DNA from: Pseudomonadota bacterium | Lineage (GTDB): Bacteria; Myxococcota; Myxococcia; Myxococcales; Vulgatibacteraceae | Reading direction: 5' to 3' | Assembly (NCBI GenBank): GCA_003242475.2 | Contig: QGUN02000003.1 | Span: forward strand, 245-64,244 | DNA length: 64,000 bases | Shown: positions 1-64,000 of the stretch, piece after piece | Layout: the number at the start of each line of letters is the position of its first letter | How positions within the stretch are numbered: the first letter of the stretch is position 1 | Notes under the pieces: model-generated | What the model was told of the DNA's origin: nothing | Databases searched by the model: none | What the model saw: the letters and a program-made list of their open reading frames with translations, nothing else | Translations under genes and position numbers: made by a program

Positions 1-132
1 AAGTCGAGGGAGCAGTTCGAGATCCGCACGCACAAGCGGCTTCTCGACATCCTCGAGCCCACGCAGGCCACGCTCGATGCTCTGATGAAGCTCGACCTCT
101 CCGCGGGCGTCGACGTGGAGATCAAGTCCTGA
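1..132 (+). CDS. rpsJ: 30S ribosomal protein S10, 3' end (partial, runs off the window start)
   Basis: Frame 1 reads [43 protein letters not shown]-stop. This matches the conserved S10 C-terminus (E. coli [41 protein letters not shown]). TGA at 130-132. Confidence 0.9.
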
Positions 133-149
133 GGGGCGAGGGGAGTACC

Positions 150-788
150 ATGGCAACGTTCGACGTCTACAATCTCGAAAAGCAGAAGGTCGGCACCATC
201 GAACTGGCCGATTCCGTCTTCGCGGCCGAGGTCAACGAGTACCTGATCTGGGAGGTCGTGAAGATGCAGCAGGCCAACCGCCGCCGCGGCACCGTGGGCG
301 TCAAGAACCGCTCGCTGGTCTCCGGCGGTGGCAAGAAGCCGTGGCGCCAGAAGGGCACCGGCCGGGCCCGGCAGGGCTCGATCCGCGCCTCCCAGTGGGT
401 GGGCGGCGGCAAGGCGATGGCGCCGAAGATGCGGGATTATTTCTACCGGCCGCCGGCGAAGGTGCGAAAGGGCGCGCTGCGCTCCATCCTCTCGCTGCGG
501 GCGTCGGAGGGGAACCTCCTGCTGGTCGACAATTTCGACCTCGGGGAGATCAAGACCCAGAGGGCTCTCGAGGTCCTCGAAGCCAAGCTGGGGCTTCCCT
601 CCGCCCTCGTCGTCGTGGCCGGTGGCCCCGACGAGCGGGAGCGGGAGGTCGCGATCAAGTCGATTCGGAACCTCGCGGAGTTCGACGCTCTGCCGGTCGA
701 GGGCTTCAACGTCGAGGCGGCGCTTCGGCGGCCACACCTGGTCCTGACCACCGCCGCCGCCCGGCATCTCGAAGGAGTACTGTCGTGA
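150..788 (+). CDS. rplD: 50S ribosomal protein L4
   Basis: Track ORF 150..788. Carries the L4 signature [26 protein letters not shown] purine-rich RBS lies just upstream. Confidence 0.95.
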
Positions 789-1075
789 GGCTCGAAGACG
801 TGATCCGGGGCCCCGTCCTCACCGAGAAGAGCGAGTGGGCCCGTGACAAGTACGGCGCCTACACCTTCGAGGTGGATCGCAGGGCGACCAAGGACGACAT
901 CAAGGCGGCGATCAAGCGGTTTTTCGGCGTCGACGTCGTGGACGTCCGTACCCAGATCGTCCGCGGGAAGAACAAGCGCGTCGGCCGGTTCGTCGGCCGT
1001 CGGCCCAATTGGAAGAAGGCGATCGTCGTGCTCAAGGAAGGGCAGTCGATCGACCTCTTCGACCTCGGGGCCTGA
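785..1075 (+). CDS. rplW: 50S ribosomal protein L23
   Basis: GTG at 785 overlaps the rplD stop (GTGA). Product reads [18 protein letters not shown]...[26 protein letters not shown]. It is the real 3' part of the longer track ORF 341..1075. Confidence 0.9.
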
Positions 1076-1087
1076 GGGTAGGGAATC

Positions 1088-1915
1088 ATGGGTCTCAAGC
1101 ACTACAAGCCGACGAGCCCGGGCCGTCGGCTCATGACCACGCCGGATAACGCGGAGCTGACCAAGGGCAAGAAGCCCGAGCGCCGCCTGACCGTTCCGCT
1201 GCGCAAGACCGGCGGCCGCAACAACCACGGCCACATCACCTCGCGCCACATCGGTGGCGGCCACAAGCGGCGGTACCGGATCATCGACTGGAAGCGCGAC
1301 AAGGACGGGGTCGAGGGGAAGGTCGTCTCCATCGAGTACGATCCCAACCGGTCTGCGCGGATCGCGCTCGTCCAGTACGTCGACGGCGAGAAGCGGTACA
1401 TCCTCTGGCCGGAGGGCCTGAACGTCGGCGACAAGGTGGTCTCGGGCGAGGACGTCGACCCCAAGGTCGGCAACTCGCTTCCGCTGAAGTCGATCCCGCT
1501 CGGCGCGATGATCCACAACGTCGAGCTCAGGCCCGGCCGGGGCGGGCAGCTGATCCGCTCCGCAGGCACCGCGGGCCAGCTGATGGCCAAGGAGGGCAAG
1601 TACGCTCACATCCGCATGCCCTCCGGCGAAGTTCGCCTGGTGCTGCTCGAGTGCCGCGCCACCATCGGCGTCGTCGGCCACGGGGAGCATGGCACCGTGC
1701 GCATCGGCAAGGCCGGGCGAAGCCGGTGGCTGGGGCGTCGCCCGCGGGTCCGCGGCGTCGCCATGAACCCGGTGGATCATCCGCACGGCGGTGGCGAGGG
1801 CAAGGCGACTCAGGGTAATCCGCACCCCGTCACTCCGTGGGGCATGCCCACCAAGGGTTACAAGACCCGGAAGAACAAGAGGACCGACAAGTTCATCGTC
1901 AAGCGCCGCAAGTGA
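1088..1915 (+). CDS. rplB: 50S ribosomal protein L2
   Basis: Motifs [15 protein letters not shown] and [13 protein letters not shown], in the canonical position. Confidence 0.97.
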
Positions 1916-1978
1916 ATGCGGCATTGATCGGTCGGACCCACGGGCAATGGGGCTCGTGGGAGCCAAGGAACAGGTAAG

Positions 1979-2257
1979 ATGGCTCGTTCGCTCAAGAAGG
2001 GCCCGTTCGCCGATCCCCATCTCCTCCAGAAGGTGGAGGAGCTGAACCGGACCGGGCAGAAGAAGGTGATCAAGACCTGGTCGCGCCGGTCGACGATCTT
2101 CCCGGAGTTCGTGGGCCACACGTTCGCCGTCCACAACGGCAACAAGTTCGTTCCGGTCTTCGTGACCGAGAACATGGTCGGCCACAAGCTCGGGGAGTTC
2201 GCACCGACGCGCACCTTCGGTGGTCACGCGGCCGACAAGAAGGCGGGCCGCAAGTAA
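1979..2257 (+). CDS. rpsS: 30S ribosomal protein S19
   Basis: [10 protein letters not shown]...[34 protein letters not shown]. Confidence 0.97.
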
Positions 2258-2259
2258 GG

Positions 2260-2637
2260 ATGGTAACCATGGCGAGGAAGAAGGCTTTCGAGGGTGAGAT
2301 CGCCGCGACCGCCCGCCTTCGCTTCCTGCGGATGTCGCCCCGCAAGGTCCGGCTCGTCTGCGACGTGGTCCGGGGCAAGCAGGTCGAGGAGGCGTTGGCC
2401 ACGCTGCGGTTCACGCCCAAGGCGGCCGCGTTGCCGATCTCGAAGTTGATTCGCTCCGCGATCGCCAATGCGGAGCAGAAGAAGGAGAACCTCGACATCG
2501 ATCGCCTGTTCGTGAAGACGATCCGTGTCGACGAGGGGCCCACCCTGAAGCGTTGGCGGCCGCGTGCCCAGGGGCGGGCCACTCGGATCAACAAGCGGAC
2601 CAGCCACATCGTGGTCGAGCTTGGGGAGATGCGCTAG
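2260..2637 (+). CDS. rplV: 50S ribosomal protein L22
   Basis: [23 protein letters not shown]...[18 protein letters not shown]. An alternative ATG lies at 2269. Stop is TAG at 2635-2637. Confidence 0.95.
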
Positions 2638-3278
2638 TGGGTCAGAAAACGAATCCGATCGGACTGCGGCTCGGCGTCATCCGCGGCTGGGACTCCAGGT
2701 GGTACGAGGAGAAGAACTACGCGAAGTGGCTGCATGAGGACATCAAGATCCGGGAGTACGTGAAGGAGAAGCTCAAGCACGCGGGCATCTCCCGGGTCGA
2801 GATCGAGCGCGCAGCCAACAAGGTCAAGGTGAACGTGCATACCGCGCGGCCGGGTATCGTCATCGGCAAGCGCGGGGCGGGCATCGAGACCTTCAAGAAG
2901 GAGCTGCAGAAGCTCACGGAGAACGAGCTCTTCCTCAACATCATCGAGGTTCGCAAGCCGGAACTCGATGCGCAGCTCATCGCGGAGAACGTCTGCACCC
3001 AGCTCGAGCGGCGGATCGCCTTCCGCCGTGCCATGAAGAAGGCGGTTTCCACCGCCATGAAGTTCGGGGCCAAGGGGATCCGGATCTCCTGCTCGGGACG
3101 GCTCGGCGGCGCCGAGATGGCGCGGTACGAGTGGTACCGCGAGGGCCGGGTTCCCCTCCACACCCTGCGGGCCGACATCGACTATGGCTTCGCCGAGGCC
3201 TACACGACCTACGGCACCATCGGCTGCAAGGTCTGGGTGATGAAGGGCGAGATCCTCCCGGAGGCGAACGCCAAGTGA
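2637..3278 (+). CDS. rpsC: 30S ribosomal protein S3
   Basis: GTG at 2637 overlaps the rplV stop by 1 nt. Product begins [23 protein letters not shown] with KH and S3-C regions. It is the in-frame part of track ORF 2553..3278. Confidence 0.95.
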
Positions 3279-3358
3279 AGGCGGGCAGGCTCTTGACCTC
3301 GGCGCGCGTTCATGCCATGTACGCGCGCTCGCCCGCTCCAGGAGCAAGGTAGAGAACA

Positions 3359-3778
3359 ATGCTTCAGCCAGCGAGAACGAAGTGGCGCAAGCAGCAGAAG
3401 GGGCGGATGAAGGGCACGGCCTACCGCGGCGCGACCCTCGCCTTCGGTGAGATCGGCCTGCAGGCGACCACCTGCGGCTGGGTCACCGCCCGCCAGATCG
3501 AGGCGGCCCGTATCGCCATCAGCCGCCACCTCAAGAGAGGCGGGAAGATCTGGATCCGCATCTTCCCGGACAAGCCCGTGACCTCCAAGCCGGCCGAGGT
3601 TCGTATGGGTGCGGGCAAGGGCTCCGTCGACCACTACGTGGCCGTCGTCAAGCCGGGCCGCATCCTCTACGAGATCCAGGGCGTGAACGAGGAGGTCGCC
3701 CGCGAGGCCCTCCGCCTGGCGGCCTTCAAGCTGCCGGTCCGTACCAAGATCGTCCGTCGCGAGACGGTGGGGCTTTGA
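3359..3778 (+). CDS. rplP: 50S ribosomal protein L16
   Basis: [19 protein letters not shown]...[25 protein letters not shown]. Confidence 0.97.
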
Positions 3779-3978
3779 CGATGAAGGCACAGGAGCTTAG
3801 GGCTCTCTCGAAGGAGGAGCTGCAGAAGAGGCTCGCCGAGCTTCGGGCAAACCTCTTCGATCTCCGCATGAAGCTCCGGACGGGGCGGCTCGACTCCACT
3901 GCGGACATCGGAAAGACGCGGAAGGAGATCGCCAGGACCCTCACGGTGCTGCGTGAGAAGGAGCTGGGAATCCGCTAG
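3775..3978 (+). CDS. rpmC: 50S ribosomal protein L29
   Basis: [27 protein letters not shown]. Overlaps rplP by 4 nt. TAG stop. Confidence 0.9.
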
Positions 3979-4012
3979 GCCCGGAGACTCTCGGAGCCAA
4001 GGAAGGTTGCAA

Positions 4013-4270
4013 ATGCGCGGAAGACCGAAGGTCAGGATCGGCATCGTCACCTCGAACAAGATGGACAAGACCGTCGTCGTTCGGGTGGAGCGCCGGGTCA
4101 AGCATCCGCAGTACGGCAAGTACGTGACGCGCCATGTGAAGTACAAGGCGCACGACGAGCACAACTCCTGCCAGATCGGCGACAAGGTCCGGATCATCGA
4201 GACCCGGCCCCTGTCGAAGGACAAGCGCTGGCGGGTGGTGGAGAGGTTGGTTCCCGCGAGCGGGAGCTGA
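4013..4270 (+). CDS. rpsQ: 30S ribosomal protein S17
   Basis: ATG at 4013 follows GGAAGG at 4001. Product reads [37 protein letters not shown]. The track ORF 3953..4270 is N-terminally over-extended. Confidence 0.9.
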
Positions 4271-4324
4271 GGTTTTCGGCCGCGGACAGGCGCGAAAGCG
4301 AACCGTCCGCGGGAGGAGTGAGTC

Positions 4325-4693
4325 ATGATTCAGGCCACAACCGTTCTCGACGTGGCGGACAACTCCGGCGCGCGCAAGGTGATGTGCATCAAGGTGCTGG
4401 GCGGGTCGCGTCGTCGCTACGCCAGCGTCGGGGACGTGATCGTCGTCTCGGTCAAGGAGGCGATCCCCCACGCGAAGGTGAAGAAGGGCGACGTCCAGCG
4501 CGCCGTCGTCGTTCGCACCAAGGCGCCGGTGGCCCGCCCGGACGGAAGCTACATCAAGTTCGACACCAACAGCGCCGTTCTCATCAGCAAGGACGGGGAG
4601 CCGATCGGCACGCGCATCTTCGGGCCGGTCGCGCGCGAGCTTCGGGCGAAGAGGTTCATGAAGATCATCTCGCTCGCCCCGGAGGTGCTCTGA
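4325..4693 (+). CDS. rplN: 50S ribosomal protein L14
   Basis: [28 protein letters not shown]. Confidence 0.97.
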
Positions 4694-4694
4694 G

Positions 4695-5012
4695 ATGCGC
4701 ATCAAGAAGGGCGACACCGTGAAGGTGATCTCGGGCGCCCACAAGGGGAAGGTCGGGAAGGTCCTGGAGATCGATCGGCGCAAGATGCGGGCGCGGGTCG
4801 AGGGCGTGGCGATCGTCAAGCGCCACGTCAAGCCGGGACGCAACCCGGCCATGCCCGAGGGCGGCATCATCGAGAAGCCGGGGACGATCCACGTCTCCAA
4901 TCTGATGATCGTCGACCCGAAGACCAACGTCCCGACGCGGATCGGGATGAAGTTCCTCGAGGATGGCAAGAAGGTGCGGGTTTCCAAGCGCACCGGCGAG
5001 GTTCTGGACTGA
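4695..5012 (+). CDS. rplX: 50S ribosomal protein L24
   Basis: KOW motif [26 protein letters not shown]. Confidence 0.95.
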
Positions 5013-5064
5013 GTTTCTGATCCGTCGGTGGTAGGCACGAACACCGGCGGAAGCAGGAGAGATC

Positions 5065-5610
5065 ATGAGCATGCCCGCACTCCGGGAGCGCTACCTCAAG
5101 GAGGTCGTCCCGGCCCTGATGAAGGACTTCGGGTACAAGAGCCCGATGCAGGTTCCGCGCCTCGAGAAGATCGTGGTCAACATGGGCCTCGGGGAGGCGC
5201 TGGTCAATTCGAAGATCCTCGACTCGGCGCTCGCCGAGCTCGCGCAGATCACGGGCCAGAAGCCGGTGGCCACCCGCGCCCGCAAGTCGATCGCCAACTT
5301 CAAGCTTCGTGCGGGACAGGCGATCGGCGCGATGGTCACGCTGCGCGCGAACCGGATGTACGAGTTCCTGGAGCGGCTGATCTACTTCGCCCTGCCGCGC
5401 GTTCGCGATTTTCGCGGCGTGTCCAGTCGGGCCTTCGACGGGCGGGGCAACTACACGCTGGGCATTCGGGAGCAGATCATCTTCCCCGAGATCGACTACG
5501 ACAAGGTCGAGAAGGTCAAGGGGATGAACGTCACCATCGTGACGACCGCTCGGACGGACGAGGAGGGCCGGGCGCTCCTGAAGTACCTGGGGATGCCGTT
5601 CCGCTCCTGA
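5065..5610 (+). CDS. rplE: 50S ribosomal protein L5
   Basis: [40 protein letters not shown]. Confidence 0.95.
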
Positions 5611-5625
5611 GCAAGGGGAAAGATC

Positions 5626-5811
5626 GTGGCGAAAGTCTCGAAGATGGTGGCAGCGACCCGCAAGCCGAAGTTCAAGGTCCGGCAGCACAACCGCTGCCCG
5701 CTCTGCGGGCGGCCGCGTGCCTTCCTCCGGAAGTTCCAGATGTGCCGGATCTGCTTCCGGATGCGGGCGCTCCGCGGCGAGATCCCTGGTGTGACCAAGT
5801 CCTCCTGGTAA
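5626..5811 (+). CDS. rpsN: 30S ribosomal protein S14, short zinc-binding type Z
   Basis: 61 aa with two CxxC pairs ([10 protein letters not shown]...CRICFR) and a C-terminal KSSW. Confidence 0.95.
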
Positions 5812-5892
5812 GGGAGGCGTACGCGGCCCGCGACCGGACCACCGCATGGTGCGGCGAGGCGGGGCGGGCCCCATCGAGATGGGAAAATTCCG

Positions 5893-6291
5893 ATGGCCAA
5901 CGTAACCGATCCGATCGCCGACATGCTGGCCCGCATTCGCAATGCGGGCATGGCGCGGCACGAGAAGGCGGTGATCCCGGCCAGCAAGCTGAAGCTGGCG
6001 ATCATCGACGTCCTCAAGCGCGAGGGCTACATCGAGAACTACTTCGTCCACGAGGACGGAAAGCAGGGCGAGATCACCGTCTTCCTGAAGTACCACGAGG
6101 GGAAGCCGGTGATCCGGAGCCTGCGGCGCGTTTCGCGTCCCGGACGGCGCTGGTACGTGGGGAAGGACGAGATCCCGCGCGTCCTCGGCGGGCTGGGCAT
6201 CGCGATCCTCTCCACGAGCAAGGGAGTGATGGTCGACCGCGAGGCTCGCAAGGCCGGCGTCGGCGGCGAGCTCCTCTGCACCGTGTACTGA
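5893..6291 (+). CDS. rpsH: 30S ribosomal protein S8
   Basis: [23 protein letters not shown]. Confidence 0.97.
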
Positions 6292-6304
6292 TCGGAGGCC
6301 GAAG

Positions 6305-6844
6305 ATGTCTCGCATTGGAAAGCGTCCGGTTCAGATCCCGGATAAGGTGAAGGTGGAGGTCGCGGCCAACGTCGTGCGGGTGCAGGGGCCCAAGGGCTCC
6401 CTCGAGGTCCCGGTGGGTAGGGGCGTGCAGGTGGCGGTCGAGGACGGCCAGATCGTCGTTCGGCGCAACGACGACGAGGCGCCGACCCGTGCCATGCAGG
6501 GGCTGACCCGCAGCCTCCTCAACAACGCGGTTCAGGGTGTTTCCGTGGGGTTCTCCCGGACCCTGGAGATCAACGGCGTGGGCTACCGCGCCGAACTCAA
6601 GGGCAAGGAGCTCCACTTGACCCTGGGGCTTTCGCACCCGGTGGTCTATCCGCTCCCGGAGGGCGTGTCGGCGACGGTGGAGCGGCAGACGGTGGTCACG
6701 CTCACCAGCCACGACAAGCAGCTTCTGGGGCAGGTGGCGGACAAGATCCGCTCCTTCAGGCCGCCGGAGCCTTACAAGGGCAAGGGCATCAAGTACGCCG
6801 ACGAGGTGATCCGGCGCAAGCAGGGCAAGGCCGGCAGCGCCTGA
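6305..6844 (+). CDS. rplF: 50S ribosomal protein L6
   Basis: [19 protein letters not shown]...[14 protein letters not shown]. Confidence 0.97.
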
Positions 6845-6866
6845 GGCGAAGGCTACGGGTGGAGAG

Positions 6867-7238
6867 ATGGCACGAGTTCACGATCGCAATCTGACCGCGC
6901 GCGAGCGGCGGGCGAGGCGGATTCGAAAGAAGATTTCGGGAACGCCCGAGCGGCCGCGGCTCAGCGTCTACAAGAGCAACAAGCACATCTACGCCCAGGT
7001 GATCGACGATACGGTGGGCAAGACGCTGGCGTTTGCGTCCACGCTGAGCAAGGAGATCCGCGAAAAGGTGGCCGAGGCGACCAAGTCGGAGGCCGCGCGG
7101 CTGGTGGGCCAGCTCGTCGCGGAGAAGGCGAAGGCTGCGCAGGTCACGCGCGTCGTCTTCGACCGCAACGGCTTCCCCTACCACGGCCGGCTTGCCGTCC
7201 TGGCCGATGCGGCCCGCGAGGCGGGATTGGAGTTCTGA
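6867..7238 (+). CDS. rplR: 50S ribosomal protein L18
   Basis: [20 protein letters not shown]...[26 protein letters not shown]. Confidence 0.95.
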
Positions 7239-7239
7239 G

Positions 7240-7752
7240 ATGTCGAAGCAGCCGATCAATCCGAACGAGCTCGACCTCACCGAGCGGGTCGTCAGCATCA
7301 ACCGCGTCGCCAAGGTGGTGAAGGGTGGCCGGCGCTTCAGCTTCTCGGCGCTGGTCGTCGTCGGCGACGGCAACGGGCACGTCGGCGTCGGCCTGGGCAA
7401 GGCGAACGAGGTGCCGGAGGCCATCCGCAAGGGCGGGGAGCAGGCGAAGAAGAACCTGATCCGGGTTCCTCTCGCCGGCTCGACGCTGCCCCACGAGGCG
7501 GTCGGCAAGTTCGGCTCCGGCGAGGTCCTGCTCAAGCCGGCCTCCGAGGGTACCGGTGTCATCGCGGGTGGCGCGGTGCGCGCGGTCCTGGAGGCTGCCG
7601 GCGTGCGCAACGTCCTGACGAAGATCCTCGGTAGCCGCAATCCTCACAACGTCCTCAAGGCCGTCATGGACGGACTGATGCAGATGCGGTCTCCGGACGA
7701 GATTGCGAGGATGCGCGGCAAGGACGTCAAGGAGATCCTGCCCTCGGCCTGA
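7240..7752 (+). CDS. rpsE: 30S ribosomal protein S5
   Basis: ATG at 7240, 2 nt after the rplR stop. Product contains [49 protein letters not shown]. Track ORF 7192..7752 is over-extended. Confidence 0.95.
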
Positions 7753-7775
7753 CGGCCGGCCAGTCGAGGACGAAG

Positions 7776-8015
7776 ATGGCGCTCAAGGTCAAGTTGGTCC
7801 GTTCCACGGCCAGCCGCCCCGAGGATCAGCGGAAGACGGTCCTGGGGCTTGGCCTCAAGAAGCTCAACCAGGAGAGAATCCTGCAGGATACCCCCGCCAT
7901 CCGCGGCATGATCGCCAAGGTCTCGCACCTGGTTTCCTGGGAGGAGGTCGAGGGCGAGGCTCCCGTCCGCGCGCGCAGGCAGCGGAAGGCCGCGACGAAG
8001 GCGAAGGAGGAATGA
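7776..8015 (+). CDS. rpmD: 50S ribosomal protein L30, with a basic C-terminal tail
   Basis: [30 protein letters not shown], then about 20 extra residues ([19 protein letters not shown]). Confidence 0.9.
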
Positions 8016-8018
8016 AAG

Positions 8019-8501
8019 GTGGGAACGACTCTTCACAACCTCCGGGCCCCGGAAGGTTCGCGCAAGCGGAAGAAGCGGGTCGGCAGGGGGCCGGGTTCCG
8101 GCCTGGGCAAGACCTCCGGTCGCGGGCACAAGGGGCAGAAGGCGCGCTCCGGTCGCATGAACGTCGCCGGCTTCGAGGGCGGTCAGATGCCGTTGCAGCG
8201 GAGGCTGCCGAAGTTCGGCTTCAAGAATCCGTTCCGCGTGGAGTACGTCCCGGTCAATCTCGAACGGCTCGACGCGCTTTTCGAGGACGGCGCGACCGTC
8301 GACCCGCAGGTCCTGTACGACAAGGGCGTGATCTCGAAGAAGGACGCCCTCGTGAAAATTCTCGCCCGCGGGCAGATCTCGAAGAAGATCGCGGTTACGG
8401 CCCATGCGTTCTCCCGCAAGGCGAAGGAAGCGATCGAGAACGCCGGCGGTTCCGTCACGGTGATCGGAGCGCCCGCGGAGGCGGGTGCCGCGCAGGGGTG
8501 A
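8019..8501 (+). CDS. rplO: 50S ribosomal protein L15
   Basis: GTG start at 8019. Contains [26 protein letters not shown]. Confidence 0.95.
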
Positions 8502-9873
8502 GGGCGGCGTGACGGTCCCTCGCCCTTCGAAGGGGAGAAACTTGTTCGAGGCCATCGCGAACGTCTTCCGGATCCAGGAGCTGAGGAATCGGCTCCTCTT
8601 CACGCTGGGGCTGCTCGCGGTCTACCGGCTTGGAGTCTTCATCACCGTTCCTGGTATCGACCAGGAGGCGATGCAGGGCTTCATCCAGTCGCAGGGCGGG
8701 CTGCTCGGTCTCTTCAACCTCTTCTCGGGTGGTGCGATCGAGCAGGCGTCGATCTTCGCCCTCGGCATCATGCCCTACATCTCCGCCAGCATCATCATGC
8801 AGCTCTTGGCGGTGGTGGTGCCGGCGCTCGAGCAGCTGCAGAAGGAAGGGGAGCTCGGACGGCGGAAGATCAACCAGTACACCCGGTACGGAACCGTCGT
8901 CCTCGCCTCCATCCAGGGCCTCGCGATGGCCTTTCTGCTGGAGGGCCAGGGGGTGGGCGACCCCTCCGGCACGATGCAGAGCATCGTGATCAATCCGGGC
9001 TGGGGCTTCCGCTTCATGACGGTGGTCACGCTCATCGCCGGCACCGCCTTCATCATGTGGCTGGGCGAGCAGATCACCGAGCGGGGCATCGGCAACGGCA
9101 TCTCGCTCATCATCTTCGCCGGCATCGTCGCCCGGCTGCCGGACGCGCTCTTCCAGACGGCGCAGTGGTATCGGACCGGCCAGCTCGACGAGTTCGCGAT
9201 CTTCATGCTCGCGGTCATCGTCGTCGCGGCGATCGGCGCCGTGGTCTTCGTGGAGCGGGGCCAGCGGCGGATCCCCGTCCAGTACGCCAAGCGCGTGGTC
9301 GGGCGTCAGACCGTCGGCGGACAGACCACGCACCTGCCGCTGAAGGTCAATACCTCCGGGGTGATCCCGCCCATCTTCGCCTCGTCGATCCTCCTCGTCC
9401 CGGCGACGCTGGCGAGCTGGATCCCGGCGATGAAGGGCTTCTCGGACGTGATGCAGCGGGGCGGGTGGGAGTACAACACGCTCTACGTGCTGCTGATCAT
9501 CTTCTTCGCCTTCTTCTACACCGCGGTGACTTTCAACCCGGTCGACGTGGCGGACAACCTGAAGAAGAACGGGGGCTACATCCCCGGCATCCGCCCGGGC
9601 AAGAAGACGGCGGAGTACATCGACCGCGTTCTCACCCGGCTGACCACCGGCGGCGCGATCTACCTGGCGATCGTCTGTGTCTTGCCGACGATCCTCATCA
9701 ACACCTTCAACACGCCCTTCTTCTTCGGCGGCACGGCGCTGCTCATCGTGGTGGGCGTGGCATTGGATACGGTGCAGCAGATCGAGGGCCACCTGATCAC
9801 GAGGCACTACGAGGGCTTCACCGGGGCTCGCGGCCCGCGGATCCGCGGGCGGCGCATGGCCGGCGTTCGCTGA
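8485..9873 (+). CDS. secY: Preprotein translocase subunit SecY
   Basis: [28 protein letters not shown] and ten hydrophobic segments. The start is uncertain. Candidates are GTG 8485 (track), GTG 8509, or TTG 8542 preceded by GGGGAG, which gives a more typical N-terminus. Confidence 0.93.
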
Positions 9874-9961
9874 GCCCGGCCCGCGATCGGATCTCCGGGG
9901 CGCTCGCCATGCGGTGGCGCCCCGGACGTCTTTGTTGCGACGGATTTTCGGGAGCCAAGAG

Positions 9962-10606
9962 ATGAATCTGGTCTTTCTGGGACCCGCGGGTTCGGGGAAG
10001 GGTACCCAGGCCAAGCGGCTGGAGGCGGACTACCGCATCACACAGATCTCGACCGGCGACCTCCTGAGGAACGCGGTGCGGGAGGGAACGGAGCTGGGCA
10101 AGCAGGCCGAGCCCCTGATGCGGGAGGGGCGCCTCGTGCCCGACGACCTCGTCATCGGCCTCATCGAGGAGCGTCTCGCCCGGGGCGATATCGAAAACGG
10201 GATCCTCTTCGACGGCTTCCCGCGCACCCTGCCGCAGGCCGAGGCTCTCGATGCAGCGCTGACCCGGCTGGGGCTGAAGATGGACAAGGTGATCAGCCTG
10301 GAGGTCCCCGAGGAGATCCTCGTCGATCGCGTGACCGGCCGGCGCAGCTGCCCCGTCTGCGGCTCCGTCTACCACGTTCGGACGCGGCCTCCGAAGGTGG
10401 AGGGGCGGTGCGACCTGGACGGCACCGAGCTGATCCAGCGCTCGGACGATACGGCGGAAAAGCTGGAAAAGCGTCTGGAGGTCTTCCGCACCGAGATCCC
10501 GAAGGTGAAGGAGTACTACCGAAAGAAGGGGCTCCTGGCCGAGGTCGATGGCACGGGGAATCCCGAGGAGGTCTACGAGCGGATCCGGCAGGCGGTGGAG
10601 AGCTGA
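9962..10606 (+). CDS. adk: Adenylate kinase with a Cys3-Asp zinc lid
   Basis: ATG at 9962 gives MNLVFLGPAGSGKGTQAKRL. Lid sequence is CPVCGSVYH...CDLDG. Track ORF 9914..10606 is over-extended. Confidence 0.95.
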   Translation: MNLVFLGPAGSGKGTQAKRLEADYRITQISTGDLLRNAVREGTELGKQAEPLMREGRLVPDDLVIGLIEERLARGDIENGILFDGFPRTLPQAEALDAALTRLGLKMDKVISLEVPEEILVDRVTGRRSCPVCGSVYHVRTRPPKVEGRCDLDGTELIQRSDDTAEKLEKRLEVFRTEIPKVKEYYRKKGLLAEVDGTGNPEEVYERIRQAVES

Positions 10607-10609
10607 TCG

Positions 10610-11380
10610 ATGGGCGTGATGCGCAAGAGCGCCGCGGAGATCGAGCGGATGCGGGAGACGGGGCGGGTGGTCGCCCGGATCCTGCAGGAGATCGCCGCCG
10701 CGGTGCGTCCCGGGGTGAGCACCGGCGAGCTCGACGAGATGGCGGAGGAGCTCGTGCGCAAGCACGGGGCGAAGCCAGCCTTCAAGGGATACTCCCAGGG
10801 CGGGAAGGTCCCCTTCCCGGGCGTGATCTGCGCCTCGATCAACGACGAGGTCGTCCACGGCATCCCCTCCCGGAAGCGGATCCTTCGCGAAGGCGACGTC
10901 TTCAGCGTGGACTTCGGCGTGGTGCTCGACGGCTGGTACGGCGACTCGGCGATCACGCTCCCCGTCGGGCGGGTTTCGGAGAAGGCAGCGCGGCTGATCG
11001 AGGTGACGCGCCGCGCCCTGGAGATCGGGATCCAGGCGGCGATCCCGGGAAATCGGATTTACGACATCGGCGCCGCCATCCAGGCTCACGTGGAGAGCCA
11101 CGGCTTTTCCGTGGTCCGCGATTTCGTGGGACATGGGATCGGCCGGAGGTTGCACGAGGACCCGCAGGTCCCCAACTACGGCCCCGGCGGGAAGGGCATT
11201 CGCCTCAAGCCGGGGATGGTCCTGGCCATCGAGCCGATGGTCAACGAGGGGACGTGGGAGGTCGAGGAGCTGGAGGACGGCTGGACCGCGGTCACCGCGG
11301 ACCGGAAGCTGTCGGCTCATTTTGAACACACGGTGGCCATCACCGAGGACGGGCCAGAGATCTTGACTCTCCCCGACTAG
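10610..11380 (+). CDS. map: Methionine aminopeptidase type I
   Basis: VVHGIP...DVFSVDFG...GHGIGRRLHE...AIEPMVNEG...HFEHTVAIT. Alternative ATG at 10619. Confidence 0.95.
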   Translation: MGVMRKSAAEIERMRETGRVVARILQEIAAAVRPGVSTGELDEMAEELVRKHGAKPAFKGYSQGGKVPFPGVICASINDEVVHGIPSRKRILREGDVFSVDFGVVLDGWYGDSAITLPVGRVSEKAARLIEVTRRALEIGIQAAIPGNRIYDIGAAIQAHVESHGFSVVRDFVGHGIGRRLHEDPQVPNYGPGGKGIRLKPGMVLAIEPMVNEGTWEVEELEDGWTAVTADRKLSAHFEHTVAITEDGPEILTLPD

Positions 11381-11450
11381 GTAGGCCTTGCCGACGGGCG
11401 ACAAACGTGATATGGCCCGCCGGCTTCGAGGTCACCGTACGGAGCGAGCG

Positions 11451-11567
11451 ATGAAGGTACGGGCATCGGTCAAGAAGATTTGCGAAAGCTGCAAGGTCAT
11501 TCGGCGCCGCGGCGTCGTCCGGGTCATTTGTTCGGCCAACCCGCGTCACAAGCAGCGCCAGGGCTGA
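11451..11567 (+). CDS. rpmJ: 50S ribosomal protein L36 (not in the supplied ORF track; below its length cutoff)
   Basis: Hand translation gives [38 protein letters not shown]-stop. GGAGCGAGCG lies upstream. Confidence 0.93.
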
Positions 11568-11596
11568 GCGCCGAAACCTGAGCATCGGAGGAGCAA

Positions 11597-11965
11597 GTGG
11601 CACGTATCGCCGGCGTGGATCTTCCGCGTGAAAAGCGGATCGTCATCGCCCTTCAGTACATCTACGGCATCGGCGACTTCACGGCCCGACAGATCTGCGA
11701 GAAGGCCGGGATCGACCAGTCGGTCCGCACCAAGGACCTCACCGAGGACCAGGTGCGGAGCATCCGCGAGGTGATCGAACGCGACTACAAGGTCGAGGGC
11801 GATCTCCGCCGCGAGGTCGCGATGAACATCAAGCGGCTGATGGACCTCGGCTGCTATCGCGGACTGCGTCACCGCAAGGGGCTGCCGGTGCGCGGACAGC
11901 GGACGCACACCAACGCCCGTACCCGCAAGGGCCCCAGGCGGACCATCGGCAAGCTGCGGAAGTGA
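11597..11965 (+). CDS. rpsM: 30S ribosomal protein S13
   Basis: GTG start. Product begins [26 protein letters not shown]. Confidence 0.96.
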
Positions 11966-12032
11966 CGGCAAGCTGGCGCGGGCCTCTCGGGGCGCCCGTC
12001 GCCGATCACCTCGTTTCGGGAGTGTTTGAGGG

Positions 12033-12419
12033 ATGGCCGAAGACAGGAAGGTCAAAAAGAAGGTCAAGAAGAACGTCCAGCAGGGCATCGTCCACATCAA
12101 CGCGACGTTCAACAACACGATCGTGACCGTCACGGACATGGCGGGGAACGTGATCTGCTGGTCGAGCGCCGGCGCCCGCGGTTTCCGTGGTTCGAGGAAG
12201 TCCACGCCGTTCGCGGCGCAGGTGGCGGCCGGGGACGCGGCGGCCAAGGCCATGGAGCACGGCATGCGCACCTGCTACGTGTACGTGAAGGGACCGGGTG
12301 CGGGCCGCGAATCCGCTCTCCGCGCCATCGGCGCCTCGGGCCTGAAGGTTACGCTCATCCGCGACGTGACTCCCATCCCGCACAACGGCTGCCGTCCGCC
12401 GAAGCGGCCGAGGGCATGA
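12033..12419 (+). CDS. rpsK: 30S ribosomal protein S11
   Basis: [22 protein letters not shown]...[10 protein letters not shown]. Confidence 0.96.
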
Positions 12420-12446
12420 GGCGCGCGTCCATCGAGGAGGTTTGAC

Positions 12447-13073
12447 GTGGCTCGCTACATCGGTCCGGTCTGCCGTCTTTGCAGGCGCGAAAATCTCAAG
12501 ATGTACCTCAAGGGGGATCGGTGCTACACCGACAAGTGCGCCATCGAGCGCCGTCCCTATCCCCCGGGGCAGCACGGCCAGAACCGGGTGAAGTTCTCGG
12601 AGTACGGCGTTCAGCTGCGGGAGAAGCAGAAGGTCAAGCGGATCTACGGCATCCTGGAGCGCCAGTTCCGGCTCTACTACGAGCGCGCCAGCCGGAAGAA
12701 GGGGAAGACGGGCGAGATCCTCCTGCAGCTCTTGGAGCAGAGGCTCGACAACGTCGTCTTCCGGATGGGCTTTGCCGATACCCGCGCCGAGGCCCGTCAG
12801 CTCGTTCGCCACTCGCACGTGACGGTCAACGGCCGGAAGGTGAACATTCCCTCGTACCAGGTGCGGGTGGGCGACCGGATCTCCATCCGGGAGAAGTCCC
12901 GGAAGATCGAGCGGATCCAGCAGGCTCTCGAGGCGGTGGACCGTCGCGGCGTCCCCTCCTGGCTGGAGGTGGACAAGGAGAAGTTCGAGGGCGTGGTCAA
13001 GGGCCTGCCCGTTCGCGAGGAGCTGACGCTCCCCATCCAGGAGCAGCTCATCGTCGAGCTCTACAGCAAGTGA
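12447..13073 (+). CDS. rpsD: 30S ribosomal protein S4
   Basis: [36 protein letters not shown], plus an S4 RNA-binding domain. Confidence 0.96.
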
Positions 13074-13162
13074 GATCTCCCATTCGGGAATGGTTTGGAC
13101 CGTAGCCACCCGTGGTGCCCGGGCCCGACCCGGGCGTGGGGGGTGAGCGCGGAGGAAAGTCC

Positions 13163-14194
13163 ATGGCAGACGCCATCATCGCAAAGAACTGGCGGGATCT
13201 GATCAAGCCCCGCGGGATCCAGATCGACCAGGCCACGCTGAGCGCGACCTACGGAAAATTCGTGGCGGAACCGCTGGAGCGGGGCTTCGGCATCACCATC
13301 GGCAACTCGCTGCGCCGGATCCTCCTCTCGTCGCTGCAGGGCGCGGCGATCACGTCTGTGCGGATCGAGGGAGTCGAGCACGAGTTCTCCCACATCCCCG
13401 AGGTGACCGAGGACGTCTCCGACATCATCCTCAACCTCAAGGAAGTCCGCGTGAAGATGCACACCCTTGACCCCAAGACCCTCCGCCTGGACGTGGAGGG
13501 GCCGAAGGAGGTCAAGGCGGGCGACATCGTCACCGACCCCCAGGTGGAGATCCTCAACCCCGAGCAGCATATCGCCACCGTCGGACCCGGCGGCCGCCTG
13601 CGGATGGAGATGGTCTGCCGTCGCGGGCGCGGCTACGTCCCCGCGGAGGAGAACAAGAACAAGGGCGATCCGATCGGTACGATCGCCATCGACGCGCTCT
13701 TCTCGCCGATCAAGCGGGTCAACTACCAGGTGACCAACGCGCGCGTCGGTCAGGTCACGGACTACGACAAGCTGACCCTCGAGGTCTGGACCGACGGCTC
13801 GGTGCACCCCGCGGACGCGGTGGCCTTCGCCGCCAAGATCCTCAAGGAGCAGGTCTCGATCTTCATCAACTTCGACGAGACGGAGGAGGAGGCGGCGGAG
13901 CCGGAGCGCCAGGAGGCGGAGCAGCAGAAGTTCAACGAGAACCTGCTGCGCTCGGTCGACGAACTCGAGCTCTCCGTCCGCTCGGCCAACTGCCTCCAGA
14001 ACGCGAACATCCGGACCATCGCCGACCTGGTGCAGAAGACCGAGGCCGAGATGCTCAAGACCAAGAACTTCGGTCGGAAGAGCCTCAAGGAGATCAAGGA
14101 AGTCCTTGCCGAGATGGGGCTCTCGCTCGGCATGAAACTGGAAAACTGGCCTCCGAAGCAGCAGCAGGGAGGTACTTCGACCGGGAACCAGTGA
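13163..14194 (+). CDS. rpoA: DNA-directed RNA polymerase alpha subunit
   Basis: ATG at 13163 follows GGAGGA. Contains [29 protein letters not shown] and the CTD sequence [23 protein letters not shown]. Track ORF 13112.. is over-extended. Confidence 0.96.
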
Positions 14195-14233
14195 GTCCGA
14201 GTTCGAGCTCCCGGCTCGGAGACGGAGTGGAAG

Positions 14234-14638
14234 ATGCGTCACAAGATTGCCGGCCGTAAGCTGTCGAGGACCTCGGCCCACCGCGAGGCGCTGATCGAGA
14301 ACCTCGTGACCTCTCTCTTTCGTCACGAGCGGATCCGCACCACGGTTGCCAAGGCCAAGGAGGCACGTAGGGCGGCCGAGAAGATGATCACGCTGGCCAA
14401 GAAGAACAGCCTGCACGCGCGGAGGCTGGCGAGCGCCACCGTCCGGGACAAGGAGGTCCTTCGCAAGCTCTTTGGTCCCCTCGCCGAGCGCTTCGCGGAT
14501 CGGCCCGGCGGCTACACCCGGATCGTTCGGGCGGGACGCCGCGCCGGCGACGCGGCCGAGATGGCCTACCTCGAGCTGGTGGATGCGCCCGAGCCCGTGA
14601 CCAAGGCCGGGACGGAAGAGGAGCCGGCCTCCGAGTAA
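14234..14638 (+). CDS. rplQ: 50S ribosomal protein L17
   Basis: [20 protein letters not shown]...GGYTRIV. Confidence 0.96.
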
Positions 14639-14668
14639 GTCCGTCCGAATGCACGCCAGCAGGGCCGA

Positions 14669-14708
14669 CGAGCCCACTCCCAGAACAGGGGGTGGGCTCG
14701 TTCGTTTG
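14669..14708 (+). terminator. Rho-independent terminator closing the alpha operon
   Basis: CGAGCCCAC(T)CCC at 14669-14681 pairs with GGG(G)GTGGGCTCG at 14688-14700. TTCGTTTGT follows. Confidence 0.7.
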
Positions 14709-14749
14709 TGGTGATTGCGATAACATGGCGGTGAGCGCGAGGTGGTGCG

Positions 14750-16930
14750 ATGGTCCGACTCCGAATCGCCGCCATGCTGGCTCTCGTTTCGCTCGCGTGG
14801 CTGGGGGGCTGCGCGGAGGAGCGGGTCCTTCCCCACGGGGTCGTCGTCAGCGCGTCACCTCGCGAGCTCGATTTCGGCACGGTACCGGTGGGTTCGTCGC
14901 GTCGCCTGGCCCTGATCCTGGAGAACACGAGCCGGAGGACGGTGACGCTACAGCCGAATCGGATTCCTCTCGACGTCTCGGTGGAGCCACGCGTCGCACG
15001 CGTCCCCGCCAGTGGACGCGTGCGGGTGGAGGTGACCTTCCGCCCGAGGAGCGAAAGGGCGCTCGAGGATCTCCTCCGCTTCGAGGAGGGCGAACTCGGC
15101 GTGGAGGTGGGGCTGCGGGGTGTGGCGGTCGCCCGTCTGATCGAGGTGGAGGAGTCGGTCGATTTCGGCGGCGTCCGCGTGGGCGACGAAAAAACGCATC
15201 ATCTCGTCATCCGGAACCGGACCGAGGAGCGCCTCCACGTGATCGTGGGGGTCGGGGCGAGCGGCGCGTTCGAGAACTTCCGCTTCGAGCCCGCCGAGAT
15301 CGGCCTGGAGCCCGGCGGCTCGACGCAGTACGCGATCACCTACCGGCCGCGAGGGGAGGGGCGGCACGACGCGTCGCTGGACGTCATCGCCGCCGGGGCC
15401 GAGAGGAGGACACTCCACCTCCTGGGCCACGGCCGCAGGGCCCTCGTCTCGGTGAGCCCGGCGCCCATCCTCTTCGACCAGGTGCTGCCGGGCGAGATGA
15501 ACGAGATCCAGGTCGTCGTCACGAACGTCGGCGAGGTGCCGACGGGGCCGATGCGCATCGTCGTCGACGACGTTCGTTTTCCCCGGGACCGCGGGGAGCT
15601 TGCCTCGCTCGAACCCGGGGAGACCGATGGTTTCGCCATCCGCCATCTCGCCAGCCAATCCGACCCGGTGATCGAAACCGAGCTTCGCCTCGTGGCCGAG
15701 GACGACTCGGTGCTCGTCACGGTTCCGGTCGTCGCCCGGATCAAGGGGGCCCATCTCCTTCCCTCGGAGCCCGTCTTCGCCATCGCGCCGGTCGGCTGGA
15801 CGGGGGAAATGCCCTACCTCAGTCGGCTCGAGCTCCGGGACGTGGGGCTCGAACCGGGGGCCGAGATCGCGGCGTGGATGGAGGGCCCGGATGCGGCGAA
15901 TTTTCGCATCTGGGCCGAGGGAGACGGACGCTCCCAGGGAAAGGTTCCCACGGCCTTCCTCGTCGCCTTCAACCCCATCCGGTTTGGCGACCACCAGGCC
16001 TCCATCGTGCTCAGGGTCGATCTGGAGGAGGTCGAGGTGCCCATCCACGGATGGGGAAATTTGCCGGTGGCGGAATGCTCGACGATCGCGAATCGGATCC
16101 CCGTCCTGACCAACCTCCAGCTGAATGGGCGAGACGGAAGCCGGCTGGGCGACGCGGCCTGCGAGTGGTCGCTGGTGAAAGCCCCGGGCTACCTGACGGA
16201 TACGCCCCTCCCGCAGGGCTGCACGGTGTCGTATCGGCCCCTCCTCGTCGGCGACTACGTTTTCGAGCTGAAGGTGACCGACGTCGTCGGAAACTACGAC
16301 CGCTGCCAGGTCTCTTTCGAGGCGACTCCGGAACCCGACCTCTGGGTGGAGACCTTCTGGGACCAGCCGAGCGACGTCGACCTCTACCTTCTGAACCTGG
16401 CGATGGCGGATCCCGAGATGCCGGAGGACTGGTGGTCGATCTTTGCAGCCTGCTACTACTACAACTGCCAGGAGAAGTCCGGGCCGCTACCCTGGGGACC
16501 GGATCCGACCAACTCGCCCGTCCTGAACCACGACGACACCAGGAATCGTGGCCCCGAGAACATCAAGATCGAGGACGTGCCGGTAGGAGCGGAGTACGCG
16601 TTCGGCGTCCACTGGTTCAATAGCCGAGCCAAGCCTTCCAACCGCGCGACGGTCAGCGTCTATTGCTACGGGGAGAAGATGGCCGAGCTCCAGGTCGACT
16701 TCCGCGAACAATGGGAGTTTCACCGCCTCGGCACGATCTCCTTCCCAGGGTCGCGCCGCTGCCAGGTCGACATCGCCCCGGTGGTCTGGGAGCGCTTCTA
16801 TCCGGGAGGCCTGCCTCCCGAGGAACCCGAGGAGTCGAGCGAATCGCAACTCAGCGCGCGTCGGCCCGGGCGCGTTCGAGGGCCTCGACCATTTCCCGGT
16901 AGTACCGGTCCTCGCCCGCCCAGCCGATGA
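14750..16930 (+). CDS. Large secreted lipoprotein: repeated beta-sandwich modules plus a Cys-rich C-terminal domain
   Basis: Lipobox LGGC follows a hydrophobic N-terminus. At least four modules carry a DFG-x-V-x-VG type signature (ELDFGTVPVGSS, SVDFGGVRVGDE, ILFDQVLPGEM, FAIAPVGWTGEM), as in PapD/ASH-like folds. The C-terminus has SDVDLYLL...NHDDTRNRGPENIKIED...YAFGVHWF. The last 80 nt overlap the convergent gene. Confidence 0.7.
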   Translation: MVRLRIAAMLALVSLAWLGGCAEERVLPHGVVVSASPRELDFGTVPVGSSRRLALILENTSRRTVTLQPNRIPLDVSVEPRVARVPASGRVRVEVTFRPRSERALEDLLRFEEGELGVEVGLRGVAVARLIEVEESVDFGGVRVGDEKTHHLVIRNRTEERLHVIVGVGASGAFENFRFEPAEIGLEPGGSTQYAITYRPRGEGRHDASLDVIAAGAERRTLHLLGHGRRALVSVSPAPILFDQVLPGEMNEIQVVVTNVGEVPTGPMRIVVDDVRFPRDRGELASLEPGETDGFAIRHLASQSDPVIETELRLVAEDDSVLVTVPVVARIKGAHLLPSEPVFAIAPVGWTGEMPYLSRLELRDVGLEPGAEIAAWMEGPDAANFRIWAEGDGRSQGKVPTAFLVAFNPIRFGDHQASIVLRVDLEEVEVPIHGWGNLPVAECSTIANRIPVLTNLQLNGRDGSRLGDAACEWSLVKAPGYLTDTPLPQGCTVSYRPLLVGDYVFELKVTDVVGNYDRCQVSFEATPEPDLWVETFWDQPSDVDLYLLNLAMADPEMPEDWWSIFAACYYYNCQEKSGPLPWGPDPTNSPVLNHDDTRNRGPENIKIEDVPVGAEYAFGVHWFNSRAKPSNRATVSVYCYGEKMAELQVDFREQWEFHRLGTISFPGSRRCQVDIAPVVWERFYPGGLPPEEPEESSESQLSARRPGRVRGPRPFPGSTGPRPPSR

Positions 16931-17342
16931 GGACGTACGTGGCCCTGCGGTCGCGGTCCACCACGAGGAAGGTTGGCCAGTAGCGCATGGCCACCAGCTC
17001 GGCCCACGCGCGGGCATCGCGGTGGACGTAGATGCCCTCCGTTCCGTGGGGAAGGCCGAGCTCGTCGAGCACGCGTTCGGGATGGCCTTCCGCCTCGTCG
17101 GCCGGGAATTCGGGCACGTGCAAGGCCACCAGGGGGATGTCGAGCCTCCTGGCCACGGGCGCCAGGCCGACCAGTCCCTTCTTGCAGTACCAGCAGGTGG
17201 CACCCCACATGGCCACGAGCCACGGTGGCTCGGGGGGGCGATCGGTCAGCCAGCCGCCGGCTGGTCCGGGTTTCTCGGGGAGGGGAGGGAGAAGGCGAGG
17301 AGGATCGAGAGGACCGCCCCGTCGAAAGTCGAGTAGTTCCAT
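16851..17342 (-). CDS. Thioredoxin-fold (TlpA/redoxin-like) protein with a CxxC motif
   Basis: ATG at 17342 gives MELLDFRRGG...WLVAMWGATCWYCKKGL...YWPTFLVVDRD. The rest of track ORF 16851..17891 runs through the tRNA and is spurious. Confidence 0.55.
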   Translation of the reverse strand: MELLDFRRGGPLDPPRLLPPLPEKPGPAGGWLTDRPPEPPWLVAMWGATCWYCKKGLVGLAPVARRLDIPLVALHVPEFPADEAEGHPERVLDELGLPHGTEGIYVHRDARAWAELVAMRYWPTFLVVDRDRRATYVLIGWAGEDRYYREMVEALERARADAR

Positions 17343-17420
17343 GCGTGGAACATAGCGGGGCCGATCGACGTTGGCACCTTGACGGGGCGATCCGGAACCG
17401 CTACAAACGCCGGGCCTTCT

Positions 17421-17495
<75 letters not shown>

Positions 17496-17515
17496 GAGAT
17501 CGCCCGCTTTAATGG

Positions 17516-17549
17516 CCCCGGCAGGCAGGTGCCTGCCGGGGCTTTTTTC
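17516..17549 (+). terminator. Rho-independent terminator after tRNA-Cys
   Basis: CCCCGGCAGGC-AGGT-GCCTGCCGGGG followed by CTTTTTTC. Confidence 0.85.
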
Positions 17550-17557
17550 GCAAGTCG

Positions 17558-18523
17558 GTGGAACTTTCGGAAGCACTCCCCCTGGTCCTCGGCTCCTACC
17601 TCGCCTTCGACGCGGTGGGCCGGCGGGTCCGGCTCGCCCTGGGAAACGCCCGCGGAGCCGGGGAGCGCGCCTTCCGTGTCTTTCATCATCGCGCCCTGGC
17701 GGAGGAGCGGCTCTGCGCGCCCGCCGAAACGAGCGGGCCGTCGGCGCTGCGGCCGCCCCATTCCGACAGGCTCGGGCCTTTCCCGCCGAGCTGGGCGAGG
17801 AGCGTCTTGTTCTTGCGCCAGCCGCCGCGTCTCGGGCAGGCGCGCGACCTCCTCCTCGCAGGGGCGGCGTCCCACGCGGCACGACTGGCACGGGCGGAGG
17901 ATCCGGAGCGGCTGGAGGAGCTCTTCACCTGGGCCGTCCTGATCCGGATCTGGGCGGACCAGCTCGACGCGGCCTCGGAGATCGCCCACGCGCTGGGGGA
18001 TGTGGTGGAGGATCCGGCGCCGGCGCACCGCCTCCTCGGCTGGATCGAGGCGAGGAGGGCGGAGGAGGGCCGCGGCCCGGAAGCGGTGGCCCGGGCGCTG
18101 GCCCACCTGGACCGGGTCGGAGAGCCGCTGCTCGAAACCCCGGCCTGGGCGGCCTTCCCCGCCCATCTCGCCCTCGTACGGCGGTCGTGGCTGCGGCTGG
18201 AGCTGGACCTTCTCGACTTTCGGCGGCGTCTGCGCGCCGTGGAGAGCCGGCATCCGCAGAGCCCCTTCGTCCATCTGCTCCGCGCGCACCGGGCGGCGGC
18301 GCTGGGCGACGTCGCCCAGGCCAGCGATCACCTCGCCCGCGCCCTCTACCACGGCCGCCGCGACCCCTACTTCGCCGGGCCCGTTCTCGGCCTGAGGGGA
18401 CTGGAGACGCTGCGGCCGGCGCTGTTGGGCCAGGCGCGGGCCGTACTGGCGGAGTCGAAGATTGACACCCGGGAAGCGGGGGTCCTAGAGTCGGGGCCTT
18501 CGGATCGGGGCCCGATCGCATGA
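17558..18523 (+). CDS. Hypothetical helical protein, translationally coupled to the PP2C gene
   Basis: GTG start. GC3-rich codon usage throughout. Its stop overlaps the next start (ATGA at 18520-18523). I recognise no family. Confidence 0.5.
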   Translation: MELSEALPLVLGSYLAFDAVGRRVRLALGNARGAGERAFRVFHHRALAEERLCAPAETSGPSALRPPHSDRLGPFPPSWARSVLFLRQPPRLGQARDLLLAGAASHAARLARAEDPERLEELFTWAVLIRIWADQLDAASEIAHALGDVVEDPAPAHRLLGWIEARRAEEGRGPEAVARALAHLDRVGEPLLETPAWAAFPAHLALVRRSWLRLELDLLDFRRRLRAVESRHPQSPFVHLLRAHRAAALGDVAQASDHLARALYHGRRDPYFAGPVLGLRGLETLRPALLGQARAVLAESKIDTREAGVLESGPSDRGPIA

Positions 18524-19767
18524 ACGTCGCTGCCTATGCCCTGACGGACGTCGGTCGCCGGCGCACGGAGAACGAGGACGGCTTTCTCGTCGACGAGGAG
18601 GTCGGCCTTTTTGCCGTCTGCGACGGGATGGGAGGGCACGCGGCCGGAGAGATCGCCTCGTCGCTCGCCCTCGAGATCCTGCGCAAGGAGGTGCGCAGCA
18701 ACACGCGCATCCTGCGCGCGCTCGCGGCGGACGCCACCGGCGCCCACCGCGCCGCCGCCGTGGAGCTGATGGAGCGCGCGGTGCAGCGCGCCTGCCGCGA
18801 GATCTACCGCCTCGCCCAGAGCGATCCCAGCAAGCGGGGCATGGGGACGACGTGCGCGGCCCTCCTCATCGCCGGCGGCAAGGGCGTGATCGCTCACGTC
18901 GGCGACTCGCGCATCTATCTTCTGCGCCACGGCCAGCTTCACCGGCTCACCGAGGACCACACTCTGGTCCAGACCCAGCTCAAGCAGGGCGTGATCACGC
19001 CGGACGAGGCGGAGAATTCCCCCTTCCGCAACGTGATCACCCGGGCGGTGGGCATCCAGGAGTCGGTGCAGGTCGATACGCTGCTCACCGACATCCTCCC
19101 CGGCGACCTCTTCTTGCTCTGCTCCGACGGACTGCACGGCTATTTCCGCGACGCGGAGGTGCAGAAGCTCCTGGCGACCGTATCGCCCGAGGCGCTGCCG
19201 CGAACGCTGGTGGACCTGGCCAACGAACGTGGAGGCCGCGACAACATCACCGTGGTCGTGGTCCGCGCCGGGGGCGCGATGGACCCGGCGCGCGTGAGCG
19301 AGGCCGAGGCCCGCCTCGCGGCGATCCAGCGGATCCCCCTCTTTCGCCACCTGACCTACAAGGAACAGATGGCGGTCCTCGCCATCGCCCATACCCGCAG
19401 CTGGGAGGCGGGGCAGATCATCGTCGAGGAGGGCCAGCTCGGGGACCAGCTCTTCATCCTCGTCCGCGGGCGGGTGGCCATCGAGACGGAGGGGATGAAG
19501 CTGGCCGAGCTCAAACCGGGCGCCCACTTCGGCGAGATGGGGCTGATCGAGCACGCGCCTCGCTTCGCCACCGTTCGGGCGCTGACGCCGGTCAGCTGCG
19601 TGGTCCTCGGCCGGACCGAACTTCTGGCCTTGATGCGCCGCGAGCCCGTCCTGGCGGTCAAGCTCCTCTGGAGCCTGGTCCAGGCGCTCTCCGAGCGGCT
19701 CCGTTCCTCCAACGCGGGCATGGCGATGCGCAGAAACCGCAAGGAGGAGCCCTTCGTTGACTCCTGA
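18520..19767 (+). CDS. PP2C-family Ser/Thr phosphatase fused to a cyclic-nucleotide-binding domain
   Basis: The N-terminus reads TDVGRRRTENEDGF...FAVCDGMGGHAAGEIAS...GGRDNITVVVV. The C-terminus reads IPLFRHLTYKE...GDQLFILVRGRV...GAHFGEMGLIEHAPRFATVRA, a CAP/cNMP fold. Confidence 0.85.
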   Translation: MNVAAYALTDVGRRRTENEDGFLVDEEVGLFAVCDGMGGHAAGEIASSLALEILRKEVRSNTRILRALAADATGAHRAAAVELMERAVQRACREIYRLAQSDPSKRGMGTTCAALLIAGGKGVIAHVGDSRIYLLRHGQLHRLTEDHTLVQTQLKQGVITPDEAENSPFRNVITRAVGIQESVQVDTLLTDILPGDLFLLCSDGLHGYFRDAEVQKLLATVSPEALPRTLVDLANERGGRDNITVVVVRAGGAMDPARVSEAEARLAAIQRIPLFRHLTYKEQMAVLAIAHTRSWEAGQIIVEEGQLGDQLFILVRGRVAIETEGMKLAELKPGAHFGEMGLIEHAPRFATVRALTPVSCVVLGRTELLALMRREPVLAVKLLWSLVQALSERLRSSNAGMAMRRNRKEEPFVDS

Positions 19768-20842
19768 AAAGATCCCCGTCGGAGTGGTCGGCGCCACCGG
19801 GCTGGCCGGCCAGCAGCTCCTTCTCGCCCTCGCCGACCATCCTCGCTTCGAGGTGCGCCGGCTCGCCGCCAGCGCCCGCAGCGCCGGGAAAGCCTACGCG
19901 GAGGCCCTGCGGGCGGAAGGCGGCGGATCGCGCTGGACGGCCTCCCCGCATCCGCCCGCCGCCTTCGCCGGCCTGACCGTGGAGGACGCCGCGAGCTTCG
20001 ATCCCGAGGGCCTCGGCCTCGTCTTCTCCGCCGTGGACGGCGACGCGGCGCGGCCGCTGGAAGAGCGGCTCGCCCGGCTCGTCCCGGTCGTCTCCACCAC
20101 CAGCGCCTTTCGCTACGACGAAGACGTTCCCCTCGTCATCCCGCCGGTGAACCCCGACCACGCCGACCTTCTCGAGTTCCAGCGCCGGCGCCGCGGCTGG
20201 AAAGGCTTCGTCGCACCGATCCCGAACTGCACGACGACCGGCCTGGCCACCACGCTCGCCCCGCTCGATCGCGCCTTCGGGGTGAAGCGGGTCTGGATGA
20301 CCTCCCTGCAGGCGGTCTCCGGCGCAGGGCGCTCCCCGGGCGTGGTGGCCCTGGACGTGGTGGACAACGTCGTCCCCTACATCCCGCGCGAGGAGGAGAA
20401 GGTCGAGCGCGAGACGCGAAAGATCCTCGGCCGCCTCGCGGAAGGGCGGGTCGCCGAGCACGCCATGGGGATCTCCTGCACCTGCACCCGCGTTTCCGTC
20501 CTCGAGGGCCATACCGAGAGTGTCTTCGTCGAGCTCGAGCGTCCGGCCTCGCCCGGCGAGGTGGCGGAGGCGATGCAAAGCTGGCGTGGCGCCGCGGAGG
20601 GATTCGACCTCCCGTCGGCGCCGAAGCGGTGGATCGAGGTGCACGACGACCCCTACCGGCCGCAGCCCCGCCTCGACCGCGAGGCAGGCGGAGGGATGAC
20701 GACCTCCGTGGGGCGGATCCGCGCGGAGCGGCTCTTCGATTCCGGCGTCAAATACGTGCTCGTCTCGCACAACACCAAGGCGGGCGCGGGCAAGGGGGCG
20801 GTCCTTCTGGCCGAACTCCTCCTCGCTCGCGGTCAGATTTGA
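19757..20842 (+). CDS. asd: Aspartate-semialdehyde dehydrogenase
   Basis: VGVVGATGLAGQQLL Rossmann motif, active-site IPNCTTTGL, and SHNTKAGAGKGAVL. TTG start overlaps the preceding gene by 11 nt. Confidence 0.8.
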   Translation: MTPEKIPVGVVGATGLAGQQLLLALADHPRFEVRRLAASARSAGKAYAEALRAEGGGSRWTASPHPPAAFAGLTVEDAASFDPEGLGLVFSAVDGDAARPLEERLARLVPVVSTTSAFRYDEDVPLVIPPVNPDHADLLEFQRRRRGWKGFVAPIPNCTTTGLATTLAPLDRAFGVKRVWMTSLQAVSGAGRSPGVVALDVVDNVVPYIPREEEKVERETRKILGRLAEGRVAEHAMGISCTCTRVSVLEGHTESVFVELERPASPGEVAEAMQSWRGAAEGFDLPSAPKRWIEVHDDPYRPQPRLDREAGGGMTTSVGRIRAERLFDSGVKYVLVSHNTKAGAGKGAVLLAELLLARGQI

Positions 20843-20909
20843 TGATTTTTTGGATTATCGTCCCGCCCGGTGGTAGGGCATTGTCCGAACCAAACGCCGG
20901 AGTTGGCCC

Positions 20910-21818
20910 ATGCGATCTCTGCTCAAGATCGGCTTGACCCTCGTCATCCTCCTGGGAGCGGTGATCTGGGTGGTGGGGGAGATGCGGGGGCTGAGGCGGA
21001 GCGCCGAGTACCGCCTGGCCCGCGAGGAGCTGCGCGCGGAATTCCTCGCCCGCGCCCCCTGGGTCTGGGGAATCCCGGATCCCGAACGCTACCGGGAGGA
21101 GGCCCGCGCTCTCTTCCGCTGGTACCACGAGGGGCTACAGGCGCTGGATCGTCGCTTTCCCGGGCAGGCGACAGCGCCCGACGCCTACCTTCGCGACCTG
21201 GAGGCGCGCCATCGCGAGGGTCGGCTCGGCGAGCCGGAGTACCACGGCTACAAGGAGTCGTACGAGCAGGTGGCCGAGGTCTGGGACGCGATCACCGCCG
21301 GGCGATACGCCCCCGTCATGACCGGCACGAGCAACTCGCTCCGTCTCGACTTCCTCGAGGCCCGGCCCGCGCTGATCCAGGGGCAGCGGGCCATACAGGG
21401 CCGCTTCGTCCTCTGGGGGGCGCAGCGGAGCCGGGCGGAGGAGCGGCCCGGCGAGTTCGAGCAGCCCCGCATCCAGACCCACGCCTCTTTCGACGACGTT
21501 CGGGTCAAGCTCTTCGACGCGCGCGAGCGGCAGATCGGCGAGCTGACCTTCGGCCTGCCCTCGGGCACCTACGTGCCGGTTCCCGAGCAGCGCATCGCGG
21601 ATTTCCCACCGCTGGCCTTCGTGGGCGAGTACGCCATCCCCCTGGTTCCCTACGAGGCGGAGACCATGGAGATGGTGGCGGTGGTCCGGTCGCGCTCGGC
21701 GAGCGGCGCCGAGATCCGCGGCGAATTCGTGTGGAAGCAGCCCGTGCCGACGAGCTGGAAGCTCGCGGAAGGCGAGGCCTGGGAGGGGGCGCGGATCGGC
21801 GTTCGCGAGGAGCCCTGA
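20910..21818 (+). CDS. Hypothetical membrane-anchored protein
   Basis: N-terminal TM segment IGLTLVILLGAVIWVV, with coding-like GC3 bias. I recognise no family. Confidence 0.55.
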   Translation: MRSLLKIGLTLVILLGAVIWVVGEMRGLRRSAEYRLAREELRAEFLARAPWVWGIPDPERYREEARALFRWYHEGLQALDRRFPGQATAPDAYLRDLEARHREGRLGEPEYHGYKESYEQVAEVWDAITAGRYAPVMTGTSNSLRLDFLEARPALIQGQRAIQGRFVLWGAQRSRAEERPGEFEQPRIQTHASFDDVRVKLFDARERQIGELTFGLPSGTYVPVPEQRIADFPPLAFVGEYAIPLVPYEAETMEMVAVVRSRSASGAEIRGEFVWKQPVPTSWKLAEGEAWEGARIGVREEP

Positions 21819-21994
21819 GGCTCTGGGCTCCCCGCGCGGCGCTCGATGGCGAAGCGGGGCGCGACCGGGCGTCTGCTCCCGGGACCGGGGGCTGCGGGCG
21901 GCCGTCTCGACGTGCCGCAGGGCGATGCCCTCTGGCGGGGTAAGGGCGAGTTGGCAGGTGCCGCAGCCCTGCCTTTCTGGTAAAGGCCACCTCC

Positions 21995-22855
21995 ATGGTG
22001 GACCCGGCCTTCATCGCCATCCTTCGGCTCCTGCCCAAGAACGCGATCTCCCGCCTGGTGGGGCGGATCACCCGGCTCGAGGGGGGAAAGACCGCCCACC
22101 AGCTCGCCATCCGCGCCTTCTGTGAGCGATACGGGGTGGCGGTGGAGGAGGCGGAGATGCCGATCTCCGAGTACCCGACCTTCGCCTCCTTCTTCACGCG
22201 GAGACTGCGCCCGGGTGCGCGCCCGATCGCTTCGGGCGAGAACGTGCCGGTCAGCCCCGTCGACGGCGCGGTCAGCCATGCGGGCATCGCCGGCCAGGGC
22301 CGCCTCGTCCAGGCCAAGGGAAAGGAGTACACGCTCGAGAAACTCCTCGCCGACCCCCTGCAGGCCGCGCGCTTTTCGGGCGGCGCCTACGTCACCATCT
22401 ACCTTTCCCCGCGCGACTACCACCGCATCCACGCGCCGCTGGGCGGCAAGATCACGGGCTACGCCCACGTCCCCGGCACGCTCTGGCCCGTCAACCGGCC
22501 GGCGGTGGAGAACGTGCCGGAACTCTTCGCCCGCAACGAGCGGTTGATCACGTACCTGGACACGCCGCTCGGAAGGGTGGCGGTCGTCGCGGTCGGGGCC
22601 ACCTGCGTGGGAAGGATCCGCGCCCTGTACGACGACCTCGTCACCAACGAGAAGCGGACCGGCCAGAGCCACCGCTACGAGACGCCGATCCCCGTCGCCA
22701 AAGGGGACGAGATCGCGGTCTTCGAGATGGGCAGCACCGTGATCCTGCTCTTCGAGCCGGGGCGGATCCAGCTCGATCCGCGGCTGGTGCCGGGAGCGCC
22801 GGTGCGGATGGGGGAGCGGATCGGCGTGAGTTCGAGCGAGGAAGACCGAACGTGA
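21995..22855 (+). CDS. psd: Phosphatidylserine decarboxylase proenzyme
   Basis: YLSPRDYHRIHAP...GTLWPVN...FEMGSTVILLF, including the GST self-cleavage motif. Confidence 0.88.
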   Translation: MVDPAFIAILRLLPKNAISRLVGRITRLEGGKTAHQLAIRAFCERYGVAVEEAEMPISEYPTFASFFTRRLRPGARPIASGENVPVSPVDGAVSHAGIAGQGRLVQAKGKEYTLEKLLADPLQAARFSGGAYVTIYLSPRDYHRIHAPLGGKITGYAHVPGTLWPVNRPAVENVPELFARNERLITYLDTPLGRVAVVAVGATCVGRIRALYDDLVTNEKRTGQSHRYETPIPVAKGDEIAVFEMGSTVILLFEPGRIQLDPRLVPGAPVRMGERIGVSSSEEDRT

Positions 22856-24135
22856 AGATCAGCGCAGTCAAAGGGATGAAGGACGTCCTCCCCACCGCGC
22901 AAGGGGAGGATGCGCCGTTCAACAGCCGGATCTGGGAGCGGATCCTGAACGCCGGACGCGAGGTGCTCTCGCGCTACGGCTTCGAGCTCATCCACACGCC
23001 GGTCCTCGAGGAATCGCGGCTCTTCGCCCGGGCGGTCGGCGAGGAGACCGACATCGTCGGCAAGGAGATGTACGCTTTCGAGGATCGCGGCGGGAAGGTG
23101 CTGGCGCTCCGGCCGGAGAATACCGCCGGCGCGGTGCGGGCCTACGTGGAGCAGGGCTTGCCCATGCGCGATCCCGTGCAGCGCTGGTGGTACTTCGGCC
23201 CGATGTTCCGCCGCGAGCGGCCCCAGCGCCATCGCTACCGGCAGTTTTTCCAGCTCGGCGTCGAATCCTTCGGCGTGGCCGCGCCCGAGGAAGACGTGGA
23301 GATCCTCGCCCTCGCCCGCGATCTGATCGAGGCGGTGGGGCTGGTCGGGGTCGAGCTTCGCGTCAACAGCCTCGGCGACGAGGCGTGCCGGCCGGGCTAC
23401 CTCGAGGTGCTGCGCGCCTACCTCGAGGAACGCCGCGACCGGCTCTGTGCCGACTGCCAGCGGCGGATCGACCGCAACCCGTTGCGAGCCCTCGACTGCA
23501 AGGAACCCGGCTGCGTGGAGGCAACGCGCGACGCGCCCGCCTCGCACGAACATCTCTGCGACCCCTGCCGGCAGCACTTCGACCGCGTCCTCGCCGGGGC
23601 CGCGGCCATGGAGATCCCCTACGTCCTCGACGCCCGGCTCGTCCGCGGCCTGGACTACTACACGCGAACCGCCTTCGAGATGACCGCTCAGGCTCTGGGC
23701 ACGGGGCAGCAGACCGCAGTCTGCGGGGGAGGGCGCTACGACGGTCTGGTGAAGCTCCTCGGCGGACCGCCCACGCCGGCGATCGGCTTCGCCATGGGCG
23801 TGGAGCGGATCGCCACCCTGCTCGCCGAGGCGGGGGGCGTCCCCGCTGCCTCCGCGGATCTCTTCCTCGCCTTCGCCGATCCCCGCGGACTGGAGGCGGC
23901 GCAGCGGCTGGCGCGGCAGGCGCGAGGCCGCGGCCTTCGCACCGAGATGGACCTGCGGGGCGGAAAGGTCTCGAAGCAGCTCGGTCGCGCCGACCGGCGC
24001 GGCGCGCGCTTCGCGGTGGTGCTCGGCGAGCTGGAGGTGCAGGCCGGGCGGGCGCGGCTCAAGGAGATGGCCACCGGCCAGGAGACGGAGGTGGCCCTGG
24101 ACGCGCTGGTGGAGGAGGTTTGGAAGCGGAGGTAG
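22852..24135 (+). CDS. hisS: Histidine--tRNA ligase
   Basis: GTG start overlaps the psd stop. Contains VKGMKDVLP...LRPENTAGAVRAY...WYFGPMFRRERPQRHRYRQFFQLGVE. Confidence 0.93.
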   Translation: MKISAVKGMKDVLPTAQGEDAPFNSRIWERILNAGREVLSRYGFELIHTPVLEESRLFARAVGEETDIVGKEMYAFEDRGGKVLALRPENTAGAVRAYVEQGLPMRDPVQRWWYFGPMFRRERPQRHRYRQFFQLGVESFGVAAPEEDVEILALARDLIEAVGLVGVELRVNSLGDEACRPGYLEVLRAYLEERRDRLCADCQRRIDRNPLRALDCKEPGCVEATRDAPASHEHLCDPCRQHFDRVLAGAAAMEIPYVLDARLVRGLDYYTRTAFEMTAQALGTGQQTAVCGGGRYDGLVKLLGGPPTPAIGFAMGVERIATLLAEAGGVPAASADLFLAFADPRGLEAAQRLARQARGRGLRTEMDLRGGKVSKQLGRADRRGARFAVVLGELEVQAGRARLKEMATGQETEVALDALVEEVWKRR

Positions 24136-25070
24136 GGATCTTCGTCGCCGCTCTCGTCGGTCCGACCGCCTCGGGCAAGACCGCCCTCGCCCTCGAGCTC
24201 GCCCGGCTCCTCCCGGTGGAGGTGGTCTCCTGCGACTCCCAGGCCGTCTACCGCGGCATGGACGTGGGTACGGCCAAGCCGACGCCGAAGGAGCGGGCGG
24301 AGGTCCCCCATCACCTGGTGGACGTGGCGGAGGTGGGGGAGGAATTCTCCGCGGCGCGATACGTGGAACTCGCCGACGAGGCCATCGCCGACATCCACGC
24401 CCGGGGCAAGCTTCCGCTCGTGGTGGGGGGAACGGGCCTCTACCTCTCCGCGCTCCTTTACGGGCTGGCCGCCGCGCCGCCGAAGGACGAGGCGGTCCGG
24501 CGGCGGCTCGAGGGGGAGGTGCGGCGCCTCGGAGCGCCGGCGTTGCACGCGCGCCTGGCGCAGGTCGACCCCGAGGCCGCAGCCCGCATCTCCCCGGGGG
24601 ATCCGGTGCGGATCGTGCGCGCCCTGGAGGTCTGGGAGCTCACCGGCAAGCCGATCACGCAGTTTCATCGCGAGCATCCGCGAAGACCGCGCTATCGGGC
24701 CCTCGTCCTCGGGGTGACGCCGCCCCGGGACGAGCTGTATCGGCGCGTCGACGAGCGTGCGGTGCGGATGTTCGAGGGCGGGCTGCTGGAGGAGACGCGG
24801 GCTCTGGCGCGAGCACCGGGCGCTCGTCGCCAGCTCGAGCGATGCATCGGCTACGGGGAGGCCCTGGACGTGCTGGAGGGCAGGGCGACGCCCGCCGAGG
24901 CCCTGGCCCGGATGCAGCGAGAGCAGCGCCGGTACGCCAAGCGGCAGCTCACCTGGTTTCGCAAGATGGACGTCCGCTGGCTGCCCTGGCCGCCGCGCGT
25001 CGAGGAGGTGGCGGAACTCGTCGCAAAGGCGCGGGATTCTTCAGGAGAAGTCCCGAAGCGGGTCCCGTGA
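24120..25070 (+). CDS. miaA: tRNA dimethylallyltransferase
   Basis: FVAALVGPTASGKTALALELA...VSCDSQAVYRGMDVGTAKPT...VPHHLVDV. The likely start is TTG at 24120, overlapping the hisS end; its position is approximate. It is the real 3' part of track ORF 23187..25070. Confidence 0.85.
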   Translation: MEAEVGIFVAALVGPTASGKTALALELARLLPVEVVSCDSQAVYRGMDVGTAKPTPKERAEVPHHLVDVAEVGEEFSAARYVELADEAIADIHARGKLPLVVGGTGLYLSALLYGLAAAPPKDEAVRRRLEGEVRRLGAPALHARLAQVDPEAAARISPGDPVRIVRALEVWELTGKPITQFHREHPRRPRYRALVLGVTPPRDELYRRVDERAVRMFEGGLLEETRALARAPGARRQLERCIGYGEALDVLEGRATPAEALARMQREQRRYAKRQLTWFRKMDVRWLPWPPRVEEVAELVAKARDSSGEVPKRVP

Positions 25071-25115
25071 TCGGGGGCCCGCCGACCACCGCGGCGTTTA
25101 CTCGGCGCGCCGCGG

Positions 25116-26117
25116 ATGTTAGATGCCCCAGTCATGAGCCAGTTCGCCCTCGATTTCGAGAGGCCGCTTCTCGAGCTGGAGAGCCGCATCGCCGGGCTTC
25201 GGCAGCTCGCCGCCGAGGGGCAGACCGACATCGCGCGGGAGCTCGACCGGCTGGAGCGAAAGGCCCAGAAGCTCCAGCGGGAGATCTTCAAGGACCTCTC
25301 GCGGTGGCAGATGGTCCAGCTCTCCCGCCATCCCCGGCGCCCCTATACGCTGGACTACATCCAGGCGCTTTTCACCGATTTCGAGGAGCTGCACGGCGAC
25401 CGTCGCTTCGGCGAGGACCCCGCCATCGTCGGGGGCTTCGCCCGCTTCGACGGCGAGCCGGTCCTGGTCCTCGGCCACCAGAAGGGCCGGACGACCAAGG
25501 AAAACATGCTTCGCAACTTCGGGATGCCGCGCCCGGAGGGCTACCGGAAGGCCATGCGGCTGATGCAACTCGCCGATCGCTTCCGGCGTCCCATCCTCAC
25601 CTTCATCGACACGCCGGGCGCCTATCCGGGCATCGGAGCCGAGGAGCGCGGCCAGGCCGAGGCGATCGCCGAGAGCCTGGAGATGATGGCCCAGCTGCGC
25701 GTTCCGGTGATCTGCACGGTGATCGGGGAGGGCGGCTCGGGCGGCGCGCTCGCCATCGGCGTGGGCAACCGCGTGCTGATGCTGCAGTACGGCGTCTACT
25801 CGGTCATCAGCCCCGAGGCCTGCTCGTCCATCCTGTACCGGGACGCGAGCAAGGCCGAGCTGGCGGCCGACGCGCTCAAGCTCACCGCGCCCGACCTGAT
25901 CGGCTTCGGCATCGTGGACGAGGTGGTCGAGGAGGCTCCCGGCGGAGCGCACCGCGACCCCCAGAAGACGGCGGAAAACCTCGGCGCGGCCCTGAGGCGG
26001 CACCTGGCCGAGCTCAAGAAGCTCGATCCGGAAGCCCTGGTGGCCGATCGTTACGCCAAGTTCCGCGCCATGGGAGTCTTCGAGGAGCAGGCCCGAACGT
26101 CGATGGAGGGGAGATGA
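25116..26117 (+). CDS. accA: Acetyl-CoA carboxylase carboxyltransferase alpha subunit
   Basis: [11 protein letters not shown]...[12 protein letters not shown]...[23 protein letters not shown]...[14 protein letters not shown]. Alternative ATG at 25134. Confidence 0.93.
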
Positions 26118-27205
26118 ACTCGCTCGTTCCTTCATTTATCGAGAATCTCGCGCCCTACATCCCCGGAAAGCCCATCGAGGAGACCGAGCGGGAATACGGG
26201 GTCAAGAACATCGCCAAGCTGGCCTCGAACGAAAACCCGCTCGGCCCGTCGCCGAAAGCCCTCGAGGCCATGGCGCAGGCGCTGGGGAAGATGAATCTCT
26301 ACCCGGACGCCTCGGCCTTCTACCTGCGCAACGAGCTCGCCGCCTTCCTCGACGTCCGCCCCGAGGAGCTCGTTCTCGGCAACGGCTCCAACGAGCTCAT
26401 CGAGCTGCTCATCCGGACCTTCGTCCACGGCGACGACGAGGTCCTGCTCTCCGAGCACACCTTCCCCATCTACAAGATCTCCGCCCAGGCGGTGGGTCGT
26501 CGTTTCGTCGAGGTGCCGATGAAGGATCGGCACTACGACCTGGAGGCGATGGCCGACGCGGTGAACGCCCGGACGCGGATGGTCTTCATCGCCAATCCGG
26601 ACAACCCCACCGGTACCTACCAGACCGAGGAGGCGGTGGTTCGCTTCCTGGAGCGGCTGCCGGAGCGAACGCTCGTCGTCCTGGACGAGGCGTACTACGA
26701 GTACGTGGTGGCGCCGGATTATCCGAACTCTCTCGCCCTGCGGAAGCGCTTCCCCAACCTGATCGTGCTGCGGACCTTTTCCAAGGCCTACGGCCTGGCG
26801 GGGCTGCGGGTGGGCTACGGCATCGCCCGGCCGGAGATCGTCGAGTACGTCAACCGGACGCGCGCGCCCTTCAACGTCTCCACCATCGCCCAGATCGCTG
26901 CCCGCGCCGCCCTGCAGGACCAGGAGCACGTGCGGCGGACCGTGGAGCTGAATCGCAAGGGGCTCGCCCTCCTCGGCAAGGAATTGCCGGCGCTGGGGCT
27001 CTCCTTCACCCCTTCGCAGGCGAATTTCTACCTCGTGGACTTCCACCGGCCCATCGGCCCGCTCTTCGAGGCGCTCTTGCGCGAGGGCGTCATCGTCCGG
27101 CCCATGACCGCCAACGGCTTCCCGACCTCGGCTCGGATCAACACCGGAACCGAGGAGGAGAACGAAAAGCTCCTCGGGGCGCTTCGCAGGGTGCTGGCGG
27201 CATGA
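26114..27205 (+). CDS. hisC: Histidinol-phosphate aminotransferase
   Basis: ATG at 26114 overlaps the accA stop (ATGA). Contains [15 protein letters not shown]...[10 protein letters not shown]...[16 protein letters not shown]. Confidence 0.9.
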
Positions 27206-27915
27206 CGGAACCTCCCTCTCGTCCTTTTCTCCTCGCCATCGACGGGCCGGCGGGCGCCGGCAAGAGCACGGTCAGCCGCCGGGTGGCGCACCGCCTCGGC
27301 TTCTCCATCATCGACACCGGCGCTCTTTACCGGGCCGTGGCTCTCGCCGCCCGGCGCGCGGGGGTCGACTGGGAAGACGAGGCGGGCCTGGAGGCTCTCT
27401 TGCGGCGGATCGACCTTCGGCTAGAGGGCGATGGCGAGGAGGAGAGCCGGGTATTTCTCGACGGCGACGACGTCTCCCTGGCCATCCGCACCCCCGAGAT
27501 CTCCCTGGGTGCATCGAAAGTCTCGGCGGTGCGGGCCGTCCGCGAAGGGCTGCTCGGCCTGCAGCGCCGCCTCGGTCTCGCCGCGCCCCGCGGAGCCGTA
27601 CTCGAGGGCCGGGACATCGGCACGGTGGTCTTCCCCGACGCCGATGCCAAGATCTTCCTCACCGCTTCGGTGGAGCAGCGCGCCCGACGCCGTTACGAGG
27701 AGCTGCGCGCACGCGGGGAGGACGTGGATTTCGAGGAGGTCCTGGCCGACCAGATTCGGCGGGACCGCCGCGATACCGAGCGCGCACTGGCGCCGCTTCG
27801 GCCCGCGGAGGACGCCTTCGTGGTCGATTCGACCGGCCGGACCATCGAGGAGGTGGTCGACGAGATCGTGCGCCTGGTGCAATCGCGCCTTGCGCAGAGA
27901 AACGCGGAGGGTTAG
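27202..27915 (+). CDS. cmk: Cytidylate kinase
   Basis: LLAIDGPAGAGKSTVSRRVAHRLGFSIIDTGALYRAVA. Overlaps hisC by 4 nt. Confidence 0.92.
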   Translation: MTEPPSRPFLLAIDGPAGAGKSTVSRRVAHRLGFSIIDTGALYRAVALAARRAGVDWEDEAGLEALLRRIDLRLEGDGEEESRVFLDGDDVSLAIRTPEISLGASKVSAVRAVREGLLGLQRRLGLAAPRGAVLEGRDIGTVVFPDADAKIFLTASVEQRARRRYEELRARGEDVDFEEVLADQIRRDRRDTERALAPLRPAEDAFVVDSTGRTIEEVVDEIVRLVQSRLAQRNAEG

Positions 27916-27939
27916 GAGGGGAGCGTCCCCGGAGGAAAG

Positions 27940-28857
27940 ATGGAGATCACCATCGCCAGGACCGCAGGCTTTTGCTGGGGCGTCCGGCGGACCGTCGACA
28001 AGGTCCTCAAGACCATCGAGGAGGGACGCCCGCAGGTGGCGACCCTCGGCCCGGTCATTCACAACCCGCAAACCATCGAGAAATTCGAGTCCAAGGGTGT
28101 CCGGGTTTACCAGCAGGTCGAGGAGGTCCCCGACGGCACCACGCTCGTCATTCGCACCCACGGCGCGGTGGTTCCCCAGCAGAGGCTGGCCAAGGATCGC
28201 GGCCTCGAGGTGATCGACGGAACCTGCCCCTACGTGAAATTCCCTCAGGTGATGGCCCAGCGCCTCACTCGCGACGGTTATCACCTCATCATCGTGGGCG
28301 ACGAGAACCACGCGGAGATCAAGGGCGTCGCCTCCTACGCCGAGGGCCCCTACACCATCGTCCGCGCGGGCGACGAGCTCCCCGAACTACCCGGCGTCAA
28401 GAAGGTCGCCATCATCTCCCAGACCACCAACGACGCCGCCCACTTCCGCAAGGTGGTCGCCGAGGCCTCGGTCCGCTTCCGCGAGGTCCGCGCCATCAAC
28501 ACCATCTGCTACGACACGGGCGAGCGACAGACCGAGGTCCGGGAGCTGTGCCGGAAGGTGGACGTGCTGGTGGTGGTGGGCGGCCGGATGAGCGCCAACA
28601 CGCGCCACCTGGCGGAGATCGGCGCCGAGATCCTGCCGCCGGAGCGCGTTCACCACGTGGAGCGCGCCGACGAGCTTCGGCCGGAGTGGTTCGAGGGGTT
28701 CGAGCGAGTCGGCATCTCCGCGGGCGCCTCCACCCCGGACGACGTCATCGACGAGGTGGTCGAGCGGATCGGCTCCTTCGCCCGCGGGGAGGTCCGCCGG
28801 ACGGTCCATACCCCCTCCTTCACGCCCACCCATGCCAACCGAGGGAATGCTTCGTGA
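27940..28857 (+). CDS. ispH: 4-hydroxy-3-methylbut-2-enyl diphosphate reductase
   Basis: ARTAGFCWGVRRTV...DGTCPYV...IVGDENHAE...VVVGGRMSANTRHL. The cmk-ispH-rpsA neighbourhood is a known arrangement. Confidence 0.92.
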   Translation: MEITIARTAGFCWGVRRTVDKVLKTIEEGRPQVATLGPVIHNPQTIEKFESKGVRVYQQVEEVPDGTTLVIRTHGAVVPQQRLAKDRGLEVIDGTCPYVKFPQVMAQRLTRDGYHLIIVGDENHAEIKGVASYAEGPYTIVRAGDELPELPGVKKVAIISQTTNDAAHFRKVVAEASVRFREVRAINTICYDTGERQTEVRELCRKVDVLVVVGGRMSANTRHLAEIGAEILPPERVHHVERADELRPEWFEGFERVGISAGASTPDDVIDEVVERIGSFARGEVRRTVHTPSFTPTHANRGNAS

Positions 28858-28874
28858 GGACGCCTCGGGCCAGC

Positions 28875-28903
28875 TTGACAAGAGGGAATCATGCGACTAG
28901 CGT
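28875..28903 (+). promoter_or_regulatory. Candidate sigma70-type promoter for rpsA
   Basis: TTGACA at 28875-28880, a 17-nt spacer, then TAGCGT at 28898-28903. It is followed by a roughly 135-nt leader of visibly lower GC, up to the rpsA ATG at 29043. Confidence 0.4.
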
Positions 28904-29042
28904 CCGCGTTCCCTTGAAGAGCCCAGGGCCCAGACCTGTACTCCGAAATTCCGACAACGCATCGCTCCCCGTGCGTCCGTCGCATGCTATTCACCAGGGG
29001 AACCCAGACGCTTTTGCGTAAGATCAGGAAGAAGTTTCGTTC

Positions 29043-30740
<1,698 letters not shown>

Positions 30741-30764
30741 TCGCGGACTTCCTTCCACCCCAAA

Positions 30765-30793
30765 CCCCCTGCCACCTCGGCAGGGGGTTTTTT
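30765..30793 (+). terminator. Rho-independent terminator after rpsA
   Basis: CCCCCTGCC-ACCTC-GGCAGGGGG followed by TTTTTT. Confidence 0.85.
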
Positions 30794-31066
30794 CGTGGTC
30801 GGCGGCTGGATGCTGGCAGTCTCGTCGACCAGCGTGCCTGCCCTCGACTCGTCGGCCGAGAGAGCGGCATTCTGTCCGCTGCGGGCGGGGCTTTTCTTTG
30901 CGGATGAAGGGAGCGGAAGCAGGCGCAGGCAACGGCGTAAAGAAGTCGTGATTGCTTCACCCCTTTTCACTTTTGAATTGACCGGCTGTTTCTGGCATGG
31001 GTCCGGGCGCTCTGTTTACTGGGGCTCGCTCTGTTTGCAGGGTGCGTTTTCGCCTGGACCGCAGGT

Positions 31067-31516
31067 GTGGCGAAGGCGGAGTCGTGGGACCGAAGCTTCG
31101 AGTCGGCGGGAGGGCTCGTGGCAGGCGAGGCCTCCGCGGACATCGTCGTGCTCGGGGGCGAGCCGACGGATGCAGGGGTGCGCGCGACGCGAGCCCTTCT
31201 CGAATCGGTGCGGCGCCAGGCGAAGCTGGTAATGGATGCCGCAGCGCTCGGCGACGTGAGCTCCCCGCTCATCGTCGCCGGCGGGGTGGCTTTGGGAGGC
31301 TTGGTGACGGTCTTGGTGGCGAAAGCGATCAACCCTCGACCCGTCACTCAGATGGAGGCGAAAAGCTTGGAAGGCAGCTCGGGCTCGATCGCGAGGCGAG
31401 GACGACCCTCACGCCCGGGGTGGCCGCCTTGCCCGGAGGTGGTCGAGCGCGTCCCTCTTCGCCGAGGCTCTTCCCGGCTCCCAGATGCCTTGACGCTCGG
31501 GCGGGCAGGGGGCTAG
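31067..31516 (+). CDS. Small hypothetical protein; the true start is probably upstream (see finding)
   Basis: Track ORF with GC3-rich codons and an internal hydrophobic helix PLIVAGGVALGGLVTVLVA. The same frame stays open back to 30977 and there encodes a lipoprotein-type signal (LLGLALFAGC). Confidence 0.4.
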   Translation: MAKAESWDRSFESAGGLVAGEASADIVVLGGEPTDAGVRATRALLESVRRQAKLVMDAAALGDVSSPLIVAGGVALGGLVTVLVAKAINPRPVTQMEAKSLEGSSGSIARRGRPSRPGWPPCPEVVERVPLRRGSSRLPDALTLGRAGG

Positions 31517-31528
31517 CTTGCCGCGCCT

Positions 31529-32423
<895 letters not shown>

Positions 32424-32434
<11 letters not shown>

Positions 32435-34517
32435 CCTCCTGCTGGAGATCGGCACCGAGGAGATCCCGGCGGCCTTCTTCCCGCGCTGCCTGGACGATCT
32501 GGCTTCGCTGATCCGCAAGGGCCTGAAGGAAGCACGGCTGGAGCACGGTGAGGTCCGCACCTACGGCACGCCGCGGCGGCTCGCCGTGCTGGTGCACGAC
32601 GTGGCCTCCGCCCAGGAGGACCGGGTGGAGGAGGAGATCGGCCCGCCGGTCCGCGTGGCCTTCGACGCCGAGGGCAGGCCCACGCAAGCGGCGGAGCGCT
32701 TCGCGCAGAAGGTGGGTGTCGCCCTCGATGCGCTCGAGCGCCGGCAGACGCCCAAGGGCGAGTACCTGGCGGCACGGGTCGAGGTGAAGGGTCGACCGGC
32801 GCTAAAACTCCTCCCCGACATCCTCGTGGAGGCCATCCGGTCCATCCCCTGGAAGAAGAGCATGCGCTGGGGGACGGTCCAGGAGGCCTTCGCCCGGCCA
32901 ATCCACTGGATCCTGGCGCGTCACGGCGAGGCGATCGTCGACTTCACCTTCGCCGGCGTTCGCAGCGGCGGCACCACGCGCGGGCATCGCTTCCTCGCCA
33001 ACCGCGAGATCGAGATCCGTGCGCCCGCGGAGTACGTGGAGCGGCTGCGGGAGGCGGAGGTGATCGTCGATCCCGCCGAGCGGCGCGAGACCATCCTGCA
33101 CCTGGCGCGCGAGACGGCGGTGCGTGCCGGCGGTCGGCTCGAGGAGGACGAGGCGCTCCTCGACGAGATCACCTGGCTGGTCGAGCTTCCCGTGCCGGTC
33201 CTGGGCACCTTCGACCCCGCCTTCCTCGACCTGCCACGCGAGGTTCTCGTCTCCGAGATGCGGGAGCACCAGAAGTATCTGGCGGTGACCGTGGGGGATG
33301 GGGACAGGCTCCTTCCCGCTTTCGTGGGGATCGCCAACACGCGCGTGCGCGACCCCGAGGTGGTTCGGCGCGGCTACGAGCGGGTGCTGCGCGCCCGGCT
33401 CTCCGATGCGCGCTTCTTCTTCGACGAGGACCGCAAGGTTCCCCTCGCCGAGCGCGTTCCGCAGCTCGATCGCGTCACCTTCCAGCAGAAGCTGGGCTCG
33501 GTCGGCGACAAGGTTCGTCGCATCCGATCCCTCGCGCTTTACCTTGCGGAGCGCCTCGGGCTTTCGGCGGCGCAGCGCGCGCACGCCGAGCGCGCGGCCG
33601 AGCTCTGCAAGGCCGACCTCGTCACCGGCATGGTCGGGGAGTTTCCCGATCTGCAGGGCGTGATGGGACGCGAGTACGCGCGCGCCAGCGGGGAGCCCGA
33701 GGAGGTGGCGGTGGCGATCTTCGAGCACTACCTGCCCCGCGGTCAGCAGGACCGCCTGCCGAAGACGGACGCGGGCGCGGTGGTCGGGATCGCCGATCGC
33801 ATCGACACCATCGTCGGCATCTTCGGGATCGGCAAGCCGCCGACGGGAGCGGCCGATCCCTTCGGGCTGCGCCGCGCCTGCCTGGGCATCGTCCGCGTCG
33901 CGCTGGAGAAGGGCTACCGCTTTTCGCTCGGTGAGCTCGTCGACCGCGCGATCGACCAGCTCTCGGAGCGCATCACCCAGCCGCGCGACGAGGTGCGCGC
34001 GCAGGTTCTCGACTTCTTCGCGGGACGGCTGCGCAGCCACTTCGCCGAGGCGTACCCGGTCGAGCTCGTCGACGCGGTACTCGCCGCCGGATACGACGAG
34101 CTGCCGCAAATGCAGGCGCGCCTTTCGGCGGTGGCCTCGCACCTGGGCGACGAGAGCTTCCGCGGCCTGGCGGAGGGATTTTCGCGCACCAACATCGTGG
34201 AGAAGGCGCCCGGCTTTCAACCCGGACCGGTGGACGTTTCGCTTTTCCAGGCGGAGGCGGAGCAGGCGCTTCACCAGGCCTTCGTGCAGGTTCGCGAGCG
34301 CGTGAGCGAAAGCCTGCAGAGCGGCGATTTCTCGCGCGTGGTGAAGGTCTTCACCGAGCTGCGCGAGCCTCTCGACCGCTTCTTCACCGAGGTGATGGTA
34401 ATGGTCGACGACCCCGCCTTGCGCGAAAATCGCCTGCGGCTCCTCCACGAGATCCGCTCCCTCTTCGGCAAGGTGGCGGACTTCGGCCGGATGGATCTGC
34501 GGAAGGCGGCGGCGTGA
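32424..34517 (+). CDS. glyS: Glycine--tRNA ligase beta subunit
   Basis: [12 protein letters not shown]...YGTPRRLAV...GGTTRGHRF...[13 protein letters not shown]. Overlaps glyQ by 11 nt. Confidence 0.93.
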
Positions 34518-35893
34518 TGCGAAGAGGGCTGGTCTGGCTGGCGCTTCTCTGCGCGGCATGCGCACAGGAGATCGACGAGGGCGATCCGCTCCCCGAGGGC
34601 CGTTTCCACTATCCGACCGGCGTGACGCTGACGCCCGAGTTGGAAGGGCTTCCGCAGCGCCTGCTCGTCGTCTCCTCCAATACGGACCTGCGCTACCGGG
34701 CCGGCCGCGTGCACGCCTTCGATGCCGCTGCCCTGGACGCGCTCGTCGACGGGGCCACCGGCGGCTGTGAGGGCGCGGATTGCCCCGTCGTGGAGATCTT
34801 CGACCTCGAACCGGCCCTGGTCGGCAGTGTGGAGATCGGCTCGCTGGCCGGCGAGATCGCCGCCACCGCTCTCGACGGAGCCGGCCTGCCTCCCGTTCGC
34901 GCTTTCGTTCCCATCCGCGGCACGAGGACCGTGGTCGCGGTGGACCTGGACGCGGCGGGGATCCGCTGCGCGGAGCTGGACGGCGACTGCCGGGAAGGCG
35001 GAGCGGGATTCGCTCGGGAGGATCCCTTCGTCGTCGTCGCGCACCTGGGCACGGTCTTCGTCGGGCACGTCACGCTCTTTCGCGACCGGACCGGCGCGCT
35101 GGGCTTCGCTTCGGCCGCCGCCGACTTCTGGCGGACCGGGGGAGGTGCCCTGACGGCGATCGACCTCGGCCCGACGGCGGTGGGCGGCCTGGCGGTGGGC
35201 AACTGCCGCGAGGAGGGAGGGGAGCAGACCTGCACCGTCTACGTGAACGGCCGGTCGGGCGGCGACGCGCAGCGCCTCTTCGCCCTCGACTTTTCGGCGA
35301 ACGCCGTGCTCGAGAGTCCTCTTTTCTCGCGGAACGTCGGCCCCTTGCAGCGCGGCGCGGATTCCCGCGGCATCGCCGTCTCGCCGGCACGAGAGCGCGC
35401 CTACCTCGCGCAGCGCAACCCCGACGCCCTGGCCATCGTCGACGTCTCGCGCATGCCGGAGCTCCCCTCCGACGGCTGCATCGTCCCCGAGGGGGTGGAG
35501 TTACCGCCCGACGCGGGCTGTCCCGACCTGCCGCCTCCGACCGGAGAACGGCCGGCCTTCGCGCCCATCGCCCTGAGCCCGGCGCCCGGCCGGCCCATCG
35601 CGGCAGCGGTGATCGAGCGGGCGCCCGCCGGTGAGGCGAGCGATCTCGTGGTGCTGGCCACGACCCGTTCGCTCGCCTTCTTCGACGGCGCCACGGGCGC
35701 TCTCGTCGGCAACGTCCCGGGGATCGGCAGCGGCCCCGCGGCGATCGCCGTGCGGCAGCGCGGCGAGGGATTCCGCCTCTACGTCCCTTCCTTCGGCCGC
35801 TCCACCCTGGCCGTGATCGATCTCCCGGACCCCTTCCGGCCCGATCAGGCGCGGCTCGTCGCCCAGCTCGGCCGGCCGCGGGAGGACTCGTGA
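34514..35893 (+). CDS. Putative lipoprotein with beta-propeller-like (YVTN-type) repeats
   Basis: Signal LVWLALLCAAC. Recurrent GIAV / LYV / LAVIDL style blades (SRGIAVSPARERAYLAQRNPDALAIVDV; GPAAIAVRQRGEGFRLYVPSFGRSTLAVIDL). Its start overlaps the glyS stop. Confidence 0.6.
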   Translation: MMRRGLVWLALLCAACAQEIDEGDPLPEGRFHYPTGVTLTPELEGLPQRLLVVSSNTDLRYRAGRVHAFDAAALDALVDGATGGCEGADCPVVEIFDLEPALVGSVEIGSLAGEIAATALDGAGLPPVRAFVPIRGTRTVVAVDLDAAGIRCAELDGDCREGGAGFAREDPFVVVAHLGTVFVGHVTLFRDRTGALGFASAAADFWRTGGGALTAIDLGPTAVGGLAVGNCREEGGEQTCTVYVNGRSGGDAQRLFALDFSANAVLESPLFSRNVGPLQRGADSRGIAVSPARERAYLAQRNPDALAIVDVSRMPELPSDGCIVPEGVELPPDAGCPDLPPPTGERPAFAPIALSPAPGRPIAAAVIERAPAGEASDLVVLATTRSLAFFDGATGALVGNVPGIGSGPAAIAVRQRGEGFRLYVPSFGRSTLAVIDLPDPFRPDQARLVAQLGRPREDS

Positions 35894-37944
35894 TGCGCCG
35901 GAGGATCTGGTTCCTTCTCGCCCTGGCGACGGCCGCCTGCGCCGAAGAGGTGATCCCCTCCTTCGGTGACCTCCAGACGCCGGTGGCCCTCGCGGTCCAT
36001 CAGCCCTCCGGGCGGGTCCTCGTCGCCTCGCAGGACGCCGACGAGCTGCGCGTCTTCGACCTGGAGTCGCGCGAGTACCTGGCGGCGCCGGCCGTCTCCT
36101 TTCCGCTCTCCATCCCCACCGTGCCGAGCCCGCGGCTCCTCGTCGCCGGCGAGCGCTTCGCCTTCGTGGTCTCGGGGGCCGACGGCGCGGTCGGCTTCGT
36201 GGACGCGGTGGTGCCGCCCGGCGCCTTCGGGCCGCGCAGCGTGGACGACGACGAGGGGCGTCCGGTGGCCGTCTTCGGCGGCCTGCTCCCGACCGCGGCG
36301 CTTCCCCTCGTCAGCCCCCACCACTACGCCGAAGGCCTGGGCGATCACGCCCTCGTCGGCGGACTTTCCCTCGACGGGACGGGCAGCCGGATCGTCGTCG
36401 TTCGCCCTCCCTTCGAAGGGGTGGAGCCGGAGGTGGTGGCCGAGCTCGACCTGCCCGGGATCGGGCTGGCGGGGCTGGCGCTCGAGCCCGCCTTCGAGGG
36501 CGACGTGCCCGATTGCCGCGCCGTGGCCATCGCCGACCTCGGCGGGCCCGGCGGGGAGGGCGGGGGGATCCACCTCGGGCGGGTACGGGTCGAGGCCGAC
36601 GGCAGCGTAGCGCTGGAGGCGCCGGCCGAGCGGATCGAGGTACGCGTGGAGGTGGTGCTCCCCGACGGCTCGGTCGAGGAGCGCGCGGCGGCGGTGCGCG
36701 CGGTGGAATTCGCCCCGGTCCGTCCGGCTCCCGACCTCGCCAGGGCGGTGGCCGCCGACCCTTGCGTGCTGCGCTCGGGGCGCCTCTACGCCATCCTCGA
36801 CCGCGCCCACTGCGGCGGGGCGGCGGTCTGCCCGAACTTCGCGGTCATCGACCTGCCCTCCGGCGCGCTGGCGACCGACCGCAGGGACGGCGGCGCCGCC
36901 GCCTACGAACTGCCGGGGGCTCCCCTGAGCCTGCTGCGCATCGACGGTCCGATCCAGGTCGAGGGCGCCTTCGTCGACGCCGTCGTGGAGGAGGACGGCC
37001 GGCCCGAGCTGCGCTCGGAGCCTGCCGGGCGCATCTTCGGCCTCGTCCTCGTGGCCGGGAGCGACGGGAGCGTGACCTTCGTCGCGGGCGGCATCGGCAC
37101 CACCCTCACGGGGCCCGGCGGGCGCCGTCCCTCCGATCCCGCCTTCCTGCTCGACGCCGAGAACGCCGTTCCCGGCATCACCAGCGGCCCGGTCCGCATC
37201 GATCGCCGGGCCACCGTCTTGCCGCGGATCTCGTTCCCGCCCGAGGCGCGGCCGCGCGACGAGGAATGGACCGCGGCCTTCGAGGGGCCCTTGCCGGGGC
37301 TGGCCAACCTCGGCGGACCGGCGAATCTCGTCGGCGATCGCTTCGAGCTTCCCGCGTCGAGCGCGCAGGATTTCGTCATGCCGCTGCCCGTCCTCGCCTC
37401 GGAGGATCCGGAGGAGGCCGACCGCCTCGTCCCGCTGCAGTCGACCGCGGTCGAGCCTTCCTGCGACGGCTTCCCGGTGGTGGGGGTGGAGGAGGGCGGC
37501 CGCGCCCTGCGCGTGCGGCGGGACGCGCCCGGCTTCTCCAACCCTCCCGAGTGCCTGGAGGGCAACGTCTCCTTCGCCATCCTTCCGCCGCGCGCCCGGC
37601 CCTGGACGCTGACGGGGAGCCGGACCGGCTTCGCGGGGCGGGCGCCGGCCGATCCCGGTCTGCGGCAGCAGGTCCGCTTCGGTCGTCGGCTTCTCTTCGA
37701 GTTCCAGCCGCCCGAGGAGGCGGTCGAGCGCGGCGCCACCTTCCGCTGGACCACCAGCTCCGGCTTCACCTTCCTGCAGGTCTCCCGCTCGTCGCTCTTG
37801 CTTCCGGCCTCGTTGGCCCTTTACCGGCTCGGCGATGCGCAGGACGTGCGGGTGATCGTCGCCTTCAGCGGCTCGGACGCGATCGCGATCTTCGACCCCG
37901 CCGTCCCGCCGACGCCACGGTCGGGGCTGGACGTCTATCGTTGA
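35890..37944 (+). CDS. Putative lipoprotein, beta-propeller-like; related in style to the preceding gene
   Basis: Signal IWFLLALATAAC. N-terminal blade PVALAVHQPSGRVLVASQDADELRVFDL. Overlaps the previous gene by 4 nt. Confidence 0.6.
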   Translation: MMRRRIWFLLALATAACAEEVIPSFGDLQTPVALAVHQPSGRVLVASQDADELRVFDLESREYLAAPAVSFPLSIPTVPSPRLLVAGERFAFVVSGADGAVGFVDAVVPPGAFGPRSVDDDEGRPVAVFGGLLPTAALPLVSPHHYAEGLGDHALVGGLSLDGTGSRIVVVRPPFEGVEPEVVAELDLPGIGLAGLALEPAFEGDVPDCRAVAIADLGGPGGEGGGIHLGRVRVEADGSVALEAPAERIEVRVEVVLPDGSVEERAAAVRAVEFAPVRPAPDLARAVAADPCVLRSGRLYAILDRAHCGGAAVCPNFAVIDLPSGALATDRRDGGAAAYELPGAPLSLLRIDGPIQVEGAFVDAVVEEDGRPELRSEPAGRIFGLVLVAGSDGSVTFVAGGIGTTLTGPGGRRPSDPAFLLDAENAVPGITSGPVRIDRRATVLPRISFPPEARPRDEEWTAAFEGPLPGLANLGGPANLVGDRFELPASSAQDFVMPLPVLASEDPEEADRLVPLQSTAVEPSCDGFPVVGVEEGGRALRVRRDAPGFSNPPECLEGNVSFAILPPRARPWTLTGSRTGFAGRAPADPGLRQQVRFGRRLLFEFQPPEEAVERGATFRWTTSSGFTFLQVSRSSLLLPASLALYRLGDAQDVRVIVAFSGSDAIAIFDPAVPPTPRSGLDVYR

Positions 37945-37972
37945 GAGGCCAGCGGGAAGGGCGGCAAGGCGC

Positions 37973-39937
37973 TTGCACCAGAGGGTGCACATGGCGCCCG
38001 ATCTCCTCCCCGTCTTCCTCGTCGTCCTCGCGGCCTCGGCTGCGTCCATCGCGGTCTACACGGACCTGAAGGCCCGCCGGATCCCCGACTGGCTCACCCT
38101 GCCGACCCTGGCGACGGCGCTGCTGGGGCGGCTGGCGATGGCCGGAATTTCGGGCCCCCTTGGCCTGCTCGACGGGCTTCTGGGCCTGGCTGTCGCCTTC
38201 CTCGCCTTCTTCCTCCTCGCCCTCGGCGGCGGGATGGGGATGGGCGACGTCAAGCTGATGGCGGCGATCGGGGCGATCCTCGGCTGGGAACGGACGCTGT
38301 ACGCCCTCGTCTTCGTTTCCCTGGCGGGCGGCGTCCAGGCCATCGCCTGGACCCTGCGAAGCGGGCGACTCCTCCAGACCCTCGTCCGCTCGCTCAGGCG
38401 GCTCGTCCGGCCCTTCGCGCGGCCGGAGAAGGACGAGGGGCAGTACCTCCCCTACGCGGTGGCGATCGCCGCCGGCACGCTGGCCACCTTCCTCTTCCGC
38501 GGCTTCGCTCTTCTTCTCGCACTTTTCGTCGCCGCGGGGCCTCGCTCGGCCGCGGCGGAGTCGGTGATCCATCTCGGCGTCGGCACGCAGAAGGTCCTCA
38601 AGATTCGCGGCGGCATTCAGCGCATCGCCGTCGGCAATCCGGAGATCGCCGACGTGCGGCCCCTGGGGGACGGCGAGATCCTCGTCGTGGGCGTGCGCGA
38701 GGGAAGGACCACGCTGCTGGTCTGGCGAGCCAGCGGCGCTCGCGACAGCCACCTGGTGGTGGTGCGCAAGGTTTCCACCGAGGACCTCGCCGACGAGGTT
38801 CGGGCCCTCCTCGGCGAACGCGAGGGACTGGTCGTTCGGGCCGCGGGGGAACGGGTGATCATCGACGGCGAGGCCTATACCCCCGAGGACCACCGCCGCG
38901 TGCAGGCCGTCCTCGAGCTCTACCCCGACGTCCGCTCCATGGTCCGGGTCACGGAGCACGCCCGCAACCTCTCCGTCGCGGAGATCAACCGCGAGCTTCG
39001 GAGGGCCGGGCTCGGTCACGTGGTGGCGCAGGCGATCGGGGGAAGGATCGTCCTCGAAGGCCACGTCGAATCGGAGGTCGAGAAGCGCAAGGCCGAGCTC
39101 GTCGTCGCGGCTCTGGGCGAGACCGCCGAAAACCTCGTCCAGCTCGGCCTGCGGCGCATGGTCCTGTCGGAGGTGCATTTCCTCGAGGTGCGACGGTCGA
39201 AGATGCGCCAGCTCGGCATCCGCTTTCCCTTCGACGTCGCGGGCAGCGCCGCGGCCGCCACCGCGATCCAGGGGAACTTCCCGGTGGACGGCGGGGGCCG
39301 CGTCACCGTCGGCAGCTACGAGGCGCTGGTGGAGGGCACGGGGCAGTGGTCGCTTCGCATGGCGGTCGACAAGGGATTCGGCCGCCTCCTCGCCCAGCCC
39401 ACCCTGGTCTGCGCCTCGGGCGAGGAGGCCGAGTTCCTCGCCGGCGGCGAGGTGCCGCTGCCGCTCATCACCCAGAACAGCAATACCGTCGAGTATCGCA
39501 AGTACGGCGTCGTCTTGCGGCTGCGGCCCACCGCCGACCGCAACGGAAACATCGTCACCGAGATCGAGGCGGAGGTCTCCGAGCTCGATCGCTCCGTCGC
39601 CGTCGCCGTCGGTCCCAACGTCTCCGTCCCCGGCTTTCGCAACCGCTCGGTGAAGACCTCGGTGACCGTGCGAAGCGGCGAGACCATCGTGCTTTCCGGC
39701 GTCTACACCCTCGACGAGCAGAAGAGCGTCTCCAAGGTCCCGCTGCTCGGCGACATCCCCATCCTCGGCGAGCTCTTCAAGCAGCGCACCACCGACGACA
39801 CCGAACGCGAACTGCTCATCTTCGTCACGCCTCGCCTCGTCAATCCGGAGAGCCGGGAGGTGGTCTCCGCCATCGAGCGGATGCGCGAGACCTACGAGGC
39901 GGGCGAGCGCGAACTTGGATTCGGAATCCTCGACTGA
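37973..39937 (+). CDS. Single ORF joining an A24 prepilin peptidase (CpaA/TadV-like) to a CpaC/RcpA-type secretin
   Basis: Residues 1 to about 175 carry YTDLKARRIPD and GGGMGMGDVKL, the two Asp motifs, with multiple TM segments. An internal signal-like segment GFALLLALFVAAGPRSAAA-ES follows. Next comes a pilus N-terminal domain (VIHLGVGTQKVLKIRGGIQRIAVGNPEIADV). Then a secretin core (LAQPTLVCASGEEAEFLAGGEVP...VPLLGDIPILGELFK...ERELLIFVTPRLV). There is no stop and no ATG/GTG/TTG at the junction. Confidence 0.8.
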   Translation: MHQRVHMAPDLLPVFLVVLAASAASIAVYTDLKARRIPDWLTLPTLATALLGRLAMAGISGPLGLLDGLLGLAVAFLAFFLLALGGGMGMGDVKLMAAIGAILGWERTLYALVFVSLAGGVQAIAWTLRSGRLLQTLVRSLRRLVRPFARPEKDEGQYLPYAVAIAAGTLATFLFRGFALLLALFVAAGPRSAAAESVIHLGVGTQKVLKIRGGIQRIAVGNPEIADVRPLGDGEILVVGVREGRTTLLVWRASGARDSHLVVVRKVSTEDLADEVRALLGEREGLVVRAAGERVIIDGEAYTPEDHRRVQAVLELYPDVRSMVRVTEHARNLSVAEINRELRRAGLGHVVAQAIGGRIVLEGHVESEVEKRKAELVVAALGETAENLVQLGLRRMVLSEVHFLEVRRSKMRQLGIRFPFDVAGSAAAATAIQGNFPVDGGGRVTVGSYEALVEGTGQWSLRMAVDKGFGRLLAQPTLVCASGEEAEFLAGGEVPLPLITQNSNTVEYRKYGVVLRLRPTADRNGNIVTEIEAEVSELDRSVAVAVGPNVSVPGFRNRSVKTSVTVRSGETIVLSGVYTLDEQKSVSKVPLLGDIPILGELFKQRTTDDTERELLIFVTPRLVNPESREVVSAIERMRETYEAGERELGFGILD

Positions 39938-39964
39938 GGTCTCGACCTTTTTGCGGAGGAAGCC

Positions 39965-41506
39965 ATGGAAATCCGGATCACCGGTCCCGGCGATGCCTCC
40001 TTCACCTTTTCGCTTGTCGAGAGCGCCCTGGTGGGACGGGCCGTGGGATGCGATCTGAGGCTGGACGATCCGCAGGTCTCCAAGCGCCACGCGCGGATCT
40101 GGCTGGAGGGGGCTCGGGCGTGGATCGAAGACCTCGGCTCGCGCAACGGCACCTGGATCGACGGCCGGCGGGTCGAAGGCCCCGCGCCCATCCCGCCCGA
40201 CGCGCGCCTCTGCGTGGGGCCCTTCTCACTCGAAGTGTGTGCATCCGAGAAAGGGGACGCGGCCGAGGATCCGGTGGAACTTCGGCGGGCACTCATCGAG
40301 GAGGTGATCGCCGCCCTCGACCCGCGGCGGCTCGAGATCGAGAACCTTCCCGAGGAGGAGTTGCGCCGCCGCACCGACGAGGCCATCGCGCGCATCCTCG
40401 CCGAAGCTCGCGAAGCGATCCCGCCCTCGATCACCGTCGAGTCGCTGCACCGAGAGATCCTCGACGAGGTCCTCGGGCTGGGGCCCCTGGAGGCGCTTCT
40501 GGCCGACGACTCCATCACCGAGGTGATGGTCAACGGCCCTGCCCGGATCTACGTGGAGCGGGAGGGACGGCTGGAGCTTTCCCCGCGGGTCTTCTCCTCC
40601 GAACGCGCGCTCCTCGGTGCGATCGAGCGGATCGCCGCTCGCGTCGGACGCCGCATCGACGAGGCGTCGCCCATCGTCGACGCGCGCCTACCCGACGGCT
40701 CGCGCGTCTGCGCCATCATCCCGCCTTTGGCGCTCTGCGGCCCCTGTCTCACCATTCGCAAGTTCCGCCACGATCGGCTCGGCCTCGACGACCTGGTACG
40801 GCGGGGCACGCTCTCCGAGCCGATGCGAAGATTTCTCGAGCTGGCGGTGCGGGCTCGGCGCAACGTGGTGATCTCCGGCGGGACCGGCTCGGGAAAGACC
40901 ACGCTTCTCAACGCGCTCACCGAGTTCTTCTCCGAGGGAGAGCGGATCCTCACGGTGGAGGACGCCGCCGAGCTGCAGATCCGCAAGCCGCACTGGGTTC
41001 GTCTCGAGGCCCGGCCGCCCAACATGGAAGGAAAGGGCGCCGTCACCATCCGCGACCTGGTGCGGGCCAGCTTGCGCATGCGCCCCGATCGCATCGTGGT
41101 CGGCGAATGTCGAGGCGGCGAGGCGCTCGACATGCTGCAGGCGATGAATACCGGCCACGATGGCTCGCTGACCACCGTGCACGCCAACTCGCCCCGCGAC
41201 GCCATCGCCCGCATGGAGACGCTCTGCCTCATGGCGGGGATGGACCTGCCATCCCGCGCCATCCGCGAGCAGATCGCCAGCGCCGTTCACCTGGTGGTGC
41301 AGACCGCGCGCCTCCCCGACGGCCGGCGGCGGGTGGTCTCCATCGCCGAGGTCACGGGCATGGAGGGGGAGCGGGTGACGCTCCAGGAGATCTTCGTCTG
41401 GGACGGCGGCCACCGGGCCGTGGGCTTCGTCCCCGCCTTTTGCGAGCGCATGCGCGAACACGGAGAGGACCTCGACCTCTCGATCTTCCAGCCCGGGGGA
41501 GGTTGA
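39965..41506 (+). CDS. cpaF: FHA domain fused to a CpaF/TadA-type secretion ATPase
   Basis: FHA signature VGRAVGCDLRLDDPQVSKRHARIW...IEDLGSRNGTWIDGRRV. ATPase motifs include TEVMVNGP, Walker A ISGGTGSGKTTLLNAL, ERILTVEDAAEL, RMRPDRIVVGECRGGEA and NTGHDGSLTTVHAN. Confidence 0.88.
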   Translation: MEIRITGPGDASFTFSLVESALVGRAVGCDLRLDDPQVSKRHARIWLEGARAWIEDLGSRNGTWIDGRRVEGPAPIPPDARLCVGPFSLEVCASEKGDAAEDPVELRRALIEEVIAALDPRRLEIENLPEEELRRRTDEAIARILAEAREAIPPSITVESLHREILDEVLGLGPLEALLADDSITEVMVNGPARIYVEREGRLELSPRVFSSERALLGAIERIAARVGRRIDEASPIVDARLPDGSRVCAIIPPLALCGPCLTIRKFRHDRLGLDDLVRRGTLSEPMRRFLELAVRARRNVVISGGTGSGKTTLLNALTEFFSEGERILTVEDAAELQIRKPHWVRLEARPPNMEGKGAVTIRDLVRASLRMRPDRIVVGECRGGEALDMLQAMNTGHDGSLTTVHANSPRDAIARMETLCLMAGMDLPSRAIREQIASAVHLVVQTARLPDGRRRVVSIAEVTGMEGERVTLQEIFVWDGGHRAVGFVPAFCERMREHGEDLDLSIFQPGGG

Positions 41507-41509
41507 TGG

Positions 41510-42592
41510 ATGCGGGCGAGAGCATCTGTGCTTTTCGTTTCCGCGCTCTGCGCGGCGGTGGTGGCGGCGCTGGCGAGCCGGGCCATCGTCGCGCGCGGGT
41601 GGGAAGCAGCGCCAGCGGAGGCGCCGGGCCCCGACCTCGCCGATTTCACCGCGGAGCGGAAGGGCCGGGAACTCGCCCTCTCCCGGCTGGTCGAGGAGGG
41701 GAGGTGGGAGACGGTCGAACGCGAGGCGCAGGCCCTGCTCGATCTCGACCCGATCAGCGAGGTCGCTCGCGCGGCGCTCGAGCGCAGCCGCGAGGAGATC
41801 GACGCCCGCGACCGGCTCGAGAAGGCGCTTCACCTGCTCGAGGAGGGGCGCGAGGAGGATGCCCTTCTCGGGCTCCTGGCGATCCCGGAGGCGACCGAGG
41901 CGGGGACGAGGGCGAGGGTGGAGGCCGGGCCGCTCCGGGAGCGGGTGGCAAGGAGGGCCCGAGCGGATTGCCTCGGCCTGGCCCGCGCCGGCCGCCACGA
42001 GGAAGCGCTGAGGCGATGCCGGCTCCACCTGGATCTGACCTGCGGCGAGGAGGCCGACCCCGCGGTTCTGCAGCGGCAGCGTTGGCTGGAGCGGAAGCTC
42101 GGCCTCGCCGGGGATGCGGCCTGGAGCTGCCCCCAGCGCTCGGTCGCGATCGTGGAGGCCGGCGGGGCAGACGTGCGGGCCATCCTGCGGGCCTGGGAAC
42201 GAGGCGAGGCCGGCGACCACGCCGCGCTGCGGCTCGAGCGCCTCGCCGAAAAGGGAGACGCGGAGGCCGCCCGCCACGCGGAAGCGGTACGCGAGGCGGA
42301 GATCCGCCTGCGGGAAGCCGCCTCCTCCCTCCTCGACGGGGAGCTGGAGCGGGCGTACCGGGCCCTCGGGCAGGCGGCCGCCACCGAGGAGCGGCTTCTG
42401 GGGCGGAGGCGCTCGCTGCGCTACCTCGAGCTCTCCGAGCGCTTCGCCCGGCTCGCTTTGAAGCGGGGGCTGGAGCTTTCCGAAAAGCGACGTTTCCGCG
42501 AGGCCCGGGAGATCCTACGCCTGGCCGCCGAGCTCGATCCCTCCAACCTGGACGTCTTGCGCGCCCTATGGCGACTGGAGGACGCCGAGTAG
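41510..42592 (+). CDS. Membrane-anchored helical-repeat (TPR-like) protein, possibly a TadD-like accessory
   Basis: N-terminal hydrophobic anchor VLFVSALCAAVVAALA. The remainder is Ala/Glu/Arg/Leu-rich helical repeats. The start lies 3 nt after the cpaF stop. Confidence 0.5.
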   Translation: MRARASVLFVSALCAAVVAALASRAIVARGWEAAPAEAPGPDLADFTAERKGRELALSRLVEEGRWETVEREAQALLDLDPISEVARAALERSREEIDARDRLEKALHLLEEGREEDALLGLLAIPEATEAGTRARVEAGPLRERVARRARADCLGLARAGRHEEALRRCRLHLDLTCGEEADPAVLQRQRWLERKLGLAGDAAWSCPQRSVAIVEAGGADVRAILRAWERGEAGDHAALRLERLAEKGDAEAARHAEAVREAEIRLREAASSLLDGELERAYRALGQAAATEERLLGRRRSLRYLELSERFARLALKRGLELSEKRRFREAREILRLAAELDPSNLDVLRALWRLEDAE

Positions 42593-42775
42593 GGCGGACG
42601 AGGGGCCGGCCCGGAGCGCGCCTCCAGAGCTCGGCAGCCGGGCGTGATCGTCGCGATCGGGCACCGCCGCAAGGCGCGGGTACGAGGACCGCAGCCCCGC
42701 CTCCGTCGCCACTGCAGGATGGTCCCGAATACAGGCTCCTAGGGCGATGTCGGGCGCGTCTGCTATACCGACATC

Positions 42776-45505
42776 ATGGAATCCGGCACCCGACCCGTCC
42801 TGACCCTGATCGACGGCTCCGCCTACATCTTCCGCGCCTACCACGCCATCCGTGCCGAACTCTCCACCTCGACGGGCATCCCCACCCGCGCCGTCTACGG
42901 CTTCACCCGGATGCTCCTCAAGTCGTTGCGGGAGGCCTCACCCACCCACGTGGCGGTGGTCTGGGATCGGGACGGGAGGGCGGTTCGCCACCAGCTCGAC
43001 CCCGAGTACAAGGCCCATCGCGAGGAGACGCCCGACGACCTCAAGGCCCAGTTCCCCTACATCCGGCAGGTGGTCGAGGCCCTGGAGGTGCCGAGCGTGG
43101 AGAAGGAGGGCTGGGAGGCGGACGACGTCATCGCCACCTTGACTCGCCGCGCCGTCGAGGAGGGCTTCGACGTGGTCATCGTCACCGGCGACAAGGATTT
43201 CTCCCAGCTCGTCGGCCCCCACGTGCGGCTCTACGACGGCATGCTCGACCGTTGGACGGGGCCCGCCGAGGTGGAGGAGCGGTGGGGCGTGCCGCCCGAG
43301 CTCTTCGTCGAGGTACAAAGCCTCGTCGGCGATACCTCCGACAACATCCCCGGCGTGCCCGGGGTGGGGAAGAAGACCGCGGCGGACCTCGTGCGCAAGT
43401 ACGGCAGGCTCGAGGAGGTGATCGCGGCGTGCGAGCGCGGCGAGGTCAAGAGCAAGCGGATCGCGGAGGCGATCCTCGCCGCGAAGGAGAGGCTCGCGCT
43501 CAACCGCGACCTCGTCCGGCTCCGCGACGACCTGGAGCTCGAACGCGGGCCGGCCGACCTCGCCCGGCGCACGCCGGACGTCGGCCGCGTGCAGAACCTC
43601 TTCCGCGAGCTCGAGTTCTACGCGCTCTTGCGCGAACTTCCCGCGGTCCTGCGCCAGGTGGGGGTTCCCTACGTCCAGCCGGCGTCACGGGAGCCGGTCC
43701 AGGCCGCCGAATTCCAGATCCCGCCCGTCGAGATCGTCGTCGAGCCGGAGGAATTCGGGCGGCTGCTCTCCCGCGTCCGCGGGGCCGAGCGCCTCGGGTT
43801 GCGCCTGGCGCCTCCCGAGGAGCGGGTCCACCTGGCCTCGCCCCCGGGCGTCGCCCTGGCTTTCCCCGGCGAGGCGAGCGCCTACGTTCCCCTGGGGCAT
43901 CAGGGCCTGTTCGAGCGGGGTGCCGCCGATCCCGACGCCTGGCTTCGCGAGCTGGTGAAAGCGGTGGGAGAGCGGCCCTGGTCCGGCATCCAGACCAAGC
44001 GCGACCTCCTCCTCGTCCTCGCGCGCGGCCTCTCGATTCCCGGGCCCGCGGGCGACGCGGAGCTCGCGGCCTACCTTCTCAACCCGGCCCGGCGCACATT
44101 CGACATCGTCGACCTGGCGCGGGAAAAGCTCGGCGCCGAACTACGCGAGTACGCCGAGATCGCCGGCGCGGGAAGGGATCGGCGGCCCTTCGCGCTCCTC
44201 GACGCGGAGGTCGGCGGCACTTGGCTCGCCCAGACCGCGGCCTGCGCCCTGGCCGTGGAGGAGCGGTTGCGGCCGGAACTCGAGCAGGCGGGCCTCGACC
44301 GGATCTACCGCGAGCTCGAGATCCCTCTCGTCCCCATCCTGGCGCGGATGGAGCACGTGGGCGTCAAGCTCGATCCCTCGAGGCTGGAGGCGCTCGGCAA
44401 GGAGGTCGACGCCCGCCTCGCCGAGGTGCTGGAGGCCTGCCATCGCGTGGCCGGGCGCGAGGTGAACGTGGCTTCCCCGCGCCAGCTCGCCCAGCTCCTC
44501 TTCGAGGAGCTCAAGCTCCCGGTGATCAAGCGGACCAAGACCGGCCCCTCCACCGACCACGAGGTGCTCGAGAAGCTCGCCGAGCAGCACCCGCTGCCGA
44601 AGCTGATCCTCGAGCACCGCATGCTGGCCAAGCTCAAGGGAACCTACATCGACACGCTGCCCCAGCTCGTCTCCGAGGACGGCCGCCTGCGCACCACCTT
44701 CGAGCAGGCGGGAACCGCCACGGGGCGGCTCTCCTCGAGCAATCCCAATTTGATGAACATCCCCATTCGCACCGAGCTGGGACGGCGGATCCGCCAGGCC
44801 TTCGTCGCCGAGGAGGGCTACCTCCTCCTCACCGCCGACTACTCCCAGATCGAGATGCGGGTCCTCGCCCACGTCACCGGCGACCCCGGGCTGATCCGTG
44901 CGCTGCGCGAAGGGGCCGACATCCACCGCCGCACCGCATCCGAGATCTTCGACGTGAAGGAAACGGAGGTGACGCCGGAGCAGCGGGGCGTGGCCAAGAT
45001 GGTCAACTACGCCGTGGCTTACGGCCTTTCTGCCTACGGCCTCTCCACCCGACTGGACATCACGCCCCGCGAGGCGGCCGACATCATCGCCCGCTACTTC
45101 GAGCGCTACGCGGGGGTGAAGGCCTGGATCGACCGCATCGTGGAGGAGGCCCGGCAAAAGGGCTACGTCACCACCCTGGAGGGGAGGCGGCGCTTCTTGC
45201 CGGACCTGCGCTCGCGCAACCCGAATCTGCGGCAGGCGGCGGAGCGGGCGGCGATCAACATGCCCATCCAGGGCACCGCCGCCGACATCATGAAACGGGC
45301 GATGATCCGCGTCGACCAGGCGCTCTCGGCGGCCCGCAGCGGGGCGAGGCTGCTTCTGCAGGTCCACGACGAGCTCGTCCTCGAGGTGCCCCAGGGGGAA
45401 GTCGAGAAGGTCAGCCACATCGTTCGCGAGGGCATGGAGGGCGCGGCGCACCTGGACGTTCCCCTGGTGGCGGAGATCAACGTCGGCGAAACCTGGGAGA
45501 AATGA
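42776..45505 (+). CDS. polA: DNA polymerase I
   Basis: 5' nuclease region LIDGSAYIFRAYHA...VTGDKDFSQL. Polymerase motifs DYSQIEMRVLAH, RGVAKMVNYAVAYG and LLQVHDELVLEV. Confidence 0.95.
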   Translation: MESGTRPVLTLIDGSAYIFRAYHAIRAELSTSTGIPTRAVYGFTRMLLKSLREASPTHVAVVWDRDGRAVRHQLDPEYKAHREETPDDLKAQFPYIRQVVEALEVPSVEKEGWEADDVIATLTRRAVEEGFDVVIVTGDKDFSQLVGPHVRLYDGMLDRWTGPAEVEERWGVPPELFVEVQSLVGDTSDNIPGVPGVGKKTAADLVRKYGRLEEVIAACERGEVKSKRIAEAILAAKERLALNRDLVRLRDDLELERGPADLARRTPDVGRVQNLFRELEFYALLRELPAVLRQVGVPYVQPASREPVQAAEFQIPPVEIVVEPEEFGRLLSRVRGAERLGLRLAPPEERVHLASPPGVALAFPGEASAYVPLGHQGLFERGAADPDAWLRELVKAVGERPWSGIQTKRDLLLVLARGLSIPGPAGDAELAAYLLNPARRTFDIVDLAREKLGAELREYAEIAGAGRDRRPFALLDAEVGGTWLAQTAACALAVEERLRPELEQAGLDRIYRELEIPLVPILARMEHVGVKLDPSRLEALGKEVDARLAEVLEACHRVAGREVNVASPRQLAQLLFEELKLPVIKRTKTGPSTDHEVLEKLAEQHPLPKLILEHRMLAKLKGTYIDTLPQLVSEDGRLRTTFEQAGTATGRLSSSNPNLMNIPIRTELGRRIRQAFVAEEGYLLLTADYSQIEMRVLAHVTGDPGLIRALREGADIHRRTASEIFDVKETEVTPEQRGVAKMVNYAVAYGLSAYGLSTRLDITPREAADIIARYFERYAGVKAWIDRIVEEARQKGYVTTLEGRRRFLPDLRSRNPNLRQAAERAAINMPIQGTAADIMKRAMIRVDQALSAARSGARLLLQVHDELVLEVPQGEVEKVSHIVREGMEGAAHLDVPLVAEINVGETWEK

Positions 45506-45666
45506 GCCAGGCCGGTCTCGCCCCGCGGAAGGGCCGGTCAGTCGCATCGCCGAAATCGCGTCCTGGCCGCGGCGGCCGGTGTGCGACACCCCTTCCGGCC
45601 CCTGTCTTGTCGTCGGTCCGCGGGTCTTGATGACGTTTTCGCCCCGATGTTGCGGAGTCGATTCGC

Positions 45667-46296
45667 ATGAAGTCGAAAGCGTGGTTCGGACTGGTCGCGG
45701 CCCTCTTCTTCTCGACGGGCTGCGAGCTGCTCTGGGAGTGGTACTACGGCGACGTGGACGAGCCCTGCGCCGACGTATGGGAGCCCGTCTGCGGCCGCGA
45801 CGGCGTGACGTATCCCAACGCCTGCGTCGCCCGCCAGGAGGGGGTGGCCGTCGCCTACCGGGGCGAGTGCGAGGACGACTGCCGACTCGATCGCAACGTG
45901 CGTTGCGAGGTCATGTGCGACTGTCCGCGGATCTGGGAGCCGGTCTGCGACGCTGCGGGCAACGTCTACGCGAATCGGTGCTTCGCGCGCTGCGCCGAGG
46001 CCGGCGAGGTGGAGCCCTGCGACGTCGACCGCTGCGCCTGCCCCGACGTGTGGGAGCCGGTCTGTGACGCGCGAGGCAACGTTTACGCCAACCGCTGCGA
46101 GGCCCGCTGCCTGGGCGAGACCCGGGTGCGTCCCTGCGATCGGGAGGGCGATCCGGTCCCGCCCCGCGAGCCTGGCGAGGATTGCGAATGCCCCCTGCTG
46201 TGGGCGCCCGTTTGCACGGCCGACGGCTCCGTCTATCCCAACCGCTGCGTGGCTGCCTGCGAGGGGGTCTACGACGTCGTTCCCTGCGAAAGCTGA
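45667..46296 (+). CDS. Lipoprotein with four tandem Kazal-type (serine protease inhibitor-like) domains
   Basis: Signal WFGLVAALFFSTGC. Four repeats of C-x4-5-(E/A)PVC-x3-G-x-(T/V)Y-x-N-x-C-x-A-x-C...C: CADVWEPVCGRDGVTYPNAC, CPRIWEPVCDAAGNVYANRC, CPDVWEPVCDARGNVYANRC, CPLLWAPVCTADGSVYPNRC. Confidence 0.8.
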   Translation: MKSKAWFGLVAALFFSTGCELLWEWYYGDVDEPCADVWEPVCGRDGVTYPNACVARQEGVAVAYRGECEDDCRLDRNVRCEVMCDCPRIWEPVCDAAGNVYANRCFARCAEAGEVEPCDVDRCACPDVWEPVCDARGNVYANRCEARCLGETRVRPCDREGDPVPPREPGEDCECPLLWAPVCTADGSVYPNRCVAACEGVYDVVPCES

Positions 46297-46313
46297 GCGA
46301 GAGGCTGAGGGGG

Positions 46314-46394
46314 ATGAAGACGACGACCTGGTTCGGCTTGATCGACGCGGTCTGCGCGGGGGTGACGGAACCGGTCCCCTGCGTCGAGGACTAG
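46314..46394 (+). CDS. 26-codon ORF echoing the N-terminus of the Kazal protein (micro-protein or gene remnant)
   Basis: GAGGCTGAGGGGG precedes the ATG at 46314. Product is MKTTTWFGLIDAVCAGVTEPVPCVED-stop; compare MKSKAWFGLVAALFF and CPDVWEPVC in the upstream gene. Confidence 0.3.
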   Translation: MKTTTWFGLIDAVCAGVTEPVPCVED

Positions 46395-46406
46395 ACGGCG
46401 ATCCTC

Positions 46407-47486
46407 TCAGTGCAGGTAACGGGGCCGGGAAGGGGGCTCGAAGCCGTCCTCGCCCGGCCCGCGTTCTTCCGAGGACCCGGCCGCGGGCCATTCGCCGAGC
46501 GGGGCGGTCCCGCTCCACCCGCGGCCCTCGTCCGGCCCGGGAGCGGAGGGGGCTTCCGCGGGGGACGTGAACGCCTCGTCGAGCGCTTCCTCGGCCTCCA
46601 TCTCCTCGAGCCGCCGCCGGCGGCTCCTCTTCTTTCTCCACGCGGCCACGAGGAGGACGAGCGCCGCGCTCGCCCAGAGGAGCTCGGTGTCCATGAGGAC
46701 GGCGAGCCAGCCGTAGCGCAGCTTCAGGCTACGCCTCCACTCCTCCTCCAGAACGACGAGCGGCTTGCCGTAGGCCTGGGTCAGCGCCTCGGGGAAGGCG
46801 CGGCCTTCCGCCAGACCCGCGATCAGGCGGCGAAAGGGCTCGCCCCGCTCGACCGCGATCAGGTGGCCGACCATCGAGGCGCTCTGGGCGTAGGCGAGGT
46901 TCACGTCGGTGGGCGAGTGGGGCCAGTCCTCGTCGAGTTCCGAGAGGGGGATCAGCGCCCGGGCCAGGGTGGCGCGCGCCACCACGGCGGCGCGCGAGCG
47001 GTCCCACTCGCTGGCCACGTGCAGGGCGAAGCCCTCGTTGAACCAGCGCGGGACGGGGCCCTGGACGAGCCGTCCAAGGGCGACGTGGGCGAACTCGTGC
47101 AGGACCACGTTGCGCACGCTCCCGGCCCGGCCCGAGGCCTGCGCGTCCACGACGAGGATTCCCAGGCCGGAGAAGGCCACGCCCGCGGCCCAGCCCGGTG
47201 GCCGGGCGCCGGCAGGCTGGAGGGCCTGGAATTCCTCGCGGCCGTAGGCGATGCGGATCTCCACCGGGCGCGGGTCGGAAAGGCCGAGGATGGCCTCGAT
47301 CCGGCGCCAGTCGTCGGCGAGGTCTTCGGCGAGGTCGCGGGCGATCGCCTCCGCGGGCCCGGGAGCGGCCACGAGGACGAGGCGGGGATCGTCGGGTACG
47401 GGGACCGGTCGAACCTCGATGGCCGCAGCGGCGGCGGAAAGGAACGGGGCGAGGAGAAGGGCCAGTAGCAGGAGCGCGCGCCTCAT
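46407..47486 (-). CDS. Secreted zinc metallopeptidase (MA-clan, HExxH) with a C-terminal TM anchor
   Basis: Signal [18 protein letters not shown]. Contains [12 protein letters not shown]...[10 protein letters not shown], a TM segment [15 protein letters not shown] and a charged tail. Its ATG overlaps the DUF167 stop (ATGA). Confidence 0.65.
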
Positions 47487-47782
47487 GAGGCCAGCGCTCC
47501 AGCCACGGTGGCGGGATCGACGCCGCGGAGGAGGATGGTCTTGCGACGTCCGGTCTCGCCGGCGACGATGGCCAGGTCGCGCCGGGGCAGCTTCAACCTC
47601 TCCGCGAGGAAGGAGAGGAGCTCCGCGTTGGCCGCGCCATCCACCGGAGGCGCGGCCACCTGGATCTTGAGCCTACCGTCGTGTTCTCCGACGGCCCGGG
47701 TGCGGGAGGCCCTGGGCTGGACCAGGATCTCCACCTTCACCCCTCCCTCCACCTCGCGAAGCCAGCCGGGCAGGGCGCTCAT
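47483..47782 (-). CDS. DUF167/YggU family protein
   Basis: [67 protein letters not shown]. Confidence 0.8.
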
Positions 47783-47820
47783 GAACCGAGCTTAACGCAG
47801 GTCCGCGAAAGCGCCACCCG

Positions 47821-47935
47821 GGCGCCTGGGAGCTCGTTCCTGCTCCTGACCGTCGCGAGGCGGCGGAAGCGGTCGGCGAGGGCGCTTCGCGCCGGGCGGC
47901 ATCTCCTCGCTCGCTTCGGCAAGCCTTCGCTCGTG
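47821..47935 (+). repeat. GC-rich intergenic repeat, copy 3
   Basis: GGCGCCTG...GACCGTCGCGAGGCGGCGGAAGCGGTCGGCGAGG (core 47848-47881) is 32/34 identical to the copy at 60792-60825. TCGGCAAGCCTT at 47917 matches 61647. Confidence 0.7.
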
Positions 47936-48008
47936 CCGCGCCGGCAGCCGCCCCGTCGCCGCGATGGCGCGACGACGGCAGCAGATAGGTGGGAAAGCAG
48001 CCCCCCGC

Positions 48009-48737
48009 TCAGCGGATGGCGTAGCGGACCTCGACCGTGGCGGCAACCCGGATCTGGCCCGGCTGGACCGGGGCCGAGACGTCGGCCGACTCCATGGCCA
48101 GGACCCGCGTGGCGAAGGGGCGAGGCGGCTCGAGCCCGTCCGAGGCGCCTTCGCCCGCGGCCACGAGATCGCCGAGCTCCACGCCGAGGGCGGCGGCGAT
48201 CGACTGCGCCTTCTTGCGCGCGTTTTCCGCCGCCTGCTTCAGGGCCTGGGCCCGCTGCTCGGTATCGTCGGCGAGCGAGAACTGGATGCCGTCCACCGAG
48301 TTCGCGCCGGCCGCCACGGCGGCGTCGAGGACGGCGCCCACCGTCGGGCCCTTGGCGCCGAGGTCGAGCAGGACCGTGACCGCGTTGGTCGAGCGGAAGC
48401 CGACGAGCTCGGGGGGACGGTTGGGGCGGTGGTCGTAGACCGGGTACAGCTCCGCCCGCGAGGTGCGGATGCGGTTCTCCGCCACGCCCAGCTTCTTCAG
48501 CGAGCTCAGGATTCGGTTCATCTTTTCGTTCACCGCCTTCTGGGCGGCGTCGGCGGTCCGGGCCTGCTCCTGCACGCCGAGCCGGATGGTGGCACGGTCG
48601 GGGGTGGCGAAGACCTCTCCCTGTCCCACGGCGACGATCACGTTCGGTCGCCGCCGGGCCTCACCGCGCTGGGCGAAAGCGCCGAGCGGGAGGGCGAGGG
48701 TGAAGGCCAGTGCCACGATGGGAATTCGGAAACGCAT
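48009..48737 (-). CDS. SIMPL (DUF541) family periplasmic protein
   Basis: Signal IVALAFTLALPLGAFA. Contains VGQGEVFATPDRATIRLGV...ADAAQKAVNEKMNRILSSLKKLGV...IRTS. Confidence 0.75.
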   Translation of the reverse strand: MRFRIPIVALAFTLALPLGAFAQRGEARRRPNVIVAVGQGEVFATPDRATIRLGVQEQARTADAAQKAVNEKMNRILSSLKKLGVAENRIRTSRAELYPVYDHRPNRPPELVGFRSTNAVTVLLDLGAKGPTVGAVLDAAVAAGANSVDGIQFSLADDTEQRAQALKQAAENARKKAQSIAAALGVELGDLVAAGEGASDGLEPPRPFATRVLAMESADVSAPVQPGQIRVAATVEVRYAIR

Positions 48738-48779
48738 GGATGCTCCTTGCGAGGGTCGGTAACGCTGCCGAGTGGGACG

Positions 48780-50303
48780 TCAACCGATGATGAAATCTTC
48801 ACGGACGAGCTCGCCCCGCTCGTAGCGATCCAGGGTGAAGCGGTCGAAGATCTCGTCCTTGGGCCCGCCCGTCATCCAGATGGCCATCAGCTCCGTCACC
48901 GCCGGGGCCATCATGAAGCCGTGCCCGACGAAGCCGTTGAGCTGGAGGAAATTGGGCAGGCGCGGGGTCTCGCCCAGGATGGGATTGTTGTCGGGCGTGA
49001 CGTCGTAGCAGCCCGCCCACTGCCGGATGACCTTCACGTCGGCCATGCGGGGGATGCAACGGACGATGGCCCGGGCGTAGCGCGCGAGGAAGCGCAGGGT
49101 GGAGCCGGTCTCGAAGCGCGGAGGCTCCTTCGGATCGCCCATGCCGCCCACGATCTCGCCGCGCATCGACTGGCTGAAGTAGAGGCCGCTGTCGAGGACG
49201 GAGACCAGCGGGCCGAGCCAGGGCTTGAGGGGCTCGCTGGCGCAGATCTCGTGGCGATGGGGGCGGTTGGGAAGCTCGACGCCGGCCAGCTTCGCCACGC
49301 CAGGAGACCAGGCGCCCGCGGCGTTGACCAGGGTGCGGCAGCGCACCGTGCCGCGGTCGGTCAAGACCGCCCGCACCCGGCCGCCGCCGGTCTCGATCCC
49401 GGTCACCTTGGTGAAGGTCTCGACCCGCGCGCCCAGCCTCCGGGCGCCCTTGGCGTAGCCCCAGACGAAGGGCCAGGGGAAGACCACGCCGTCCTCGGGA
49501 TTGTAGGAGGCCGCGACGAAGCCCTCGGTGGCGAGCTCCGGAACGATCTCGCGGGCGCCGTCGGGGCTGAGCAGGCGCGTGGGAACACCGAGGGAGTTCT
49601 GCAGGGCGGCGCTTCGTTCCAGCCGCTCCGCCGTCTTCTCGTCGGAGGCGAGGAAGAGATAGCCGCCCTGTCGGAACCAGACGTTGATGCCGTGCTCGCG
49701 GGCGAAGGCGCGGCAGATCTCCACCGAGCGCCGGGCGAGTCGCACGTTGGTCGGGGTGGACCACTGCATTCGCACCCCGCCGCCGTTGCGGCCGGAGGCG
49801 CCGCTGCACAGATAGCCCGCCTCCAGGACGAGGACGTCGCGCAGGCCCCGCTTGGCGAGGTTGTAGGCGAGGGCAAGCCCCATGATCCCGCCGCCGACGA
49901 TCACGACCTCCGCCTCGGCGGGGAGGGGCTCCATGGGCTTGAGGGGATGGGAGTGGGGGCAGGGGCTTCCGTCCTCGCCCACCCGCTCGTGGGGCTCCAC
50001 CGGCACGGGGACGCCTTCGCCCGGCGGCTCCTCCTCGTCGACCGGGTAGGTGGCCAGCTCGCCAAAGGAGAGCATCCGCGCCGGTGGGCGCGGGGTGAAG
50101 GGCTGCAAGGTCTCCGGCGCCAGCCCCGCCTCGCGGGCGAGGATGCGCGCCACGGCGGCCGTGCAGAGCTTGCCCTGGCAGGGGCCGGTACCAAAGCCGG
50201 TGAACCGCTTGACCGATTCGATGTCTCGGTGCCCGAGCGCGATCGCCTGCCGCACGTCGTCGATCGTGACGTCCTCGCAGGTGCAGACGAAGGTCTTGCT
50301 CAC
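48780..50303 (-). CDS. FAD-dependent oxidoreductase (SoxB/HcnC/OoxB-like DAO family) with an N-terminal BFD-like [2Fe-2S] domain
   Basis: BFD pattern VCTCEDVT...[10 protein letters not shown]. Then a dinucleotide fold [21 protein letters not shown]...[12 protein letters not shown]. Confidence 0.75.
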
Positions 50304-51649
50304 GGTGCCGCCTCCTGCCGGGCGAAGGCCGCGGCGGCGCGGCCGGCCTCCGAGCCCTGGCGGATCGCCTCCTCCGGAGAGCCGCGCCCCGCAACCTCGC
50401 CGCAGGCGAAGACGCCGGGGATCCGCGTGCGTCCGGCCTCGTCGGCGACCACGACGAAGCCGTCGGCGCTCATGCGGATCTCCGCGCCCGCATGCCGCGC
50501 CAGGTCCACGAAGCCGGAGAGATTGCCCGCCACGGCCAGAAGGTCGATCCGCAGCTTCTGCTCGCTGCCATCGGGCAGCTGAACGATGGCGCCGGCCAGC
50601 CGTCCCCGGCCACGGGCCCGGACGACATGTCCGCGGGGTCCGGGTTCGAGCCCCACGGTCGCCACCACCTCGCAGCCGTGTCGGCGCAGAAGCGCCGCGA
50701 TCCCCTCGGCCTCCGGTCCCTCGCCCGCCACCAGCGCGCGTTCGCCGGGGAGGACGCCGTCGCGCTCCAGAAGGAGCGCGAGCGCCCGGGCGCCGAAGAT
50801 GCCGGGCAGGTCGTTGTTGCCGAAGAGCGGCAGGTTCTCGGTGGCGCCGGTGGCGACCACCACCGCCCGGGGATGGAGCGAATGGAGGGTGCGGTCAGAG
50901 CCCCGCGCCGCGGCCCAGGGAACGCGGGCGTCGAGGCCGTCCTCGAAGAAGAGGCCGAAGACGAAGGTGGAGGAGAGGATGCGCGCGCCGCTTTCTCGGA
51001 GGACGCGGAGGGCCTCCTCGCGCCAGGCCAAGGTGGGAGCGCCCGGGCGGAGCGGCGCGATGAGCGAGGTTCCCGGCTCGGGGCGGTCGTCGACCAGGGT
51101 CACACGGGCACCGGCGCGCGCCGCCTCGACCGCGGCCGCCAGCCCGGCGGCGCCCGCGCCGATCACGAGCACGTCGGTCCGATGTTCTTCATGGCGCGCA
51201 GCGGCAGAGTGCTCCGAGTCGGGGAGCTTGCCCAACCCGGCGAGCTGGCGGGCCACGCGGGCGACCACCTTCTCCACCACGGGAACGCCGGGGAAGAGGG
51301 TGTGGTGGTCGAGGCCGCGGGGGTAGACCCAGTCGATGGCGCGGAAGACGTCGTGGCTGGCGCTGGGAAAGGCGTTCTGGCGCTCCACTCGCATCCCATC
51401 GCGCGCCTTCACCTGACAGGCGGCGACGTTGGCCTCGCCGTCCACGCGCACGAGGCACTGCCCGCAGCGGCCGGCGAGGCAAAAGGGGCCGCGGGCGCGG
51501 TGGTACTTGACCCCGCGGGAAAGGATCTCCATCCCGGCGGCCAGCAGGCTGGCGGTGAGGGGTTCGCCTTCGCGGGCCGGGATCGGCTGGCCCTCCACCT
51601 CGAGGTGGACGATGCGCCGGGGGTCGCCTTCCTTCGTTCGCCTCGCCAT
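50300..51649 (-). CDS. SoxA/HcnB/OoxA-like subunit: N-terminal 2Fe-2S module plus an FAD/NAD(P)-binding oxidoreductase
   Basis: [26 protein letters not shown], then [30 protein letters not shown] and a second Rossmann motif. Overlaps the downstream gene by 4 nt. Confidence 0.7.
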
Positions 51650-51722
51650 TCGGGGCCGGGTCTATAGCACGCCCGTCGCCCCGGCGCACCCGCCGTGCGC
51701 ATGCGCGCGAAGGGCTGGATCT

Positions 51723-52046
51723 TCACGCGAGCAGCCCGTCGATCTTTGCGGCGAGAATGAAATCGTTCTCGGAGAGGCCACCGATGGCGAAGGTCCAGAG
51801 CGAGACCTTCACCTCGCGGTAGTGCACGCAGAAGTCTGGATGGTGTCCTTCCTCTTCGGCGAGGTCCGCCATTCGATTCACGAAGGCGATCGCCTGGGGA
51901 AAGGATTCGAAGACGAAGGTCTTCACCAGGCGACCGGCTTCGACCTTCCAGCCGGGAACCTGGGGGAGAAGCGCCCGCTGCTCCTCTTCCGTCATGGGAG
52001 GGGTGCCGCCCTCGCAGGGCACACACCGCTTGGCTCGCAGGTCCAT
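51723..52046 (-). CDS. phhB: Pterin-4a-carbinolamine dehydratase
   Basis: ATG at 52046 gives MDLRAKRCVPCEGG...FPQAIAFVNRMADLAEEEGHHPDFCVHYREVKVSLWTFAIGGLSENDFILAAKID. Track ORF 51723..52520 is over-extended. Confidence 0.85.
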   Translation of the reverse strand: MDLRAKRCVPCEGGTPPMTEEEQRALLPQVPGWKVEAGRLVKTFVFESFPQAIAFVNRMADLAEEEGHHPDFCVHYREVKVSLWTFAIGGLSENDFILAAKIDGLLA

Positions 52047-52206
52047 GCGGAGAGCCTGGGGCCGAAGCACCCCTCGCGTCAATCGGCAGCGGTCGAAGGG
52101 GAGCTCCGAGCTTCCCTCGATCGAGCGCGAATCCGGGCGCGACGGATGGACCGGGACGCGCGCCTGTGTCGTTCCCGTACGGGGCAGCGTCGAGGGGATT
52201 CGGTGG

Positions 52207-53619
52207 TTACTTTCGACGCGCCTTTTTCTTGGTTCGCGCGGCTTGCGCTGCGGCGGCGCGGCGGGCGGCGCGCTCCTCCTTCTTGCGCCGCTGGCGCTCG
52301 AGAAAGCCCATCTTCGGCCGGGGCTCGGAGGGAGGCACTTTGGCCTTCGGTACCAGGCGCGCCACCGCGGAGGAGGGGCCGCCGAAGGCGCGGGTGAGCA
52401 TGGCCTCCGCCACGGGGTGCAGCTCGCCTTTCTCGCGGGCCTCCTCCTCGAGAACCGCGAACCAGAAGAGCCGCCGCGTGACGAGAGTGGCGTAGGCGCC
52501 GGGCGGCAAGGTGAATGCAACGTTTACTTTGAGTCGGCCTCGGTTGAGCTCGTCCGGACGCGGCTTTCCCACCACCAGCTTGCCCGGATAGATGATCACC
52601 GGCCGCTCCTCGTGTTTGAAGAACATGCCGGGAAGGTGGGGGAGGGCGAGGTCGTCGAGACGGATCCTCTCCTGACGCAGTGTCTCGAAGACGGCGCGCG
52701 CGGTGCGCGCATCTTCGAAGGCCGAGTCGGGGCCGAGGAGAGGAAAGGTGCGCCGGCGAAGGTCTTCCAGTGTTTCGCGCGGGAGCTCTCGGGGAAAGAG
52801 CAGGCGCCCCGCCTGGTAGCGGATGGAGATCATCTCCTCCGCGGGGAGGTAGCCGAGAAGGAGCCTCCGCACTCCCTCGTTCCAGAGGTAGCTCTGGTAC
52901 TCGTACAGGAGCAGGGTGCGGTAGCGCGTCTCGATCCGCAGGAAGGCGCCGGCGAAGTCCTTCGGGTTCTCCTGCAGATACAAGAGGATGTTTCGATATT
53001 TCCGCGCAGCTTTATAGGGGCATTTCTTCGCCCAGTTGCCCCAGTTTTTCGCCCAGAACTCCTTGACCTTCGCATCCTCGCTCTCGTCGAGGGGCGAGGG
53101 TTTGGCCATGTAATTGCGAAGTGCCTGCTCCACGTCGCCGCGGATGAGATCCTTGGCGATGAAGCCCTGGCTGTGCTTGAGGGCGCCGAATCGCTGCGAG
53201 TCGAAATAATTGATCACGCCGACGCGCCGGACTTCGGAGACGGATTGAGGCAGACGCGCGACGTCCTCCTCGCCGAGATCGCGAACGGTGATGGAAAAGC
53301 GATTGGCGGTGAGGTTGTCCGCGGAGAGGGGCTCCCGGGTGCGGCCGAGGTACTTGAGCCGGAGGTCGGGCTCCTGGAGCTGCTCTTCGAGGCCATGGAT
53401 CGCCACGAGCTGCTCGGTGCGGCCCTGCTTGTCCTTGAGTCCGCAGAAGCTCACCCGCTTCGGCGGGATCCGGAAATGGGCGCAGATCCGCTCCACCGCC
53501 TCGAAGGTGGAGAGCTTCTGCTTGTCCATGAGGTAGACGCGCCACGGACCCTTGGGATCCCAGTCGACGCGGTACGCCTCGCGGACGACGAAGTCCTCCG
53601 GGCGCTGCTTGATCTTCAT
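52207..53619 (-). CDS. truD: tRNA pseudouridine(13) synthase TruD with a long basic C-terminal extension
   Basis: RPEDFVVRE...VSFCGLKDKQGRTEQ (catalytic Asp context). At 470 aa it is longer than my recollection of typical TruD (about 350 aa). The tail reads RQRRKKEERAARRAAAAQAARTKKKARRK. Confidence 0.8.
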   Translation of the reverse strand: MKIKQRPEDFVVREAYRVDWDPKGPWRVYLMDKQKLSTFEAVERICAHFRIPPKRVSFCGLKDKQGRTEQLVAIHGLEEQLQEPDLRLKYLGRTREPLSADNLTANRFSITVRDLGEEDVARLPQSVSEVRRVGVINYFDSQRFGALKHSQGFIAKDLIRGDVEQALRNYMAKPSPLDESEDAKVKEFWAKNWGNWAKKCPYKAARKYRNILLYLQENPKDFAGAFLRIETRYRTLLLYEYQSYLWNEGVRRLLLGYLPAEEMISIRYQAGRLLFPRELPRETLEDLRRRTFPLLGPDSAFEDARTARAVFETLRQERIRLDDLALPHLPGMFFKHEERPVIIYPGKLVVGKPRPDELNRGRLKVNVAFTLPPGAYATLVTRRLFWFAVLEEEAREKGELHPVAEAMLTRAFGGPSSAVARLVPKAKVPPSEPRPKMGFLERQRRKKEERAARRAAAAQAARTKKKARRK

Positions 53620-53631
53620 CTCCCGTCCTCT

Positions 53632-54641
53632 TCAATCGACATGGTGACAGGCCACCTGCCGCCCGTCCCCGAGCACCCGAAGGAGGGGTTCCTCCTCCCG
53701 GCAGCGCGCCTTCTGGACGGCTCCGAGGGAGGCGAAGCGGGGACACCGGGGGTGGAACCGGCATCCCCGGGGCGGAGCGAGCGGGGAAGGTACATCACCT
53801 TCGAGGACGATGCGCTGTCGATCCGCTTCCGCGCGCGGATCGGGGATGGGGACCGCGGAGATCAGCGCCTGGGTGTAGGGATGCGCGGGGCGCCGGTAGA
53901 TCTCGGCGGCGGGGGAGAGCTCCACGATCCGCCCCAGGTACATCACCGCGATCCGGTCGGAGACGTGGCGGACGGCTGCCAGGTCGTGGGCGATGAAGAG
54001 GTAGGTCAGGCCGAGGTCTCGTTGCAGCTCTACCAGCAGGTTCAGCACCTGGGCGCGGATGGAGACGTCGAGCGCCGAGACCGGCTCGTCGCAGACCACG
54101 AAGGAGGGCTCGAGGATCAGGGCTCGGGCGATGGCCACCCGTTGCCGCTGCCCGCCGGAGAACTCGTGAGGATAGCGGCGGATGTAGCGCGGGTTCATCC
54201 CGCAGCGCTCGAGCATCGACTGCACGCGGTCGCGCAGGTCCGGCCCGCCCATGCCGTGCGCCAGCAGCGGCTCGGCCACGATGTCGAAGACGGTCATCCG
54301 CGGGTCGAGCGAGCCGTAGGGGTCCTGGAAGATCATCTGGAAGTGGCGCCGCTTGCGGCGCAGCACCTCCCCACGAAGGGAGAGCAGATCCTCGCCGTCG
54401 AAGCGGATGTTCCCGGAGGTGACCGGGACGAGGCGCATGAGCGCGCGGCCGGTCGTGCTCTTGCCGCAGCCCGATTCGCCCACCAGGCCCAATGTCTCGC
54501 CGCGGGCGATGGCGAAGCTCACCCCGTCGACGGCCCGGACCACCGCCGCCTTCCGCTTCAGGACCGTGCCGCGGTAGACGGGGAAATGGACCCGGAGATC
54601 CTCGACCTCGACCAGCGGGCGCGCCGTCGAGGCCTCCTCCA

Positions 54642-54657
<16 letters not shown>
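53632..54657 (-). CDS. oppF: Oligopeptide/dipeptide ABC transporter ATP-binding protein (OppF-like)
   Basis: [30 protein letters not shown] and a C-terminal oligopeptide-ABC Cys motif (CRFHPRCP). The start is ATG 54657 or ATG 54642, which abuts the oppD TGA. Confidence 0.88.
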
Positions 54658-55606
<949 letters not shown>

Positions 55607-55610
<4 letters not shown>

Positions 55611-56497
55611 GTTCGCATCCTCGGATCCAGGGCGTCGCGCAGGCCGTCGCCCAGGAAGTTCAGGGAAAAGAGGGTGAGGGTCAGAAGGAGGCCTGGGAAG
55701 ATCAGCAGGTGGGGGTGGAGCATCATGTTGTTCGCTCCGTCGGAGACCAGCAGGCCCCAGGACGCCATCGGCGGCTGCACGCCGAGCCCCAGGTAGGAGA
55801 GGAAGGCCTCCTCCAGCATCACGCGGGGCACCGTCAGGGTGGCATAGACGACGATCGGGCCGAGCGCGTTGGGGACGAGGTGGCGAAAGACGATGGCGAG
55901 ATCCCGGACGCCCGCGGCCCGCGCCGCGTCGACGAATTCGCTCTGCTTCAGCGAGAGCACCTGTCCGCGGACGATGCGGGCCATGGTCAGCCACGAGACC
56001 GCTCCCAGCGCCACGAAGAGCAGGACGATCGAGCGACCGAAGAGTACGAGGAAGAGGATCACCACGAACATGAAGGGCAGGGTGTACAGCACGTCCACCA
56101 CCCGCATCATGATGGCGTCGACCCTCCCTCCGAAGTAGCCGGCGATGGCGCCGTAGGCGACGCCGATGGTCAGGGAGACCAGCGTGGCCGCCAGGCCCAC
56201 CGCGAGGGAGATTCGGCCGCCGTACATGGTTCGCACGAGGAGATCCCGGCCGTGGAGATCGGTGCCGAACCAGTGTTCGGCGGAGGGGCCCCGCGCGCCG
56301 TACTCCAGGTTCTGCTCGTCGAAGGAGTAGGGGACGAAAAGGGGCCCGGCGACGCAGAAGAGGACGATCCCCCCGAGCACCGCGGCAGCGGCGACCGCCA
56401 TGCGGTTCTTTTTCAGCCGGCGCCAGGCGTCGCGCCAAAGGGAGGTTCCCTCGATTTCCTCCAGCTCGGGAGCAGCGACCGGGACCGTCGACGTCAT
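55607..56497 (-). CDS. oppC: Oligopeptide ABC transporter permease (OppC-like)
   Basis: ATG at 56497 overlaps the oppB stop. Contains [13 protein letters not shown] and the EAA-type loop [12 protein letters not shown]. Confidence 0.88.
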
Positions 56498-57522
56498 TCG
56501 TACCTCACCCGCGGATCGAGGATGCCGAGCACCACGTCCACCACGAGATTCGCGACGAGGAGGAAGACGGCGTTGACCACCACCACCGCCATGGCCAGGG
56601 TGATGTCGCGGTTGATCGCGGCGTCCACGAAGTAGCGGCCCATCCCCGGGACGTTGAAGATTCGCTCGACCACGATCGAGCCGGTGAACAGCGCTGCCAT
56701 GGCCGGGCCCAGATACGAGACCACCGGCAAGAGTCCGCCGCGCAGCGCGTGACGCAGGATCACCAGCCGCTCGGGAAGACCCTTGGCGCGCGCGGTGCGA
56801 ATGAAGTCCTGGCGCACCACCTCCAGCATGCCGCCGCGGGTCAGCCGGGCGACGTAGGCGGCGTAGGCGCTGCCGAGGGTCAGCCCGGGCAAGAACACGT
56901 GCGAGAGGCTTTCCCAGCGGGCGGGAGGAAACCAGAGCAGGCCGAGGGAGAAGACCAGGATCAGCACCGGCCCGAGGACGAAATTGGGGACGGAGATCCC
57001 GAGCAGGGCCGCGATCATGGCCAAATGATCGGGCCAACGGTTCTGGTAGACGGCAGCGACGAGGCCGGCGACGAGGCCGATGCCGAGGGCGAAGGTGACC
57101 GCCAAAAGGCCGAGCTGGAGCGTGACCGGCATGCCCGCGCGGATGAACTCGTTCACGCTGCGATCCTTGTACTTGTAGGAGGGGCCGAAATCGCCGCGCA
57201 CGTAGTTTCCGAGCATCCAGCCGTACTGGAAGAGGCCGGTGCAAACCCGCTCCGCTCGGGAGGCCCAGGGGGATGCGCGCCGCAACGCGCGCTCCTCGTC
57301 GGGCGAGCGCACCCCCTGCAGGGCCGGCAAGAAGCGCGCCTCGCACCAGGGTTCGCGCATGCGGTAGCGCAGCTCGAGGTTGCGCTTCACCTCGGGGGGA
57401 ACCGGCTTTTCCGCGTCGAAGGGACCGCCGGGCGCCACCCGCATCAGCACGAAGCTGAAGGTGAAGACGACCAGGAGGATGGGGAAGATGCCGAGAATCC
57501 GGCGGAGGACGAATCGGATCAC
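56494..57522 (-). CDS. oppB: Oligopeptide ABC transporter permease (OppB-like)
   Basis: GTG at 57522 overlaps the oppA stop. Product begins VIRFVLRRILGIFPILLVVFTFSFVLMRVAPGGPF and contains QDFIRTARAKGL. Confidence 0.88.
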   Translation of the reverse strand: MIRFVLRRILGIFPILLVVFTFSFVLMRVAPGGPFDAEKPVPPEVKRNLELRYRMREPWCEARFLPALQGVRSPDEERALRRASPWASRAERVCTGLFQYGWMLGNYVRGDFGPSYKYKDRSVNEFIRAGMPVTLQLGLLAVTFALGIGLVAGLVAAVYQNRWPDHLAMIAALLGISVPNFVLGPVLILVFSLGLLWFPPARWESLSHVFLPGLTLGSAYAAYVARLTRGGMLEVVRQDFIRTARAKGLPERLVILRHALRGGLLPVVSYLGPAMAALFTGSIVVERIFNVPGMGRYFVDAAINRDITLAMAVVVVNAVFLLVANLVVDVVLGILDPRVRYE

Positions 57523-59165
57523 GGCGCGGCCTCCAGCCAGAGGCTCCGCAGCGGGTGGATGTCCTGGGCGTTCGGGTGGAAGCCCCGCACCCAGGAGCCG
57601 ATCAAGGTGTTTTGCGAGTAGTAGTAGATCGGAAGGACGGGAAGTTCTTCCATGAGGATCGCCTCGGCCTGCGCGTAGAGCGCGTAGCGCCGCCGGGTAT
57701 CGGGCTCGGAGAGGGCGAGCTGGAGGAGGCGGTCGAATTCGGCGTTCTTCCACCGCGCCTCGTTGGCGTCGGAGTCGGAGAGGAACTGGGAGAGGAAGCT
57801 GTAGGGATCGAGGAAGTCGCCGATCCAGCCCGCGCGCGCGAGCTGGTAGTGGCCCTCCAGCCGGTTGCTCATGAAGACTTTCCACTCCTGGTTCTCGATG
57901 CGCACTTCGATCCCCAGGTGGCGCTTCCACATCTGCTGGATGGCCTCGGCGATCTGCCGGTGGCCTTCATGCGTGTTGTAGAGGATTTCGATGGTGGGGA
58001 AGCGCTTGCCACCCGGTCCATAGCCGGCTTCGGCCAAGAGCCGGCGCGCCTCCTCGGGGTCGAAGGGGACCGGGCTCGGGCGCGGATAGCCCATCTCGAA
58101 GAAGATGTCGGGGACGACGCCGTCGGCGGGGCGCTGCCCGCCGCGTGCCACGTGCCGCACGATCGCCTCGCGATCGGTGGCCAAGAGCAGCGCCCGCCGG
58201 ACCCGCCGGTCCTTGAGCGGCGAGCCCGGGTTGCGGTCCTCGCGCAGGTTGATCCAGTAGAAGTAGGTGCCGAGGTAGCGATCCTCGCGGTAGTCCGCCT
58301 TGCCGCGCAGGTGGGGAACGTACTCCGGCGGCGGCCGGACGTTCGAGCCCAGCCAGTCGAGCTCGCCGGCGCGGAAGAGCCGCAGCATGGAGTGGGTGTC
58401 TTCGGAGACGACGAGAACGGCGCCGTCGAGGCGGACGTCGTCCCGATCCCAGTAGGTCGGGTTCCTCTCGAGGACGATCTCGTAGTTCGGGATCCAGCGG
58501 ACGAGGCGGAAGGGCCCGTTGGAGACGATGTTTTCGGGCCGGGTCCAGGCCATGCCATGCCGTTCCACCGCATGGCGGGGCACGGGGCAGAAGGGCGCGA
58601 AGGGGAGGAGGGAGAGAAACCACGGGACCGGGCGCTCCAGCCGCACCTCCAGCGTCCGGTCGTCCAGCGCGCGCACGCCCACGTCGTCACGGCTGCCGCT
58701 GCCGAGGTTGTAGGCCTTGCCGCCTTCGATGTCCCAGAAGAGCGCCGCGTACTGCGCCGCCGTCTCGGGGGCGAGGACGCGCTTCCACGACCACTCGAAG
58801 TCGTGGGCCGTCAAGGGCGTGCCATCCGACCAGACGAGACCCTCGCGCAAGGTGAAGACGTAACGCCGGCCGTCCTCGCTGACCTCCCACGACTCGGCCG
58901 CACCCGGCAGGGGCTCGAGGGTCTTCGGGTCGTAGCGCAACAGGCCCTCGAAGAGCTCGCGGATCACGTCGATGCCGGGACCGTCGTAGGACTTTCCGGG
59001 ATCGATGGACTCGGGCTCGGAGCCGCCGCCGACGTAGAGGACGTTGTCGCGGTGGCGTCGCGTCTCGGGGCCGAAGGTCGGACGGTCGCGCTCGCAGGCG
59101 CCGACGAGCGATTCGAGCGCGAGGGCGACGACCAGGGCGCGGGCGGAAGCTCGGTTCAAGGGCAA
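57519..59165 (-). CDS. oppA: Oligopeptide ABC transporter substrate-binding lipoprotein (family 5 SBP)
   Basis: Lipobox LVGAC follows ALVVALALES. Contains GGGSEPESIDPGKSYDGPG...LFEGLLRYDP. TTG starts at 59165 or 59159; the rest of track ORF 57519..59672 is over-extension. Confidence 0.85.
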   Translation of the reverse strand: MPLNRASARALVVALALESLVGACERDRPTFGPETRRHRDNVLYVGGGSEPESIDPGKSYDGPGIDVIRELFEGLLRYDPKTLEPLPGAAESWEVSEDGRRYVFTLREGLVWSDGTPLTAHDFEWSWKRVLAPETAAQYAALFWDIEGGKAYNLGSGSRDDVGVRALDDRTLEVRLERPVPWFLSLLPFAPFCPVPRHAVERHGMAWTRPENIVSNGPFRLVRWIPNYEIVLERNPTYWDRDDVRLDGAVLVVSEDTHSMLRLFRAGELDWLGSNVRPPPEYVPHLRGKADYREDRYLGTYFYWINLREDRNPGSPLKDRRVRRALLLATDREAIVRHVARGGQRPADGVVPDIFFEMGYPRPSPVPFDPEEARRLLAEAGYGPGGKRFPTIEILYNTHEGHRQIAEAIQQMWKRHLGIEVRIENQEWKVFMSNRLEGHYQLARAGWIGDFLDPYSFLSQFLSDSDANEARWKNAEFDRLLQLALSEPDTRRRYALYAQAEAILMEELPVLPIYYYSQNTLIGSWVRGFHPNAQDIHPLRSLWLEAAP

Positions 59166-59322
59166 TACCCCACGCGCGCTGCCCGGCGGCTCGCCGGGCG
59201 GGCATTTCCGGAGGTCGGAAACGGATGGGCGCGGGAATGATTCCAGACCGTTTCGAAGGCTGTCAAACCGCGGCTGGATTTCGTCGCCCGGCTTTCTGTG
59301 GTAGCCGAAGGGCGAACGAGAG

Positions 59323-60048
59323 GTGGTTCCCGTGCTCATCGATCTCTGCGTGCCCACCCGCCACTCATCGGATTCTTCCGTCGATCCCGCCGAGGCAATT
59401 CGCATCGCCCACGAGCGCGGCCTCGACGGCATCGCCTTCGCCGACGTCGACACCATCGCCGCGCGCGAGGAGATCCGCGCGCTCCGCGCGGAGGCGCCGA
59501 TCGCGGTCTTCTTCGGCGTTCGCGTTTCGACCGACCACGGCGAGCTCCTCTGCTTCTTCCGCGATCCGGACGCGACCCCTTCGCCGGAGGAGCTCTTCGG
59601 CCCCCGCCCGGATGCCGGCTGGCCGGTGCGCACGGTCCTCGCCCGCGTCCGGGATGCGCGAGGCGCCGCCATCGCCGCGCGCCCCTACGACCGGGAGCTC
59701 GACCGCCCCATGGGCGACTCGGTCTTCACCCTCGAGGGCCTGGCGGCGGTGGAAGCCCTCTCGGGCCGGCTCTCGGAGGCGGCCAACGAGCAGGCCATCG
59801 TCGCCGCCTCTCACCTCGAGCTTCCCTGCGTGGGGGCGAGCGGTGCGCGCACCGTCGACGAGATCGGCCGTGCCGCCACGCTCTTCCGCGACGAGTTCGC
59901 CGGCCAGCGCTCCCTGGTCGAGGCGCTGGAGGCGGGTCACGTCTGGGCGGTCTGGCTGGGCACGCCCCCGAATTTCCCCGGCGACCAGGCGGCGCGGCGC
60001 GAGCTGCGAAGTCGGCGCCTGCGCGGCCGGCGCGGAGGACGGCGATGA
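59323..60048 (+). CDS. PHP-domain-like protein lacking the canonical metal-binding histidines
   Basis: Layout resembles PHP phosphoesterases (LIDLCVPTRHSSDS...GLDGIAFADVD...FFGVRVST...AIAARPY...GASGAR), but His positions are substituted. Start is GTG 59323 or GTG 59332. Confidence 0.55.
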   Translation: MVPVLIDLCVPTRHSSDSSVDPAEAIRIAHERGLDGIAFADVDTIAAREEIRALRAEAPIAVFFGVRVSTDHGELLCFFRDPDATPSPEELFGPRPDAGWPVRTVLARVRDARGAAIAARPYDRELDRPMGDSVFTLEGLAAVEALSGRLSEAANEQAIVAASHLELPCVGASGARTVDEIGRAATLFRDEFAGQRSLVEALEAGHVWAVWLGTPPNFPGDQAARRELRSRRLRGRRGGRR

Positions 60049-60773
60049 GGCGCTGGGCGCCGCTCGTCCTCCTCCTTCTCGCGGGCTGCGCGAGCCACTC
60101 CCTCCTGCCCGACGAGGACCGCATTCGCCTGGAGCGGAGCCTGCCCGGCCGCACCTACTACCTGCGCCAGGCGATGTACCTCGGGCCCTTCTGGAGCGAC
60201 GAGAGCAAGCGCTTCCTCTCCGCCAACGTTCCCGACGAGATCCCCTGGGTGGTCAATCCCGCGGGCGTCCCCCTCGATCCCGGGGAACCTGAAGCCATCG
60301 TACCGGTGGGCACTCGGGTGCGGGTGGTGAAGATCGAATTCCCCACCTCCTTCGTGGTGGCCCGGCGCGACCCCTTCCTGCCGCGCTTCTACCCCTGGGT
60401 CTACCTGGAGGTGGAGGGCAGGCCGCGGAACCCGGCGCCCATCCTGCTCCTGCGCCGCGAGCTCCGATCCCAGGCGGAGGTGGTCGAGGACCTGGAGCGG
60501 TACCTCTCGCCGGACGATCTGCGGCCGCGCCTGCGCAGCCTGCCGGAAGAGGTGCTCGAGGCCATCAACGAAAAACGCCTCGTGGAGGGCATGCCCGCCG
60601 AGGCGGTGGAGATGGCCTGGGGCATCCCCGAGCAGAAGCGCTTCTCTCCCTCGCCCGAAGGCCGGGTGGAGGAGTGGATCTGGCCCTTCGAGCGTCGCCG
60701 CGCCCGCATCGTCGGCGGGAGGCTGGTCTCCTGGGTGGGCGAGGCGCCCCGGGTGCCGGTCACGGCCCCCTAG
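60045..60773 (+). CDS. Lipoprotein with a BamE/SmpA-OmlA-like C-terminal region
   Basis: ATG at 60045 overlaps the previous stop (ATGA). Lipobox LLLAGC. C-terminus reads LVEGMPAEAVEMAWGIPEQKRF...EEWIWPF. TAG stop at 60771. Confidence 0.65.
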   Translation: MRRWAPLVLLLLAGCASHSLLPDEDRIRLERSLPGRTYYLRQAMYLGPFWSDESKRFLSANVPDEIPWVVNPAGVPLDPGEPEAIVPVGTRVRVVKIEFPTSFVVARRDPFLPRFYPWVYLEVEGRPRNPAPILLLRRELRSQAEVVEDLERYLSPDDLRPRLRSLPEEVLEAINEKRLVEGMPAEAVEMAWGIPEQKRFSPSPEGRVEEWIWPFERRRARIVGGRLVSWVGEAPRVPVTAP

Positions 60774-60860
60774 GCGCCTGTCGTCGTAACCGACCGTCGC
60801 GAGGCGGCGGAGGCGGTAGGCGAGGCCGGCAAGCGCAGCGACGAGCGACGCAGGCGTGGC
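60771..60860 (+). repeat. GC-rich intergenic repeat, copy 1; starts at the TAG stop of the upstream lipoprotein gene
   Basis: TAGGCGCCTG...GACCGTCGCGAGGCGGCGGAGGCGGTAGGCGAGG...CGGCAAGC...CGACGCAGGCG. The outer inverted repeat CGCCTG(T)CGTCG / CGACGCAGGCG can form a stem. Confidence 0.7.
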
Positions 60861-61011
60861 CGTCGTAGGTAGGGCCGGCCCCGGGGCTGGATTCACCGCT
60901 GGTTGAAGATCCGGCCGCGATGTATCGTCCAAGGGCCGCCGGGGCGGGAGCGCTTCGGTTTCCCGCGACCGGGGTGAAAACCCGTTTCCTCGAACCCAGG
61001 AGGGGTACGCC

Positions 61012-61596
61012 ATGCGAAGAACGCCGATTTTCGCCTGCGCGGCGGCTGCGCTCGCGCTCTGGGGCTGCGCTTCCACGCCCACGCCTCCGAAGGAAGCGAT
61101 CGAAGGCGAGCTTGCCGACGCGCCCGAGTGGGTGCTCAAGGGCTGCCAGACCTACTGGAAGGACAAGGAAACGCGGCGGATCTGCGGCGTGGGAGCCATG
61201 GGTGGCACCCGCAACGCGGCCCTGGCGCGGACCGGCGCCATCTCCCGCGCTCGAACCGAGATCGCGCGCTCGCTACAGACCCAGGTCGAGGCGATGTTGC
61301 GCGACTACCAGGCCACCACCAGCGGGGGCGAAGCTTTCGGGCTGGCCGCCAACGACGAGCAGCACGTCGAGGACGTCAGCCGCCAGATCACCGAGCTGAC
61401 CCTCTCGGGAACCGAGCTCGTCGATTCGTGGATCTCGAAGAGCGGGACCTTCTACGCCCTGGTGGCGCTCGACCTGGAGACCTTCCGCAAGACCGTCGCC
61501 GGCATGGAGCAGCTCTCCGAGGCGGTGCGGCGCGCGGTGGTCGAGCGGGCGGAGCAGGCCTTCGACGAGCTGGATCACCAGCTCGAGCGACGCTAG
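61012..61596 (+). CDS. LPP20-like lipoprotein
   Basis: Lipobox ALWGC. Contains GVGAMGGTRNAALARTGAISRARTEIARSLQTQVEAMLRDY. TAG stop at 61594. Confidence 0.5.
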   Translation: MRRTPIFACAAAALALWGCASTPTPPKEAIEGELADAPEWVLKGCQTYWKDKETRRICGVGAMGGTRNAALARTGAISRARTEIARSLQTQVEAMLRDYQATTSGGEAFGLAANDEQHVEDVSRQITELTLSGTELVDSWISKSGTFYALVALDLETFRKTVAGMEQLSEAVRRAVVERAEQAFDELDHQLERR

Positions 61597-61680
61597 GAGC
61601 CTGGTGCGGTAGGCGACCGCCGTGAGGCTGCGGAGGCGGCCGGCGGTCGGCAAGCCTTGCGAGGAGCGCAGGCACGGCTG
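61594..61680 (+). repeat. GC-rich intergenic repeat, copy 2; starts at the TAG stop of the LPP20-like gene
   Basis: TAGGAGCCTG...GACCGCCGTGAGGCTGCGGAGGCGGCCGGCGGTC (core 61615-61648) is 26/34 identical to copy 1. It contains a perfect 8-bp inverted repeat GACCGCCG/CGGCGGTC, then TCGGCAAGCCTT. Confidence 0.7.
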
Positions 61681-61784
61681 GCGCCACGTCGAGGCGCGCG
61701 CGCCGGCCGCAGCCCGGGCTGCCGTAGCGGCTTGGCCACGGCACGGGTTCCCGGGATCGCCTGCGCTCCGCGCTCCGCCCACGC

Positions 61785-62696
61785 TCAGCGGGCAGGCCGT
61801 GGAGCCGGTTGCGGGGCGGAGTCCTGCTGATTCGACTTCGAGGGCGTCGCGGAACCGGAGGACGAGGAGCTCTTCTTCCGGAGGCGCGCCTGGACCTCGG
61901 CGAAGCCACCCACGATCTCCGTCCGCCCCTTGGCCGCCTTGCGCTCGCGGATCAACTTGCGGAGCGACTGCGCCCGCTCGGCCGGCTGCGGGTGGGAGGC
62001 GAAGAACTTCTCGATGGCGTGCGGCGAGCCGGAGTGGCGGCCGAGCGTGTCGAAGAAGGCCGGCATGGCGTTCGGGTCGTAGCCGGCGGCGATCAGGTAG
62101 TCGAGGCCACGCGCGTCCGCCTCGCGCTCGGCTTCTCGCGAATGCCGCGACATGTAGCCCTGCGCGGCGATGGCCGCGGCGAGCTGGGCCACGGTGCCGG
62201 GGTCGTTGCCCATGGCCAGGCGGGAGAGCGCCTCCAGGCTGTAAGCGGTGCCCAGGGAGCGGGCGGCGTGCCGGCAGGTGACGTGGCCCACCTCGTGCCC
62301 GAGGACCGCCGCCAGCTCGGCCTCGGACTTGGTGGCCAGGATCAGCCCCGAGTAGACGTAGATGTGGCCGCCGGGAAGGGCGAAGGCGTTGATGGTCCTG
62401 GGGTCGTCGATCACGGTGAAGCGGTAGGCGATCCCCTTGCGGCTGTCGCGGCTGGCGGCGGCGATGCGCTTGCCCACTGCGGCCACGTAGGCCTGGACCT
62501 GCGGGTCCGGGTGGATCCTCTCCTGCTTGTTCACCTCCGCGGCGAGCTGGTTGCCGAGCTTGACCTCCTCCGAAACCGGCAGGAGGACCTCGCCGACCGC
62601 GCCGGTCCCCTTGTCGATGGTCCGCGTGACCGAGGCGCAGGAGATCGTGGCGAAAAGAAAAAAGAGGGGAAGAATGCCAGGTCGCCTTCGATTCAT
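61785..62696 (-). CDS. M48-family zinc metallopeptidase lipoprotein (BepA/YcaL-like)
   Basis: Lipobox FATISC. Contains INAFALPGGHIYVYSGL...AAVLGHEVGHVTCRHAA...ESREAEREADARG. Confidence 0.85.
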   Translation of the reverse strand: MNRRRPGILPLFFLFATISCASVTRTIDKGTGAVGEVLLPVSEEVKLGNQLAAEVNKQERIHPDPQVQAYVAAVGKRIAAASRDSRKGIAYRFTVIDDPRTINAFALPGGHIYVYSGLILATKSEAELAAVLGHEVGHVTCRHAARSLGTAYSLEALSRLAMGNDPGTVAQLAAAIAAQGYMSRHSREAEREADARGLDYLIAAGYDPNAMPAFFDTLGRHSGSPHAIEKFFASHPQPAERAQSLRKLIRERKAAKGRTEIVGGFAEVQARLRKKSSSSSGSATPSKSNQQDSAPQPAPRPAR

Positions 62697-62732
62697 CGCA
62701 GGTGCTCCGCTTTCGGTGAGGGCGCCGATAGG

Positions 62733-63785
62733 ATGGCACCCGTGAGATTATCGGAGATCCGAGGCCAGAAACGAGCGGTCGAACTCCTTCTTTCCGCGCT
62801 GCGGATGGGGAGGGTACACCACGCCTGGCTTTTCGCCGGTCCCGACGGCGTCGGCAAGGAGACGACCGCGCGGGCCTTCGCGCAGAGCTTGCTCTGCGAG
62901 ACGCCGCTCGAGGGCGAGGCCTGCGGCGGATGCCTCGCCTGCCAGAAGGTGGAGCGCGGGGCGCATCCCGACCTTCTCGTGGTCCTTCCCGAGGCCCGAG
63001 CGGTCGACCGGGGCCTCCTTTCACGCGAGGAGCTCGGAAGGACGCCCTCCCGCGACCTCCGCATCGAGCAGGTCCGCGATCTGGAGGGGATGCTCGCCCT
63101 CGCGCCCGTGGAAGCGAAGTGCCGCGTCGTTCTCCTCGTCGGCGCCGATTCGATGAACGTGCCGGCACAGAACGCCTTCCTCAAGACGCTGGAGGAACCG
63201 CCGGTCGGCACGCACCTCGTCCTCTTGGCCGAGACCGCGGACGCGCTCTTGCCCACCATCCGCTCCCGCTGTGTTCGCGTCCCCTTCGCTCCGCTGCCGC
63301 TCGATCTCGTGGCAGAACGGGTTGCCGAGGCGCGCGGCGTCCCCGAGCAGCAGGCGCGTCTTCTCGCCGCGCTGGCCGGCGGTTCGCTGGGGCGCGCCAT
63401 GGAGCTGACCACCGAGGCGCTGGAGGACCGCGCCCGCATCCTGGAGGAGCTCGAGCAGCTGGACGCCAGCGACTTCCGCCCGCTTCTCGCCCTGGCCGAG
63501 CGGATCGCCGCGGGCGGTCGGGACGGGGCGGAGATCCTCCTGGACGCCATCGCGCTCTTCTACCGGGACGTGGCGATCCTGGCGGAAGGCGGCTCGGAGG
63601 AGATGGTGGCCAACCGGGATCTGCTGCCCCTGTTGCAGCGCGCCGCCCGGCGGGGCTGTCCTGCCGCTCTCTTCCGCTACCGGGAGGCGGCGCGCGCCCG
63701 CGAGGCCATCGAACGGCACGCGGTCCCCCGGCTGGCGGTGGAGCGATTCCTCATCCGCTGCGTCCTCGAGGAGGTCGCGCCGTGA
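62733..63785 (+). CDS. holB: DNA polymerase III delta-prime subunit
   Basis: ATG at 62733. Contains HAWLFAGPDGVGKETTARAFAQSLLCE...CGGCLACQKVERGAHPDL...NAFLKTLEEPP...PTIRSRC. Confidence 0.85.
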   Translation: MAPVRLSEIRGQKRAVELLLSALRMGRVHHAWLFAGPDGVGKETTARAFAQSLLCETPLEGEACGGCLACQKVERGAHPDLLVVLPEARAVDRGLLSREELGRTPSRDLRIEQVRDLEGMLALAPVEAKCRVVLLVGADSMNVPAQNAFLKTLEEPPVGTHLVLLAETADALLPTIRSRCVRVPFAPLPLDLVAERVAEARGVPEQQARLLAALAGGSLGRAMELTTEALEDRARILEELEQLDASDFRPLLALAERIAAGGRDGAEILLDAIALFYRDVAILAEGGSEEMVANRDLLPLLQRAARRGCPAALFRYREAARAREAIERHAVPRLAVERFLIRCVLEEVAP

Positions 63786-64000
63786 ACGTGCAGGCGCTCG
63801 TCGACGAGATCCGGCAGGGCCGAGCCCGTCCCGTCTACCTCTTCCACGGAGAGGAATTCCTGGCGCGCAAGGCGGCGCAGGAGGTGGTCGACGCCCTGGT
63901 CGACCCGGCCCAGCGCGACTTCAACTTGGTCGTCTCCGACGGCGCGAGCCCGGCGGAGGTGGCGCGCGAGCTCGCCACCCTGCCGATGTTTTCGGGGACG
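63782..64000 (+). CDS. holA: Probable DNA polymerase III delta subunit, 5' end (partial, runs off the window end)
   Basis: GTG at 63782 overlaps the holB stop (GTGA). The product VYLFHGEEFLARKAAQEVVDAL...LPMFS resembles HolA N-termini. Confidence 0.5.
   Translation, partial: MNVQALVDEIRQGRARPVYLFHGEEFLARKAAQEVVDALVDPAQRDFNLVVSDGASPAEVARELATLPMFSGT

Follow-up and report, generated by a model that had tools for sequence, protein, structure and literature searches.

Why the outer-membrane and energising parts of a Tad-like machine should stand directly behind glyQS, with no pilin gene beside them, is the question raised by a 64,000-nt stretch of DNA (here called the window) from an uncultured myxobacterium that has Vulgatibacter as its closest named relative. 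Five same-strand genes lie 3' of glyS, separated by overlaps of 1-4 nt or gaps of 3-46 nt (ORF layout). By sequence comparison, positions 34517-42592 are very probably orthologous to cluster I of the Myxococcus xanthus Kil system (MXAN_3102-3108), so the kind of system is one already known and no new kind is involved. Kil is a Tad-like pilus with which Myxococcus kills its prey on contact, and it is encoded in two main gene clusters (PMC8460266); cluster I and its separation from cluster II have been described before (Seef et al. 2021, PMC8460266; Herrou et al. 2025, PMC12075869). The features are as follows.

30774-30890, + strand: terminator-like hairpins after rpsA, where the glyQS-kil transcription unit probably has its 5' limit
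31529-32434, + strand: glyQ (Pfam tRNA-synt_2e, 2e-146), conserved upstream neighbour of Kil cluster I
32424-34517, + strand: glyS (Pfam tRNA_synt_2f, 2e-211), conserved upstream neighbour of Kil cluster I
34517-35893, + strand: g1, lipoprotein with a YVTN/NHL-type beta-propeller, MXAN_3102 orthologue
35893-37944, + strand: g2, lipoprotein combining a propeller with additional beta domains, MXAN_3103 orthologue
37991-38500, + strand: g3, N-terminal part (residues 1-170), short KilA/FppA-type A24 prepilin peptidase
38501-38557, + strand: g3, fusion junction (residues 171-189, GFALLLALFVAAGPRSAAA), former secretin signal-peptide core and AxA site
38558-39937, + strand: g3, C-terminal part, KilC-type short secretin
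39965-41506, + strand: g4, KilF orthologue, FHA and TadA/CpaF-type ATPase
41510-42592, + strand: g5, homologue of the C-terminal half of KilD only
42776-45505, + strand: polA (Pfam; synteny), conserved downstream neighbour of the cluster

The start of g1 is GTG 34514 or, more likely, ATG 34517 (sequence GTGATG), the codon chosen by gene callers on identical public contigs; the overlap with the glyS stop reported in the initial annotation is real and measures 4 nt with the GTG or 1 nt with the ATG (TGATG). The same TGATG junction joins g1 to g2. For g3, the most likely start is ATG 37991, the equivalent Met being the start in all relatives aligned, and the earlier choice of TTG 37973 with a 28-nt gap after g2 gives way to a gap of 46 nt. 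The secretin, A24, ATPase, lipoprotein and helical products of the initial gene list, and the beta-propeller nature of both lipoproteins, stood. The g3-g4 and g4-g5 gaps are 27 and 3 nt.

A terminator scan of the gaps between genes, from glyQ through to polA, found no terminator-like site; the sole site on the + strand in that interval (41506-41529) falls within coding sequence where g4 and g5 meet, and the scan as a whole ran at chance level (6 sites found against 5.5 expected). A sigma-70 promoter scan was uninformative in this GC-rich genome, and promoters inside glyS are possible. The layout is consistent with a unit in which the five kil genes would be co-transcribed with glyQS and translation would be coupled across the TGATG junctions.

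Gene-for-gene counterparts exist for MXAN_3102, MXAN_3103, KilA, KilC, KilF and, in part, KilD. The two lipoproteins, neither of which has a Pfam match, carry a signal peptide and an invariant lipobox Cys. The first aligns with MXAN_3102 (hhalign probability 100, E 8e-43) and is matched by BLASTP to the orthologue from Myxococcus sp. Y35 (E 5.5e-11), and the profile of its family matches YVTN/NHL/cd1-type propellers in the PDB (1l0q, E 9e-14). The second aligns with MXAN_3103 over 602 columns (probability 99.9, E 2.9e-36); its AlphaFold (AF2) model is all-beta (pLDDT 87, pTM 0.79), with Foldseek matches to propellers (hydrazine synthase beta, YncE, DDB1-like) and a few other all-beta folds, and its close homologues number only 18, all from the clade of the window or from Vulgatibacter. 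The partners that had been taken for novel are thus orthologues of the two predicted outer-membrane lipoproteins already listed for cluster I (PMC8460266), and the placement of these beta-propeller lipoproteins in the outer membrane would follow from the same M. xanthus orthologues.

For the next two products, Pfam gave Peptidase_A24 (1.2e-19), T2SS-T3SS_pil_N (3.9e-18), Secretin (2.4e-42) and a sub-threshold BON in g3, and FHA (2.2e-17) and T2SSE (3.5e-63) in g4. Both catalytic Asp residues are kept in the peptidase part of g3 (D24 and D86, the Asp of GMGD), and its secretin part, with pil_N, BON-like and secretin domains but no Pfam match to N0/Secretin_N, is 51-58% identical to KilC of Vulgatibacter, Archangium, Corallococcus and Myxococcus (54% for Myxococcus KilC). 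The ATPase has the TadA family as its best NCBIfam match (TIGR03819, 9e-107), a Walker A motif (GGTGSGKT) and 48% identity to KilF of Myxococcus sp. Y35 (E 2e-176). In g5, an N-terminal hydrophobic segment (TM or signal, from hydropathy) precedes a Cys-containing helical/TPR-like domain, for which the Pfam TPR match is weak; residues 53-354 align to KilD 345-694 (hhalign probability 98.4, E 1e-14), and Pfam finds no FHA domain. Relatives of g5 number only 50 among 1.84 billion representatives, mostly as C-terminal regions of proteins of 500-770 aa.

Chromosomal position tells the same story. When the window proteins were compared by tblastn with 80 Myxococcota loci, the order glyQ-glyS-3102-(3103, 3104)-kilA-kilC-kilF-kilD-polA was recovered, and the glyQ-glyS-kil-polA arrangement is conserved among the genera Myxococcus, Corallococcus, Archangium and Hyalangium, with dozens of genomes from Myxococcaceae and Archangiaceae showing it; the complete genome of Vulgatibacter incomptus retains glyQS-kil, with polA not downstream. 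The linkage to glyQS, which had been considered unusual, is therefore ancestral rather than peculiar, as judged from these sequence comparisons, and the arrangement is not unique to this assembly. In other lineages too, the first kil gene can lie -4 to +13 nt from the end of glyS; in one relative (L089) the stop of g5 and the start of polA overlap, and in another (L090) a Ser/Thr kinase gene lies inside the cluster. The Kil system to which the initial annotation had pointed is in all likelihood a true orthologue rather than an analogy, matching one gene after another and occupying the equivalent site on the chromosome.

What is new is the in-frame fusion of kilA to kilC, found in a small uncultured clade near Vulgatibacter. 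The initial annotation had listed an A24-secretin ORF without remarking that the fusion is the truly unusual feature. Stand-alone KilA proteins end 4-7 residues past the same last TM helix, and the junction residues of g3 line up, column by column, with the signal peptides that begin stand-alone KilC proteins. A convincing in-frame internal start is lacking in g3: the one candidate, a GTG at V157, lies within the last TM helix and has a weak, poorly spaced SD-like motif. An assembly or frameshift artefact could in principle produce such an ORF, given that the two genes ancestrally overlap by 4 nt (GTGA in V. incomptus) and a single indel error could therefore join them, but this is extremely improbable: gene calling gave the same ORF on contigs that had been assembled independently, from at least six samples, and relatives at 64-90% identity, among them L089 and L090, share the fusion with differing junction sequences. 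The fused architecture occurs in nine full-length protein clusters at 64-100% identity; the cluster of the fused protein itself spans 38 contigs, and an ATPase identical to g4 recurs in 38 blocks of the sequence collection, with the fused ORF beside it at each of the six places listed, from six samples. We propose that a small deletion at the ancestral kilA/kilC junction, where the two genes overlapped by 4 nt, produced the fusion.

The last TM helix of the peptidase, together with the retained signal-peptide core, would then act as an internal export signal that carries the secretin domain into the periplasm; there, signal peptidase I probably cleaves behind the conserved AxA, setting free an ordinary secretin. 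The motif stands at the exact signal-peptidase position of the stand-alone proteins in 5/5 fused sequences aligned (AAA, AEA, AEA, AQA and AHA, each followed by ES), a conservation hard to explain if cleavage had been lost. This pattern, and the fact that only about 5 residues separate the AxA site from the first beta domain, make it unlikely that KilA-KilC stays uncleaved as a covalent trans-envelope tether between a peptidase in the inner membrane and a secretin in the outer membrane. Such a tether would suit a KilC without the N0 domain, normally the contact to inner-membrane partners (PMC8460266), as well as the presence of the fusion in every member of the clade with both halves of g3 under selection. 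It would also fit the AF2 model, in which the last TM helix and former signal peptide form one continuous helix (residues 153-181), drawn at low confidence beside a peptidase part with pLDDT below 50. Cleavage into peptidase and secretin is thus the reading we prefer.

The remaining parts of a Tad machine are not encoded nearby. Among the called genes of the 64-kb window and of about 8.7 kb to the right of it, Pfam detected no TadB/TadC, CpaB/RcpC, TadZ/CpaE or Flp, the region otherwise holding housekeeping genes only; a regex scan of the six-frame translation gave no Flp-like G/xxxxEY motif, and the intergenic gaps contain no pilin-sized ORF. The earlier statement that the window holds no other Tad genes and no room for a pilin agrees with these searches, and no full canonical Tad locus lies next door within the same span. 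With a KilH fragment as query, 867 TadC-like proteins were retrieved, none of which could be tied to the samples of the window, and in context look-ups of these matches cluster-II cores belonged to other Myxococcota only. The proposal that these genes form the outer-membrane and energising half of a split Tad-like machine is supported by Kil orthology: the split is argued from orthology and selection, the other half (kilB/G/H and pilins) not having been seen, and the inner-membrane platform (KilG/H), the CpaB-like KilB and the pilins would be encoded elsewhere, as in M. xanthus, where they lie away from cluster I.

The absence of any further Tad component within about 73 kb, and of a cluster II tied to these samples by the KilH-fragment search, might instead mean that cluster I is a decaying remnant, kept merely because it is wedged between essential genes after the rest of the machine was lost. 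This is very unlikely: all five kil genes are under purifying selection, with dN/dS against L089 of 0.21 (g1), 0.35 (g2), 0.17 (g3), 0.16 (g4) and 0.24 (g5), near the value for flanking glyS (0.13; polA, 0.10), and both halves of g3 are constrained (peptidase part 0.33, secretin part 0.10). The catalytic Asp residues and Walker A motif are intact, and relatives as distant as 64% identity, and V. incomptus as well, retain this set of five genes. The locus joins orthology and conserved synteny to intact catalytic motifs and purifying selection.

By analogy with the M. xanthus orthologues, the cluster would supply a KilC-type outer-membrane channel, the KilA prepilin peptidase, the FHA-regulated extension ATPase KilF, two beta-propeller lipoproteins and, in g5, a membrane-anchored protein homologous to the periplasmic part of KilD. 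Together these products would form part of a Tad-like pilus machine through which, as in Myxococcus, the cell would interact with other cells on contact or kill them. M. xanthus needs KilD in order to kill. Because neither the FHA protein MXAN_3104 nor the FHA-bearing half of KilD is present, regulation may differ from that in M. xanthus. These missing accessory signalling parts also leave some room, although we consider it rather less probable than killing, for the same machine to do another job in a reduced Vulgatibacter-like lineage, as a Kil-type Tad pilus for adhesion or surface sensing. Canonical Tad pili are generally adhesins, and the tight coupling to housekeeping genes suggests constitutive expression, whereas kil expression in M. 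xanthus is reported to be starvation-induced (PMC8460266). Kil-type systems were, however, first reported only from Myxococcales, Bdellovibrionales and Bradymonadales, all predators, with some Polyangiales genera and Herpetosiphonales added by a later survey; moreover, KilF retains its FHA domain, the secretin retains the short N0-less KilC architecture, and the Ser/Thr kinase inside the L090 cluster fits retained phospho-signalling. Contact-dependent interaction or killing remains the favoured function.

Compared with the canonical Tad/Flp (Cpa) systems of Caulobacter, Aggregatibacter and Pseudomonas, the locus shares a CpaA/TadV-type peptidase, a CpaF/TadA ATPase and a CpaC/RcpA-type secretin with pil_N and BON-like N-terminal domains, but has no adjacent flp, tadB/C, rcpC/cpaB, tadZ/cpaE, tadD pilotin or tadE/F/G; it has instead an ATPase with an FHA domain, a secretin without N0 and propeller lipoproteins. 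The predator Bdellovibrio bacteriovorus likewise disperses its Tad-like system over several loci, with a gene fusion of its own (TadZ-TadA) and neighbouring FHA/TPR regulators, but it uses PilD in place of a dedicated TadV, joins other fusion partners and has no glyQS linkage (bioRxiv 10.64898/2026.07.08.737194).

Cluster I of M. xanthus has the same gene order, with two outer-membrane lipoproteins, KilA, an N0-less KilC, an FHA-TadA KilF and a KilD-type protein, in the same slot between glyQS and polA. There, kilA and kilC are separate, the MXAN_3104 FHA gene is present, KilD has about 740 aa and two FHA domains, and KilF about 600 aa; here, kilA and kilC are one ORF, the 46 nt between g2 and g3 leave MXAN_3104 without a counterpart, g5 has 360 aa (TM and C-terminal domain) and g4 has 513 aa. 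The closest named relative, V. incomptus DSM 27710 (CP012332, locus L095), has kil genes at 45-65% identity, and a Vulgatibacter MAG has glyQ and rpsA at 84-87% identity to the window. V. incomptus shares glyQ-glyS, lipoproteins of 470 and 704 aa, kilA, kilC, kilF, the lack of MXAN_3104 and a KilD-like protein (333 aa) of the same short form as g5; it differs in keeping kilA (178 aa) apart from kilC (480 aa), in having about 240 nt between glyS and the next gene, and in the position of polA. Besides the fusion, then, what sets this locus apart as new is a stripped-down cluster, without MXAN_3104 and with a KilD homologue lacking the FHA half, in a very tightly packed glyS-to-polA gene string: cultured Myxococcus has 110-190 nt after glyS, whereas here, from glyS through g5, each gene overlaps the next or lies almost against it.

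The five genes downstream of glyS (g1 to g5) lie in a window of about 70% G+C and come after a run of housekeeping genes, in which a ribosomal-protein/secY/rpoA cluster is followed by hisS, miaA, accA, cmk, ispH, rpsA and glyQ. The positions from glyQ to polA are as follows.

31529-32434, + strand, glyQ
32424-34517, + strand, glyS
34514 or 34517 to 35893, + strand, g1, ORF with coding-type GC3
35890 or 35893 to 37944, + strand, g2, ORF with coding-type GC3
37991-39937, + strand, g3, ORF with coding-type GC3
39965-41506, + strand, g4, ORF with coding-type GC3
41510-42592, + strand, g5, ORF with coding-type GC3
42776 (start), + strand, polA

The two possible starts of g1 and g2 reflect the sequence GTGATG, which is present at both the glyS/g1 and g1/g2 junctions and yields a 4-nt overlap from the GTG or a 1-nt overlap from the ATG; public gene calls on identical contigs choose the ATG. 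Because g3 starts at ATG 37991, the equivalent of the Met that begins all of its relatives, the gap between g2 and g3 is 46 nt and not 28 nt, as had been given in the initial annotation. The domains originally assigned to g3 and g4 were recovered by Pfam: g3 contains Peptidase_A24, T2SS-T3SS_pil_N and Secretin domains (with a weak BON match), and g4 combines FHA and T2SSE, with the TadA family as its best NCBIfam match. ORF, Pfam, motif and gap checks likewise upheld a five-gene layout lacking platform or pilin genes in the window: there were no platform, CpaB, TadZ or Flp genes in the window or in the ~8.7 kb beyond its right end, no Flp motif in any reading frame, and no pilin-sized ORF in the intergenic gaps. 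Hidden pilin genes, either in gaps or in overlapping frames, were thus ruled out by the motif and gap-ORF checks. Because the module contains none of its own, its gene content implies that the platform and pilins must be encoded elsewhere in the genome.

The Kil apparatus of Myxococcus xanthus is a Tad-like machine encoded in two clusters (Seef et al., PMC8460266). Cluster I (MXAN_3102-3108) encodes a cd1-like propeller, a YWTD propeller, an FHA protein, the peptidase KilA, the N0-less secretin KilC, the FHA-ATPase KilF, and KilD, which contains FHA plus TPR; cluster II (MXAN_4648-4661) encodes KilB, KilG, KilH and pilins (PMC8460266). The major pilin KilP and the minor-pilin "tips" are located at further, separate loci (PMC12075869), and the distribution of Kil across Myxococcales has already been surveyed (PMC10196010). 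The window proteins were mapped onto the surroundings of KilC relatives at 80 loci in GTDB species genomes. An arrangement of glyQ-glyS-g1-like-(about 3 kb)-kilA-kilC-kilF-kilD-polA recurs in Myxococcus, Corallococcus, Pyxidicoccus, Archangium, Hyalangium and Citreicoccus, and the complete genome of Vulgatibacter incomptus has the same order up to kilF and a short KilD-like gene. Identity to the Myxococcus proteins is 54% for the secretin part of g3 (KilC) and 48% for g4 (KilF). Neither g1 nor g2 has a Pfam match, and both are predicted lipoproteins with conserved lipobox cysteines. Profile-profile comparison tied g1 to the MXAN_3102 family (E 8e-43) and g2 to the MXAN_3103 family (E 2.9e-36 over 602 columns), and the two are not, as first proposed, novel partners. 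The g1-family profile matches YVTN/NHL/cd1-type propellers in the PDB (1l0q, E 9e-14); a sequence-profile search of the PDB with g2 returned nothing significant, and Foldseek matches to its AF2 model (pLDDT 87) are mostly propeller proteins.

On the basis of this synteny and gene-by-gene orthology, the locus is Kil cluster I, still at its ancestral site in the chromosome. The glyQS context, initially viewed as a possible peculiarity of the assembly, is conserved across this branch of Myxococcota, which fits long vertical inheritance of cluster I. Where a GC-rich genome shows a "pilin-less Tad module next to glyQS", it should be taken for Kil cluster I and not for a new system. A search with a KilH fragment from a published supermatrix gave 867 matches, none of which could be tied to the samples of the window; the two contexts inspected, both from other samples, each had an RcpC-T2SSF-T2SSF core, and in one an FHA gene came next.

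Tight packing, together with the lack of a terminator-like site in any intergenic gap from glyQ to polA, makes it likely that the kil genes are co-transcribed with glyQS; a terminator-like hairpin is present after rpsA. In the fused clade (i.e., the window lineage and relatives in which kilA and kilC form a single ORF), glyS and g1 overlap or are 1 nt apart. Such tight coupling is not limited to this clade, since the first kil gene also begins -4 to +13 nt from the glyS stop, as estimated from start codons assigned with a simple lipobox rule that may have misplaced some of them, in several Archangiaceae/Myxococcaceae MAGs (loci L017, L076, L074, L056, L075, L084, L013, L011 and L054). The corresponding spacing is 110-190 nt in cultured Myxococcus and close relatives. 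At the other end of the cluster, g5 and polA are 183 nt apart in the window, and in two fused relatives the KilD-like gene either overlaps polA by 4 nt (g5 stop/polA start, L089:14674-14677) or lies 9 nt from it (L090:14159-14169); from the spacings in these relatives, the glyQ-to-polA string looks like a single tightly packed unit. A sigma-70 scan detected no promoter, against 0.4 expected by chance, and is thus uninformative, and an Rfam scan of 30-46 kb detected no RNA family.

Among 100 relatives of g3, the combination of Peptidase_A24 and Secretin occurs in nine full-length protein clusters with 64-100% identity (P0001-P0007, P0009 and P0010), the remaining relatives listed being stand-alone secretins, mostly of about 480 aa. 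Stand-alone KilA proteins end 4-7 residues past their last TM helix, and in V. incomptus the kilA stop overlaps the GTG start of kilC (GTGA), which has a GGAGG motif a short way upstream. The fused proteins have one Arg after the last KilA helix and then a segment (in the window, GFALLLALFVAAGPRSAAA) in exact alignment with the signal peptide of stand-alone KilC, and all five fused sequences aligned have an AxA motif at the aligned cleavage position. Separate translation of the secretin from an internal start was rejected: the sole in-frame GTG is V157, within the last TM helix, and its SD-like motif is poorly spaced. By our own reading of the sequence, a strongly basic loop precedes the last KilA helix, which the positive-inside rule places N-in/C-out, such that the secretin domain downstream would be exported. 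The simplest expectation is that signal peptidase I would then cut the fused protein. AF2 renders residues 153-181 as one helix with low confidence, and with a pLDDT <50 for the peptidase part the model does not settle the topology. Against a 90%-identical relative, both halves are under purifying selection (dN/dS 0.33, peptidase; 0.10, secretin).

We consider it rather improbable that the fusion is left unprocessed, with the secretin ring covalently anchored to an inner-membrane ring of prepilin peptidase in a minimal machine made constitutively from the glyQS transcript. If true, the fusion would act as a trans-envelope connector built into the machine, standing in for the absent N0 domain, pilotin and alignment contacts, and pilin maturation would take place directly beneath the channel. 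The natural KilA-KilC fusion argues that peptidase and secretin act in fixed proportion or close together, implies a periplasm-facing KilA C-terminus, and offers a ready-made construct for testing both proportion or proximity and topology.

The window organism is known from metagenomes only, and its nearest named relative is Vulgatibacter (87% identity for rpsA, 84% for glyQ and 66% for polA to a Vulgatibacter MAG). The best fused relative in the scanned genome collection, as queried with the secretin, is a 78%-identical contig (L009, DATGOH010000209.1) filed under a MAG of Fredinandcohnia sp., a genus of Bacillota, and the window's own protein (P0001) is labelled "Pseudomonadota bacterium" by NCBI. 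Neither label looks right for a Vulgatibacter-like myxobacterium with a GC-rich genome, and mis-binning or coarse taxonomy is the probable cause. Elsewhere in the window, a 209-aa protein with Kazal-type protease-inhibitor domains (45667-46296) is encoded just after polA and is followed by a Peptidase_MA_2 gene on the opposite strand (46407-47486), a pair that is kept in L089. A 726-aa protein with ASH/HYDIN-like Ig-fold repeats (14750-16930) directly follows rplQ at the end of the ribosomal-protein/rpoA cluster, and a PP2C-type Ser/Thr phosphatase fused to a cyclic-nucleotide-binding domain (18520-19767) is encoded 15 kb upstream of the FHA-containing cluster.

Compared to that of Myxococcus, the cluster is reduced. 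The FHA gene MXAN_3104 is absent. By profile-profile comparison (E 1e-14), g5 matches KilD in its C-terminal half; it has neither of the two KilD FHA domains and keeps only a hydrophobic N-terminus and a C-terminal domain in which four cysteines align. The reduced set is shared by V. incomptus. What this minimal cluster of Vulgatibacter type lacks, MXAN_3104 and KilD's FHA half, is marked as dispensable, and the conserved core comprises the two propeller lipoproteins and the C-terminal domain of KilD with its cysteines. In a 69%-identical fused relative, the space between g2 and g3 (L090:8363-9558) holds a 117-aa ORF and a gene for a Ser/Thr kinase (Pkinase), at the position taken in Myxococcus by MXAN_3104; this kinase may be a partner for the FHA domain of KilF. 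KilD has been described in the Kil papers as a "predicted cytoplasmic multidomain protein". In 39 of the 40 KilD orthologues from the fetched loci, a strongly hydrophobic segment separates the pair of N-terminal FHA domains from the Cys-containing C-terminal domain, the part kept in g5; in Myxococcus sp. Y35 (L088:13974-16196), it spans ~23 aa (residues 296-318) and is preceded by KRKK. The sequence suggests that KilD is bitopic in the inner membrane, with its C-terminal domain in the periplasm.

Values of dN/dS for g1 to g5 (0.16-0.35, versus 0.13 for glyS and 0.10 for polA) and the intact catalytic Asp residues and Walker A motif mark a module that, by these signatures, is in use. It may serve in prey killing, as in Myxococcus, or in another Tad-type job, and its presence suggests that the Kil apparatus for contact killing is carried by a lineage that is uncultured and seen only in metagenomes. 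A literature search returned no published precedent for a peptidase-secretin fusion. As far as the literature searched shows, three things are new: this fusion, which retains an internal signal peptide; a minimal cluster poor in FHA domains; and the explicit placement of cluster I in a conserved glyQS-polA slot. Cumulatively, the locus represents no new class of machine and is of use to specialists as a clean natural experiment in an apparatus of the Kil kind, as already known from M. xanthus (2021, 2025).

Follow-up and report, generated by a model that had tools for sequence, protein, structure and literature searches.

One reading frame for the prepilin peptidase and the secretin of a Kil-type pilus locus from Vulgatibacter-related Myxococcota

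In the 64,000 nt of contig QGUN02000003.1 analysed here (the window), a prepilin peptidase and a secretin are encoded by one gene. The first part of this gene's product was confirmed as an A24 prepilin peptidase of the CpaA/TadV type and the second as a secretin of the CpaC/KilC type. The locus corresponds by orthology to Kil (Tad-like) cluster 1 of Myxococcus; kilA and kilC have here become one gene without changing place. This fusion is genuine and has been passed on vertically within a lineage of Myxococcota close to Vulgatibacter. The reading favoured here, which we regard as probable though clearly short of certain, is that such a real, inherited fusion is processed as a polyprotein by signal peptidase I. 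Both modules are already known as standard parts of Tad/Kil pilus machines; what is new is the stable coding of a polytopic enzyme of the inner membrane and a pore of the outer membrane in a single polypeptide. No description of a peptidase-secretin fusion was found in the literature searched, in line with the initial annotation of this DNA, which knew of none.

The frame 37973-39937 on the forward strand is open throughout and gives 654 amino acids if counted mechanically from the TTG at 37973. Judged from the sequence, the true start is almost certainly the ATG at 37991, giving 648 amino acids, since a Shine-Dalgarno-like motif lies upstream of it and the homologues all begin there with MAPD, MTPD or MAP. 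Pfam coordinates are given below in the 654-residue numbering, and single residues (D25, D86, R170 and so on) in the 648-residue numbering. The protein is identical to P0001 (NCBI MFO7155240.1), the GC3 of the gene is 0.91, and no promoters or terminators were found within the gene in a scan of 37700-40100. The coordinates of the features are collected in Table 1.

Table 1. Positions in the window of the fused gene, its parts and its neighbours
Feature	Position	Strand	Basis or remark
Two conserved genes (459 and 684 aa) 5' of the fusion	34514..37944	+	lipoprotein-like signal peptides
Shine-Dalgarno-like AGAGGGT	37980..37986	+	4-5 nt 5' of ATG 37991; read from sequence
Fused kilA-kilC (cpaA-cpaC) gene	37991..39937	+	648 codons plus TGA
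A24 prepilin peptidase module, residues 1-169	37991..38497	+	six predicted helices
Catalytic D25 in YTDLKARRIPD	38063-38065	+	
Catalytic D86 in GMGMGDVKL (GMGD)	38246-38248	+	
Last peptidase helix, PYAxAIAxGT	38450-38497	+	
In-frame GTG (V157), possible unconserved internal start	38459..38461	+	within the last peptidase helix
Retained secretin signal peptide, R170-A189	38498..38557	+	column counts, 9 fused sequences
Junction RGFALLLALFVAAGPRSAAA/ES	38498-38563	+	predicted signal peptidase I site between 38557 and 38558
Mature secretin, E190-D648	38558..39934	+	Pfam PF13629 and PF00263; extent assumes predicted cleavage
Pilus N-terminal beta domain	38558-38764	+	T2SS-T3SS_pil_N, PF13629
Secretin domain	39374-39841	+	PF00263
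kilF-like ATPase, FHA domain fused to CpaF/TadA-type T2SSE ATPase	39965..41506	+	FHA 2e-17, T2SSE 3.5e-63 (Pfam)
Conserved 360-aa gene between kilF and polA, no assigned function	41510..42592	+	ORF list

The initial annotation had described one uninterrupted ORF with an A24 peptidase as its N-terminal part and a CpaC-type secretin as the remainder, and this description was borne out. Peptidase_A24 (PF01478) was matched at residues 20-124 (E = 1e-19; 71.1 bits, the curated threshold being 26.5), with both of the motifs named there, YTDLKARRIPD and GMGDVKL, present. D25 and D86 are invariant in the alignment of fused and stand-alone homologues. The module of about 170 aa has no N-terminal methyltransferase domain and is comparable in size with CpaA proteins of 171 aa; the stand-alone CpaA proteins in the alignment terminate 0-10 residues past the last helix. 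Helices were modelled by AF2 at 5-28, 33-51, 59-78, 84-97, 99-124 and 155-181. The peptidase half is 53% identical to the separate CpaA of locus L004, and in a sequence search against solved structures a marginal match to FlaK (3s0x, E = 0.62) aligned both Asp residues.

In the secretin half, Pfam matched T2SS-T3SS_pil_N (PF13629) at residues 196-264 (E = 4e-18, 65.4 bits) and Secretin (PF00263) at residues 468-623 (E = 2e-42, 144.8 bits). Besides these, the mature secretin contains a BON-like domain, for which the Pfam match was weak, and no Pfam match to Secretin_N was obtained in the fused protein. Secretin structures dominated the Foldseek matches of the whole model (E from 7e-27 to 5e-13), including RcpA (8odn) at 30% identity. 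This part is 51-58% identical to Vulgatibacter and Myxococcus secretins (51-53% to that of Myxococcus) and 56% identical to the L004 secretin. From homology and purifying selection, it would be expected to form a multimeric pore in the outer membrane.

The same architecture was recovered in nine protein clusters from independent assemblies (63-100% identity; NCBI, JGI, ENA and Logan). All six fused loci that were read as DNA contain one single ORF. The initial annotation had suggested asking whether orthologues are fused or split: nine clusters are fused, which means that orthologues do not always have two genes. In the neighbour-joining tree of the secretin part the fused proteins are monophyletic, and among the best 150 of 43,618 related representatives the fusion is confined to this one clade. 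Pairwise dN/dS was 0.25-0.57 for the peptidase and 0.10-0.36 for the secretin, with dS reaching about 1.1 in both parts; on these ratios both halves are under purifying selection. A match in L037 that apparently crossed the junction (residues 19-239) turned out to cover two genes, one for a stand-alone peptidase of 184 aa and, behind it, a CpaE-like one. Several longer secretins (P0319, P0389, P0338, P0345, P0279, P0304, P0362 and P0343) contain no hidden A24 domain, and the extra N-terminal sequence in P0389 and P0362 is of low complexity or unrelated. The scan of genome contigs with the fused protein, in which matches were swamped by the GMGMGDVK pattern of Acidobacteriota CpaA genes, returned no fused relatives.

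The peptidase, the secretin without N0 and the FHA-fused CpaF ATPase lie in one locus that is syntenic with Myxococcus, where the order is A24 (178 aa), a 30-nt gap, secretin, FHA-ATPase and polA. The kilF-like ATPase keeps its position in every related locus, and a gene at the position equivalent to the 360-aa gene is present in L001, L085, L002 and L089. The 459-aa and 684-aa genes gave no Pfam match and are syntenic in L001, L004, L085, L086, L088 and L089; they are probably the accessory lipoproteins of Kil cluster 1, which includes two predicted outer-membrane lipoproteins (PMC8460266). Among the window genes examined, neither the second Kil cluster (platform proteins, pilins) nor a pilin gene was found; Flp-type prepilins would be the expected substrate of the peptidase.

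The origin of the fusion can be read from L004, the closest unfused relative, which is syntenic. There the GTG of cpaC overlaps the TGA of cpaA (GTGA), the peptidase ends in ...SLFLGDGGGW* (DNA end GGAGGTGGGTGGTGA), and the Shine-Dalgarno sequence of cpaC (GGAGGTGGG) lies within the tail of the peptidase. This tail, the stop and the start are all missing from the fused clade, and the Shine-Dalgarno sequence is deleted with them. The ancestor had translationally coupled cpaA and cpaC genes with the stop of the first overlapping the start of the second. A short deletion, equivalent to about 23 nt, took the peptidase tail with the Shine-Dalgarno sequence, the stop and the start, and fused the frames at the Arg of the secretin signal peptide.

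What was kept at the joint is the Sec signal peptide of the secretin, now internal, without its own Met and no longer carried by a separately translated precursor. It comprises an n-region (Arg170), a hydrophobic core of 13 residues, Pro184 (-6), Ala187 (-3) and Ala189 (-1), and it matches, position by position, the N-terminal signal peptides that the split relatives carry (M-x-R-[hydrophobic]-P-x-x-A-x-A). R170, P184, A187, A189, E190 and S191 are invariant in all nine fused sequences, which agrees with the signal peptide and A-x-A site that the initial annotation had noticed at the junction. In the same nine sequences the residues of the core vary but are never charged, and the -2 position is variable; there is no Pro at +1, which is E190. 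The invariance of A-x-A-E-S could come partly from constraint on the mature N-terminus and not on cleavage.

The topology of the peptidase bears directly on how the secretin could leave the cytoplasm. Loop 5, before the last helix, is basic, with a mean of 7.7 K+R compared with 0-0.9 in the putative periplasmic loops, and positive-inside counts place the N-terminus outside and loop 5 in the cytoplasm. In FlaK, which has six TM helices, both Asp residues lie on the cytoplasmic side (PMC4985597, PMC3584216). Because the Asp face and the basic loop before it are cytoplasmic, the last peptidase helix would run in-to-out, and therefore TM6 and the signal core would have to cross the membrane only once. 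In the AF2 model one helix (155-181) is continuous over TM6 and the signal core, although confidence there is only 52-69; residues 183-189 are disordered and the first secretin strand starts at 190. The charge distribution and the AF2 model both favour a single in-to-out crossing. A hairpin, in which the last helix goes out and the signal peptide comes back in, was rejected, as it would strand the secretin in the cytoplasm. For the same reason the proposal of the initial annotation that the signal peptide serves as an extra TM of the peptidase does not hold, as a second full span would leave the secretin cytoplasmic.

The precursor would be inserted co-translationally. TM6 and the adjoining signal core, both N-in/C-out, would combine into a long hydrophobic segment with a single membrane crossing, which would drive the secretin part across the membrane. 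Signal peptidase I would then cut behind the invariant A-x-A (A187-x-A189/E190-S191). The mature secretin, with the predicted N-terminus ESVIHLG... (ESVIHLGVGTQK) corresponding to that of the unfused relatives, would move to the outer membrane, and the peptidase would keep about 20 extra residues as a hydrophobic tail at its C-terminus. Release of a normal secretin by this cut is most likely from the sequence features of the junction, and cleavage, which the initial annotation had also proposed, appears to be the best-supported way in which the fusion could work. We infer the single-span topology, the cleavage and the fate of both products together. With the last helix at its native position, the signal core would lie outside or at the membrane surface and would be an unusual substrate of signal peptidase I; the cleavage model must assume either that the helix is repositioned ('sliding') or that the cut falls in a surface-exposed linker, as in LtaS, a polytopic protein cut by SpsB between its membrane and extracytoplasmic domains (PMC12260438). 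The fusion could be tolerated, and might be nearly neutral, since its products would be parted at a processing site that already existed. The 1:1 co-synthesis put forward in the initial annotation follows trivially from the fusion, but no sign was seen that it is a selected benefit; near-neutral fusion of two coupled neighbours explains the data equally well.

The strongest competitor, though an unlikely one, is that the fusion stays uncleaved, so that the secretin remains anchored to the inner-membrane peptidase and its ring of 13-14 subunits bridges both membranes. The single ORF without an independent start and the junction helix predicted by AF2 to be continuous with the peptidase would fit such a tether, and the spacing from PY to A-x-A-E-S, fixed at 33 residues throughout the fused loci, could mean a structural linker. 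The geometry is against it: at most about eight flexible residues separate the helix from the first secretin beta-strand, and KilC-type secretins are unusually short and without N0 (PMC8460266), which makes the outer membrane hard to reach. What is conserved, moreover, is a cleavage-site pattern, with small residues in positions -3 and -1, Pro in position -6 and a variable -2, and this pattern has no obvious role in a tether. The permanent tether across the periplasm that the initial annotation had offered as its alternative is thus geometrically improbable. Its corollary, that an uncut precursor ties the secretin ring covalently to 13-14 peptidases as a trans-envelope scaffold round the base of the pilus channel, is slightly less likely still, and we know of no type IV filament machine with prepilin peptidases covalently ringed on the secretin. 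If it were true, the pilin-processing enzyme would be placed directly round the base of that channel.

Separate synthesis of the secretin by internal initiation, at the GTG of V157 or at a non-canonical codon, with the fusion as a tolerated by-product, is very improbable. The initial annotation had stated that no start codon is available to the secretin, which has to be corrected for the window, where this in-frame GTG lies 13 codons ahead of the junction Arg; the product would retain the signal peptide, and an in-frame GTG is also present in L001. For the clade it stands in the sense that no start is conserved. The corresponding codon is GTC in L085 and L088 and CTC in L086 and L087, and no ATG, GTG or TTG occurs across the whole junction of L086 and L088. 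The Shine-Dalgarno sequence of the split relative is deleted, and no well-spaced one was found for the GTG in the window, the nearest purine-rich stretch stopping 18 nt upstream. Across the six fused loci read at the DNA level, neither a start codon nor a Shine-Dalgarno sequence is conserved near the junction, and therefore the secretin can be made only within the fusion. Ribosomes at work on the peptidase would in any case read through into the secretin.

Marginally less credible again is that the A24 domain cuts its own junction at R-G/F, in the manner of a type IV prepilin, and frees a pilin-like secretin precursor anchored by its N-terminus. R170-G171-F172 with a hydrophobic stretch behind it occurs in seven of the nine fused sequences and G171 in eight of them, and the stand-alone signal peptides of the relatives have no Gly there. 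However, in P0010 the Gly at -1, which is essential, is replaced by Met, there is neither a Glu at +5 nor a Flp-type G/xxxxEY motif, and the Arg-Gly would be needed at the cytoplasmic face, contrary to the in-to-out course of the preceding helix. That the single ORF is an artefact of sequencing or assembly, through a lost stop or a frameshift, or else a decaying pseudogene, has a negligible probability and is already refuted by the comparative data, in which nothing was found to favour it. The identical protein is recorded on 38 contigs, and eight further clusters diverged to 63% identity are single ORFs in the same frame. At dS up to about 1 the frame is kept, as are the two catalytic Asp residues, with dN/dS well below 1 in both halves.

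If the signal peptidase reading is true, the fusion would be a clean natural case in bacteria of a polyprotein that the general secretion machinery resolves, and it would show how coupled neighbours can fuse without functional loss. It also serves as a natural 'reporter fusion' that supports a periplasmic C-terminus for CpaA-type peptidases, because a functional periplasmic or outer-membrane domain follows the last helix directly. The clade is small and uncultured, which limits the practical reach. Other candidate precedents are the FbcH cytochrome b-c1 precursor of Bradyrhizobium japonicum and viral polyproteins.

Kil cluster 1 of M. xanthus (MXAN_3102-3108) encodes the prepilin peptidase KilA, the secretin KilC and the FHA-ATPase KilF (Seef et al. 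2021, PMC8460266). The present locus shares with it, in the same order, two unknown or lipoprotein genes, the A24 peptidase, an N0-less secretin (pil_N, BON and Secretin), the FHA-CpaF ATPase, one further gene and polA. It differs in that kilA and kilC are separate in Myxococcus (30-nt spacer) but one ORF here, and in that the separate FHA gene before kilA is missing from the window; contact-dependent prey killing, which belongs to the Kil system, is only a possible role in the present lineage. With the CpaA/TadV/FppA peptidases and FlaK (3S0X) the peptidase module shares its length of about 170 residues, the Asp ending helix 1, the basic cytoplasmic loop, the GxGD opening a short helix 4 and the PYAxAIAxG of the last helix, whereas the fused chain, unlike CpaA/TadV/FppA, continues as a signal peptide and then a secretin of 459 residues. 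The secretin module resembles the CpaC/RcpA Tad secretins (P. aeruginosa RcpA, 8ODN) in domain set and fold, and the position of the predicted cleavage site is identical to that in stand-alone relatives, but its signal peptide is internal, with no Met of its own and no independent translation start. The pair LtaS/SpsB of S. aureus (PMC12260438) likewise combines a multi-span module, a small-x-small site and an extracytoplasmic module; there the cut inactivates one enzyme, whereas the cut predicted in the fusion would part two unrelated machine components bound for different membranes.

The open frame annotated as a prepilin peptidase-secretin gene has 654 codons when counted from a TTG, but the true start is likely the ATG at 37991, giving a 648-aa product, since this ATG is preceded by AGAGGGT and its Met is where all homologues begin. 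Residues are numbered here on the 648-aa protein, and those in the initial annotation are six higher. Both A24 catalytic motifs and the junction sequence were found where that annotation had placed them, and the Pfam domains are listed in the table. In NCBIfam no model matched above threshold; below it came secretin models such as GspD and PilQ and, as a weak match, the prepilin peptidase EppA.

Features of the fusion gene and its neighbourhood (domain residues in the 654-aa numbering)
Feature	Coordinates	Strand	Residues	Remark
459-aa gene	34514..35893	+		no Pfam match
684-aa gene	35890..37944	+		no Pfam match
Fusion gene, counted from TTG	37973..39937	+		654 open codons
Peptidase_A24			20-124	Pfam, 71 bits
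Pilus N-terminal domain			196-264	Pfam
BON				Pfam, weak match
Secretin			468-623	Pfam, 145 bits
FHA domain fused to CpaF/TadA-type ATPase (kilF)	39965..41506			downstream gene
360-aa gene between kilF and polA	41510..42592	+		no Pfam match
Kazal gene, just past polA	45667..46296	+		209 aa, secreted-looking; four Kazal-type serine protease inhibitor repeats
Peptidase_MA_2 gene	46407..47486	opposite		next after the Kazal gene
2094-aa 'ORF', rejected	39346..45630	+		off-frame over kilF, the next gene and polA; artefact of 69% G+C

The possibility that the single frame is an artefact is excluded by the comparative data. In a search of 5.8 billion proteins, nine clusters (P0001-P0007, P0009 and P0010, P0001 being the window protein) had the same three-domain architecture, with lengths of 634-649 aa and identities of 63-100% in their alignment (A1), and they came from NCBI, JGI, ENA and Logan assemblies. 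The exact window protein, deposited under MFO7155240.1, was present in 38 contigs. When six fused loci were read as DNA (the window, L085, L001, L086, L087 and L088), all six held a single stop-free ORF, and in each the PY motif in the last helix of the peptidase stands 33 residues from A-x-A-E-S. Pairwise dN/dS (Nei-Gojobori) ranged over 0.25-0.57 for the peptidase and 0.10-0.36 for the secretin, with dS up to ~1.1 across both parts. Taken together, the uninterrupted ORFs, the fixed spacing and these rates show that the fusion is old and translated in this frame, with both halves under purifying selection. The fused sequences formed one clade nested within the unfused ones in the neighbour-joining tree of the secretin part, which points to a single fusion event.

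The initial annotation knew of no description of the fusion, and the literature searched on Tad/Kil systems and on type IV filaments as a superfamily does not mention one. Cluster representatives (1.84 billion) were searched exhaustively with HMMER, which gave 43,618 relatives. Within the 150 best of these, peptidase and secretin sequence occurred together only in P0001 and in P0122, a fragment of the same clade with Peptidase_A24 and pil_N, and the A24 domain was absent from eight other long matches checked; independent fusions may exist among more distant relatives. The fused sequences are public, annotated solely as 'pilus assembly protein N-terminal domain-containing protein'.

The gene order glyS, two conserved Pfam-less genes, fusion, FHA-ATPase, one more unknown gene and polA is common to all fused loci and their closest unfused relatives. 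The same neighbourhood in Myxococcus comprises genes for proteins of 538 and 694 aa, an FHA protein, Peptidase_A24 (178 aa) and, after a 30-nt gap, the secretin (482 aa), FHA-ATPase, an FHA/TPR protein and polA; this matches Kil cluster 1 (KilA, KilC, KilF) of Seef et al. 2021 (PMC8460266), and the window gene is thus a fusion of kilA and kilC. Window PolA is 65-67% identical to that of Vulgatibacter and about 50% to those of Anaeromyxobacter and Myxococcaceae, which places the organism in a Myxococcota lineage near Vulgatibacter, against the MAG label 'Pseudomonadota bacterium'. Secretin similarity gives the same placement, so that this label and that of the partial homologue P0008, 'Fredinandcohnia' (a Bacillota genus), look like binning or classification errors. 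In Vulgatibacter (L002/L003) the A24 peptidase lies ~5 kb upstream of the secretin, behind an FHA gene, with three opposite-strand genes in between; the kilA-kilC pair has thus been split up in one neighbouring lineage and merged into a single gene in another.

The 459-aa and 684-aa genes are syntenic with the kil locus in all fused and unfused relatives and in Myxococcus, and their N-termini resemble lipoprotein signals (one of them MMRRRIWFLLALATAACAEE); they are probably the uncharacterised outer-membrane lipoproteins that belong to Kil cluster 1. Faint BNR/Sortilin beta-propeller matches were seen for the Vulgatibacter genes in the equivalent slot (L002, a rearranged locus, on the opposite strand). 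Between kilF and polA, Myxococcus has a 740-aa FHA/TPR protein (L089 8411..10633), and in the fused clade this stretch of the cluster has either shrunk strongly or been replaced. The separate FHA-domain gene preceding kilA in Myxococcus (L089 3445..4323) is absent from the window, L085, L086 and L088. Directly upstream of the fusion in the P0009 locus are instead a 117-aa gene and a Ser/Thr protein kinase (L001 4705..5900), the kinase fitting FHA-based phospho-signalling in Kil systems. The Kazal-repeat and Peptidase_MA_2 genes are both kept in L085. Many further long antisense or off-frame ORFs in the window are likewise artefacts of the 69% G+C.

The closest syntenic unfused relative, L004 (secretin 56% and peptidase 53% identical), indicates how the fusion could have arisen. 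Its cpaA ends in ...GTACSLFLGDGGGW*, and the cpaA/cpaC boundary, GGAGGTGGGTGGTGA, holds a strong Shine-Dalgarno sequence and a cpaC GTG start overlapping the cpaA TGA stop, an arrangement of classic translational coupling. Stand-alone CpaA proteins of many lineages end a few residues past the last helix (PYAxAIAxGTLxxFFSR*). In the fused clade GTLATFLF runs straight into R-G-F-[hydrophobic], which aligns residue-for-residue with unfused secretin signal peptides of the form M-x-R-[12-15 hydrophobic]-P-x-x-A-x-A. Deletion of ~23 nt of L004-like sequence, taking with it the end of the peptidase, its stop codon and the two initial codons of the secretin, would have joined the frames.

Translation of the secretin by internal initiation would need a start of its own, and none is conserved. 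The initial annotation saw no start codon for it; an in-frame GTG does occur at 38459-38461, with the junction Arg 13 codons further on, but it is GTC in L085 (a 90% relative) and L088 and CTC in L086 and L087. No in-frame start-type codon within codons 140-195 is conserved across the fused loci read as DNA, and in L086 and L088 this stretch lacks such codons altogether. Because the Shine-Dalgarno sequence and start of the unfused arrangement are lost as well, the secretin can be produced only within the fusion, as its C-terminal portion.

FlaK, the sole A24 enzyme whose structure has been solved by crystallography, crosses the membrane with six helices and has both catalytic Asp at the cytoplasmic face (PMC4985597, PMC3584216). 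The AF2 model of the fusion (mean pLDDT 80) has helices at 5-28, 33-51, 59-78, 84-97 (short) and 99-124, an amphipathic helix at 127-139 and then a helix at 155-181. Mean K+R over the nine fused sequences (N-terminus 0, loop 1 3.0, loop 2 0, loop 4 0.9, loop 5 7.7) gives a predicted N-out peptidase with loops 1, 3 and 5 inside, and from this the last helix, P154-F169, would run in-to-out and the peptidase C-terminus would be periplasmic. A signal peptide inserts N-in/C-out, and only R170 separates the two hydrophobic stretches. Exactly one membrane crossing is predicted between loop 5 and the secretin, since two spans would leave the secretin in the cytoplasm. In agreement with a single crossing, AF2 predicts 155-181 as one continuous helix (pLDDT 52-69), with 183-189 (GPRSAAA) disordered ahead of the secretin's first strand, at 190, and the Kyte-Doolittle profile has one broad peak at 154-183. 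Thus the signal peptide, proposed initially as an extra transmembrane helix of the peptidase, would instead extend its last one.

The junction retains all features that mark a substrate of signal peptidase I. Across the nine fused sequences its Arg, the Pro at -6, the Ala at -3 and -1 and the Glu-Ser at +1/+2 are invariant, while -2 is free (A, E, Q or H); the 13-residue core is variable in sequence and essentially uncharged, with a lone Asp at the last position in P0010. In the alignment, the site coincides with the cleavage sites predicted for the unfused relatives. Its retention at dS ~1 argues for cleavage, since a functionless relic would be expected to decay as the core did. A permanent tether of secretin to peptidase is an attractive reading but a strained one in its geometry, and it leaves the cleavage-site pattern unexplained. 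Self-processing by the A24 domain at R-G|F is contradicted on three counts: P0010 has Met at -1, there is no Glu at +5, and the topology does not fit. In the most likely mechanism, cleavage by signal peptidase I, the precursor would be inserted co-translationally, the long hydrophobic stretch acting as the last signal-anchor, and cut after A189 to give a secretin starting ESVIHLG.

Selectively, the fusion may be almost neutral. It is unlikely that making the peptidase at secretin levels is a selected trait, because the reported expression of kilA in M. xanthus is very low (PMC8460266). During cleavage the helix may sit a few residues deeper, with R170 snorkelling; alternatively, the cut may fall in a surface-exposed linker. 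The FbcH cytochrome b-c1 precursor of B. japonicum is the second of two precedents. The other, for the surface-exposed linker, is S. aureus SpsB, which cuts the polytopic LtaS between its membrane and extracellular domains (PMC12260438).
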